From contig NC_043006.1 in assembly GCF_006345805.1 (NCBI RefSeq), positions 73,656,001-73,720,000 of the forward strand: a stretch of DNA of 64,000 bases. Direction: 5' to 3'. The notes under the pieces are model-generated. The model worked only from the letters and a program-made list of their open reading frames with translations, searched no databases and was not told where the DNA came from. The position numbers were made by a program, and so were the translations under genes. This document shows positions 1 through 64,000 of the stretch, piece by piece; position 1 is the stretch's first letter, and the number at the start of each line of letters is the position of its first letter. This DNA comes from Octopus sinensis (Eukaryota).

Positions 1-82
1 GCTCAATAAACACTCACAATGCCCGGTCTGGGAATCGAAGCCGCGATCCTATGACCGCTGCCCTAACCACTGGGCCATTGCA

Positions 83-85
<3 letters not shown>
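1..85 (-). mobile_element. SINE family 3 head (tRNA-derived; OR1/OK-like), truncated by the window edge
   Basis: Reverse complement gives tggcccagtggttagggcagc...gcggcttcgattcccagaccggg, an A-box/B-box tRNA-like head related to the copies at 9849, 19085 and 54796. Confidence 0.7.
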
Positions 86-159
<74 letters not shown>

Positions 160-515
160 ATATATATATATATATATAACCAGAAAATAGAGAAAATCTC
201 AGATTAACAAACACATTGATTGGACCACATTTATAGCTTATTTTATAATACAAAGAATGATATAACAAAATAGATGACGTATTACGTTACGTCACCTATT
301 TTGTTATGTCATACTTTATATTAATAAAAACTATAAATGCAGTCCAATCGATGAGGTTTTCTCCATTTTCTGATTATTTGCATTTGTTCCCGATAAACTC
401 TTGTTTATCCTGTTGCTATCTGCATTCTACGTGTATAGTGTGCCTACACACCAATGCCCGGGGTATATTACGTAGTTTTATCCCTTAGTCTGTTATTGTA
501 ACCGCTAACTCTTTA

Positions 516-561
<46 letters not shown>

Positions 562-564
<3 letters not shown>

Positions 565-675
565 TCATCATCATCACGTGACCGACCAGTCCATCAGATG
601 TAGGACACACCGCTGGTCACAATGCGTTCGCTAAGCATTTTGTCAAGCGTGCTAACGACTCTCCTAGCACGCCGA

Positions 676-678
<3 letters not shown>
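562..678 (-). mobile_element. Chimeric short SINE: family-2 head fused to an RTE-like tail ending in (TGA)n
   Basis: The minus strand reads ...gttagcacgcttgacaaaatgcttagcg|aacgcattgtgaccagc...ggtcacgtga(tga)n. The tail matches the SINE end at 42540-42590. Confidence 0.6.
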
Positions 679-729
<51 letters not shown>

Positions 730-1030
730 GGAATTTATATCTCCACACTTTTCATTTGTAATGACAAAATATGAACTATCAGAATGTTCATACATGGACA
801 AGCACCATTTCTACCACTTCTGCCCTCCACTTTCCTTGAATAATGGAACTGCAACTATAACATCCTACATATATTTTTATTTTTACTTTTATTCTCTTAT
901 TTCCCTTTATACTTATTTCCATCCTTTTCCAAAATAACTCCTTATATTGAACTCTGTGTGTGTGTTTGTGTGTTTGTGTGTGTAAAGGTTGGAAAATGAA
1001 ACAGCCTGATAAAGATACTCAACTCAAAAC

Positions 1031-1510
1031 ATGGAAGTCAATGAGAAGACCATCTCCTCTATTTACAGGGCTATCCGCAGGAAAGGACTCGACATTCTAT
1101 TGGCCAATTCAGAACCATTCCTATCTTAACACCTATCAACGAGGCGGTCACGTTCAGTACAACAGCCCTGTACACTAACGAACTGCCTCGTTCGCGACAC
1201 TAACATGTGTCTACGTAGTGCATAGTATGATTCAAATGCACCATTTCTGTGGTTCAAATGCACCAACTACTACATCGGTAGCACAGCGCGACCACCCCAC
1301 GTCCGAATTAAGGAGTATCGCAAACACATGACCAGATGCGACAGCACCATCAAGGAAATAAACGCCTCCATACTGGCTTCAGAGAGGGACACTGATAATC
1401 TACATATAAAAGAAATTCTATCGATCCACCGCCTCTATCTGAAAATTAACAGCCGATCGGAGTTGAGCTGTAGCCACCACCACCACCACCGCCACCACCA
1501 CGGAATTTGA
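1031..1510 (+). mobile_element. Penelope-like element, C-terminal GIY-YIG endonuclease remnant with in-frame stops
   Basis: One frame reads ...RAIRRKGLDILLAN..*..CTLTNCLVRDTNMCLRSA*...KCTNYYIGSTARPPHVRIKEY...NLHIKEILSI...KINSRSEL. YIGSTxRP, RIKE, IKExLxI and INxRxEL are the PLE GIY-YIG pattern. Confidence 0.85.
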
Positions 1511-1744
1511 ACAGGTTTATGGAACCTGCGTAACTAGACATTTCCCAGACTATTTTCTTCTGAGTATGGGCCTTTGCGCCTGACATATAAAAGTTTTGTG
1601 AAACTTTCTGCATTTCTTATTTTTTCTTTTTCCCTTCTTCGATATTACAATACTTCAAGCAATCTACAATGCGCTCTGTCTCTCTCACACACACACGCAC
1701 ACAAGCACACATATATCAGCATATGCACACACATATCAGCATAT

Positions 1745-1803
<59 letters not shown>

Positions 1804-3012
1804 GTTAATGTAAATATAATCTCGTGCATTTCATATGAGCGCATAATTAAGATTTTTAACCATTATAACTAAGCGTCTTTCTTAAGCCTTTTTTGACTCA
1901 TACCAGGGTATGAGCCAAGATTTCATATTCCAGAATCTACGAAATCTCTACACTCCTGTCGTGACCTATTTTTACAGAGAAGTTTTCTTATTCATGGAAA
2001 CAACGTCACATCCTGTATATATCATAATTAGTTATGTATGGCTTATATATAGACGCACCCCATTGGCCGAGTCGGTGCTGAACATTGGTAACATCACGAG
2101 CCAAATTAATAATAAGTATGCATTTTTCACACTGCGAGAAATAGCTGCCGAATCTCTTTGGAATTACACAAACAAACTTCGTAAACAAACATGAAAATAT
2201 TAATTAAATATTCATTGATATAGAATTCCTGAAACAATAAAAAAAAGGGTGGGAATGCTCCTTGAAGACTCAACCGGAATTAGAAAACGATAACAACAAT
2301 AACCCCTACCACCACCACCACCACAACAACAACAACAACAACAACAACAACAGCAGCAGCAGCAGCAGCAAAATATAGTGATTATGAAAACAATAAAAGG
2401 CATCGGAGGGGCGGTGCATACTCTGAGCGCAGATAATTTTTTTCGTGGATTGTAATATGGCTTACTATGCGTCGCTTACCCATGCTTTTTAACTTATTTA
2501 ATTTTTGAACTGATTTAATTTTTTTTTAAATATCGCTATTATAGGTATTTATATTCTGGCGAATTAAGAAATCAATTCGTAAATAAACCAAATTCTCGAA
2601 TTCATCATTGTACACACACTCACACACACACACCAACACACAGAGTCACTTATGTATGAATGTATGTACGTAGCCATACATATCTACACGCATAAATACA
2701 TCATGATCGACACATACACAGACGAGAGTCAATTCGTATGAAAAAGAAAGTGAACAAAATGAAATACTGAAAATATTGCATAGAATTTTGCATAGTGTTT
2801 TCAACGTCTTTCAATGATGACAGGTGAATCAAACGTACTGTAGTTCGCTGTACGTTATAAATAATATGCTCACTTGCCTATCGGGAAATTTGTAAATTCG
2901 ATTGAAAAAATTTTTTTTTATTTATCCCCATTATAGATATTTATACTCTGGTGAAATTCAGAAACCAACTGGTAAATAAACGAAACCCTCGAATCCATCA
3001 CTGTACACATAC

Positions 3013-3075
<63 letters not shown>

Positions 3076-3134
3076 TGCATTTCTACGTATGTGTGCAAAT
3101 TAGCAGCCTTCTTCTCTGCAGTCACTGGATATAT

Positions 3135-3345
3135 TAGTTTACAAATTTTGGTGATGGCCAGTAATTCAGGGAGAGATGGTTAGTCGATTAGATCGACCCC
3201 AGTGATTAATCGGTACTTATTTTATCGAGCTTGAAATGATGAATGACTAAGTTGATCTGGGCGGTATTCGAATCCAGAACGTAAAGACGGACGAAACGCC
3301 GCTAAACATTTTGCCCGGCGTACTAACGATTCTCGCTGCCTTAGC
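3135..3345 (-). mobile_element. SINE family 2 (tail type A), diverged
   Basis: Contains ...atcgaccccagtg...ttatcgagcttgaaatgatgaa...gaacgtaaagacggacgaaacgccgctaaacattttgcccggcgtactaacg, the family-2 body and head in reverse. Confidence 0.75.
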
Positions 3346-3360
3346 TACTCCTTTAATCTT

Positions 3361-3780
3361 ATACTCTCTTACTGGTTTCAGTCATTTGACTGCGGCCATG
3401 CTGGAGCACCGCCTTTAGTCGACCCCAGAACTTATTCTTTGAACAAATCGACCCCAGAACTTATTCTTTGTAAGCCTAGTACTTATCCTATCGGTCTCTT
3501 TTACCGAACCGCTAAGTCACGGGGACGTAAACACGCTAACACCGGTTGTCAAGCGATGTTGAGGGACAAACACATACACACACAAACACACACATATATA
3601 TATATACACATATATACGACGGGCTTCTTTCAGTTTCCGTCTACCAAATCCACTCACAAAGCTTTGGTCGGCCCTAGGCTACAGTAGAAGACATTTGCCC
3701 AAAGTGCCACGCAGTGGGATTGAACCCGGAACCATGTGGTTGGTAAGCAAGCTACTTACCACACAACCACTCCTACGCTT
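3361..3780 (-). mobile_element. SINE family 1 (tRNA head + CORE-like segment + microsatellite linker + tail), full length
   Basis: Reverse complement of ggagtggctgtgtggtaagtagcttgctta...ccttgggcaagtgtc...gaaagaagcccgtcg(TA/TG)n...gcagtcaaatgactgaaac. More than 20 related copies occur in the window. Confidence 0.9.
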
Positions 3781-3925
3781 ATTATAAACATATTGGCTGC
3801 TTATTTCTCCTAAATTGGTGAAATGATGAGAACATAATACGGCTCAAAAATTGAGGCTCTTCAACCTTTTTATCAGTCTTCGGATAAATATATGAATTTG
3901 TTAAATTTATGTGTTTAATTATAGT

Positions 3926-4975
3926 CTTTTACTTGTTTCGGACAATTGATTGCAGTCATGCTGGGGCGCCGTCTTGAAGGGTGTTAGTCGAACAAATCGA
4001 CCCCAAGGACTTGATTTTTTATGCCTATGAGTCTCTTTTGCCGAACCGCTAGGTTACGGGAGACATAAATATACCAACACCGGTTGTAAAGCAGTGGTGA
4101 AGAACAAACACAGACACGCACATATAGATATGCGCGCACGCACATACACGCACAAACATACACATATGTGTAAAGGATATGAAAAGATTTCGTCAGGAAG
4201 ACCCAAATTTATAAGTAGGCGTTCTGGGTGCTCACATACGTGCGGTACCAGAATTCCAGTTTGAACAGCAGTTGAAATTGTGGTTTTTGCCGTATACACA
4301 CACATAGCCCCCACTCCACGTATATACGACGGACTTTGTCCACCAAATCCACACATATATACGACGGACTTTGTCACAAGGCATTGTTCAGCCCGAGCCT
4401 ATAGAAGACACTTGGCCAAGGCGCCACGCAGTGGGACTGAACGCCGAACGGTACTATCTTGCCCCCATCAAAATATTGGGTTATCTCCCCACCCTAAAAT
4501 AAAATTGTTTAACCCTCAATAAAACAAAAAAAACCCTGATAAATTAATAAACATGAAAGGTGAAGAGATAAAACATCTTATTGAATCTGATATTTTTATA
4601 ACAAATCATGCAAAACTGAAAAAAATTAATAAACATGAAAGCGAAAAGATTAAACAGCTTATCGAATCTGATAATGTTTTTATATCAAATCTTACAAAAC
4701 AAAATAAGTTAATAAACATGAAACCTGAAACAATTAAACATCTTATTGAATCTAATAACATTTTTATAACAAATCATGCCATGCCTCATGGGGAGGCCAA
4801 ACGTCAACAATGTGTTGAAGTATTGAATTAAAACGATCGACCCCTTTTAATTCAATCTCGACGTTTTAGTGGGGAGATAACCCAATTTTTTAGTGGGAAT
4901 TTTTTAATAGGGGTGAGATAACCCAAAAGTAACCGCCGAATCATGTGGTTGGGAAGCAAGCTTCTTACAACACAT
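3926..4975 (-). mobile_element. SINE family 1 copy interrupted by a DNA-transposon-like insert (4450-4933)
   Basis: The SINE breaks at gggactgaacgccgaac and resumes at cgccgaatcatgtggttgggaagcaagc. Confidence 0.75.
4450..4933. mobile_element. Non-autonomous DNA element (MITE-like) with a 7-8 bp TSD, subterminal inverted repeats and an internal 3x ~82-bp repeat
   Basis: TSD cgccgaac/cgccgaat at 4442-4449 and 4934-4941. ttgggttatctc lies near the left end and its reverse complement gagataacccaa occurs twice near the right end. Repeat units start at 4542, 4624 and 4707. Confidence 0.6.
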
Positions 4976-5179
4976 CTGTTTACATATATCATACTTTGAT
5001 TTTGTGCGGACAGAGAAGCTCGTTCTTATACAATATTTAACACTTATGGCAAGCACCTTATATATATATATACACACACACGCACACACATATATAATAT
5101 GTGTGTGTGTATGTGTATGTGTGTGAGAGTGTGCGTGCTTGTGCGTCTGTGTATATACAGCGTGTTTATAATTATCCAT

Positions 5180-5583
5180 TTTATTCTTTTATTCTTTTAC
5201 TTGTTTCAGTCATTTGACTGCGGCCACACTGGAGCAACGCCTTTAGTCGAATCAAATCGACCCCAGGACTTATTCGTTGTAAGCCTAATACTTATTCTAC
5301 CTGTCTCTTTTGTCGAACCGCTCATTTATGGGGATCTAAACACTCCAGCATCGGTTGTCAAGCGATGCTGGAGGAACAAACACAGACACACACACATATA
5401 TATACATATACACATATACGACGGGCTTCTTTCAGTTTCTGTCTACCAAATCCACTCACAAAGCTTTGGTCGGCCCGAGGCTATAGTAGAAGACACTTGC
5501 CCAAGGTACCACGCAGTGGGACTGAATCCGGTACCATGTGGTTGGTAAGCAAACTACTTACCACACAGCCACTCCTGCACCTA
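5180..5583 (-). mobile_element. SINE family 1, full length
   Basis: Same consensus as 3361-3780. Confidence 0.9.
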
Positions 5584-5950
5584 TGATATTACCATTTGCG
5601 CCCACTTTCACAATATTATTTTGCAAGTTGTAAAGATAATTTATGGAAAGGTATATATAAGTATATAATATAAACACATAGCTACTGACATAAAAATTAC
5701 AAAACCTAACAGAGAAGATTTGACCGTGGCAAACAAACAAAACATGTGACTGCTGATGCATGATGTGAGCTGCAAAAAAAAAAAAGAAGCATTGGTGGGA
5801 AGGTCTACACGAATTCAATTAGTATTTAAGAAACAACACGAATGTCGAATACAATAATTTCAATTCTTGAAAATGAGATGGTGGAGATCGAAAGACGTTG
5901 AGTAAAAAAAGATACATCTTGAACATAGTCGTGTACTTAATGAAGCTTTG

Positions 5951-6017
<67 letters not shown>

Positions 6018-6839
6018 CACGCATACACACACACAAACACACATACATACACAAACACACACACTTAGACACACACATATCAGCTACGATGTGTGTATGT
6101 GTGTGACTGTGTGTGTGTGTTTATCAACAATGAATTCAAAAGAGATGCTTTCTATGCCTCTAACTCAATTTCGTAATAATTCAGTGTCATTTACATATTT
6201 ATATATATGTACAGTAATTAATAAGAATTAATGAAATATTTGCGTGCAGTTTTATATCTTCTTCGACATTTGAATTTTTGATTTATTCATATAAAGCCCA
6301 ATAAGTGAAAATTTCGTATTTACATAAAATTACGAATACATATTATGTTAATAAATCTATTGGAATTAACTAGTCAGTCAATGCTTATTAAAGCCGTAGA
6401 TTTCATATTTACATTCGTAAATATAAATGATATTTTTATTGATATTACGTGTTGCGTTATTATATATATATTATTGCCACATATGATATTAAGAAATCTT
6501 GATCATTACAAAGTTCTATATCAAAACTTATATTAATTTTCAGCAAGAGTTATTAGTTATATAACAAAATTAATTTTGTTACAGAATACAAAGAGAATTA
6601 CCTGAAATAGTCGGTAAAGCGTCGGACAAAACGTGTCGTTTATTTCTGCAAAGTGCTCAAATACAGTATCAGTCAAAGCATTGGTGAATTCAGTGGACCG
6701 CTATTGGTTCTTGAAATATGTCTTTTGGGTTAAAACGCCTGAAGAACGTTTGATAGAGCGCTAAACAGAGCATCATAGAATATGAAATGATGGAGGAAAA
6801 TTATAAAATGGAAGGGGTGAACATGGAACATAATTCCTT

Positions 6840-7065
6840 TTACTTTATCTTTCTTTTCACTTGTTTCAGTCTTTGGACAGCGGCCATGTAGGAGCAATGC
6901 CTTGAAGCGTTTAGTCGAAAGAATCGACCCCAGTACATACATTTTTAAGACTGGTACTTCTACTATTAGTCTCTTTTCCCAAAACACGAAGCTATGGGGA
7001 CATAAACAAACCAGCGCCAGTTGTCAAGTTGTTGAAGGGCACAAAAACAAGCACAAGCACAAACA
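6840..7065 (-). mobile_element. SINE family 1, 3' half
   Basis: ttcacttgtttcagtc...gtcgaaagaatcgaccccagtac...ggggacataaacaaaccagc matches the family-1 tail in reverse. Confidence 0.75.
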
Positions 7066-7237
7066 CACACACACACACATACATATACATACATACATAC
7101 TACATACATACATACTACATACATACATACATAAGACATTATATAATGAGATCGGTCTTAAGGATAATCCTCAGGTCATAGAGATGAGTGGCCATAGTCA
7201 CTCATACTATGATAGAGGCCATAACCACTCATACTAT

Positions 7238-7600
7238 GATAGAGTACTGACGGAATGTCCCAGGGAAAACGTCAATAAAATGTAAGGTTAATGTACCAGA
7301 CATAGTGATTTGGGACAGAGAAGAGAAACTCTGTACCACAGTGGAAATCAGCTGCCCAGCGGATTTCAACATAAAAGTAAAGATAAGTGAGAAAGAATAC
7401 ACCTACTCTGAACTATGGATTACAAGTTCAGGTTTATACCTGTAATTATTGGGGCACTGGAATATGTAACAAAATGCCCGAGCACCAATCTTGAGAATTT
7501 AGTTTTCTCAAAACGAGAAAGTAGAAAGTTAATTAGAAGCCACCTTAAAACTGTAAAACGTTCCAGAATTTTAGTATTGAAGAATATATGTACATGTCTA
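7238..7600 (+). mobile_element. Non-LTR retrotransposon 3' fragment with a restriction-like endonuclease (RLE; R2/R4/NeSL/CRE-type)
   Basis: Translates EY*RNVPGKTSIKCKVNVPDIVIWDREEKLCTTVEISCPADFNIKVKISEKEYTYSEL, frameshift, DYKFRFIPVIIGALEYV. PDIV...VEIS...EK...Y...PVIIGAL is the PD-(D/E)xK RLE pattern. Confidence 0.8.
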
Positions 7601-8384
7601 GACATGCAACTGTATGCATGAGGATACAGACATGAAATAGAACATACAAATCTGCACATTCACTGACTCCAAACACTATAGACAGACACGCAAACATGCA
7701 GAAAACTGATGTTAAAATTTCAATGAAAGAACCTTGAATCTAGGTTAGAAATCGGTTCCTTCTCAATTGGCAACAAATCTTAAATTAAAACTGAATTACA
7801 TACATACATACATACATACATATACATACATACATACATACATACATACATACATACTTCGTCCCATCTTGCATTGGCATTGGTTCCTCATGGGGACCGA
7901 TGCAAAATGTGTCGAAGAGATCGTTGTGGTTAATAATGAAACTCATGAATCCCATTATATTTCTCTTTCTCTCGTATGTTACAAACTCAACAGAAACGAA
8001 GGAATTTCTGAAGTAAATCCAACGGGATTTATTGATGTCATCAATACTGTTGATGACATCAGGTAGCCGAAAACAGTGAACAGGCTTTAAACGGCATACT
8101 ACCAGGTGTATGCTCAAATTCAAAATCATCACACACACTCAACGGGCTTCCACATAGTTTTCATAATCGTATATGAAATATAGTACTATTAAAACCGGCG
8201 TTCTACTGTTAGTAGCGTAAGCTTTGCTCTTCATCCATCGAAAGTTGAGATCATATATTGTTGCCATATACTAGGGTTAATTCAATCTCTTAAAACGATA
8301 CGAACCTTCAAATGTATCACCTTGCACCTATTTCAGATAGCGTTGGTGTGAGAGACAGGAATAAGTAGAAAATAATCCTATCTG

Positions 8385-8950
8385 TTATAGGCACAAGGCC
8401 TGAAATTTTGGGAGCGGAAGTTAGTCAATTATATGGACCCCAATGCTCAATTAGTATTTATATTATCGACCACGAAAGGGTTGAAAAGCGAAGTCGACCT
8501 TGTCGGAATTTGAACGCAGATCGTGATAGATGAAATGCCACTAAGCAATTTTCTCAGCGTGCTAACGATTCTGCCAGCAAGTAATCTTTTCCACTCTAGG
8601 CACAAGTCTCGAAATCTTGGGGGAGGGCGCTAGTCGATTTGATAGACCCCAGTACACAACTGGTACTTAATTTATCGACCCCGAAAGGATGAAAGGCAAA
8701 GTCGACCTCGGCGGAATTTGAACTCAGAACGTAACGGCAGTCAAAATACCTATTTCTTTATTACCCACAAGGGGCTAAACATAGAGGGGACAAAGAAGGA
8801 CAGACAAACGGACTAAGTCGATTACATCGACCCCAGTGCGTAACTGGTACTTATTTAATCGACACAAAAAGGATAAAAGGTAAAGTCGACCTCGGTGGAA
8901 TTTGAACTCAGAACGTAATGACAGACGTTTCTGCCATCTCCCTCCTTAAT
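8385..8950 (-). mobile_element. Cluster of SINE family 2 copies, including a tail-B copy joined into a tail-A head at 8750|8751
   Basis: Repeated gtcgacctcggcggaatttgaactcagaacg cores, with the junction ...aaaatacc|tatttctttattacccacaagggg. Confidence 0.85.
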
Positions 8951-9649
8951 CAGTAGAAAATAATGAAAATTATTGAATCAAATTAGACAGATATTTACCA
9001 CTTCGTTTTGTATGGAACAGAATTAAGCAGCAAAGAAACAAAATAACGTCAAAATAAAGACAATGACAATAAAACAAAGAAAGATACAAAACACTTCGTA
9101 TAAGTTGGAAGCTAGAATTTAAAAAAAAAAGCAGCCATACAGAATTTGTGAGAATAGTTTAAAAGATAGTTTTTTTTGCGTGGGCAATTTGATGAAAGCA
9201 GAAAGCGTGATACAGAAATGTATTTATGAGAAACCATTATTAAGAAAAGGACAATTATTTCTAATTATGGAATCAATAGTATCCGTTTCATACGATCAAA
9301 TTTGTGGTTGTGCTATTTGGATGTGGTTGTATTGGAAACATAAAAGAAACAAAAAAAGAAGGAAAATAGCCCGACGACGATACCAAAATATCATAGCAGA
9401 CAAGAAATCATAAAATCACATCCAGAGAGATGTTTAAAAATATCTTCTTTGTTTATATGTCAATGCCTCCGATATATAAAATCGGTGAAATTACAAATAT
9501 ATATATATGAAAATAATCAAAAATGTCTAACAAAAAATATCTTACAAAGCATAAAATTTTCTTACAAATATCGCTAATGTCGCCTTTATTCTGAGTGATC
9601 GCTGACTATTGAAATACTTAAGCATATTTTTTTTCTTCTTTCATTTAGA

Positions 9650-9693
<44 letters not shown>

Positions 9694-9848
9694 TACAAAT
9701 TTTATTTAACGCTACATTTCTATGGAAAAAATTTTTGAAAGAACGAACGATTTCCATTCCATTTAAATGGGTTGCTGAAAAATTCTGGTGATCGTACCAA
9801 ACAACAAGTGAGAGAAACTAATTTTACATTGCTTGCATCAAGCTAAGT

Positions 9849-10110
9849 GGAGGCGCGTGTCTTAGTGGTTAGGGGTGTTGCACCCATGATCGTAAGATTG
9901 TGGTTTCGAATCCTAATCCTAATCGTGGACTGGGGTATCCGTTGTGTTCTTGAGCAAAACGCTTCATTTCAAGTTGCTCCAGTCTACACAGCTGGCTGAA
10001 ATGAATAATCTTGAGACGGAGCGGCGTCCCATACAGTTGGAAATATACACGCCAGAGAAACATAGAAATTGGCCTTATGAGCATGGCTTCGCAAGGAACT
10101 TGGATGCTAT
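9849..10110 (+). mobile_element. SINE family 3
   Basis: ggaggcgcgtgtcttagtggttaggg...ggtttcgaatcc...gttcttgagcaaaacgcttcatttcaagttgctccag. Confidence 0.8.
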
Positions 10111-10392
10111 TCCGGGGAGCTAATATTACTATGGAGGGTCGGAAGTGCAAGTTTCATCATCAAAGCATAATGATTCATTCTTTTAGGCACATATCCCGTT
10201 GTCAAAGAGTACTAAGGTCATGTGAATAGATAGCAATATATTACTGGTACCTATTTCATCGATACCAGAAACCTATAATGGATTTAGTTCAATTCAGTAC
10301 AGTACAATATCTACACCGTCTTCAAAAATAGAAACGTTGGTCTACTTATTTAGATACATCTCGGATTCCAAAGAGAAAAATATTTCAGATTA

Positions 10393-10548
10393 CAGTAATC
10401 CCTCGCCATATCGCGGTACACCTATCGCGGTTCGCTTATCGTGGAGTATTTTTTAAGCTTACATCGATTCCTCCGTGGCGTTGTTTAGCATTTATAATGA
10501 AAATATATACAAATTATAAAAATAAGAAAAAAAAGATACAGTACAATA
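10393..10548. mobile_element. pogo/Tigger-like MITE, one TIR
   Basis: TA + cagtaatccctcgccatatcgcgg. Same family as 26423-26623, 22400-22503, 55031-55115 and 58616-58700. Confidence 0.7.
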
Positions 10549-10550
10549 TA

Positions 10551-10878
10551 GGTGTAGGAGTGACTGTGTGGTAAGTAGCATGCTTACGAACCACATGGTT
10601 CCGGGTTCATCCCACTGCGTGGCACCTTGGGCAAGTGTCTTCTACTACAGCCTCGGGCCGACCAAAGCATCGTTAGTGGATTTGGTAGGTGGAAACTGAA
10701 AGAAGCCCGTCGTATATATGTATATATATATGTATGTATGTATATGTTTGTGTGTCTGTGTTTGTCCCCCCAACATCGCTTGACAACCGATGGTGGTGTG
10801 TTTAGGTCCCCCGTAACTTAGCGGTTCGGCAAAAAAGACCGATAGAATAAATACTAGGCTTACAAAGAATAAGTCCTG
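10551..10878 (+). mobile_element. SINE family 1
   Basis: Head ggtgtaggagtgactgtgtggtaagtagc through tail ...aagaataagtcctg. Confidence 0.85.
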
Positions 10879-11220
10879 AAGAAAATTACTTTCTACTTTC
10901 TAATGACTCTCCTCAGACACAACAGAATATGCTTCAACACACGAACTCACATAAAGAATTTTGCAAACCAAATCCCAAAACGAAATATATATATATATAT
11001 ATAAAGATATATACATATATATTTCAAGCCGGACCGCTGACATTTACAAGTGTTTTCACTCTTTCTCTCTCTCTCTCTTTGCTTATTTTCTTTTATTCCC
11101 TTCTATTGAGGGGCGTAGGCTCGAAACGTAAAAAACTTTTTCATTTTCCCGAACGTTAAACTAATACGCTTGCATGTTGATCATGCCCCTGTCTTCGTTT
11201 TTTGTTTTTCTATACAGTCC

Positions 11221-11267
<47 letters not shown>

Positions 11268-12199
11268 TTTAAATGCATGCGATATATATTTGTTTACATT
11301 TTATACACCCCCATATATATTATGCTGTCCTATCTTCGCAGTACATTTTTCACAAGTAGCAGACATAGTCAAGTATAGTAACATGGTTTATCTATGCCTG
11401 CACAACACTTAAACCACCAGCAGGTGGTAGCTATAAGGATAGATGTGTTAGCTTATGATGGATTTGTCTTAAAATAGGGATGAAAAACGTCTTTTTGTGA
11501 AAACAATAGGAGTTTATTGTTTCTACAAAAAAATGAAAAAAACATTTGTTTAAAAATACAAACAGAAATAACACCCGCAAAATATTTTGCGTTTAATACT
11601 TATCATTTTCTCACCGGAGTGAATGTAAAATTTTTACGTCAATTTTATTTAAAAGCAATTCGCAAAAGATTCTGATTGTAATATTCTCTCATTAAAATGA
11701 TTCGTTCTTGAAACAATGTCTTTATCTGTTCTTGTATTGTTTCTAATTTACTGGTTTTTCACTCATTCCTGTTTTTTTTCTTTTTAAATTTAATCTAATG
11801 TAAATGCTATTGAATCCATATTATATTCAATGCAAAATTATACAGCATTACAATCTGCAGAATCCCACTCCTCCCCCTCCTCTCCTCCTCCTCCTCGTCG
11901 TCATCATCATCACCATCATCATAATCCTCATCATCAGCAGCAGCATGCGAATAGCTCACATGAAACTTTTACATGGTCTCTCAACCTGCCAAATATTGCT
12001 TAAGCATAACATTTACATAACATTTACAACAAAACATAGCATTTAGAACAACAACAAAAGGCATTAAAAAAGGGACGAAAACTGTGCGACTGGTCTGAGA
12101 CAGGTTCAAAATGAAATCCATATATGCTGGGAAGTAAACTTTTATCGAACTGACCACCTTTGAAATGCTTACTAAGCCCACAGGTCGATATTAAATGTA

Positions 12200-12765
12200 T
12201 TGGGTTGTCCGGAAAGTTCGTGTCGATTTTTAAAGGAAAGAAAACGGTCAATACATACCTGCCATTACATTTTTAATCAACCAAATATGAACCATTTTGT
12301 TGCACAACGCGTCTCCATCTTTCCTTTAACTTGAAAATACCCTCTTCCCAGAATTGAGGTGGTTTCATGTCAAAGAATTCATCAAGATATCTTTTTATGT
12401 CATCCAAAGAATTGAAATTTTTACCATTAAGACTATTCTGCAGAGACCTGAATAAGTGGAAATCCGAAGGAGTAATATCTGGTGAATATGGAAGGTGGGG
12501 TGACACATCCCAGCCGAGCTGCAGCAATTTTTGTTTGGTTCCCAAAGGATCAAGTGCCGGAAATGAACTTTCTTATCTTCCATTTTAAAGGGTTACAGAA
12601 TTAACACTGATTATAGGAACATAAACCTTCTTCCACGAAAAGATAGCTTAAGCTGTGCTCTAAATGGAGGTGTAGTTAAATTCTATTTTATAGACTCAAC
12701 CATGTTCTAAAATAAGTTGAAAGTTAAGCTACTATAAATTGGCACGAACTTTCCGGATAACCCAA
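12200..12765 (-). mobile_element. Internally deleted mariner (DD34D-type) element with both TIRs and TA TSDs
   Basis: TIRs ttgggttgtccggaaagttcgtgtcgattt and rc ttgggttatccggaaagttcgtgccaattt, flanked by TA at 12198 and 12766. Encodes the N-terminus MEDKKVHFRHL and the C-terminus GWDVSPHLPYSPDITPSDFHLFRSLQNSL...ERWRRVVQQNGSYLVD. Confidence 0.95.
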
Positions 12766-12924
12766 TAGTTTCTCTTTTCCTATCATAAGATCGTAAACAA
12801 AGTTTAAAAGTAAAAACTGGTAGAAAAAGAAGTGGTTACCAACGTTGTTATCGTATGAAGTGTAATGTTCATGACGACGACGATGACAATGTTGGTATTG
12901 ATGTTGTTCTTTCACCACCACCGC

Positions 12925-13262
12925 TGAGACCCCCTTCGGTCATGACTGACCACGGAATTGCCCCTAGAAAGTTACCTTCCCAGGCACAAGTCAAGGCAAG
13001 GTTGTTTATGGAAGGCCAGCACTCGCCCATGCATACCAGCGTCTCCTCTCCACGCCACCGATAACATCCAAGGGAAAGGCAAAGGGGCCGATACAGCTTC
13101 GCGCCTGTGACGTCGCAACTCATTTCTACAACTGAGTGAACTGGAGCAATGTGAAATAAAGTGTGTTGCTCAAGAACACAACGCGTAGCCCGGTCCGGGA
13201 CTCGAACACACAACCTCACGATCGTAAGCTCTACGCTCTAACCACTGAGTCATACGCCTTCA
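12925..13262 (-). mobile_element. SINE family 3, near full length
   Basis: Reverse complement has the tRNA-like head, gttcttgagcaacacactttatttcacattgctccagttcactcagttg and tail ...gtcatgaccgaagggg. Confidence 0.85.
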
Positions 13263-13334
13263 CCACCACCAAACCAAGTAAAACAATCTTATCGTAAGAA
13301 AAGCGAAACTACATTTAATATTGACCTGCAGGAA

Positions 13335-13752
13335 AGCGGCCAGCTGGTAGAAACGTTAGCACGCTCGGCAAAAAGCTTACTGGCATTTCATGCGTCTTTA
13401 AGTTCTGAGTTGAATTCCGTAGAGGTCGACTTCACATTTCATTCTTTCGGAGTCAGTAAAATAATACCAGTTGTGTATTGGGGTCGATGTAATCGACTTA
13501 CTCTCTGTCCAGATTTGAAACTATCGTTAGAACAAATTAAGGAGGCGAGCTGGCAGAATCGTTAGTATACTGCACAAAATGCTTAGCAGCATTACGTCCG
13601 TCTTTATATTCTGGGTTCAAATTTTGCCGAGGTCGACTTTGCCTTTCAACATTTCGGGGTCGATAAATTAATTACCAGTTGAGTACTGGGGTCGATGTAA
13701 TCAACTAATCCCCTCTCCCAAATTTCAGGCCTTGTGCCTGTAGTAGAAAGGA
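13335..13752 (+). mobile_element. Two tandem SINE family 2 (tail A) copies
   Basis: Heads gcggccagctggtagaaacgttagcacg and ggcgagctggcagaatcgttag, cores gaggtcgactttgcctttc, tail ttcaggccttgtgcctgtagtagaaagg. Confidence 0.8.
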
Positions 13753-13802
13753 TTATTATTATTATTATTGGTAGTCGTAGTAGTAGTAGTAGTAGTAGTA
13801 TA

Positions 13803-14170
13803 GGCACAGGAGTGGCTGTGTGGTAAGTAGCTTGTTTACCAACCACATGGTTCCGGTTTCAGTCCCACTGCGTGGCACCTTGGGCAAGTGTCTTCTACTA
13901 TAGCCTCGGTCCGACCAAAGCCTTGTGAGTGGATTTGGTAGATGGAAACTGAAAGAAGCCCATTGTATATATGTATATATATGTGTGTGTGTCTGTTTTT
14001 GTCTCCCTCCCAACATCACTTGACAACCGATGCTTGTGTGTTTACGTCCCCGTCACTTAGCGGTTCGGCAAATAAGTACTAGGCTTACAAAGAATAAGTC
14101 CTGGGGTCGATTTGCTCGACTAAAGGTGGTGCTCCAGCATGGCCGCTGTCAAATTACTGAAACAAATAAA
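13803..14170 (+). mobile_element. SINE family 1, full length
   Basis: Consensus match from head to tail. Confidence 0.9.
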
Positions 14171-14234
14171 GTAGTAATAGCAACAGCAATAGTATTAGTA
14201 GTAGTGGTAGTAGTAGTAGTAGTAGCAGCAGCAG

Positions 14235-14912
14235 CTAGGCGGCCTGCTGGCATATTCGTTAGCACGCCAGACAAAATGTTCAGCGGCGTTTCGTCCGTCT
14301 TTACGTTCTGAGTTCAAATTTTGTCGCAGTGTTTTCGGAGTTGATAAAATACATACCTGATGTCTATTGTGGTCGATGTAACCGACTCATCCCTGTCAGG
14401 AAATTGCTGACCTTGTACCAAAATTTGAAACTATTATTAGGACTGATTAAGGCGGTGAGTTGGTAGAATCGTTAACATAGTTGGTAGAATCGTTAACATA
14501 CTGCGGCATTTCGTCCGTCTTAACATTCTGAGTTCAAATTCCGCCGAGATTGACTTTTGCCTTTCATCCTTTCGGAGTTGATAAAATGAGTACTAAGTTC
14601 AGTACAGAGGACTATGCCCTTGACAAAATTTGAAACCAATATCCGTCTGTGGGGCTCAGTAAGTGTTTTAAGGGCGCTCAGTTGTATGTGTGTGTATATG
14701 TTTGCGTGTCTGTGTTTGTCCTCCCAACATCGCTTACCAACCGATGCTAGAGTGTTTACGTCCCCGTAACTTAGCGGTTCGTAAAAAGAGACCAATAGAA
14801 TAAGTACTAGGCTTACAAAGAATAAGTCCTGGGGTCGATTTGCTCGACTAAAGGCGGTGCTCCAGCATGGCTGCAGTCAAATGACTGAAAGAAGCAAAAG
14901 AGCAAAAGAGTA
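14235..14912 (+). mobile_element. Two SINE family 2 copies followed by a SINE family 1 3' half
   Basis: Family-2 heads at 14238 and 14451 (the latter with a 21-bp tandem duplication). Family-1 tail at 14690-14912. Confidence 0.75.
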
Positions 14913-15262
14913 TCTCTGGAGATTGAGTCTAATTCAAATGTTATTAAAGAACACCCATTAGGCCTGCCTCAAACGAGGAAACAAAAGGTGTTGTGCACAA
15001 GTGTTGTTTGTTTCTCTTTTTAAACGTTATGGTGTAGTTTAATGAAGATTTGACTGCTATTTTTAGCAGGTTGAGAGAACATGTAAAAAAGTGGGTCTCG
15101 AGCGGGTGCTTGAGGGTCCATATAATGGCCCTTGAGGATCCATATAAGAATTTATTGTTAAAATTTAAATGCAATAAACTGGTTATACCCCAAAAATGCA
15201 CAAAATGTTTTGACAATCTTTTTTATACACAGGCGCAGGAGAGGCGGTAAGTAGCTTGCTTA

Positions 15263-17774
15263 TCTCATTGCGCATGTGCGAGTCAGTGTTGTGTTTGGCA
15301 CTGAAGCGGTGAGATATGCTTTTGAAGCCGTCTCGAATTGAAAGATTTTGAAGCTCCATTGTAAGGTAGGATTCTGGTTTTTTGGGTCCAGTGGTAATTT
15401 TTGTTGAGAATTTTTTTTCTACAGACAGGAAGTCCTACTGGATTCAGAATTCTGGTTCTTGCTTAATTGTGAGAATTTTTTGTTTCGAGGTGTATTCATC
15501 TTCCTAGTTAGCGGTTTATGTTGAGTGAATATTTTTCTCACTTAATTATGAGAATTGTTGCTTGGAGGAGTATTGTGCTTACGAAAAATTTGTTCATTTT
15601 GAAGAATTTTAAAATAATTGTGAGAACTGCTGTTTGGAGGAGTGTCTTTGCCTCCGAAGATTGAACAATTTTTCTTCCGCTTTTATTGAAGACGTGTATC
15701 TGGTCGACGTCACGGTGAGTGGGTTTGGTTTTTCTGAGCTGGGTAGAATTATTGTCTTATTTTTATTACGGTATATTTTACCCTGCCCTGGTGCATTTTC
15801 GCTAACTCTTGGCGGTGAATTTGTTGCTTGTTTAGCAAGCAAAGTGTGTGTGGCTTGTTGCCGGTGAGCTTGTTTGAACAGCCCGAGAAGCAAACCGGAA
15901 TTATTTGATGTAAATTGTTGTTTTTCTACAGTGGAGAAAAACTGAAGGAGAATTTTTGTTGTTTTCAAACCAACTTAGAGGTTTTGATTATTACGGATTT
16001 GAAGAAGAGATTAAATTTTTTTTTGCTTAGTTACAAGCAAAGAACTGGATTTTACCATCAAATTGAGAGCTGCAAAGGAGCCGAGATCGAATAGAGCCGG
16101 AATACCTTTGTGGCCTGAATTTTTTTTCTGTCTGGAACTATATATTTTTATTTACTCCTTGTGAACTGATGTTTTTCCTTTTTCTTGTATGAACTATTTT
16201 TGGTATGAACTATTATTTTCATTTCTTCTGCCTTTATTGAACAGTTTTCTCTATTTTTCCTGTGTTTAGAATTTTTGTTTGTTGTTTATTTTATGTGGGC
16301 ATTTTAATATGAAGGAAAATAAGGCCACCGCTTTGGAGTAGGAGATTGTCCCACCCAAGCAGTGGCTTGAAAACCATGAGAGAAGGAGGGTGGTACTACG
16401 GACCTATTCTAGGTCGCCTGACGCCATCACCCCCTTCGACAAGAGTATCATTGATAAAGAGCTGGCAAAATGTTGGCCAGCAAAAATTACTTTGTGTCCA
16501 GGGGTGTGGTTGCTATTTGACACCCCTGAGATAGCTTGCATTGCGGAAAGTCAACACCTAGAAGGGGATGAGATTTTGTTCCTCCCCACTTATTGTGGGA
16601 AGAAAATAATGAGGGCTTGGGTATGTGGGATGCCGCCCAGAATTCGGTATGAATTGATAGAACAGTTCATTCGTAGAGGTCGGGGCGGTAGCGGAACCAA
16701 GCTCCTCGGTGTCAGGGTGGAGGCCGCGACCGATCGGACAGGGTCAAAAGCAGTTTTGATCTTTTGGACCCAGTCGGCCGGAGGCCTAGTATTCCCGGAA
16801 TTTTTTGGTAATGGCCGGTGATTCTTGAGGGTGGCTCCCCCGAAGTGTCACCTGTGTCTAGAACCAGGCCACATCAAAAAGAACTGCCCCCAGGGCCGAG
16901 GTAAGGCCCTGGAGCAGAGAAAAAAAGAAAAGGTACTCTCCGCCCCCACCCCATTGGAGGGGGAGACTGAGGAAGTAGTGGAGGCGGTTGCCTCCCCGAA
17001 AAGGAAAAGAAAGGCGAGCAACAATGGTTGCTCACCAAAAGACATACAAGTTGCGGGAGAGAAGGCAGACCTCACGGATAAGCCGATAGAGGTCCTGACC
17101 TCCGCAAGCCCAAAGAAGAGAAATAAAAGAAGTAAAAAGAAAAAAATGGGAGACGGTCGGCGGATGTTGATGTGCCGCCGTCAGATCCCAATGATCTGCC
17201 GATGGGATGTGTGCCACCGGCAGAAAAGATTCCGTCAGTGGAAATTGTGCCACTGAGGAAACAGTGGAAATTGTGCAGGCTGAGGCCCCTCCCCGTGACG
17301 AAGAGGTGGAACTCGTCATTTTCTATCACAAGGAGGGGCTGTCGAGGGATTCTTGAACAGACTTCTCGACTGACAACGTTACGACTCGGTCTGCATTGAC
17401 TGTCCAAGTTGGCCTCCGCAGGTGGCTGCGGAGGTCATAACAGAAAAAGATCTTTTTGAGGTCTTGGTGACCTTTAGAAAAGAAGAATTTACTTTTCTTC
17501 CGGACTCCGACGTGCCGATGCAGGCTTTCCTGCAGGCGGCAGGGAACTTATGCAGGGGCTCGGATGAGAAAGAGGAAGATTAAGAAAAATTTTGTAATTT
17601 TGGTGAATTTTTTGTGTAAAATTGAATAAAAGTAATTTTGAGTGGTAATCGGCCAGCGGGCGCCGGTGCTCCTTCCATTTTTGTTCATCATTATCATTCT
17701 CATCTCATTAATGTTTTTGGCCAGCTCGCGGCTACTCATCTGTGTACGGCTTTCCTGGCCAATTTTATGAATAA
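15263..17774 (+). mobile_element. Non-autonomous L1/Tx1-type retroelement carrying only ORF1; ~1-kb 5' UTR; 14-bp TSD
   Basis: TSD aagtagcttgctta/aagtggcttgctta (13/14) and AATAAA at the 3' junction. A gag-like ORF1 remnant is present; no endonuclease or RT sequence lies between ORF1 and the 3' end. Confidence 0.8.
16309..17583 (+). pseudogene. ORF1p (gag-like nucleic-acid-binding protein) of an L1/Tx1-type element, disrupted
   Basis: ATG at 16309: MKENKATALE*EIVPP...VVLRTYSRS...VWLLFDTPE...GR*...PPKCHLCLEPGHIKKNCP. CX2CX4HX4C zinc knuckle at 16846-16887, then a basic low-complexity tract and a frameshift. Probable end ...GSDEKEED* at 17583. Confidence 0.8.
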
Positions 17775-18186
17775 AAGTGGCTTGCTTACGAACCACATGG
17801 TTTTGGGTTCAGTCCCACTGCGTGGCACTTTGGGCAAGTGTCTTCTACTATAGCCTCGGGCCGACCAAAGCTTTGTGAGTGGATTTGCTACACGAAAACT
17901 GAAAGAAGCTCGTCGTATGTATCTATATATATATATATATATATGTGTATGTGTTGGTGTGTCTGTGTTTGTCCCCCCCCCAACATCTCTTGACAACCGC
18001 TGCTGGTGTGTTTATGTCCCCGTAACTTACCGGTCGGCAAAAGAGACCGATAGAATAAGTACTAGGCATCCAAAGAATAAGACCTGGGGTCGATTTGCTC
18101 GACTAAAGGCGGTGCTCCAGCATGGCCACAGTAAAATGACTGAAACAAGTAAAAGAGTAAAAATGTAGTTCCTAATAATAATTATA

Positions 18187-18334
18187 AAGCTATCTCAGGG
18201 GTGTCAAATAGCAACCACACCGTTGCATACCTGACACCCCTGGACACAAAATAATTTTTTGCTGGCCAACATTTTGCCAGCTCTTTATCAATGATACTCT
18301 TGTCGAAGGGGGTGATGGCGTCAAGCGACCTAGA
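18187..18334 (-). mobile_element. Inverted 148-bp fragment of the same ORF1 family
   Basis: Reverse complement matches 16408-16537 closely, with 18 extra nt (RSLDAITPFDKSIIDKELAKCWPAKNYFVSRGVRYATVWLLFDTPEIA). Confidence 0.9.
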
Positions 18335-18339
18335 CTTTT

Positions 18340-18415
18340 TAAATATCGAATGTCTATGAAGATTCATCCGAGTAAAATAGAGGGTCCATAGGCAAAAAAT
18401 GGTTGAAAAACACTG
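18340..18415 (-). mobile_element. hAT/Charlie-like MITE end fragment
   Basis: The minus strand begins cagtgtttttcaaccatttttt, a Charlie-type TIR. Confidence 0.5.
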
Positions 18416-18574
18416 ATGTAAAGTTTTTGTTTGCTGTTCTCATGGGAATAAATAGTCATTACTTCCGGTCTGTCCAGCAGTGGCGCCTTCCGACTGGTTA
18501 AAATTAGATAATTTTAAATGCTTGTGACTCTCTTATTATTTACTTCATAGCCAGGACCTTGCGTGGGTGGAAGC

Positions 18575-19016
18575 AAAAAAGAGAGAAGAGAGGGAATAGG
18601 AACAAGAAGGGAAAGAATTCAAAGAGAGGAACGGCGAAGACAACTATAACCTCGCAGTTGCTGCAGCGACCGGAGAAGAACAAGACGAAGAAGTAAGAGA
18701 AGAGGAGGAGGAGACGGAAAAAAAGAAAAAGACGAGAAGGAGATGGAGGAGGGTAAGGGGAAGAAGGAGGTGGAGAGGAAGAAGAAAAAGGAGGAAGAGT
18801 AGAAGGAGGAGACGGAGGAGAATGAGAAGAAAAAGAAGTAGGAAGAGGAGACGGAGAAGAAGAAAAAAGATGGAGATGGAGGAGGGTAAGGGGAAGGAGG
18901 AGAAGAAAAAGGAGGAGTAGGAGGAGACGGAGGAGGAGGAGAAGAAAAAGGAGTAGTAGGAGACGGAGAAGAAAAAAACGAAGGAGGAGGAGGAGTAGAA
19001 GGAGGCGGTGGAGGAG

Positions 19017-19076
<60 letters not shown>

Positions 19077-19080
19077 ATAT
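18575..19080. repeat. Purine-rich (GAA/GGA) low-complexity tract followed by (CA)n(TA)n
   Basis: Degenerate gaagaagaaaaaggaggag units. These explain ORFs 18540-19180. Confidence 0.9.
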
Positions 19081-19084
19081 ATGT

Positions 19085-19310
19085 GGAGGCGCGTAGCTTA
19101 GTGGTTAAGGTGTTGAACTCATGATCGTAAGGTTGTGGTTTCGATTCCTGGACCGGGCGTTGCGTTGTGTTCTTGAGCAAAACACTTCATTTTTACGTTG
19201 CTCCAGTCTACTCAGCTGGCAAAAATGAGTAATCCTGCGACGGACCGGCATTCCGTCCAGATGGAACCGGGAAACTGGCCCTTATGAGCCCGGCATGGCT
19301 CGAGAAGGAT
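19085..19310 (+). mobile_element. SINE family 3
   Basis: ggaggcgcgtagcttagtggttaaggtgttg...ggtttcgattcctggaccggg...gttcttgagcaaaacacttc. Confidence 0.85.
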
Positions 19311-19323
19311 CATTTTATGTATA

Positions 19324-19836
19324 TCTATATATATAAAACTGTAGTTGTGTGAGTGTATGTCCCCTTCGATTTAGATTCCTAACTACTCCCACATTTTGCG
19401 GTGCAGTTTAACCAAATTCGGGTATCTTATAGTCGTGATTCATATCGAGCCCGTCTGAGTATTAGCGCGCGTCTACGATGAGTCTACGATTTTAAAAATA
19501 ATTTAACATCATTTTTTATTCCATTTTAATGCATAATTTTTCGTGTGTCGATGGCGGCGGAGTTGGCGTCCATGGTCACACCTGCACCTGTTTGCTTCTC
19601 CCCCTTCTTCCCTCTTTCGTGAAGCTGTGGGGAAGGGAGTGTAAGGAAATCAACGTCGTAAAGCGTTGTCAAGGAGACCAGCGTTCTTTTAGAACAACGA
19701 CTTCATGGCTTGAAGACACCCAAACAGAAATGGCTAAGAAAGCCCGAATTGGCATCTATAAGGGAAGTAACTCTCTAAAAATGCTTATATAGTTATTTCC
19801 CTTACAAACCCGAGCAACGCCGGGCGATACTGCTAG
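19324..19836 (+). mobile_element. Non-autonomous Helitron, complete
   Basis: 5' A|TCTATATATATAAAAC. The 3' hairpin cccgagcaacgccggg is followed by ...tgCTAG|T, giving the A/T insertion site with no TSD. Confidence 0.8.
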
Positions 19837-20091
19837 TAAATATATAAAATATATATAGAAAAATTATATATATTTATATGTATATATTACGTGTAACAAC
19901 GGGCGGATGTATGGTCACGTATAGCAAACTGTTTGCAAATATTTAGTGTGGTAAACAGATGTGAATAACACGTGCATATATGTATGTGTGCACACATACA
20001 CACACATACATATACATTCGTATATACATATCTATGCTTATGCATCTAAATGTTACTAAGTACACACGTGTTCATATATGTGTGTGTGTGT

Positions 20092-20999
20092 GTGTGGTAA
20101 GTAGCTTGCTTACCAGCCTCGTGGTTCCGGGTTCAGTCCCACTGCGTTGCACAAGTGTCTTGTACTGTAGCCACGGGCCGATCAAAGCCTTGTGAGTGGA
20201 TTTGGTTGACGGAAACTGAAAGAAGCCCGTCGTATACATACATATATATATATATGTGTGTGTGTGTGTGTACATGTTTGTGTGTCTGTGTTTGTCCCCC
20301 AACATCGCTTGACAACCGATACTAGTGTGTTTACGTCCCGTAAATTAGCGGTTCGGCAAAATAGACTGATAGAACGAATACTAGGCTTACATAAAATAAA
20401 TCGTGGGGTCGATTTGTTCGATGAAAGGCGGTGCTCCAGCATGGTTGCAGTCAAATGACTGAAACAAGTAAAAGAGTATATATATGCACACACACACCTG
20501 TATATATTTGCTAATGCTTTTCTGTATATATACACAAGTGTAAATGTTTTAACAAATAAACTGCACTTCGTGTTTGAAGTTCCGATGAAGCTATAAGGTG
20601 ATACTCATGAACTCAAGTATGAGTGCATTGCACCTTACAGCAGAAACAGCTATAAGTTAATGGAATTCGTAGCATAATTGTTTATTTCCTTTGTCATTCC
20701 ATGCTCTTATTACCGCTTTCTACTCGATTGACGTTTCATACTGAAGGATTTCTCTTTTACTTGTTTCAGTCATTTGACTGTGGCCATGCTGGAGCACCGC
20801 CTTTAATCGAGCAACTCGACCCCGGCACTTATTCTTTTGTAAGCCCAGTACTTATTCTATCGGTCTATTTTGCCGAACCGCTAAGTAATGGGGACATAAA
20901 CACACCAGCATCGGTTGTCAAGCAATGCTAGGGGGACAAACACAGACACACAAACATACATGCACAGACACACAAACATATATATATATGCCCGTCGTA

Positions 21000-21055
<56 letters not shown>

Positions 21056-21693
21056 CATATATACGACGGGCTTCTTTCAGTTTCCGTCTACCAAATCCAC
21101 TCACAAGGCTTTGGTCGGCCCGAGGCTATAGTAGAAGACACTTGCCCAAGGTGCCACGCAATAGGACTGAACCCGGAACCATGTGGTTGGTAAACAAGCT
21201 ACTTACCACACAGCCACTCCTGCGCCTATGTGTATATTGAGTTATTAACATCAAAATGCGAAATATATTCTTTTATTCTGTTATTTGTTTCAGTCATTTG
21301 AGTACGGCCATGATGCAGCACCGCCTTCAGTCGAACAAATCGACCCCAGAACTTATTCTTTGAAAGCCTAGTACTTATTTCTATCGATGTCTTTGTCGAA
21401 CCGCTAAGTTACGGGGACGTATACATACCAACATCCATTGTCAAGCGATAGTGGCGGGGGGGGGCGACAAACACAGACGCACAAACATACACACAGGCGC
21501 GTGCGTGCACACACACATACATATACGATAGGCTTCTTTCAGTTTCCGTCTACCAAATCCACTGATAAGGCTTTGGTCTGTCTGTCTGAAGCTATAGTAG
21601 AATACATATACCCAAGGCGCCACGCAGTGGAAGTGAACCCGGAACGATGTGGTTGGTAAGGAAGCCACTTACCACACAGCCACTCCTGCACCT
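20092..21693. mobile_element. Three SINE family 1 copies (20092-20476 +, 20753-21228 -, 21267-21693 -)
   Basis: Each matches the family-1 consensus. Confidence 0.85.
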
Positions 21694-21711
21694 ATATATA
21701 CATACATATGC

Positions 21712-21761
<50 letters not shown>

Positions 21762-22503
21762 CAGATAAACCTACTGATGCATGTACGTGCGTAAACATGC
21801 TGTCTGTATGGTCACGTTTTTGCACACACGCATATGCATCTGCAGATACGTGTGTATACATACACACATGTATATGCACACATTCCCATACGTGTTTGTG
21901 CACTGCGATATAGTCACATGCACAATACACACGACACACGCCTACTAGCATCCATTAACACGTCCTCACTTAGGAATATGCTTCTACGTAAAATTACACA
22001 TTAATTCACGCCTAAACATTCCGTTGCGTACAAGAATGTGCATGCTCCTAAAATGTAGCGAACTCTTTGCAAGTTTATGGAGTGTTATATACGTGTTGTT
22101 AAGGGATTTATATTACAAAAGTGCAGAGTTATAAAAATGTGAAAAAACATCGTTCCGTAAATGTTGAAAGCGTTTATAAAATTTGTGGAAAAAATTCGCT
22201 TCGCAATCTGATAGTTACAGGTTCAATTCCTCTGGCACCTTCTGTTATGACCTCTGGCCAACCAAACCATTGTGAGAAGATTTGGATCTATTCCATCTCA
22301 ATCACAGATTTTTTAATTAATTTCTTTTTAACTAAACAGTTTGAAACTTCGAATACTGGTAGAATTTCTCACGTAGAACACGGTTTACTCTCTCTCATTT
22401 TACTCTTTTACTTATTTATTTTATTATAAATGCAAAACAATACCACAGAGGAATCGACGCAAGCTTAAAAAAATAAACCGCGATAGGTGAACCGCGATAT
22501 GCG

Positions 22504-22790
22504 GTCGCAGAAATTGTCTGACATCCATGACTGTGTTGTCCTGCTTGTGTGGCATGATGCAGAGTCCTGTTGCCAGGCATAGGGTAGGGTCTTCTAGCAG
22601 CCACCTTGTTGACCGACGGTAGCGTTACCTCCTCCAAGTACTTGATGTAGGCCTCGGTGTTAAATTTGAGGCCATGTGGGAAGATGGAGGTATAGCATCA
22701 CCATCACTAGTGATCATTCCAGACACCATAATGTTGACTGGATGTTTGATTTTTCTCACTCTTGGAACATGTTTTGGGGATTCAGATTGA
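22504..22790 (-). mobile_element. Tc1/mariner-superfamily transposase fragment (maT/DD37D-like), frameshifted
   Basis: KHPVNIMVSGMITSDGDAIP / PHGLKFNTEAYIKYLEEVTLP...RRPY / WQQDSASCHTSRTTQSWMSDNFCD. WQQDSAxCH contains the second catalytic Asp motif. Confidence 0.85.
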
Positions 22791-23829
22791 CACCCAACAC
22801 TTTGAAATGTTCGTATTTCCGGTGCGAATGTCAAGCAGTACAGCATGTCCTTTTCAAATTTTTAGCAAAGTGAATAGCGTCATGGTGCTGATATTCTCAC
22901 AGAGGGTGCCCAACAGACCCTGCTATACTGTGTAGTCGACAAAAACAAAAATAATGTTCATGTACAAAATTAAAAATATAAAATGGCGACAATTTACCTA
23001 TCGTACCTTGTATATATATATATGTGTGTGTGTGTGTATGCATGCATGTGTGTGTGTATGTGTGTGCGTATGTGTGAGTGTGTGTGTGCTTGTGTTCGCT
23101 CTTCCTCTGCTTGATAACCGCTGATGGTTTGTTAACGTTTCCGTAACTTAGCGGCTCAGCAAAGAAGATTGATATTATAACTTACACAGCTAGAAACATA
23201 AGTACTGGGGTCGATTTTTTCGCCAAAACTCTTGAAGGTAGTGCCCCCGTATGGCCACAATCGAATAACTCTAATAAGGTTAAAGAAAATAAAAACTGAA
23301 AAGATTATATGTACGTGTTTCAATTGCATCCTATGTATGTGTGGCAGCAATTATTTCTTAAATAAATATAACAACTATAAATACTCTTTTTTGTTCATGG
23401 TAGAGCGTCCCTTTAATATCATAAATGTACATATGAATCTACAAACGAATTTTAACAAGAAAATTGATATGCATATTAAGACGAATAAGACTATATTTGA
23501 AGCTACTACACTGACATACACAAGGTTATTTAACAACCAAGGAACATGTGTGGATGTTTAAAGTTTGCGCGTAAGGAATTTGTAAATGTAACCGTTTTAA
23601 TTTGAAACACACATTATATATTCTCGTTTACACCTTTCGGTTATTTTTTCATCTTTTTTCATCTACATTCGTCTATGTGTAGGCATGTGTATATGTTTAT
23701 ATGTCTGGGTGTATATGAATGTACTTGTGTTATTTTTTCTGGCGTTTACGTGTTTCACTTATAATTACCAAAAATTAACACTCGCATGTACATACATTGC
23801 TGTACATCACCACATGAACGGTTGTTGAA

Positions 23830-23860
<31 letters not shown>

Positions 23861-24194
23861 TATATAAGATCCAGGGATCGAGGTGTTGGAAGAAAGTTAC
23901 CTTCAAGCAATCCATAGTAAATATAAAAAGCAATTTTCAAGGACAATAGTGGTTTCTTGAGACGGAACGTTGTGTATTTTTTCGTAACATTTCATTTAAT
24001 CAATATATATTGGGCCTGAAGACTAACCTGCAGTATACACCTCACTTGGATATTTACCGGTTTTCAGCTTCCGTTCGCTATGAAGTATATATAACCCGGA
24101 TCTTATCTACTCTATTCCGTAACCCTTGTATATATGTATATATATAGTAGAAATATGTTACAAAAAGAAAATATAAAATGCACGTGGAAATGTA

Positions 24195-24539
24195 AGGGTA
24201 AAATATGAAAAATCAACGAAAATGCCCATTGCAAATAAAAAAAGGCTATTTATGACAGGTAACGACAAATGTATACATTTAGATTGACTGAGGTAGTAAT
24301 ACGAGTCATAAAAGTCATTATTATGAGATAATTCAAACGATGAATAGCTTTGCATAAACCATGGTCCGTTTTGTTCTCTTACTTTGTTATCATCTTTTAA
24401 TCATCTCATAATAATGACTTTTATGACTCGTATTACTACCTCAGTCAATCTAAATGTATATATTTGTCGTTACTTGTCATAAATAGCCTTTTTTTTTATT
24501 TGCAATGTACATTTTCGTTGAGTTTTCATAGTTTACCCC
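24195..24539. mobile_element. Fold-back element/MITE with ~140-bp inverted arms and TA flanks
   Basis: Arms 24195-24333 and 24399-24539 are near-identical reverse complements. Confidence 0.75.
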
Positions 24540-25195
24540 TATAAAAATATATATGTATATCTCTGGGGCGACATACATCGAGTAAACATTAACTACCTTC
24601 TTTTGCCGAACAGCTAAGTTACAGGGACGTAAACACACCACCATCAGTTGTCAAGAGATGTTGGGGGGGGGGGAGAAACACAGACACAAACGTATACACA
24701 CACATACATATATATACATAAACATAATACAAGTAATGAGAGAGAGTTCACATGTAGTCACTCTAACGCTAGATATAGATGCACGAAGGGAATCCACCAC
24801 TAAAGAAATGTTCTCAAGAATTAATTCAACACGCCAAGAATGTAAGCGAGCAGGAAATATGAAAAATAACGAAAAAATAGATTAACTCTATACAATTGTT
24901 TCACCGTTAATAGATTGTGTAATTATACTTACATAATCATTTTTGGATCTTCAGTAGAGTATATAAAAAAATATAATTTGCTGAGTCGAACGCCAACATC
25001 CACACGAAGCCGAATAAAGGCGAATGGCACAGCCGATTATATCTGCAGTTACGTTCAAATATCCTCATTCTCGCGCGTTGAAAAAACTGGATGTAAATAG
25101 TACTCCAGTAATTTACTGCCGGTTTGAGAACATATTAATTTATAATTAAAATCACAATAAGGGTGAAAAAAATTGAATATTAATTAATTACATCA

Positions 25196-25269
25196 ATTTA
25201 ATTCTTGAGAACATTTCTTGAATTAATTCTTGAGAACATTTCTTGAATTAATTCTTGAGAACATTTCTT
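25196..25269. repeat. 25-bp tandem repeat x3
   Basis: The unit attcttgagaacatttcttgaatta starts at 25201, 25226 and 25251. Confidence 0.95.
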
Positions 25270-26422
25270 TAGTGGTGGATTCTTTCGGGCTCTGTTCATA
25301 ACGTTTGATGTATTTAAAAACCAGGATAAAAGTCTGTAAGAAAGCATGAGAAAGAAACGAGAAGAAAAAAACGCATAGAAAGTTGATGTAAAAAGTGGAA
25401 CGAGAAGAATGAAAATTATGGTTTCTACAGTCAAAGAGGACGAAAATCCTGGCTTCTTTATATTGTTTTTCCTTCTTATCGTTCCATTTTTTACATCAAC
25501 CTTCTTCGCGTTCTTTTCTCCTCGTTTTTTTTTTCTCATGTTGTGCCATAGACCAGCGTCCTGGTTTTTAAACACATCTGCCATTATGAACTGAGTCAGA
25601 AAGATTTCTTGGAGATACACGGTATACTATAAAAATCTGCCAACTTAATGTACCTTAACGCATGAAACTATCAGTAGCCCTTTTGTAATTGTATATATAT
25701 TCAATGATATTTATCTCTCACTAAATGGAGCACTTTTTTTGTTGATTCTATCTATAACGGAACTTTAAACTATATACAAAGCATTTTGACTTCACACGAT
25801 AGAATAGTCCAACTTAATTGATAATGAAGGAATGATCCGAATCACAGAAATTCGGTAGCTGCGTTTGTGGGGAAAAGTATGGAAACGGTTTCATGTGGTA
25901 ATACCAGGATCAATTTGGTGCTATCAATGTGAGCTTGGATGCACTTATGAAACTTTGAGAGTGCTTGTTTGGGAAGTATGAGTTTGTGATTCAGAGATCT
26001 CTGGGGTGACATACATCGAGTAATCCTTTACTTTCTTTCATTTCACGTCCCTGTTTACTCCGTAGAGGCAATGGTTGCCGACAAACACGCATACATATAT
26101 ACATGTATATGAGAGAGAGAGAGAGAGAGAGAGAAAAGGGAGAGAAAGAAAGAAAAGAGGGAGAGAGAGAGAGAAAGAGAGCGGATGGTAAAAAGCAGAA
26201 AAGCGTAATTTTACCCATGGTTCGAGAAGAATTAAATTATGAATCATGGGAAAATGTACGCTTTTATGCAACTTTACTATTCTAGATATAAGGCTCTCAT
26301 CAACGGTGGTTGATGAGAGTCGAATCTGCAAAAACACGCTGGTATTTATTGCTTTGTAATAAGGTATTGGAGTTTAACGATGTGTTAATTAAATACCGAA
26401 GTTACATATTAGGACACGTATA

Positions 26423-26623
26423 CAGTAATGCCTCAACTATCGCGGGTGTTACACTCACGCGATAGGTGAAAATCCGCGAAGTAGTTACAGTACTGTACTA
26501 TACACTTTTTAAAAATTATTTCTATAATTTGTATATATTTATTTTATTGTAAATGCAAAACAACACCATGGAGGAATCGACGTAAGCTTAAAAAATAAAC
26601 CGCGATATGGCGAGGGATTACTA
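26423..26623. mobile_element. pogo/Tigger-like MITE with both ends
   Basis: TA|cagtaatgcctcaactatcgcg ... cgcgatatggcgagggattacta|TA. Confidence 0.75.
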
Positions 26624-26842
26624 TATATCAGTGTATCAAAACATATATAACGTGTTAACACTTAGGTATGCAAATTAGTAGCCCTACTTTTCTGTAGCTA
26701 CTGTAAATGTTGGGTATATAAATAGACTGGTGGCCTGTGTTCCTAGGATTGGACAAACTGATGTAGTCGTCTCTGATGAGAATCCAGTAAGATTAAGGTT
26801 GTTCATAATTTTTTCGATCTACGTAGAATCAACAAAATTAGC

Positions 26843-27352
26843 CCGTTTGTCTCTTCTGTGTTTAGCCCCTTGTGGGTAGTAAAGAAATAGGTATTTCGTT
26901 TGTCGTTACAGGAAGCACAAGGCCTCAAATTTGGGATAAGGGATTAAGTCGATTATATCGACCCCAGTGTGTGACTGGTCCTTAATTTTTGCACAGAGAC
27001 AGCAGGTTCGGGGATGGGATTAATTCGATTACATCGACCCCATTTCGCAACTGGTGCTTATTTTGTAGATCCCCTAAGGCTAAAAGATAAAGTTGAGCTC
27101 CGGGGAGCGATAGACGATATTATTTCTTTACTACCTACAAGGGGCTAAACATAGAGGGGGCAAACAAGGACAGACAAAGGGATTAAGTCGATTACATCGA
27201 CCCCAGTGCGTAACTGGTACTTAATTTATCGACCCCGAAAGGATGAAAGGCAAAGTCGACCTCGGCTGAATTTGAACTCAGAACGCAGCAGCGGATGAAA
27301 TGCCACGAAGCATTTGGCCGGCGTGCTAATGGTTCTGTCAGCTCGCTGCCTT
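26843..27352. mobile_element. Rearranged SINE family 2 cluster
   Basis: A tail-B end on + at 26843-26889, a tail-A fragment, an inverted copy of the 28190-28326 SINE, then a full tail-B copy on -. Confidence 0.75.
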
Positions 27353-28133
27353 ATGTTCGTAATGTAATATGTTTGTATAACTGAAAAATTCAAGTGGTAA
27401 AGTTTTTGGCGTAGCGCGAATAAGCAATAAAGTCAGGGGGAGTGAAAATTGAAGAAAGAGTTATCTATCCATATGGCTTGATTACGATTACAACCGTTTC
27501 GTGACGTACTTATGTAATATCAATTTCAGTATGCTAAACTTTGCATTGATGTGTATACTCAGTCCTATACAAGAAAGTCGTATATTTACAAATGAATGCA
27601 AAAAATGAATGCTAAGTCATCAGAACATCATAATTTTGTACGCACACACAAATATATATATATATGTATGTATTTAAACACATACATTTGGGAAGTATAA
27701 TCATTTCCGACATGTTTAAAATAAGTGAGAAAACACACTTAAGTATATCTACGCACATACAGCAATTTTTATAAAATGGATTTTTCTTTGTTGAAAGTGA
27801 TAATTTGGTGTTATTCGCTGTTAAAAAAGAACAGTGAAACCATTCGAATATTATCACAAATATTGCCTGTTGAATTCACAGCCAATTAAAATAAAAGAAA
27901 CATTAACAGATTGATGAAAATAGATTCTTGAAGAGTTCCATGCGAGTTTTTCATACGAACGAGTTGCACATTTCATAAAAATAACACCAAAATGCATGCT
28001 GCTTATCGGAAAATCATTATTGTGTGTTGTCATAAGCACAAGTGCTAAGAGTTCGAGCGTAATAATTGTAATACATAATGTCTTTATGCAGAGGTTTTGT
28101 TTGTCGCACCCAAGTCTCAATATACTTTTAAAG

Positions 28134-28334
28134 ATTTAAGGCGGTGATCGGGCAGAACTTTTTGCGCGCTGGGCGAACTGTTTAGCGGTATATCGTCTAT
28201 CGCTCCCCGGAGCTCAACTTTATCTTTTAGCCTTTGGGGATCTATAAAATAAGTACCAGATGCGAAATGGGGTCGATGTAATTGACTTAATCCCATCCCC
28301 GAAACTGCTGGCCCTGTGCAAAAATTTGAAACTA
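28134..28334 (+). mobile_element. SINE family 2 (tail A) with a 15-bp TSD
   Basis: TSD aatatacttttaaag at 28119-28133 and 28335-28349. Confidence 0.85.
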
Positions 28335-29178
28335 AATATACTTTTAAAGTATAGCAGTATGGCATTTGTGGACACCGGGTGTGTATGTGTGAGTGCGAGA
28401 GAGAGAGAGAGAGAGAGAGTAAGTAGATATGTGTGAGAGTTTAGTGTGATTGCCTACGTGCATGTAAAGAATATGCGCATGCGCTTCACAGTACAAATCT
28501 TGCTTCACAAAAACCGAACTATTTACAACTGAGAATGCTGAATAAAATGCTCTTACAAACATGTGCAACCATATATGTATGTGTATGAGTGTGTATATAT
28601 GTGCGTAAATGTGTGTAAGCACACACGAAACGCGCACATATACAGACACACATACACGCGCATAATTTATCTTATGGCCATTAAAGTTGCACGGGCATTT
28701 CAGACGCACTCTCTTTTCAGCAGCGCATAGTCACAGGAAATGTTTTTAATGCATTAAAGAAAAGCTTATGCAATAGCCATCTTCATATATAGGATCCAGG
28801 GTTTATCTTTTGGGACGTTTATTGGGAAAAGTTGCGTCAGAATTGTAAAACTCAGCACCGCTTATCAAATCAACGTGGTTTGTTTATATGAAAATATTAC
28901 TATGAAATTATAGTTCTTAAATCTGATGGGAAGAAGCGTGTGGATACGTTGGTGTAATGGTAACACACTTGTCATGACAACATAGAGGTGTGGGTTCGGG
29001 TCCACGCACACGGAAAACGCGTTTTTTCCCGTCGAGGGCTGTCATGCTCCAATATTAGACTATTAGTCAATATCAGTTATTGCTTATAAGTTTTAAGCTT
29101 ATAAAAGATTAATATTATTTACAAAATTATAAAATTCGGCACCGCTTATCAAATCATCACAGTTTATATATAGTATAT

Positions 29179-29453
29179 AGACGCAGAGGTGGCTGTGTGG
29201 TAAGTAGCTTGCTTACCAACCACATGGTTCTGGTTTCAGTCCCACTGCGTGGCACTTTGAGCAAGTGTTTTCTACTATAGCCTCGGGCCGACCAAAGCCT
29301 TGTGTTTATGTCCCCGTAATTTAACGGTTTGGCAAAAGAGACCGATAGAATAAGTACTAGGCTTACAAAGAATAAGTCCTGGGGTCGATTTGCTCGACTA
29401 AAGGCGGTGCTCCAGCATGGCCGCAGTCAAATGACTGAAGCAAGCAAAAGAGA
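29179..29453 (+). mobile_element. SINE family 1 with an internal deletion of the microsatellite linker
   Basis: ...ccaaagccttgtg joins directly to tttatgtccccgtaa. Confidence 0.85.
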
Positions 29454-30239
29454 GTATATATGTATTTATATCGAATTTCAACGGGACTGATAATAAGTCC
29501 CGTCAAGGGCTTTTAAATTTTAAGTAGCACACAATTTGAATTAAACTGTTCTGATCCATGCATATATATTATTATATGGCGGCGGACTCAACATGGTTGC
29601 AGTACAATGAATGAAACATGTAGACAACAGCAGCAAGAACACGGAAAAGAAAAAACTAACGTGACTTTCTAAATGAAGTTCTATATGATATTTGTCCTGC
29701 ATCAAGCTAGTAAGATACTCCTTTGTCACCCTTGCGTTCAGAAATATGATGTTCCAGTGATTGGAAACCATTTTTGTTCATTATTTTCAGTGATTGGAAA
29801 CCCTGTTGTTCATTATTTTCGAGAAAAAAAGTCTCTTATAATGCTTCAGTCATTGGACTGCAGCCATTCTGGTGGGCGGCATTGAAGAGTTTAGTAGCTC
29901 AAATCGACCCTAGGGTTTATTTTAAAACTTGACACTTATTCTATCGTTCACTAATGCTGAACTAATGCTGGACAAACTATCATCTGTTTCTAGGGAGAAA
30001 TACATATACAAAGACACACTCATACAAACACATATACACACAGCAAACACACACTTACTTCAGTTTCTGTCTACCAAATTCACTCACAAGGCTTTGGACG
30101 CCACTGTTTTATAGCAGATAAAACTTGTATAAAGTGTCGTGCAGTGGGACTGTACCTAAGACGAAATGCTTGGGATGCAAGCTTCTTATCCATACAGTCA
30201 CGCCACGCTAGAAATTAGTTTCAAATTACGGAAGAAGGT

Positions 30240-30600
30240 AAGAAAGTTCGGTAGTGTAGGGGGTTAAGTCGTTTAAATCATCCCTAGTGCTCAACGGGTA
30301 CTTATTTTATCGACCCTGAAAGGATGAAGGGCAATATTACTTCTGTGGAATTTGAACTCAGAACGTAACGACAGACGAAATACCTATTTCTTTACTACCC
30401 ACAAGGGGCTAAACACAGAAGGGACAAACAAGGACAGACAAACGGATTAAGTCGATTATATCGACCCCAGTGCGTAACAGGCACTTATTTAATCGACCCC
30501 GAAACTGGTACTTATTTAATCGACCCCAAAAGGATGAAAGGCAAAATTTGTCTTCTCTATGTTTAGCTCCACGTGGGCAATAAAGAAATAAGAAATGTCG
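30240..30600 (-). mobile_element. SINE family 2 cluster with a tail-B junction at 30384|30385
   Basis: acagacgaaatacc|tatttctttactacccacaagggg. Confidence 0.85.
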
Positions 30601-31170
30601 ATATATTAAATTAGCTAAATTAACTCGTGCCTTCTTACAGAACAGTATTAATACAAAAAAGAAAGCGAAAATAGAGGGAAAAAAGCTGAAAGAAAGGAAA
30701 AGAATAGGTAGAAAGAGGAAAAGTGAGAAACAGCAAAAAGATACAATCTAAATCTGATTCCGCAAACGAAAGCAAACTTGATGAGGTGAACTAAAATATG
30801 TATAATATAATAAGACATATAAATAAAAACGAGAGAGTTTGGTTGTTGCTGTTAATAACGCAGTATCCATCTTGTGATTAATCTGAATTGGAGAATTGAT
30901 TTCGATTTGAACTATTGACCAGCTATTTGTTATTCGAGGGATGGAAACATACTTGGAATGGATTTGGCTTTTATTAAGTTTTACACATCTTTGATCAATC
31001 ATTGGGTCCTCATGTACATACAAACATAGATAATTAATACGTAACACTCATACATTTATATGCACGCGTATAGACACGCATATGTATGTATGTTTATAAG
31101 TAGGTATGTATATATATATGTGTGTGTATGTTTATATATGTATATATATATATGCATATGTATACACACA

Positions 31171-31265
<95 letters not shown>

Positions 31266-31789
31266 ACATACATATGTGTGTGTGTACACACACAGGCTGT
31301 ATGGTAAAAAGTTAGTTTCCCAACTAATCGTATTGTACGGGATCCAAGGAGGGTTTTAGATCAAATACATTGATTTCCAGCATAACCACAAGTAGCCTCA
31401 TGCACATAGTTGTATATCTAGACATGCTCATATATATTTAAATGATAAACTTCTGGAAAGTTTTACAGATTTTTACAGTTCCTATGAGGCATTGGATCTG
31501 TAGACTTCGAATTAGCTTCCTCTTATCTGGTTTTTGTTCGAAGTTGAAGACTATCATTTTGTACCAATGTAACAATTTTTTTAAAACTCTGTGAATGTTG
31601 TCCCGTGTAAACCGAATCAAAATTCCATCGGAGTGGAGGTTACTCGCTGGTATAAATACCAGCGCAAGCCTGGTCTTAATCCTATGGATTATGTTTCCCA
31701 AAATAGCAAAATCTGGATATGTAGTTTACCCAAAGTACATTTCTGTATTTCTCTACATCCTGAGTTTATGTTCTATCGTAATTATTTTT

Positions 31790-32713
31790 TACTTTTGCCG
31801 AACTTCTAAATTACGGTGACGTAAACACACCACCATTGGTTGTCAAGCGATGTTGGCGGGACAAACACAGATACACAAACATACACACACACACATACAT
31901 ATATGTGTGTGTGTATATAAATATATATATATATATACCTATATGTGACGAACTTCTTTCAGTTTCCGTCTACCAAATCCACTCACAAGGCTTTAGTCGG
32001 CCCGAGACTATAGTAGAAGACACTTGCCCAAGGTGCCACGCAGTGGGACTGAATTCGGAACCATGTGGTTCGTAAGCAAGCTTCTTTATTTCAATAAATT
32101 TGCCATGTAGGCATAATACAGAGGGGACAAACATGGACAGGCAAACATAGAATGGTGAAGTAGCTTAAAACGTTGTTATGAATCGATTAAAAATATGTAA
32201 AAGGTGAATAATTAAGAATAAAACAAAATAAAATACATTGCGTTATGCAATGTGACACCAAAAGAAAGCCATCCGACATCAGGGTAGGGCCTTTGCTTTT
32301 CTTCCAGGGTCCCACTTACTTGGTGCCAATCGCTCCCAGCTTTTTTTTACCACAGGCTTCCATCTCTTCTCGAATTTCTCACGTGAGAAGTACTGCTTCT
32401 CGAGCCTGATCTTGCTTCTGAGTTGGTAGCTAAAAAAGTTGACCAACCCCTGGACGGATACAAAGGTACTCGTCACAATCCCTTTCACACGTGTCTTCCT
32501 AAAATGGCTACCACGCAGTAAATCAGGCCTTCCTTTCCCCGCTAAGGGAAGAAAGCGGCTCAATCTCCATAATGGACTCAGCTGATAGCTGTACGCTTCC
32601 CATCGATGACAACAGTTGTTCCGTGAAAGCTATCAATCCCGATAATTCCGGACATTCCACGAATGCGTGCAAGATGGTTTCCCTCTACTTACCACACAGC
32701 CACTCCTACGCCT
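31790..32713 (-). mobile_element. SINE family 1 split by an L1/Tx1-type 3' fragment
   Basis: The head ggcgtaggagtggctgtgtggtaagtag (32713-32685) resumes as aagaagcttgcttacgaaccacatgg at 32086. Confidence 0.85.
32087..32684 (-). mobile_element. 5'-truncated L1/Tx1-type LINE: ORF2 C-terminus plus 3' UTR
   Basis: RETILHAFVECPELSGLIAFTEQLL (end of the ORF2 CCHC knuckle) then ...GLVNFFSYQLRSKIRLEKQYFSREKFEKRW. The 3' UTR ends in gaaataaa. Putative TSD aagtag/aagaag. Confidence 0.85.
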
Positions 32714-35184
32714 ACTTGGGGGATATACTTAAAAACATGGCAGTCACTACGTTCCTTTGTTTAATGAATTTCTAGATGCGTGAGTCCGAAAAACATGGAC
32801 CACGTGAAGCTCGTAGTTACTGGTTCATTACCCTTCACCAGCAATCAAATGCCCTACATTTTAGAGCCACTGCGTAATAATATTTAATGCTACTGCTGTT
32901 ACGCTTTTTAACTATATGAGATACATAGTTTTGAATAGCAGACACAACATTCGGATGTTTGTTCCATTGCATAAATTACTGGCGAGCTTGCAGATTTTTA
33001 ACCGTCACTGCGTTTGTAAAGTGGATTTATTAGATTTACTACATGCTGTAAAGGCCTGTTCATAGATTATATGTATAAATGTGTGTGTGCGTGCGTCTAT
33101 GTATGTACACACGCACACTCACACATGTATACGACAAAAAAATTTCCACGTGATTAATTGTGACAAATATCAAAAGAAGGAAAATGCACAAAAATTTTAT
33201 GTTGGAAAAAAAATGTGCATTTATGAAATGAATTATTTACATAGTAGACCGGTTTCGCTTATGCTAATCATGAAAGAGTAGTCAATGGTAATGTTATAAT
33301 TTCATGCTATCATAATAAGGTTTTGTTCTATGTTAGTAGGAGGAAGGATATTATGTAAATGAATCGACAGGTAAATACATTCCTGCATTTAGGTGAAAGA
33401 TAATGGCTTTTGTTTAAGCAAGTGATCCATCATCATTATTGTAGTTAAGAGCTACATCTGTACGTCACAGCTTTCTGAAATATTCTGTAATATAGTTTTC
33501 GTTTTCGTACTGATTAGATCTGCATGTGGCTGAGGTAAATTTTAGTCTTTTTGCTAGTATTTTAATTTTTGTTTTTGAAAATGTTTTCTTTGATAAATTT
33601 ATCATTTTGAATGTCTCTGGCATGCAGATTTATAGAAAGCTTCAGAATTTGTTTTTAGGCCTTCCACAGTTCTTTTCTTTTCATGGAAGTGTTTGATTCT
33701 GCTTTCAATTCCTAGGAGTGTCCGTCTTAAGTTATACCTTTCTCTACCCTTCATTTGATAACTCAACCATAATCCATGCTTGAAGAAAGAGACGAAATTC
33801 CCCCAATTTGCCAATTTCGATGCATCTTTTGTATTTTGTTGGCCTCTATCTAGTTTAGTACAAATTTGCGTCTGTTGGAGTTCATCTGTTGATATTTCGA
33901 GATATAAAGAAGGAGATAATATTTAAGGTTTTTAATACTTGCGAACATAGGAGAGTTACTAAAGAAAAAGAAAAAAAAATGATTTCTAAGAAGAACGTTA
34001 TAAAAGAGAAGTAATAACGCAATGAGTTTGCTAAGGTGGAATATAGAAAAGAAAAAAAGAAGAAATGGTTTCCAAAAGGGAACAATATAAAATAGAGATG
34101 GATTAGAATGAAAGCATGATTATTTGAGAAATCGCAAGGAAAAGGTGTTTACGAGAATAGAGATATAACAAAAAAAATGAGAAGGAAGGAAAAAGTGTTT
34201 ACGAAGATAGAGATACAGTGTAAACGCCCTCTGAAGAGAACAGTATAAAACGAAGACAAGAGGGAAGTTTAGAAAGGAAAGAATGATTAGGCAAAAAAAT
34301 ATATACATATTAGTACAGTATATAAAGATAGTTTAAAAGATTGTCGAGTTTGCAGGGTGAAGAGAGAAAGAAAAAAGAAGCAATCTCTAAAAAAATAAAG
34401 CGATATAAAAGAAAGAAAGAGAGATTAAAGAGAACGAGTTATTATTTGAGGTAATAAATTAAATTTTTCGGAAAGATAAAAGCTGAGTTTGTTGCAAAAG
34501 AAGTTGAGAAGTCATGATGTTTCCGGAAGATAGAAGAGAATGTTTTGTAATTGAGTAATAAATAAAATTGAAATATTTAACTTTATAACTTGCGGTGAGA
34601 TGCATACTTAGGTTCTATTAAAAGTTAAAATGAATTTCTTACCTTTTCTTGAAGGAAAAAAAAATATATAGAAATGACTTACTTTCAGACTGGTGTGAAA
34701 ACAAATGAAAATTATTATCATAAAAGCACGCGTTGAGAGGTTTCATTTTTACGATATTAACGTTACGGAAAAGATACCGAAAAGAACACATTCAAGTTAA
34801 ACATACCTTTGTGTAATAAACTTATTGGACATATAATATACTAGGAGTGCAGATCATTTTTTCTTAATATTTGTTATCCATGCAATTTTGTAGAGGAAAT
34901 AAAAAAATCCCGTCCTTTTACAATGTCACCATGTTCTTATATATATCACACACGCACACATCACTTACACACACACACACATACTGAAGATCTTAATGAG
35001 AACTTTTGCTTGCAATCCTTCCAAATATTATGATCTGTACATTCCTCTAAACCCATTTTAACTTTATGTATTCTCATTACTTCTGTTGCTATTGCTTTGA
35101 AATATGGCCTTCAGTTCCGTGGCTATATTTTACCGGTGCATAAATATTAATTTTCATATATTTTAAACACATACAAGCACACAC

Positions 35185-35850
<666 letters not shown>

Positions 35851-36920
35851 AACATACGCACGCATGTATGTGCATGCGTGCAGTGCATCTGTGCGCGTGT
35901 GTGTGTATGTCTGCATTTGTACGTGTGTGTGTGTGTGCATCTGTGTGTGTGTGTGTATATTCTTGTATGTGTCTGATATGTGTGAGCGTGTGTGCTTGTG
36001 CAAAAATTATAAAATTCAAGTGTGAAGAATTCTGCAACGAACGTCAGATAATATAATTGCTCGCATGCAATAATGTTGCTCAAACGTATATAATTCATAG
36101 TGATGCCAAACATTCCGTATTTCGGCAGCACAGGGCGTAGTATTTGAAATGTCAAGAATTATTAATAATAGGTGTTATAGGGTTAATTCCTCTGTTTTGA
36201 AATCTACAACATTGCAGCGCGTAGGGTGGCAGGATACACAAACAAAGCACGTCTGTGTATTATTATAATCAAATTAACTTTGCCCTTTGCATCGCTATCT
36301 TCTAATGTTTCTTATATGTTTTAATGAAAAACATTTTCTGAGATAATTACTACTGCACTTTCGAAACTGGAATCAGATACTTGAATTTACAGCTCCTTCA
36401 CAAAATAAAGACAATAATTAAGAAAAAATATAGCAAAAACGGTTGAGTGATCCGCCCCCACTCTTTCTTTTTTCTTCTGTTCTTTTCTGTCTTCACCACT
36501 AACAAAGACCTTCCAACAACCAAGCTTCTCTCTCTCTCTCTCTTTTACCATTTCCACCTTCTGCTGTCCTATATCGCCCCTACTCTTTCCTATTTCTGTT
36601 TCCCTTGTTTTCTTTTCCTTCGCTTCTTCTTTCTCCTTTCGGTTTATATTGCTCTTTTGCTTAATACGTATCTTGAACGCATACACACATCGCATGATAC
36701 ATATATAAATTTATGTGTGTGTGAGAGTGTAGACACAGACACATATCGGTGCAGAGGTGGCTGTGTAAAGAATTTGGTTCCCAACCACCTGATTCCGAGT
36801 TCAGTCCTACAGATTGCACCTTGGGCAACTGTCTTCAACTATTTCACTAGGCCGACCAAAGCCTTGTGAGTGGATGAGTAGATTTGGTTGAAGAAAACTG
36901 AAAGAAGCCCTTCGTATACA

Positions 36921-36974
<54 letters not shown>

Positions 36975-36975
<1 letters not shown>

Positions 36976-37202
36976 ATGTAAATAAGCAACAAGGATGTAC
37001 AGGTATCAATACATTACGGCCATTTCAAGCGGCTCCATTTAATTGACCAATGAAAACATTACATCAATTTGATGTTCATCTGATTCTTAAGAGATCGGTT
37101 TCATTCAAATTGATGTAATGCTTTCATTGATTAATTAAATGGAGCCCCTTGAAACGGCCGTAATGTATTAACACCTGAACATACTTGTTACTTATTTACA
37201 TT
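36975..37202. repeat. Inverted repeat, ~98-bp arms, ~32-bp spacer, next to (TA)n
   Basis: Arms 36975-37072 and 37105-37202. Confidence 0.9.
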
Positions 37203-37286
37203 CTGTTCAGTAACTTGGCGATGTGCGGACTATACCGAACTAGCAAGGTGCCTCAATTTAAGTGCTTAATTCAGCTGAACCTTAAT

Positions 37287-37376
<90 letters not shown>

Positions 37377-37587
37377 CTGAGAACTGGTGTTCGTTTGTTC
37401 ACGTCCCTGTAACTTCGTTATTCGGCTATTGAGTTCGATATAATGAGTACAGGGCTTATAAATATAAGTATTGGGGGCGAGGTGTTCGATTAAACCCTTA
37501 AAGACAGCACCCCAGCATGGCTGCAGTCCATTGAGTGAAACAACTAAAAGAGAAAAGAAATGTGCATAAACATGCGCATATACACTC

Positions 37588-37639
<52 letters not shown>

Positions 37640-37644
<5 letters not shown>

Positions 37645-37878
37645 GAAATGAAGAAAATGCTGACAAAATAATTTAAGTAATTTAAGTAATTTAATTAGGT
37701 GAAGTTCTTTTTACCGGTTGCGCATTTGTTATGCTTATCAAAAGATTAGAGTTCCTTTCTGATAGATTTTTTCCTCTAATCTTTTGATAAGCATAACAAA
37801 TGCGCAACCGGTAAAAAGAACTTCACCTAATTAAATTACTTAAATTATTTTGTCAGCATTTTCTTCATTTCCTTTTTT
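37640..37878. repeat. Near-perfect inverted repeat, ~105-bp arms, 22-bp spacer, next to (TA)n
   Basis: Arms 37640-37751 and 37774-37878; the left arm has an extra 9-bp duplication. Confidence 0.95.
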
Positions 37879-37912
37879 ATATATTACAACTCGTGTTCCA
37901 CATCTCCTTTTT

Positions 37913-37970
<58 letters not shown>

Positions 37971-39158
37971 TAATATAGGATACATTACTGTTACTCCTAT
38001 ACCCCCATTCTTCCCCTCCACTGGCTCTTTCACTTACTCCTCCCACTCCCCTCTCACATCTACATATTCCCACTACAGCATCACCACCACCACCACCACC
38101 ACCACCACCACCAACAACAGCAGCAACTACTACTACTGTTCTTGGTGTTGCTACTGTTGCTTCCATACTCAGTATTAAAACGCATTAGCGGAGCTAAGTA
38201 TAATAACTTATGTTCTATTTATCGCTTGCCATATATTGATGCTGCATAAGTGAAAATGGGGGATATTGAAATCTAACCAAACCAAACGAAACCAAGCCAA
38301 AAGGTGAGAAGTCTTTTGATACAAATAACTTGCGCCTTGACAATGGAGTTACTATACGCTGATAAAAAGATATTTATTTTATCACATTTGATTAAATTGC
38401 TGTTCTCATTTTGCATCAATATTTAACATGATTATTTCGAACTGGAAACGTGGAAACGGTCTGTTACATACTCGGCGATTGATATCACATGTAATTGAAA
38501 AGGAAATGAAATGTGCATCTCTGGTCCAAAAGGTTACTAAACAATCGGTTTATTAGTCTTCACCTTGTGTCTATTGAAAGACATTCGTAGATCATGCTTT
38601 GATTGTAACTTAATTAAATTCGGTTGGAGTCTCTCTCCTATATTTTCATGAACATATATATATATCTGTGTGAGTGTGTGTGTGTGTATGAGTCTTTAAC
38701 AATAATCTGAACAATATCCACGATAATCTGACAATATGCCAAACTTCTATAGTGCAAGTTGGTCAGATTAAATTTTTATGAAATGCGCGTTCAAATACTT
38801 AATTGCGCTTTGGAGTTATTTTGTTCCCAATGTGCCTATGAACTTGTATGCATTGTAGAGTTCTTTAGCTACATCCCTGACCCCTCCCCCGATTGTATAG
38901 AACTATAATCTTGAAGATGTTCTCGTGTTACGCACCTCGTTTCTTTTGTATATATCTGACGTCCGGCATGTGCTTCCCAATTATATATTTTCTAATGTTT
39001 AGAAAGATGTTTGACACGTTCCCCCCCAAAGCTGGTGAGGTTGATGCCATCTTGATGTTAGACTTGAAAGGTATTAAGTTCGCGGTTGCAGAAAGAAAAG
39101 AGGAAAACACACAAATACACACCCAGATGTGTGTGTATTAGCATATATATATATATAT

Positions 39159-39240
39159 ACGAGAAAGAAGCAACAAGAATGGATTAGTTTTTAGTACAAT
39201 TGTACTAAAAACTAATCCATTCTTGTTGCTTCTTTCTCGT
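39159..39240. repeat. Perfect 82-bp palindrome with no spacer
   Basis: acgagaaagaagcaacaagaatggattagtttttagtacaa followed by its exact reverse complement. Confidence 0.97.
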
Positions 39241-39443
39241 TTATAATCACCCCACATTACTGTATGGTTAACACCATATAGTTTTTTCTGGTGCATCTAA
39301 GTTAAGTACCACATTAAAGTAAATTCATTGGAATTGACTTGAATCTTAATGCTTTGATCTATATATATATATATTGTAGTTGGCTTGCAAGATTCTTGAT
39401 GTGAATTCGTGTGTTGAAAGACATACTATTGAACTTGGGAGAG

Positions 39444-39608
39444 GCATTATGCCGATAATAATAAACACACGCACTGGTTCGGTCCTTTATTGTTATTGCT
39501 AGTTAATGGCTGATCGATAAATTGGTTAATGGAGTAACTAACCCATTAACTAACAATAACAATAAAGGACCGAACCCGTGCGTGTGTTTATTGTTATCGG
39601 CATAATGC
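39444..39608. repeat. Inverted repeat, ~66-bp arms, next to (TA)n
   Basis: gcattatgccgata...ctagttaatgg versus ccattaactaac...tatcggcataatgc. Confidence 0.92.
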
Positions 39609-39719
<111 letters not shown>

Positions 39720-41014
39720 GGTAGTGGGTAGCGATTTTCTTCACTACTTCAGGGATTGACGACCCTGCCTGACACGAGTCCCGGGCTCAGCTGGCTCCGG
39801 TTGACAGTACCTGGTATGGGCCTCTATCCAGGGTTACGGAAAGGAGACAACCTTCAAAGAAATCCGGAGTGGAGCCCCGTAGGTGGTTTAGTGTTCGACT
39901 CGACACTCTTCCGGCAGCTCCCGAAACCAAGCTGGTGCCAAACGTAATGCTCTGCACTCCTTTGGACTACGTCAGCAAGGTCGAGAGAGGAATCCTGACG
40001 ATTGGGCTACCCAGGATATTCTTACATCTAGCCCAGGCCTGCGCTAAACTGGAGAGGAAACTGGAGAGGACATGAAATGTAAAAACCAGACTGGATTCGT
40101 TTATGCGCAACTCCATTGTCTCCCGAGGAAAAGGATGTCAACAATATATATATGGATATATAAAATGGAACAAAAACGCAATAGACGACAATAAAACATC
40201 CGGACAGATAGACGATACAAGTTTCTAGATTGTCCTAACAGTTTCAGACAGTTACACTTGAGACTGTTCAAATCTGGTTGCCCCCAAAAAGTCTAAGCTA
40301 AAAGCGTTAGATTTTATTTGTGAGAAAGCGAGTGAATATATGTATGTGTACGTGTATGTGTCTGTGTTTGTGTTTCTTCTCCTACCATCGTTTGACAACC
40401 GGTGTCGGTTTATTTGTACTCCTCATAATTTAGCAGTTTGGTAAAAAAGAAAAAAAAAAGAAACTTCGCTGGAAGAAGTACTAGACTTAAAAATATGTTC
40501 GAGTAAGCATTATTTATTTATTGAATAAATTTAAAAGTCTGTATAAAGCAGCGTAGCCATGACAGAAGAGACATAAACAAAACAAAAAGCTACAAAAGAA
40601 ACTAAATAAAAAAAGGAAGAAGAACCGATAAAAAACCCCCAGTTAAGTGTTTCTATTATTAAATCTGTATTGCAGCCTTCATGAATTGGAAAATCTTATT
40701 TATAGGATAGTGGTTCCTTGAAAATAAAATTGTGCCTCCAGCCATGGTAACATTTTAAAGACCGTTTAAGAAAGGAGAAATTTAATTCAGAAATTCTGTC
40801 ACCGTAAAAATGTCAAAATGACGGCATTCACAATAAAGAAGTGCTACAAGATACTCATTAAAGGTTAATTATTGAGAATCCAATTATAATCGAAAAAGAA
40901 ATTTCAATCTACTACATTGCTAGAGTAATTTCTGGGTGTACTAATTCTAATTAAAATCATACGTCAGGATAAGGTAACAACAAACAAAAGAAAAGAATAC
41001 AAAACATAACAGAG

Positions 41015-41049
<35 letters not shown>

Positions 41050-41104
41050 CTATTGATTTCGTTTAAAGAATTTTTTAAGAAGTTCATCAAATAAGGTATT
41101 CTTT

Positions 41105-41512
41105 TCTACTATAGGCACAAGGCCTGAAATTTTTGGAGAGTGGGGCCAGTCGATTAGATCGATTCGACCCAATACGCAATTGGTATTTAATTTATCGACC
41201 CAGAAAGGATGAAGTGCAAAGTCGCTCTCTGCAGAATTTGAACTCAGAACGTAAAGACAGACGAAATGCCCCTAAGCATTTCGCCCAGCGTGCTAACGTT
41301 TCTTATTTCTTTATTGTCCACAAGGAGCTAAACATAGAGGGGACAAACAAGGACATCTACACCAGTGCGTAACTGGTACTTAATTTATCGACCTAGAAAG
41401 GATGAAAGGCAAAGTCGACCTCGGCGGAATTTGAACTCAGAACGTAACGGCAGACGAAATACGGCTACACATTTCGCCTGGCGTGCCAACGGTTCTGCCA
41501 GCTCGCCGCCTT
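41105..41512 (-). mobile_element. SINE family 2: a tail-B copy joined into a tail-A head at ...aacgtttct|
   Basis: cgtgctaacgtttct|tatttctttattgtccacaagg. Confidence 0.85.
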
Positions 41513-42167
41513 TCATGAAATATGATATTAAAATGGATTGCGCATATTTCATATTACCATGTATAATCTCATTAACAGAGGAATACACTAACTGAAAAAT
41601 CATTGCCTATTTAGGTATTTAAACCTATCAATAGAATGATTAAGAGCTCTTCGGTTGTGACATGTCATTCATGTAGTAAGATATGTTGACTCGTTACAAA
41701 TAATTTGGTACCTCATTAACGAGCTTATTAAAAGGAAGCTGATACTTAATGTAAAGCAATGTAAAAATTAACCATGCTTAAAGCATTACCGAATGATATA
41801 TGGACCATAATAATTATCATTAGAAAAAAATAAGTATTAGTACAAAGATAACAATGAAAAACTTGTCTCATTTGAACATACGTGTGAGTATGTGTATTTG
41901 TGCATGTATTTATGTATTTGTATTTGTCCCCTTTGTGTTCAGCCCTGTGTGGCCAATAAAGAAAGTTATGTATGTATGTATGTATGTATGTATGTATGTA
42001 TGTATGTATGTATGTATGTATGCATGTATGTATCGTGCACACACGCATACACATGTATATATCTCTGTTTTGCATTCTCTTAAATTTTATAGACCCATAT
42101 ATCTAATTAGACAAAAGATTATGGGCGTTATATTTCAGAACTAGTTCCTAAATGCTGTAAGGGCAGC

Positions 42168-42267
42168 NNNNNNNNNNNNNNNNNNNNNNNNNNNNNNNNN
42201 NNNNNNNNNNNNNNNNNNNNNNNNNNNNNNNNNNNNNNNNNNNNNNNNNNNNNNNNNNNNNNNNNNN
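42168..42267. other. Assembly gap (100 N)
   Basis: A run of exactly 100 N. Continuity across it is not guaranteed. Confidence 1.
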
Positions 42268-42339
42268 TTTCCGATCATGCGTGTTTTTTTCTTCGATCAG
42301 CTAAATTACCAGGCTTATCGAATTACGTTTAATTCGCTG

Positions 42340-42590
42340 AGGATTCCAGCGTGGCCTAGTGGTTAGGCTGTTTCACTTACGATCGCTACTTCGTGGGTTT
42401 GATTCCCAGACTGGGCGGTGCGTTGAGTTCTTGAGCAAAGCACTTAATTCCCAGTCCCTTTTCGATCAAGGGCGAGTATTGGCCTGCTCGCCTAGCCAGC
42501 CGTGTGGCGTCATTTGATGGCTAGAGCAATGCAAATCGCATTGTGACCTGCGATGTGTAACAGCATCCGATAGTTTGGTCAGTCACGTGA
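42340..42590 (+). mobile_element. SINE family 3 variant with an RTE-like tail
   Basis: gcgtggcctagtggttagg...gttcttgagcaaagcact...cattgtgacctgcgatgtg...gtcacgtga. Confidence 0.7.
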
Positions 42591-42597
42591 CTACTCG

Positions 42598-42632
<35 letters not shown>

Positions 42633-43823
42633 TATATATCGCTATAGCTTGCCAGCACTATGCGTTTCATCATAAAAAATGTAGGACTTATTGATTAATG
42701 TACTCCTCCGTACACAATTTCGGAAAGCATGATTGATTGATCACTGCTGGCAAATCTTCGATCATTGGTCTGGTGGATCAATGCTAACCTCGGGCTAAAC
42801 AACAAACACATTTATATTCGATGCTCCTACGCCATTGACCACTACTCACTCTCTCCTGTACAGTACATATACAATGTATGACATAAACAGGTTAAACTGC
42901 TTGTATGTGTTATGTATAACCCACCATACTTAGTATACCACACGGATCTTAATACGCATCATAGCCAAAATTATATCCTACGCATACGAAAATCATACAA
43001 AAAAAATGATACACTGTAATATTAGTTTATATACGCTATAATCTACAAACGACAATTTTCACAGAACACTTAAATACACACAAAGTCACTCGAGATATCT
43101 TAGTAAGATGTGTGATATTTTACACCGACATATAATGTTCAAGCAATGAAAGAAATGTAATGTTGTTAGGAGGAATAGAAGTCTAACGTTTCGGACAAAA
43201 GACTTCATCAAAGTGAGAACATGGTAGAGAGATATGAAATGTTTAACTGTGTGGCAGAAAACACTCAGACAAACACATATATACCACTCTGTCCAATTCG
43301 GACAATACGATTTTAACAGAAGAATATATTATTGATTGTATATTACAGAGCATACACTATAAAATAACCTATTTTACAATAAATATCCCACTAAATGTTT
43401 TGTGCAAAACATCGTTAAACCTTTACACTTCATCACACATGAGATATATTTTAGGTTATACGTATCATGTGCATCATAAACTATACATCATACTTTGCGT
43501 TTTGAACACCATTTTCATCGTCTCTACACTAAACGTACAATACAATTTACTTCACGGACTCCACTGATATCATACCTCATAAAATTTACTAATATGAAGG
43601 GCATACCACATCTTATCATGTTTAGACCACACATACCACATGGTTTACATCACAAACAAACTCTATCTCTCACTTTATCTCTCTCTATCGTTTAATTTCT
43701 TTCTCTCGCTTCATCTCTTTCTCTCGCTTCATCTCTTTCTCTCTCTGTCACACACACCACACACGCACGCAAACGCATACATACTGTCTCATTCACTGTT
43801 TCTCTATACATAAGTATCCATCC

Positions 43824-43875
<52 letters not shown>

Positions 43876-44517
43876 CTCTGTCTATCATTCACTTCATATA
43901 TGTTTAATGTATATTTATGTAATATGAGTATATGGATATGTACATATGAATATATATAAATGTATGTGTATGCATATATACATACATGCATACATACATG
44001 CATACACACATACATACATACATACATACATACATACATACACACACATGATACACACACATGATATACACATAAATACAAATACATACATGCACACATC
44101 CTGTATCTAGATACTAAACGGAAAACTCTTCTCTAAAGTCTTGTGGCCTTCTACACATTTAAAGTAACTTTTTAAAATAGTTAATAACTTAAAAAAAATT
44201 ATTCTTTTTGCAAAAAAAGTTTTTGAATACGTGTGTATGTGTGTGTGCTTTTATAATTATATTTAGCAGTTGATTGATATGTGCTAACGCACGAAACCCT
44301 CGGCTCTTGCTGCTTACTACTACTACTACTACTACTACACTACTACTAATACTACTAATCTTGATATAAGGATCACCATGTCGCGCACATATTGTTGTGA
44401 TGTATGTGCCTGGTGTACCTTTATCAGACAGGTAGTCATGATGGGTATATTGGGCTTCGTATATTTTTACCCCAGTGCCACTTTGATGGCATCCACTGCT
44501 CTCTCACTCAATAATAC

Positions 44518-44564
<47 letters not shown>

Positions 44565-45436
44565 TATCATGCCTTGAGTTCTATTTTTGTGGTTTGCATC
44601 AACAAAACTATAGTACACAAACATACATGTGTGTGTGTCTGTGTGTTTGTGTATATATGTATATATATATGTATACATACGCACACACGCACACATATAT
44701 ATTTACACACACACATACACGTACACCCACCCAAAACACACACTCACACGCACGCACACACGCACACATACATGCTTGTGAGAGTGTGTATCTTCATTGC
44801 TATCTGGTTTTATCTAAGAAATATCTATTAGTTTTCTATTACGAATGAGGGATTGGCCGAATCTGTAGACTTATCTGGTACAATATCTTGTGCCATTAGC
44901 TTATCTCCCTTTATGATATGATTTACTTCCTGCCGACATAATTTTTCTCTTCGTCCTTCGAAGGCCGTTAAAATGAGTATCAGACATGTACTAGTGTTGC
45001 TTTAATCCTCTAGAAAAAATCTCTCCCAGAATTTAAGATCTTGTAATTGTGTTAGAAACCATAATGATTTTTGTGTTTCAAACAATCGTATATATTATAT
45101 TAAATATGAAAGTCTATTTAATTCTCTATTCCGAAACGCCAAAACAGTGACCTTGGGCTTAAGCTAGAAATTATTAATAGAAATTTCGCGTCACCGAAAA
45201 AATGACTCCTGTAAACTTGTTTATTCTCACATTCCTTAAATTTGTTTATTCCACATTCCAGGCTAATTCTCTCTAAGCTCACCTTTATTAGCATATTTTT
45301 GTTTCAGCTCACTCAAGACGTTGTTGCATTTCGAAAGTTGATTGGTTAAAAAACGCAGAAATGAACTTCTTTTTTAATTGCATATATAAATAGAGAAGAA
45401 TACACACATATGTGCATGGATGGATATATGTATGAG

Positions 45437-45482
<46 letters not shown>

Positions 45483-46154
45483 GAAGCTATCAGTAGTACT
45501 TAAAGATAGGTATTGTGTCCTTTAATAATAATATTTTATCTCTCATCAAATGGAGAACTTCTGTAGATCTTTCTATTACGGAACAGTATATTTTATATAT
45601 ATGAGATATATGAAAGAAATTGTTGTATAGTGCTCAGATGCACTATATATATACATATATATATATATACACCTTTCTTTTATATTTCACTTGTTCCGGT
45701 CATTGATTTGCAGCTACGCTGGGGCACCATTTTGCGGCGTTCAGTCGAAATGGTCGACTCCAGGTAATATCCTTTTTCAGATAGTGATACTTATTTTGTC
45801 GATATCTTGACGAATCGCTAATTTACGGGGGCGTAAACAGGTAAATTAACAGTGGTTGTGAAATGGTGGTGAGGGACAAACACAAACACAAAACCACATA
45901 AATAGATACACACAGACACAGAATATATATACAACGTCCAACATCCTATGATCACTGACGTGGGGGTTGAGTCCGACTGTCCGAACATGTAGACGTTTCT
46001 CCAATTAATTTTTCTATACGTGCTGATCTTGGTGTCGTAGCTTATCCCAGATCAGCTCTCATTGAGTCGGCCTACGCTAAAATGCTTTGCCTCTTCATCA
46101 TCCTCACCCATTGCATCCCATTCTTGCGATAACAATGGCCAGTGCATTCTTCAT

Positions 46155-46550
46155 TGGCGAGCTGGCAGGACCGTTTACACGCCGGGCGAAATGCTAACCG
46201 GTATTTCGTCTGCCGCTACGTTCTGAGTTCAAATTCCGCCGAGGTCAACTTTGCCTTTCATTCTTTCGGGGTCGATTAAATAAGTACCAGTTACGCACTG
46301 GGGTCAATATAATCGACTTAATCCGTTTGTCTGTTCTTGTTTCTCCTCTCTGTGTTTAGCCCCTTGTGGGTAGTAAAGAAATAGGTATTTCGTCCGTTTT
46401 CACGTTCTAAGTTCAAATTCCGCTGACGTAAATTTTTCCCTTCATCCTTTTGGGGGTCGATAAAATAACTAGCAGTTGAGTACTGGGGTCGATATAATCG
46501 ACTATCCCCCTCACCCCAAATTTCAGGCCTCGTGCCAATGGTAGAAACGA
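46155..46550 (+). mobile_element. SINE family 2: a young tail-B unit inside an old tail-A copy (junction 46383|46384)
   Basis: gtagtaaagaaata|ggtatttcgtccg; the flanking unit is much more diverged. Confidence 0.85.
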
Positions 46551-47024
46551 TAATGCAAACTAGTGGAATATGATTTAAGGAAAATTAAACTGCTGTTTCT
46601 AACACATCGAGCGACTTTGTAGTGGCTTCCTCGTTGTAACTGTGGCCAGAGCACAGGCGGCAAAGTTGAACTCAGTTGAAGTACGAAAGTTATTGAACCT
46701 TAAGCTTATCAGTGTTAGCATGTACCTCATGGTGTTGTGTTTTGCTTTCATTTTCTTATGTATTGATTATATTTTTTAACGTAGTAAATAAAGTCGATAG
46801 ATCCACTGCAGTACATCTGCACTCCCTTTCCAGGTGCTGGTTAGCATAAGGCTACTTGAACAGGGGTGACTTGTACTTCTCCCCAACAACAACGGTTACA
46901 AGCAAAACAGCAACTTCCGGATGATGGCGTTATGTTAAAAAAGTGGTGCAATTGTAGGGGAACACTTCTCGAATGTTTACAAACAACTTCAGATAACGAA
47001 GTGGGATGTATACAAAATATCATC

Positions 47025-47536
47025 ACCGTCATCATTATCATCATCATCATCATTATCGTCGTCGTCGTCGTCAGCATCGTCGTCGTCGTCGTCGTCGTCG
47101 TCACCGCCACCACCGCCAACATCACGACCATTGTGTCGACACTGCCACCAACATCACAACCAATAACTTCTCATAACTATCCCCCCTCCTCCTCTTCCTC
47201 CCCTTCTTCTTCTTTCTTCTTCTTCTTCTTCTTCTTCCCTTCCTCTTCCTCCTCCTCCGCTTTCCCACCCCGTTCTTCCTCCTCCTTCTCATCACCATCA
47301 TTATAACCATACCATCAATATCATCGTCTTCACCGTCCTCTCCGCCAACAATCACCACCATTGCGTTGCCACCGACATTACCCGCAAACCAATCCCCTAA
47401 TTCAACAGTTCTTTTTCTCCTCCTCCTCTATTTCCCCATTTTCATTAACATCCTCATTACCAACACCACCATCGTCATCAACATCTTAATCATCATCATA
47501 GGCATACCTACTACTCCTCCCACAGCGTCACCGTCA

Positions 47537-47568
<32 letters not shown>

Positions 47569-47630
47569 CACCTTTGCCTTCCCTTCATCATTATCATCAT
47601 CATCATCAACATTATCATCATTATCAATAT
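47025..47630. repeat. Mixed trinucleotide low-complexity tract (ATC, GTC, CTT, CCT, GCC)
   Basis: Direct inspection. It explains ORFs 46841-47668. Confidence 0.95.
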
Positions 47631-48204
47631 TACTATTTAAATGTGATGGTAGATGGCTGAATCGATAAAACGTTGGACTGTTTTCCCCTCACCCACACTC
47701 ATCTGATAAATTTGTAGTTTTGCGCTTAAGTAAGAATTCAAAAGTTTCTTATAAATATCAGAGTCATATCACGCAGAACTGGTTTTCTATTTCTTGCACT
47801 TTCAAGAATTCATGTAGCAAGGCGACGAACTGGCCAACTCATTAGAGGCGTCGGCTAGAACTTCTTAAAGCTCTGTTTCCTATGTTCAAATCCCTCCCAT
47901 GTCAGCTTTCCCTTTGCTTTTCTTTTCGGTGCCGGTAAATAAATTACTAGTTCTGTTCTGGTGTCGATTCTTCTCTGTCTTTGACTCTTTATTTCTATCT
48001 TTCTCTTCTCTCTAGAAGAAATAGATTGTGGTCAGACCGAGGTTGCGATAGGTTCTCTCAGTTTTATTTAAAAAGAAAAGAAACAAAAATATAAACGCGC
48101 AAGACGCATCGTAAGTCAAGATACTGCCCGTATGTCTACATTAACGATACATTAACGATAAGAGTACAAGGCAAAGCAAGTTCATTTAATAATAGTTTAC
48201 TAAG

Positions 48205-49015
48205 GAAAGCGGTGAGCTGGCAGAAACGTTAGCACACTGGGCGAAATGCTTAGCGGTATTCCGTCTACCGCTACGTTCTGAGTTCAAATTCCGCCGAGGT
48301 CGACTTTGCCTTTCATCCTTTCGGGGTCGATTAAATAAGTACCAGTTACGCACTGGGGTCGATATAATCGACTTAATCCGTTTGTCTGTCTTTGTTTGTC
48401 CTCTCTGTGTTTCGCCCCTTGTGGGTAAGTAAAGAAATATTTATTCGGTCTGTCTTTATGTTCTGAGTTCAAATTCCGCCGTGGTCGACTTTGACTTTCA
48501 TCATTTCAGGGTTGATAAATTAAGTACCAGTTCCGTACTGGAGTCAATGTAATCGATTGCCCCCTCCCCCAAAATTTCGGGCCTTGTTCCTAGAGTAGAA
48601 ATGAATAGTTTACTAAGGAAGGGTTTTTTAGGTTGCGAGCTGGCAGAATCGTTAGCATAACGACGAATTGCTTAGTGATATTTCGTCTTATCTGTGCGTT
48701 CGGAGCTAAATTCCACCGATGTTGACTTTACCTTTTATTCTTTCGGGCTCCGTGAAATTAGTACGAGTCGAGCAATAGTGTCAATGCCATCGACTAGATT
48801 CCTCTCCGCAAAGTTTCAGGCCTTGTGCCTATAGTAGAAAGAAATATTTCACTGGTTTAAGGCGACGATCTGGCAAAACCTTTAGCACGCTGAGCAAAAT
48901 GCTTAGTAGAGTTTCGTCTGAGTCCAAATGCTTGTAGGGGATAATAAATACCAGTCAAACAGAAAGCTAATAGACTAACCTCCATCCTTTAAGACTTCAG
49001 GCCTTGTCTCTACTG
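48205..49015 (+). mobile_element. Head-to-tail chain of SINE family 2 copies (tail-B junction at 48439|48440)
   Basis: Four successive heads or cores on +. Confidence 0.8.
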
Positions 49016-49047
49016 AGGATTCCACATATTTTCCCTCTACCATATAT

Positions 49048-49280
49048 ATTTCTTTACTACCCACAAGGGGCTAAACATAGAGGGAACAAACAAAGACAGA
49101 CAAAGGGATTAAGTCGATTACATCGACCCCAGTGCGAAACTGGTACTTAATTTATCGACCCCGAAAGGATGAAAGGCAAAGTCGACCTCGACGGAATTTG
49201 AACTCAGAATGTAACGACAGACGAAATACGGCTACGCATTTCGCCCGGCGTGCTAACGTTTCTGCCAGCTCGCCGCCTTA
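49048..49280 (-). mobile_element. Young full-length SINE family 2 tail-B copy with a perfect 17-bp TSD
   Basis: TSD ttccctctaccatatat at 49031-49047 and 49281-49297. Confidence 0.92.
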
Positions 49281-49821
49281 TTCCCTCTACCATATATTCT
49301 CCGCCAACCCTTGAATACGCTTCCCTAAGGGGACACGTGGTGGGATCAAATCCGGAAACATTGTTTGCGAAGCAAATATCTTAGCCATGTATAGCGAGCC
49401 CATTCTTGCGCCTACATAGTTGGAATTCCAGCTTCTGCACGCAATCGAAAGCTCACTGAAACATCATGCATGCGTACGTAGGCATATACGTATATCGTGT
49501 ATCTGTTTCGGCTTTATTTCGAAAAAACAATTCGGGTTCGTGATTGCAAAGTAAATATTTTAACATATAAATGTTCGAGATATATCGAAAGTAAATAAAA
49601 GCCGAACAAAATGAAAAGACAACAAAAAACAAATGAAGCTCATACCTATAGAATTCCTAGTCACGGAAAGACCGCTCTACAGGCCTATTTGTTGGAAGTA
49701 TTAGAAGTACAGTTGTCTTCGACGGCTGTTATGCGTATAAAAATCCCTGTCTGTAAGTATATATTCATGGATAATATACAAGCTTGCACACATAAACACT
49801 GATCATTATATATGAAATTAC

Positions 49822-49872
<51 letters not shown>

Positions 49873-50225
49873 ACACACAGATATCTGTGTAATCTATGTG
49901 GCGAGAGAAAGGTTGAGAGAGACGCTGAGGTACATCTGTCATGTTTGCTTACGACGTTGTTAATCATCTGTAGGTCTTAAGATTCTCTTCAGCGTACAGA
50001 AAAGTACGACGGTGATCAGTTTGTATGAACAGTGATAAATGAGACAGATACCATCTGACATGGGGACGCATTCATCAATCATTATGTATATATAGTATAT
50101 GTTGTGTGTGTGTATGTGTGTTTGTGTGTTTGTGGTACCTCTCGTGTTTGGCGCTAAGATCAATGTATATTCTATATGCATACGTGTGTGTTCCGATATA
50201 CACACCACACACACACACACACACA

Positions 50226-50271
<46 letters not shown>

Positions 50272-50534
50272 GTATATGTATGTATATAGTCGGTTAAGTA
50301 TTCATAAGTTAGAAAACAAATCAGGCACTAGTGTATTAGTCAGCAGAGTGGGTGTATTAATATTTATATCATAAAGTGTTATATTATTACATATCTCATA
50401 GCAGGCCTTCTGACGAGCGCCGTCATCGCTTATCAGCTCACAGGTATGCGGAAGCGATTGGTACAATCGGCTGAAATGAATCTTCTAGAGAGTATGGTAT
50501 AAATACACACACACACACATACACACACTCTCAT

Positions 50535-50574
<40 letters not shown>

Positions 50575-50997
50575 GCGCGCGCACACACACTTGATATATA
50601 TTGTTGTATTTCGGGAGGGTAGCATTTTTTTTGTCATCCCGAAATACAATATCTGTTTTAACACACGAATTCACATCAGGAGTCTTGCCACACAAATTCA
50701 TAAACGTATATATAATATAAATATTATATAAATATATGCATATATACATACATATATGTACATACCTACATATATATGTATATATACATGCAAATATGGG
50801 TACAGGACATTAAAAAAAACGTTGAGCACAATGAGAAACGAAAACATAAAATACAAAAACATAGAAAACGAACTTTTTTTCGAACAACGAAAACGAAAAA
50901 CAGAGAAACGAGACATGCAACATAAAGAATATTCCCCTTCATCAGTTGTCCCTGTTTCCTCTACTCCGCGTTATATATATATTCATATATATATACC

Positions 50998-51125
50998 ATG
51001 TAACAATTATTCGGTAGCCCTGACTTTTTTCCGATGGCCGGATAACTGAAGAGATGGCGGCGTGGGTTTCCGCCCCGACATCCGAAACTCGGAGTTTTTT
51101 CATGGCTACCGAATAATTGTCACAT
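50998..51125. repeat. 26-bp inverted arms (24/26) enclosing a GC-rich hammerhead-like motif; probable Penelope-type terminus
   Basis: atgtaacaattattcggtagccctga / tcatggctaccgaataattgtcacat, with CTGAAGA at 51046 and GAAA at 51084. Confidence 0.6.
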
Positions 51126-51169
51126 TATATTTACAGATAAATATCTCTATTTACATAATATCGAGGTCT

Positions 51170-51880
51170 CTTTCATTCTTTTGTTGTCTTCCGAAATTTT
51201 GCTCGACCCCAGTATGCCATCGGTACTTTATTTATCGACTCCGAAAGGATGAAATGCAAAGTCGACCTTGGTGGAATTTGAACCTAGAACGTAAAGACAA
51301 ACAAAATAGCTATTTCTTTACTACCCACAAGGGGCTAAACACAGAGAGGGCAGACAAACGGATTAAGTCGATTATATCGACCTCAGAGTGTAACTGGTAC
51401 TTAACTTATCGACCCCGAAAGGATGAAAGGCAAAGTAGACAGACAAAATAGCGCTAAGCATTTCGCTCGGCGTGCTAAAGTTTCTTTTCTACTCTAGGCA
51501 CAAGGCCTGGAATTTTGGGCGAGGGGTCCAGTTGATTAGATCAATCCGAGTTAATTTATCGACCTTGAAAGGATAAAAAGCAGGGTCGACCTCGGCGGAA
51601 TTTTAACTCAGGACGTAAAGACAAACGAAACACCGCTTAGCATTTCGCTCGGCGTTCTAATGTTTCTTCTCTACTCTAGGCACAAGGCCCGAAATTTTGG
51701 GTTGGGGATGGGCAGTTGATTAGATCGACCTCAGTACGCAACTGGTGCTCAATTTATCGACCCTGAAAGGAATGAAAGTCAAAGTCGACCTCGGCGGAAT
51801 CTGAACTCACAACGTAAAGACGAAACACAGCCAAGATTTTCGCCCGGCGTGCTAACGTTTCTGCCAGCTCGCTGCCTTGG
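51170..51880 (-). mobile_element. Chain of SINE family 2 copies, including a truncated tail-B insert with a 16-bp TSD
   Basis: Insert 51311-51436, flanked by agacaaacaaaatagc / agacagacaaaatagc. Confidence 0.85.
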
Positions 51881-52647
51881 TTAAAGTGTTTATTAGAATA
51901 CGAATTTTAAAAGGAAACCATATTTTAAAATTAGTAAACATATCAACAATTGCCGTCTAGGCTTTCATTTTGTGACCTCAAAATTGTTTTAAGGGTGTCA
52001 AATTCCCATTCATGTATAGTGAATGACCTACTTGTGTGTGTGTGTGTGTGTGTGTATTAGCATCTTTATTATCTGCATCATTGCAAGGAGGCTACATCAA
52101 ACCTCGACAAAATATTTCAGGTTCTGGCCGCTTTTTCGTTTCTAGATTTAACGATAAAAATGAAAGAAAAATGTTATTTCTCAGTCTGTTTTTGATACAT
52201 ATAAAACAAGATTACATTTCGAAGAAATATAGATAGATACTGTCTGTCTGTCTGTCTGTCTGTCTACAGATAAATAGTCAGCTGACTTCTGCCATGCTGT
52301 AGCACCACCTTGAAGGCTTTATGAGTCGAATAAATCGACCACAGGACTTATCTACTTTGATTGAGCCTCGTACATATTCTATCGTTCTCTTTAGTAAACA
52401 CACCAACATCGATAAGACAGGAAAACTTCATAAGATAGTCGCATTCAGAATTTTTTAAAATATAAAGTCTGTGGAGAGTTAGGGATTCGAACGAACAAAC
52501 GACACCAGAGTTGACGTATGGAAACGATCGACGGAAGACAGGCGTTTAAGGCCGTTAGGCCAAGATGAATTGTAATGAGTAACGTCTGGGAGAAATTTTG
52601 AAAGGATATAGAATAAATAGAAGAGAAAAAAGTTATTATGAGGCGAG

Positions 52648-52765
52648 AGAAATGACCTCTGACTAAGAGGACATCACATTCAGAAAAGACAGAGAGACAA
52701 GAGAATTGACCTCTGACTAAACAAGACGTCACATCCAGAAAAGACAGAGACAAGAAAATGGCCTG
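52648..52765. repeat. Diverged ~54-bp minisatellite, about 2.2 copies
   Basis: aga(a/t)tgacctctgactaa...cacat(t/c)cagaaaagacagaga units at 52648 and 52702. Confidence 0.8.
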
Positions 52766-52985
52766 TAGTCACGTGTGAGCAGCAGGCAGAGGGGAAAGGG
52801 GACAAGAGAGAAGATGAGGGAAAGAAATAAAGGGAGTGAGGAGAAGGGAGAAGGAAAAAGTAGTGAAAGAAAGACGGACATACGGGGGACAACGACGAAG
52901 GAGAGGAAGAGAAATATAGAGGCTTATAGAGGGAGAGAGAGAAAGAAAATAGGCATAGAACAGAGTCGCAGAAATTATATATAAA

Positions 52986-53346
52986 CTAGCACTATGACCC
53001 GGCAGCGCCGGGTCATAGTGCTAGTGCATGCATATACAGCTGCATGCGCACATACACGCGAGTACTGTCCAAATCTCTGACCAATTACATACAGCGAGCT
53101 GGCATTCAATTGGCGTATCAAGTTTCGTTCATTTTGATTGGGTTTTGGATAGAAAATTCACAAAAAAATCACTTCTATTGGTTTTTTAATGGCTTTTTGA
53201 TGGGTGACTGGGGAAATGTAAAGATGTGCACGACATCCTTGGACGGTTTTGAATGACCATAGAAAGTGCGAGCCCTCTAACTGAAAAATTGTGGATTTGT
53301 ATAAAGGACACACGCACAGACATTTTGCCGTTTATATATAGAGAGA
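52986..53346 (-). mobile_element. Non-autonomous Helitron with a terminal hairpin extended into a perfect palindrome
   Basis: 5' A|TCTCTCTATATATAAACGGC at 53346. The 3' end is ...gccgggtcatagtgCTAG|T at 52986. Confidence 0.8.
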
Positions 53347-53893
53347 TGTAAAACCTTACTGTTGTCAAAGGCTGCGTGGCGTTCAATTATTAAATAAAAA
53401 TGAAAAATACATATTAAGTACAGGACATCACCAACGAGCGAAAAATACATAAGCACACACAAGGGACAAGTACGAGACATAATACCAAAAGAAATCTAAC
53501 ACCTCCTCAGTTGTCGACTGTTTATTACTACCTGTTTCTTTGCCTTTCATCCTTTCGGGGTCGATAAATAAAGTACCAGGTGTGTACTGGGGTCGATTTA
53601 ATCGACTGGCCCACTCCCCCAAAATCTTGGGCCTTGTGCCTAGAGTAGAAACGATTATTTCTTATTGTACACACGATGTTATTTTGTTCTGTCCTCGCAC
53701 ACGTTCGTCAGTCTTTTCCTGTAGGTCTATGCTCTGGTACTCCCGTTGAAACCACTAAGACGTCTCGGAAACCAGCTGATGAGAAAATCAGCTGTGAATG
53801 TTCCTTGTATCGTGCTTTTGTCTACACACACTAACAAAAGCACTTCACTTACACACCACACTTTCTGTGTCGCACAACCCATAAAACACACAC

Positions 53894-53944
<51 letters not shown>

Positions 53945-53993
53945 GCACGCACACATGTACATCAATGCTTTCGGAGTGAAATGTTAAAATATT

Positions 53994-54492
53994 GAGTTTT
54001 CTCGAATTTTGTCTTAATTGGGGGTGAAATTGAAAGAAATATATTATGGCATGAGCGAATGGAGTACTTTGAAAAATCTTAGGTAAATTCTAATTGAAGA
54101 AATTGTGTGAGGAGTAAATGGTTATGTATTTATTTGTTTCTGTTTGCTGTGTTTTTTTTATTTTTTGAGTAGTGGTTTAAATACTTTCAGTTTAGTCTTC
54201 CTCAAATCACTCTGTCGCTATTTACTTTCATTTTATTCGTTGCACACTGTGTGTGTGCGTTTGCGTGTGCTGTAAACCAGACTAAGAAAAGCATTTGACA
54301 CACACACCAGAATGTGAGTTTTCTGTAAATTTTGCTTAATTGGAGTTTAAATTTTAAAAACTGGACCTGGCATGACCCGATGCATTCTACTCTTAAAAAT
54401 GCTAGGTAAATTGTAATTGAAGAAATCCTATATTGTAGATTTCTATAACTCCCAAAGGGAGGCAGATAAAATCTGCCTTTTATAATAAGAGA
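53994..54492 (-). mobile_element. Helitron-like 5' portion with a diverged ~110-bp internal duplication
   Basis: A|TCTCTTATTATAAAAGGCAG at 54492. Related units lie at 53994-54103 and 54316-54426. No 3' CTAG end was found. Confidence 0.45.
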
Positions 54493-54564
54493 TTATTTCC
54501 TTTGAAGGTTTTTATTCCCATACAGGCCACTTGATAAGATCGATATTTAAATTAATGATCTTAT

Positions 54565-54603
<39 letters not shown>

Positions 54604-54609
54604 TATGTG

Positions 54610-54743
54610 AAAGCAGCAGCAATGTAACAAAACCGTTACCCGGAGTTTCACGTTCCCGTTCGTCGGACAGTTTTAACAAAACTGTCCGACGAACGGGAAC
54701 GTGAAACTCCGAGTAACAGCTTTTGCAACATTTCTGCTGCTTT
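54610..54743. repeat. Fold-back with a perfect 33-bp GC-rich stem and 3-nt loop, next to (TA)n
   Basis: ggagtttcacgttcccgttcgtcggacagtttt-aac-aaaactgtccgacgaacgggaacgtgaaactcc, plus imperfect outer arms. Confidence 0.95.
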
Positions 54744-54795
54744 TAAATAAAGCATATTACTCTACCTCTGGTACTTGAGTACTCTTTTTTCCACC

Positions 54796-55017
54796 TAGCC
54801 AGGCTCATGGGCCCGGTTTCAATGGTGCATATGCTCCCCAGCTGGACGGGACGCCAGTCCATCATAGGGTCACTCATTTTTGCCGGCTGAGTGGACTGGA
54901 GCAACGTGAAATGAAGTGTTTTGCTCAAGAACACAATGCGTCGCCCGGTCCAGGAATCGAAACCACAATCTTACGATCATGATGCTGATACCCTAACCAC
55001 TAAGCCACGCTCTTCCA
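54796..55017 (-). mobile_element. SINE family 3
   Basis: Reverse complement of the 19085 consensus. Confidence 0.85.
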
Positions 55018-55030
55018 CTATATATATATA

Positions 55031-55111
55031 CAGTGATCCCTCGACTATCGCAAGTGTTCCATTCCAAAACCCCACGCAATAGGTGAAAATCCGCAAAGTA
55101 GAAACAGTAAT

Positions 55112-55115
<4 letters not shown>
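55031..55115 (+). mobile_element. pogo/Tigger-like MITE end; inverted sister copy at 58616-58700
   Basis: TA|cagtgatccctcgactatcgc; its reverse complement occurs at 58700. Confidence 0.7.
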
Positions 55116-55155
<40 letters not shown>

Positions 55156-56443
55156 ACTTACATAACCGTACAGCTGGATATCTATCTATCTATATTTATA
55201 TGCATATAATATTTATATCTGAGGTGGATGGCTGTATACACACGCGCACACACACACACATATACAGTCTTACACACGTATTATAGGCACACAAACACAC
55301 TCACTCGAATGTATTGTACTAATGACGAATTGCGTTGTCTTTTTCTTTTCTTGTTGCTCTTCACCTATGTATGTTTTTGTGCGTGAACAGAGATATAAAC
55401 ACATGTATACGCGCACTCAAACACGCACACATATACATACTACTCGTATTAGTTTTTGACTTCGGTCAAACCATCCCTCTTGTGGTGCTGCGGACCATTA
55501 TACATTCTCTCTGCCTCTTGTATAATTTTCCATGAAACACTTTATTCTCTCTCATTCTTCGGATTACCCATTTTTTCTTTACTAGTTTATCATGTCAAAT
55601 TTTGTAATTTTTTTCCCCCAAAATTGTTATTTGTTCTCAATATATCTACATTCAATTACTTTCTTATAATTGTATTACATAATATATTAGGCTATCCAAT
55701 TTCCTGCAGAATCGAATTATTTGTGCGCAACATCACAATCCAAGAAATACTTGGCATTCTTCTCCAGCAACACGTTCCAATGTCCTCTATTCTTTTGCCA
55801 TCAATTATGTGTATTAGCCAAGTTTCTCGCTACATAAGACATAACTGGTTAAGCAAGAACTTTGATAAATTATTATGCTTGTATCGTTTGTGTTATTCGA
55901 TTTGTCACGTGTGTACTCCGCACGGTTATTAGAGTCAATGCTAGAGCCGTTTTTTTTTATCACTTTTATAAAAAAATTTGACCGTTGACCAAATAATAGA
56001 CAAATTTCCCTTCAAAGCTAGAATAAATAACGGATAAACATGATTTCCTTGTTAAGATCGTTGCTTTGCAATACGTGGTTTCCGGGTTCGGTTTCACTGC
56101 ACAGCACCCCGGTTGAGAACCGCTGCTCTAGAACTACAAATGATGTGTATTCTTCATATATTTCTAGGTTTTTATATCTAACAGGAGTAAAGGAAGGACA
56201 ATACATTGCTAAGAATCATAATCAAAGTAGAAATATGCATTTACAACTGTTCACTCTGCCTAGGAAGTGGGGTGGGAACTAACAAGAAACAAACAACAAA
56301 AAGCTAACACAAAAACAGAAACAAGACACCATAATATTTGAGTGTCCTGTTAATTCAAATGAACTTTTGATTCATTGATATCATCTACCCTTCTAATTCG
56401 GAGTCGTAGTAAGCTCCGTTCAAATATGTGAACGCACCTGAAC

Positions 56444-56716
56444 CATTAGTTCCCAAACATTTTATGCTACTGCCCTCTTGGCTTCCAAGCCACATTCTTA
56501 GCGCCCCACCCTCCCCACCTCAGATATAGACCACTTTCCACAGAAAATTCAAAACAGCTATATTTCACAAATAAAACTTATACCTAATTAACCTGTTAAT
56601 ATTTTTTTACATGTATCACCCCATTTTAGCCACCCCATTATCATCCCACTTTTCTTCAACGCCCCCCGGATCTTTTCACCGCCTCCAAGGAGTACTGCCC
56701 GCTTTGGGAACCACTG
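56444..56716. mobile_element. hAT/Charlie-like MITE with an 8-bp TSD
   Basis: Ends cattagttcccaaac and rc cagtggttcccaaag. TSD acctgaac/acctaaac (7/8). Confidence 0.75.
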
Positions 56717-58789
56717 ACCTAAACCCTTCAACTCAGTGCTCTTACATAGCTGGGTCAATGACTGAAACCATTAAATGCATAACAGATTCAAGTGAAGACA
56801 TTAATTCGTCCAGCTTTCTTGGTAATCCCAAACTGCTTTTCAGACACATACGCATACACACTTGCACATAACATTCACACTAACGTATACGAACACACAC
56901 ATATACATGCGTAACACTCTTATACAGACACACACACATATGTAACATACATGCGAGTGCGTGCACTCAGACAAAAATTAATAAGTCTCGAGAGACAAAA
57001 TTTCATGTTGCAGTCTGCTCATATATGTAGTATATCGACTCTTGTATACACAACACAGATCAGCTCCCCACCTCTCTCTCTCTCTGATTCACAGAAACAC
57101 ACACACACACACAGAGGCAGACATATACATATATGCAGGCATATATACATACGCAGACATGTATACACACGTATGTGTGTGTATGTGTGTGTAAATGAAC
57201 GCATATATACACATGAGGAAGAATCGAATGGAGTTTCACAGCCACATGAAACAACATGTCGAGTGTCGAATGCCAAATAAGATATAGAGTAAAATCTGTT
57301 TAATTCTTTCAAACTTCTCAATGATACGCACCCCAGTGACATCTCGCGGGTTTCTAAGTTAATCTTATAAAATGACAAAAGCTGCAGCGGCTTCCATTGC
57401 TAAGAAAGCCTCAACATGCATTCGAAGCCGTATTACGAGCTCAGACTGCTGGGTATCTACATTTTCCTCCATACACGACCTGACCCCTTAGTGTGACATT
57501 GTGTAAAACCATTTTACGTGTGAAATATAATCCAATCGTGAAAAGCAACAATTTCGAAAATTCACATCGTTTATTCCTACTAAATTCAGAATGAGACGAT
57601 CAAGCTCTGCCGTTTTGATATTTACGTTTCGGTGCATCTGATTGGACGTTCAAACTGTTTTGGTGGCACTACGTTTTGGCACTGGAAGATAATACACACA
57701 AACACACAGAAATATACACATACAGATAGAGGGGGTGAGTGAGAAAGAGTGAGAGAGATATATATGTATATACATAACAATTTAATGAATAAACCCAATT
57801 GACATAATCACTTTTCCTCTCATACATACGAATAGAAATATGCACGCAAACATAATCGGAGAGAAAGACCGAAATAGACAGAGATAAAGAGAGTGTGAGA
57901 GCAAGAGGGAGAGAGCGTGAGAAACATTAAAACGACAAATGTCAAATAAGTCAACGTCTAATCATTGACACAGAAACGGCTGTGTCAAAACGGAGGCGTG
58001 TTAACGTCTAGTATCCCATTAATAATATCTTAAGTCATTGAGTATCTTAAAGGCAATGCCACTGAGACCGAGAGGTTGGTTAATGTTAGTTACTGTTCAT
58101 AATATAATGTAATCATATTCCCCTGTTTTATCATTTAAGTGTACTTTCCTTCAACGACGGCTCAAATGCATTGCCTGTGATAGAGACTATTTTCAGTCAT
58201 TTAGTATCTTTCTTTTTATAGAAGCAAAGTTACTCTGCCAACATGTAGAATTTGAACAGTCTATATCAGTTACAAAAAAGTTATGCTCAATTTTGCATTA
58301 CTTTCAGCACAATCCTCGTACCTATATTCATGCAAGTTTATTAAAAAACAAAACAAAATGAAAAGCAACAAAAACATAAAAGTGTCTGCTTCTTAATTTT
58401 GTTATGATATTTCAAAACGTATTAAAACAGCTAATATTTCAATGGATTACAGGATCGGATTACGAGGTGAATGAACAGAAACATAACTCGGTGTACTGAA
58501 ATAATGGAATAATTTCAGATATAAATCTATTAAAGGATACTTTGCATTTACGTATTGAGATCTGTAATTTATCACTTCTTAGTGACTCAACATAGATTAA
58601 AAAAATATATATATAGTACATTATTGTTTCTATTTCGCGGATTTTCACCTATTGCGTGGGGTTTTGGAATGTAACACCTGCGATAGTCGAGGGATCACTG
58701 TATAATGGTTTCAAACAGGTGGGGAAAAAACGAGAAATCAGTAACTATTAATTGTACCCCAGTTAGCTATTTTGCCCCCCACCTCTATA

Positions 58790-59858
58790 TAGTTATTTCA
58801 AACTTTGGGACCGGGCTAGCAATTTTAGGGCGAGGGAGTAAGCTGATTACATCGACCTCATTGGTCATCTGGCAATTACGTATCGACTTCGAAAGAATGA
58901 AAAGCAAAGTCGACCTTGTTGGCATTTGAACTCAGAGCGTAAAGCTGGCAGGAATACAACGAAGCAATTTGGCCGATGTGCTAAGTATAGATTCTGCCAG
59001 CCCACATACGCAATAAGGATTGAAATATTGGTGGTATACGGCTAGACGATTACGTAACTCGTGTACTTAGCTGGTACTTAGTTTATCGATTCGGTGACGT
59101 AAAGTCGATCTCGGTGAAATTTGATCTTATGACGTAATTAATCGGGAGAAATACTGCTAAGCATTCTGTCCGACATTCTAGCGATTCCGCTAGTTCGGCG
59201 CCTTACACAAACACACACATAATGGTTTCTAATTTTGGCATAAGCCCAGCAATTTCGAAGAAGAAAACAAGTCGATTATAGCGACACCAGTACTCAACTC
59301 GTACTTTTTTCATCAACCCCGAAAGGATGAAAGGGAAAGTCAACCTCGGTGTAAGTTGAACTCAGAATGTAAAGATTGACGAAGCGCTACTGAGTATCTT
59401 TCCCGGCGTGCTAACGATTCTTTCAGATCGTCACCTTACACCCACCCATATGTATAATTGTTTCTACCATAGGCACAAGGCCTGAAAATTTGGGATAGTG
59501 GGACAATCGATTATATTGACCCCAGCACTTAACTGGCACGTAATTTGTCGACCCTGAAATGATGAAAAGCAAAGTCGACTTCGGCGGAATTTGAACTCAA
59601 AACGTAAAAACAGACGAATTACCTATTTCTTTACTACGCACAAGAGGCTAAACACAGAGAGGACAAACAAGGACAGACAAACGGATTAAATCGATTATAT
59701 CGACCCTAGTGCGTAACTGGTACTTATTTAATCGACCCCGAAAGAATGAAAGGCAAAGTCGACCTCGCCGGAATTTGAACTCAGAACGTAGCGGCAGACG
59801 AAATACCGCTAAGTATTTCGCCCGACCTGTTAACGTCTCTGCCAGCTCGCCGCCTTAA
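58790..59858 (-). mobile_element. Same-strand chain of SINE family 2 copies (tail-B junction at 59623|59624)
   Basis: Four or five successive cores, with the junction acagacgaattacc|tatttctttactacgcacaag. Confidence 0.85.
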
Positions 59859-60370
59859 AACACATTCAGTAGAAGAGAGATTACGGTAGCTTATTCAAGC
59901 TATATGCTCAGAGAATATTCGAGCTTAGCATTACGATATAACAAATATTCCTTAATTATACGATACGCTTGCTTCTTGTTTTTCAACGCCATCTCTCTCA
60001 AACTGCTACAGTGAAATGAATAGTATAGAAGTCAGTTATCTAAGCTATAGACAATGTACAGCACCGTTTAGTTTTCATTCATACATCAATGAACAATTTC
60101 TGTAGGGCTTTGTGAGTAAACAAATTACTTAGAAAGGAATCGTCACGAGATTTAAATTAGAAAAACACTGGAAATTTATTTGCTCAGTTCTTGGCTCTTT
60201 GCATTGCTTCGCGCGGCTTTCACAATGTAGTTCTGAAAGCTCCGCACTGAAATGCCCTGGGGTATTTCTTCTCGGTTCTATTGTAGAACTGAAATAAGTT
60301 TTATTGGCTGCTTTCGGCGTACTGTGTGGTATATGTATAGTTTGTGCTCTTTCTATTTTTACTAGTAACA

Positions 60371-60543
60371 GCCATTGGAATGCTGCCATGCTGGGACACT
60401 GATTTAATGGGTTTAGTCGAACGAATCCATCGCTGTGCTTACACTTTAAGCCCAGTACTTATTCCTGTCGGTCTCTTTTGCCGTACCACTAAATGACTGG
60501 GGCGTAAACAAACCAACACCCGTTATCAAGCAGTGGAAATAAA

Positions 60544-60578
<35 letters not shown>

Positions 60579-61230
60579 CGCACACACACACACAAACAAA
60601 CACTCATGTGCGTGTGTGTAAGTCTATGTCTAAATAGTCTCCGTCTATCGAATCATTCACAAACAAAGCATTTGTAAATTACTAAATTAGAAACGAAGAC
60701 ATCTGTCCAAGGTGCCGCGCAATGGGACTGAATTTGAAACTGGGTCACCACAAAGCAAATTTCTGACACACATAACTTTGATATATAATGAACTCAGATA
60801 GAAAAAGTAAATATAAACAAAGAAAAACGCGCAAGCGCATGCGTGATTTCGAGTGTGTTTCTACTGTGGGCTACCTTGCAAAAGTGTATTCCACTGTAGC
60901 CCCTGACTAACCAGTCGTATATCTATGTATATATATGTGTGAGTGTGTATTTGTTTTGTGTGTCTGTGTTTGTCCCTCCAGCCATCGCTTTACAACCGAT
61001 GCTGGTGTGTTTACGTCCCCGTAACTTAATGGTTTGGCAAAGAGATTGATAGAATAAGAACAGGCTTACAAAGAATAAGTCCTGGAGTCGATTTCTTCGA
61101 CTAAAGGCGGTGCTCCAGCAACGCCGCAGTCAAATGACTGAAAAATTATATTTATATATATATATATATATATATACACAAGTATATTCATATATACATA
61201 CATATATGTACATATCTACACACACAGACA

Positions 61231-61270
<40 letters not shown>

Positions 61271-61460
61271 TGGGTACAGGACATTAAAAAACGCGAGAAA
61301 AAAGACGCGGTGGTGCGTGCGAGTTTTGTACGTCTCCTTAACTTAGCTGTTCGAGAGAAGAGATCGACTGAATAAGTGCTGGTGTCAATTTGGTCTAGTA
61401 AACTTCTTCAAGATGGTTTCTCAGCATGGTCGCAATCCAATGACTGAAACAAGTAAGAGA
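60371..61460. mobile_element. Old and young SINE family 1 copies (60371-60770 -, 60875-61142 +, 61330-61460 +)
   Basis: Matches to family-1 tail and head motifs. Confidence 0.7.
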
Positions 61461-64000
61461 AATGATAACAAACTCTCTAAAACCCATAAATTCTCCATTA
61501 ATTGACATTCTGCGACAAGGTTTCGATTCTCGCTTGAAATAATACTCTTCATTTACTTCTATAATACATTTATGATGATCAGGTGTAATTTGATAGAGGT
61601 TTGGCTGCTATTTCTGTTAAATCATGTGACCTCATAGAAGCTCCCATATTGTCTAGAATAAGTTATTTAGCCACAGGTTAGCCCTGATGGAGCAATCCTC
61701 TGATCAAAGGCAGTCCAGCCGTGACCATCCCGTCTTTCTCTCATGTGTATGGAACTCAGGATCATATTACTCCACGTTATCTTCCGAGACGGTCGAGTGA
61801 GATTTGAGGAATATTTCACGGCTATTTCTAGCAGTTCAAATGACCACATAGGAACACCCCTGTTGGCTTGAATATTATTGGGTTGACTATGATGGTGTAG
61901 TGTAGGAGAGCGTGGACTTCCACAAGCTAAATCGGGGTTGGAGTGAATCACGACTGCTAACTCCACCCTTGTCATTTCTACAGATGATTAAACCAAGTTT
62001 TGGTGTTACGTCGTCGAACCTACAAGTAGTTTTACGAACCGGATACATTTACATATCTTGGTGAATGACATAATGTAATGCTTGAGTTATCAGATAGTTC
62101 AAACGACTGACCCCTCTAACCCTTTGACAGCCTGTCCGATGTGTTTACAGACATCTGTGTTATGTAGAATGATTCTTATTTATACTGAAATCAGTTCTCT
62201 CTTTTTTTATCATTACAATATGTAATTTTATTTATAATTTGTCTACTTCTTTTATTGATAAACAACGGCAAACGCAATTAGTTGTAGCAATTATAGCTTA
62301 ATTGCTTTTTATCCAATTCATTCTGGATGGTTAATAGCTGAATAATATGCATTTCAACTGGGAATTAAAATTGACTGGAAGTTTCAAGGTCGCCTACTAC
62401 AAATTGTTTGGTTGCGGTCTAGCGATAAACTGTTTCGTCGCAATATAAATACTTATACACTTTATCAATTTCTTACATAGACACAAAGCCATATATTTGA
62501 TGGGAGCAAACAGATGAATTTATAGATCCAATACTTCAATATTTTATTCTATTAACTCTAAAGGATGAACGGTAATATCGACCTTGGTGACATAGGATAT
62601 CTGAGCGTAGAAACAGCATACATATAGCTTAGTTATGTCACACATTTGCTAATTATTGTTTTATATATTTTCTAGTTATATGTATTTTAGGCTCTTTTGT
62701 CAAAAAAGCACAAAAGCCCCGTATTTCATAGGAGGAAAGTTAATCAGAATAACAAACGGCAAAGGTCAGCTTCGAACTCACAGCGTACAAGTAGCTAACT
62801 TTGATAAGTCTTAGTTACGTAGTTTATAAGCGTATTATTTTGTGGTGAATATTATGGATACACTTTGGTTTCCGTTCGACGAGGCACAAATGCTTCGCAT
62901 TTTATAGAAAGCGGAAATAAGAAATAAATTGCTCAAAAGTTTTCTCCGACGCAATAGTTTCAACAGCGTTCCGCTTTCGAATCGCCCCTAGCTATACCAT
63001 GATGAATAAACGATGACGTTTACTGCATAGTCTTACACCGCACCTCATCCATTTAACATTCTTCCGAATCTCTACTTCCTTCCACCATCTCCTTCGGTTT
63101 TTGTATCACAAACACCATATGGATTTCTAATTTTCCTTTCCAAAGGTTGTTTCTTCCTTTCGCCTCTCTTTTTTCCCTGTTGTTTCTCATACAAGATCTT
63201 GTTTTTGCATTTAACCTCCTCCTTACACCTTGCCAAATATGACCAAAATATTTCCGCTGTCGACTTCGTTAAATAATGGATGATGTTAAAGATTAATTAG
63301 ACAGGTCCGTAATTTCTTAATTGGTTCTTAAATTAGTTTAATCTTATCCGACAAAAAAATTTTCGCAATTTTCGCAAATTTAAATTGTCTGGCAGCTAAT
63401 AAATTTGACGTAAACTATGCAATGATAAACTAGACCAGGAATTCATTTCTGACATCATGAAAACCTAAATCAAAGTATTATGTATGCTGTCATGCTATAT
63501 ATTGTATAAAACTCAATTTGGAGACAGATTAAAATTATCAGCTTGTAAATCTAGGAAAACACATCGGAGTCAACGATCTAAAAATAAATTACTTTAATGA
63601 TAAAAAACATGATGTGGACTAATATAGATAATATTAATTTGAATATTTATAACACCATTTACTATATAGTAGTTGACGTAATTTGTTTTCTTTCTTACAT
63701 GTGCAGTTGAATAATCAGATATTAATGTAAATGCATGTCTTACTTATCAGTTGCGACGGCACATGACCTGGTGCTTAGGATAGTCAATTCATACTCATAA
63801 GATTGTGGGTTCAGCTCCTGAACTAGGTATTGTGTCGCTGACTAAATGACATTATTTCATGTGACTTCAGGTGTAATGAGTACAGAGTGTCTGTGCAGTC
63901 CTGTTTTCATCCAGCTGTCACATCTGATTTTCCGTCGGATGAAGAGAGCGAGGGAGTGTCTATATTTGTTCACGACTACATAGGCACTTGCAACAGTTAA

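Follow-up and report, generated by a model that had tools for sequence, protein, structure and literature searches.

SINE1 and its two interrupted copies

The window, by which we mean the whole 64,000-nucleotide (64-kb) stretch of Octopus sinensis DNA analyzed here, consists of SINEs to 17%, and a single ~400-bp family, SINE1, with about 25 fragments and 11 heads, accounts for 10% of it. SINE1 heads begin at one common base amid unrelated flanks, as in a short, dispersed, multicopy element, and contain an imperfect palindrome, TGGTAAGT-AGCTT-GCTTACCA, that folds as a hairpin with an 8-bp stem. Under targeting of this head, the SINE1 sequence expected downstream of element 3' termini is AAGTAGCTTGC. 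The head had been described in an earlier note as tRNA-derived, a claim that did not hold up: ARAGORN predicted 0 tRNA genes in the head, Rfam gave nothing for SINE1 at gathering thresholds, nor any tRNA for a full copy at E <= 10, and visual inspection showed no more than a box-A-like (TGGCTGTGTGG) and a box-B-like (GGTTCAGTCCC) motif.

One SINE1 copy is split by insertion 1 (15263..17774, +), a non-LTR-like element. The SINE1 head upstream of it (15232..15262, +) spans SINE1 positions 1-36, minus 5 nt deleted internally, and ends in ...GGTAAGTAGCTTGCTTA; the rest of the copy (17775..18165, +) extends from position 23 to the SINE1 end, starts with AAGTGGCTTGCTTACGAACC... and carries a CTTACG variant. 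The TSD is 14 bp long, with 13/14 positions identical between the upstream copy, inside the SINE1 head (15249-15262, +; AAGTAGCTTGCTTA), and the downstream copy (17775-17788, +; AAGTGGCTTGCTTA), and the 5' junction is ambiguous by 1 nt. On the plus strand, the element begins with a 5' UTR of ~1 kb that contains internal repeats (15263-16308). ORF1 (about 16309-17160), which is frameshifted and encodes a CCHC knuckle, is followed by a short segment (...LVIFYHKEG...) conserved in the O. sinensis relative described below and by a ~190-nt 3' UTR ending in ...TTTTATGAATAA; an ORF2 body is absent. Close by, an isolated, internal 148-bp ORF1 fragment (18187..18334, -) derives from a further member of the insertion-1 family (86% identity) and has kept the RGVRYAT codons that are deleted in insertion 1, but, lacking a 3' end, it is uninformative on target choice.

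The second interrupted copy lies on the minus strand. Its head (32685..32712, -; SINE1 positions 1-28) ends in ...GGTAAGTAG and is followed by insertion 2 (32087..32684, -), a 5'-truncated LINE with an intact 3' end that contains only an ORF2 C-terminus (about 32279-32684, -), with one frameshift and a RETILHAFVECPELS... motif in which E-T-x-x-H...C is visible, and a 3' UTR (32087-32278, -) ending in ...TTATTGAAATA. The remainder of the SINE1 copy (31792..32086, -) resumes at position 23 with AAGAAGCTTGCTTACGAACC... and again carries the CTTACG variant, a minority form (3/10 copies) common to both interrupted SINEs. The TSD is 6 bp long (AAGTAG at 32685-32690, -, and AAGAAG at 32081-32086, -). 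The 3' tail of insertion 2 is homologous to the tail of a second SINE family, SINE2a.

Shared junction, relatives and class of the elements

Both insertions are decayed, and both lie in the orientation of SINE1 itself, with the 3' junction GGT|AAGTAGC; alignment with nine uninterrupted heads from the window places this junction at SINE1 position 22|23 in both cases. Neither insertion has a poly(A) tail, and the 3' ends directly adjoin SINE1 position 23; A microhomology of 1-2 nt leaves each 3' junction ambiguous by as much, and part of the terminal 'AATAAA' therefore comes from the target. Both insertions lack LTRs and TIRs, and a search for terminal repeats, direct or inverted, had no result. 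The two host SINE1 copies are 90% alike, no more than either is to other copies, and their outer flanks are unrelated. Likeness between the 3' UTRs is weak over ~200 nt (reached by 7/500 shuffles) and significant over the last 60 nt (1/2000 shuffles); the insertions have no common coding region, and their membership in a single family is putative. Most of what the earlier note had read from this locus is thus borne out, coordinates and junctions included, namely that two elements, one with ORF1 and the other with the ORF2 C-terminus, split copies of one SINE family in the same 3' register, that their TSDs differ (14 versus 6 bp), that their 3' termini are related, and that the events were independent, given the different 5' junctions, TSDs and flanking DNA and host SINEs just 90% alike.

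A third related element from O. sinensis (locus L001) was retrieved via ORF1 protein homology only, without reference to SINEs. Its full 5' end, homologous to that of insertion 1 (67% nucleotide identity), adjoins SINE1 positions 1-35, the sole SINE1 head in that 20.8-kb locus; the head thus stops at position 35 here and at position 36 in insertion 1. As in insertion 1, ORF1 is present and the ORF2 body absent. The element lacks its 3' half, so that only the junction of head and 5' end is visible, and the SINE1 remainder was not found within 10 kb of it. All three informative copies of the lineage therefore lie at the SINE1 head site, as against 0/4 more distant relatives: those related through the ORF2 C-terminus whose 3' ends could be resolved (L001:1-640, L005, L130 and L132) have flanks that are not SINE1 heads and, unlike insertions 1 and 2, all end in a AAAGAAAT(A) tail. 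The proposal that a lineage lands in the SINE head accordingly stands in part, supported by the common register and the third copy at the same head, while the four relatives elsewhere show that SINE1 targeting is not clade-wide.

The TSDs, the lack of LTRs and TIRs and the 5' truncation of insertion 2 are LINE-type features. No RT domain was detected in the two insertions or at any other place in the window, the copies retrieved comprised none with an ORF2 N-terminus, the expected site of an APE-type endonuclease domain, and the ORF2 fragment of insertion 2 had no match in Pfam. Relatives of its C-terminus (L008/P0003), however, run upstream into RT motifs (...RQGFPLS..., ...AYADD...), and two relatives, P0003 and P0032, match zf-RVT (PF13966) at 1e-8 and 7e-9. 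The RT and thumb region of a relative matches human L1 ORF2p at 4e-13 versus R2 at 7e-3, a comparison within the PDB, which holds no CR1, RTE, I or Jockey structures. In ORF1, zf-CCHC was matched at E = 0.0015 (19 bits, under the 20.8 cut-off); a PDB sequence search with ORF1 gave no match, and neither that search nor the AlphaFold model (pLDDT 31.8) shows an RRM. Together, the relatives' zf-RVT and RT matches and the CCHC knuckle of ORF1 are indirect evidence, on which a putative L1/Tx1-like assignment of the lineage is plausible.

Probable site preference and alternative explanations

With three informative copies, the preference for the SINE1-head site is probably real, and we lean modestly toward the reading that an octopus non-LTR lineage, probably L1/Tx1-like, integrates preferentially at one site in the SINE1 head, in the orientation of the SINE. 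Considering about 11 SINE1 heads in 64 kb, the chance that a second insertion would match the position and orientation of the first is about 9e-5 if insertion is uniform, about 4e-3 if it is limited to the window's 2969 T|AA sites and about 0.4 if the endonuclease already requires CTTACC.

The last figure points to an explanation that we consider rather unlikely, in which the elements follow a short motif of about 5-6 bp, CTT|AC(C), and the abundance of SINE1 does the rest, the SINE as such not being recognized. L1-type endonucleases have short, T|A-centered site preferences, SINE1 makes up a tenth of the window with the motif on both strands of the hairpin, and 15/24 CTTACC hexamers in the window (both strands) fall within SINE1 heads, 10/24 at the observed site and orientation; a hexamer preference alone would place 3/3 copies there with P about 0.07. 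If the motif is the 5-mer CTTAC (108 sites in the window), however, the observed site represents ~9% of sites and P falls to about 8e-4 for 3/3 copies. Moreover, the motif is available on either strand of the hairpin, yet all three copies have a single orientation, and none lies at a non-SINE CTTACC site, in what is a tiny sample.

Alternatively, parts of the SINE might travel with the element, through 5' transduction or co-transcription of the head, 3' transduction of the body, or amplification of one or two ancestral SINE-LINE composites, with the recurrence reflecting descent. The third copy, with a head-plus-5'-end junction and no SINE remainder within 10 kb, would fit this scheme, as would the minority CTTACG variant in both interrupted SINEs, and target-derived heads occur at the 5' ends of some Tx1 families (PMC4494074). 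Nevertheless, both SINE halves and a matching TSD surround insertions 1 and 2, and the 5' junctions differ, so that no fewer than two separate integration events at 22|23 would have to be assumed all the same; the SINE bodies are no closer to each other than random copies are, their outer flanks are unrelated, and a master copy within a SINE1 head would already imply targeting. We therefore regard this explanation as improbable. Pure coincidence, that is, ordinary AT-preferring LINE insertions at the same SINE position, spotted afterwards in a repeat-rich window, has in its favor the post hoc selection, the SINE content of the window and a T|AA core like that of generic L1 sites, but is very improbable in view of the chance of the second match alone under uniform or T|AA-limited insertion, the independent third copy at another locus with a similar probability, and the mirror symmetry of the nick positions.

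Putative mechanism and known target-specific elements

Under preferential integration into the SINE1 head, the lineage would comprise two forms, one with ORF2, exemplified by insertion 2, and one with ORF1 but no ORF2, exemplified by insertion 1 and the third O. sinensis copy. The following steps of nicking, priming, second-strand cleavage and ORF2 sharing are deduced from junction anatomy. The endonuclease would nick the SINE-complementary strand within the palindrome at 5'-CTT|ACC-3', opposite GGT|AAG (SINE1 22|23), and, by annealing to the A's at which the element's RNA ends (...AAUAA), the freed ...CTT-3' end would prime reverse transcription, so that the element adjoins its target without a poly(A) tail. 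The second strand may then be cut at the mirror CTT|AC, 13 nt downstream (35|36), yielding TSDs of 13-14 bp in full-length copies; the inferred nick sites on the two strands are symmetric about the hairpin center, which fits TSDs of this length. Copies truncated at the 5' end would join irregularly, as in the 6-bp TSD of insertion 2. Elements with a common 3'-terminal ~35-60 nt might be served by one ORF2 protein and thereby have a common target. Recognition could extend over either the hexamer or the whole hairpin. The fullest version, in which the endonuclease of an L1/Tx1-like octopus lineage with an ORF1-only satellite recognizes the palindromic hairpin and makes the mirror CTT|AC cuts, and the SINE, itself mobilized by another LINE, is a dedicated safe harbor, is put forward tentatively, as somewhat less probable than the site preference itself. 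Such a LINE would be a specialist of SINE heads, a class of target not known from site-specific non-LTR elements.

Target-specific LINEs are natural models for programmable RNA-mediated insertion, and the present case, if true, would enlarge the small set of characterized ones by an APE-type specificity that is new and has a simple palindrome as its target. It would also represent parasitism in three layers, a LINE in a SINE that depends on a different LINE, with built-in inactivation of the SINE copy, since the box-A-like motif is split off from the box-B-like one, and it could partly account for the clusters of nested repeats seen in octopus genomes. If only a hexamer preference is involved, the locus instead cautions that motif abundance alone can mimic 'TE targeting'. 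In Octopus vulgaris, recent activity has been annotated for L1-Tx1 families, and among the annotated TE classes of octopus genomes none is larger than SINEs (11.6%) and LINEs (12.9%) (PMC13282606).

LINEs of the Tx1 group are target-specific, with other transposons among their targets: Tx1L of Xenopus laevis and Tx1-Mar and Tx1-9_AMi of crocodilians insert into the piggyBac-type Tx1D, Mariner-N4_AMi, Harbinger and LTR elements (PMC4494074). The octopus elements resemble these in occupying a defined position in another multicopy transposon with a precise 3' junction and no poly(A) tail; in the known systems, too, non-autonomous elements on the same machinery have the same target, and some 5' ends are target-derived. 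They differ from these APE-type elements in that the target is a SINE head hairpin, the specificity is derived from 3 copies, compared with tens or hundreds, and Tx1 membership is putative. A SINE head was not found among the described Tx1 targets and would be a new target type for a known class of target-specific LINEs. Other Tx1-group targets are U2 snRNA (Keno), 5S rRNA (Mutsu), the spacer of a tRNA-Leu array (Dewa) and microsatellites (Kibi/Koshi) (PMC4494074, PMC3706591). These are likewise multicopy, dispensable and either of the Pol III/snRNA type or repetitive, with a sequence-defined insertion point, but they are host genes, spacers or microsatellites, whereas SINE1 is mobile.

Outside this group, R1 elements, which are APE-type site-specific LINEs of arthropod 28S rDNA, likewise lack a poly(A) tail, and their TSD is constant at 14 bp in copies of full length; R1 belongs to another clade and targets a host rRNA gene. 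The mammalian HAL1 (half-L1), an ORF1-only LINE derivative mobilized in trans, is comparable to insertion 1 and the third copy in having ORF1 and no ORF2 body, but shows no target specificity; insertion 1 could represent either a propagating ORF1-only family or a one-off internal deletion. Integration associated with tRNA genes, as seen for Dictyostelium TRE, yeast Ty3 and the Dada DNA transposons, similarly exploits multicopy units of the Pol III type as safe harbors. TRE and Ty3, however, depend on Pol III transcription factors for their placement beside genes, and Dada is a group of DNA transposons. In the octopus copies, by contrast, the junction is internal to the repeat and coincides with a palindromic DNA motif, an arrangement suggestive of direct recognition by the endonuclease.

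Insertion junctions and target anatomy in SINE1

Both flanks of the ORF1-bearing insertion 1 (15263-17774, +) and of insertion 2 (32087-32684, -), which carries an ORF2 C-terminus, were aligned with nine uninterrupted heads of SINE1, an abundant ~400-bp SINE. As the earlier note had proposed, both insertions split a SINE1 copy at one register and have unlike target site duplications (TSDs); both lie in the SINE orientation, with the 3' junction GGT|AAGTAGC. The TSDs are 14 bp for insertion 1 (15249-15262 / 17775-17788, one mismatch) and 6 bp for insertion 2 (AAGTAG / AAGAAG). After either insertion, SINE1 restarts at consensus position 23, the sequence at the 22|23 site being AAGTAGCTTGC, and neither 3' end has a poly(A) tail. 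The further claim that the SINE resumes right after the element's AATAAA holds for the direct junction, but the 'AATAAA' is partly target sequence because the element's terminal A's and the target AAG have 1-2 nt in common.

A third related element was reached through the only database homologue of the insertion-1 ORF1, O. sinensis LOC115225585 (51% identity), in a 20.8-kb locus (L001) that was retrieved with no reference to SINEs. This element is 67% identical to insertion 1 at the nucleotide level, the 5' ends of the two align base for base, and SINE1 positions 1-35 directly precede it (...GGTAAGTAGCTTGCTT|CCTGTGCATGCG), forming the sole SINE1 head in the locus. The element is broken ~130 bp past ORF1, with the loss of its 3' junction. 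About 5 kb upstream, L001:3012-4292 is an intact 426-aa ORF with tandem C2H2 zinc fingers; it belongs to the zinc-finger gene families that are expanded in octopus.

Positions 19-39 of SINE1 comprise an imperfect palindrome, TGGTAAGT-AGCTT-GCTTACCA, that folds into a hairpin with an 8-bp stem. Judging from both 3' junctions, the first nick would fall opposite 22|23, in the complementary strand 5'-CTT|ACC-3', and the two full-length 5' junctions place the probable second nick at 35|36 (L001) or 36|37 (insertion 1), in the SINE strand 5'-CTT|AC-3'. These putative nick sites mirror each other about the palindrome centre, which accounts for the 13-14-bp TSD. The junctions, with their 1-nt ambiguity, suggest that a single endonuclease specificity acts on both strands.

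Both split SINE1 copies have CTTACGAACC (17786-17792 and 32069-32075), where 7 of the 10 copies have CTTACCAACC; the minority CTTACG variant occurs in 3 of 10 copies, both interrupted ones included, at a position in the palindrome's 3' arm, beside the putative second-strand nick. Its occurrence in both split SINEs could be due to chance (P ~0.02-0.09), subfamily choice or co-mobilised sequence.

Coding content and relatives of the inserted elements

Insertion 1 starts with a ~1-kb 5' UTR that contains internal repeats. Its ORF1 is frameshifted, encodes a CCHC knuckle (Pfam zf-CCHC, E = 0.0015, under the curated cut-off) and is followed by a brief conserved segment in another reading frame and by a ~190-nt 3' UTR; an ORF2 body, LTRs and TIRs are absent. 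Searches of Pfam and the PDB with ORF1 yielded nothing but the weak CCHC match, the AlphaFold model of ORF1 (pLDDT 31.8) is unusable, and exact look-up of a window ORF gave no match. Insertion 2, which is 5'-truncated, retains the 3' UTR and, before it, ~135 codons from the C-terminus of ORF2 (RETILHAFVECPELS...), interrupted by a single frameshift. The coding content is thus split as originally described, ORF1 in one insertion and the ORF2 C-terminus in the other, with no common coding region, and the reported relatedness of the 3' termini was upheld: the last 60 nt are significantly alike (1/2000 shuffles), and the likeness of the 3' UTRs over 200 nt is weak. At 18187-18334 (-), ~20 bp past the interrupted SINE1 on its 3' side, lies an inverted, isolated 148-bp piece from inside an ORF1 of the insertion-1 family, without a 3' end; twin priming was rejected as its source because it does not adjoin insertion 1.

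With the insertion-2 C-terminus as the query, a word-indexed homologue search gave no match and a 31-sequence profile recovered just 3 short-contig proteins, and an exhaustive protein search detected 30 relatives, mostly short or fragmentary ORFs in Logan assemblies of an octopod. The two longest relatives contain Pfam zf-RVT, and one of these, L008, also has RT motifs further upstream, in an RT and thumb region that matches human L1 ORF2p at 4e-13 versus 7e-3 for R2 proteins. These domain matches fit an L1/Tx1-type LINE, making the insertion lineage a candidate member of that group; the repeat annotation of O. vulgaris records recent activity of L1-Tx1 families (PMC13282606).

All four relatives with readable 3' ends (L001:1-640, L005, L130 and L132) lie outside SINE1 heads and end in ...AAAGAAAT(A), the tail of SINE2a, a unit of the second SINE family, SINE2, unlike the termini of insertions 1 and 2 (...TTTATGAATAA and ...TTATTGAAATA, respectively). 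Any real site preference would therefore be that of a sub-lineage. The Logan contigs of other relatives mostly end inside or just past the repeated 3' tail (L006, L009), and the L135 copy is 3'-deleted. A degenerate pattern for the 3' end, scanned against metagenomes, proved too unspecific, with at least 120 matches and no octopus DNA among the matches listed.

Repeat landscape and SINE2 tails

The window, which matches sequences from Octopus, is AT-rich (GC 37.6%) and repeat-rich, with ~25 SINE1 fragments, including 11 recognisable heads, covering 10% of it and the SINE2 family another 7%; neither insertion site is anywhere near the 100-N assembly gap (42168-42267). The view that the SINE1 head is tRNA-derived draws support from box-A-like and box-B-like motifs, present in both SINE1 and SINE2 heads, and from older literature, but neither ARAGORN nor Rfam, at 13780-14200 or across the whole window, recognised a head of either family as a tRNA. 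Scans of the prokaryote-genome and viral collections gave no match to the SINE1 pattern. Another SINE1 copy is interrupted near position 50 by a ~500-bp, MITE-like DNA transposon with TIRs (4443-4938, -; termini GGTTACTTTTGGGTTATCTC... / ...GAGATAACCCAA...), differing from insertions 1 and 2 in both SINE1 site and element class. A ~500-bp CT-rich low-complexity tract (18540-19030), which adjoins a (TA)n/(TG)n microsatellite, contains long spurious minus-strand ORFs.

The 3' tail of insertion 2 (32087-32146, -) is clearly homologous to the SINE2a tail (0/2000 shuffles reach the score), which is found in the window at 8751, 27121, 30385, 41304, 46383, 48439, 49047, 51311 and 59624, and the LINE relatives L009 (2130-2172) and L001:1-640 (590-640) end in the same ...AATAAAGAAATA. 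From this common tail, the LINE group of insertion 2 is likely to be the mobilising partner of SINE2a; it would be unusual for a SINE to have its tail in common with a LINE that appears L1/Tx1-like.

SINE2 units form head-to-tail arrays in the same orientation, at 8632-8927(-), 30261-30504(-), 46156-46503(+), 48209-48556(+), 51203-51440(-) and 59507-59854(-), and also at 41148-41510(-). In six cases, a full SINE2a (1-231, tail ...GTAAAGAAATA) is directly followed by SINE2b from position ~49 (GGTATTTCG...), and in one case, by a unit that begins at position 15. The SINE2a-SINE2b junction falls at another small palindrome, CGAAATGC-N6-GCATTTCG. The arrays are either a fixed dimeric family or the product of recurrent insertions in SINE2 heads, with 5' junctions resolved through homology; as added evidence of head targeting these 'dimers' were rejected, given that the junction is not resolvable and that they resemble a composite family in fixed form.

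A probable site preference and known target-specific LINEs

The probability that a second insertion falls at the same position of SINE1 in the same orientation is ~9e-5 if insertion is uniform and ~4e-3 if only T|AA sites are used, and the third copy, at L001, adds a further factor of similar size. A sequence preference of the lineage is well supported, and origin of the pattern from pure coincidence is unlikely. The best reading, which we hold with moderate confidence, is a LINE sub-lineage with a site preference for the SINE1 hairpin.

The main rival, preference for a short motif that the abundance of the SINE makes common, is less probable. In its favour is the distribution of CTTACC hexamers in the window, 15 of 24 of which lie in SINE1 heads, with 10 at exactly the observed site and orientation, so that an endonuclease reading the hexamer only would make ~40% of its landings there (P ~0.07 for three of three); for the pentamer CTTAC (108 sites), P is ~8e-4. 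Transduction or co-transcription of a SINE head with the element could explain L001 alone, but insertions 1 and 2 each have both SINE halves, and a master copy residing in a SINE head would imply targeting anyway. The remaining candidates were rejected: segmental duplication of one locus because the two insertions have different outer flanks, 5' junctions and TSDs and host SINE bodies that are only 90% alike, which leaves the insertions as the independent events that had been claimed; end-to-end template switching because the upstream SINE head stops mid-SINE and not at an RNA end; and SINE1 as the LINE's own partner because the 3' tails are unlike.

The preference for the SINE1 hairpin, if borne out, resembles the mode of action of the Tx1-group LINEs, the classic APE-type target-specific elements, whose targets include U2/U5 snRNA, 5S rRNA, the tRNA-Leu spacer and microsatellites, along with transposons, namely piggyBac-type Tx1D, Mariner-N4_AMi, Harbinger and LTR elements (PMC4494074, PMC3706591). 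In our incomplete search of the literature, no paper described a SINE head as a target. The present case would work like those systems but differ from them in the use of a SINE head, which would be a new target class.
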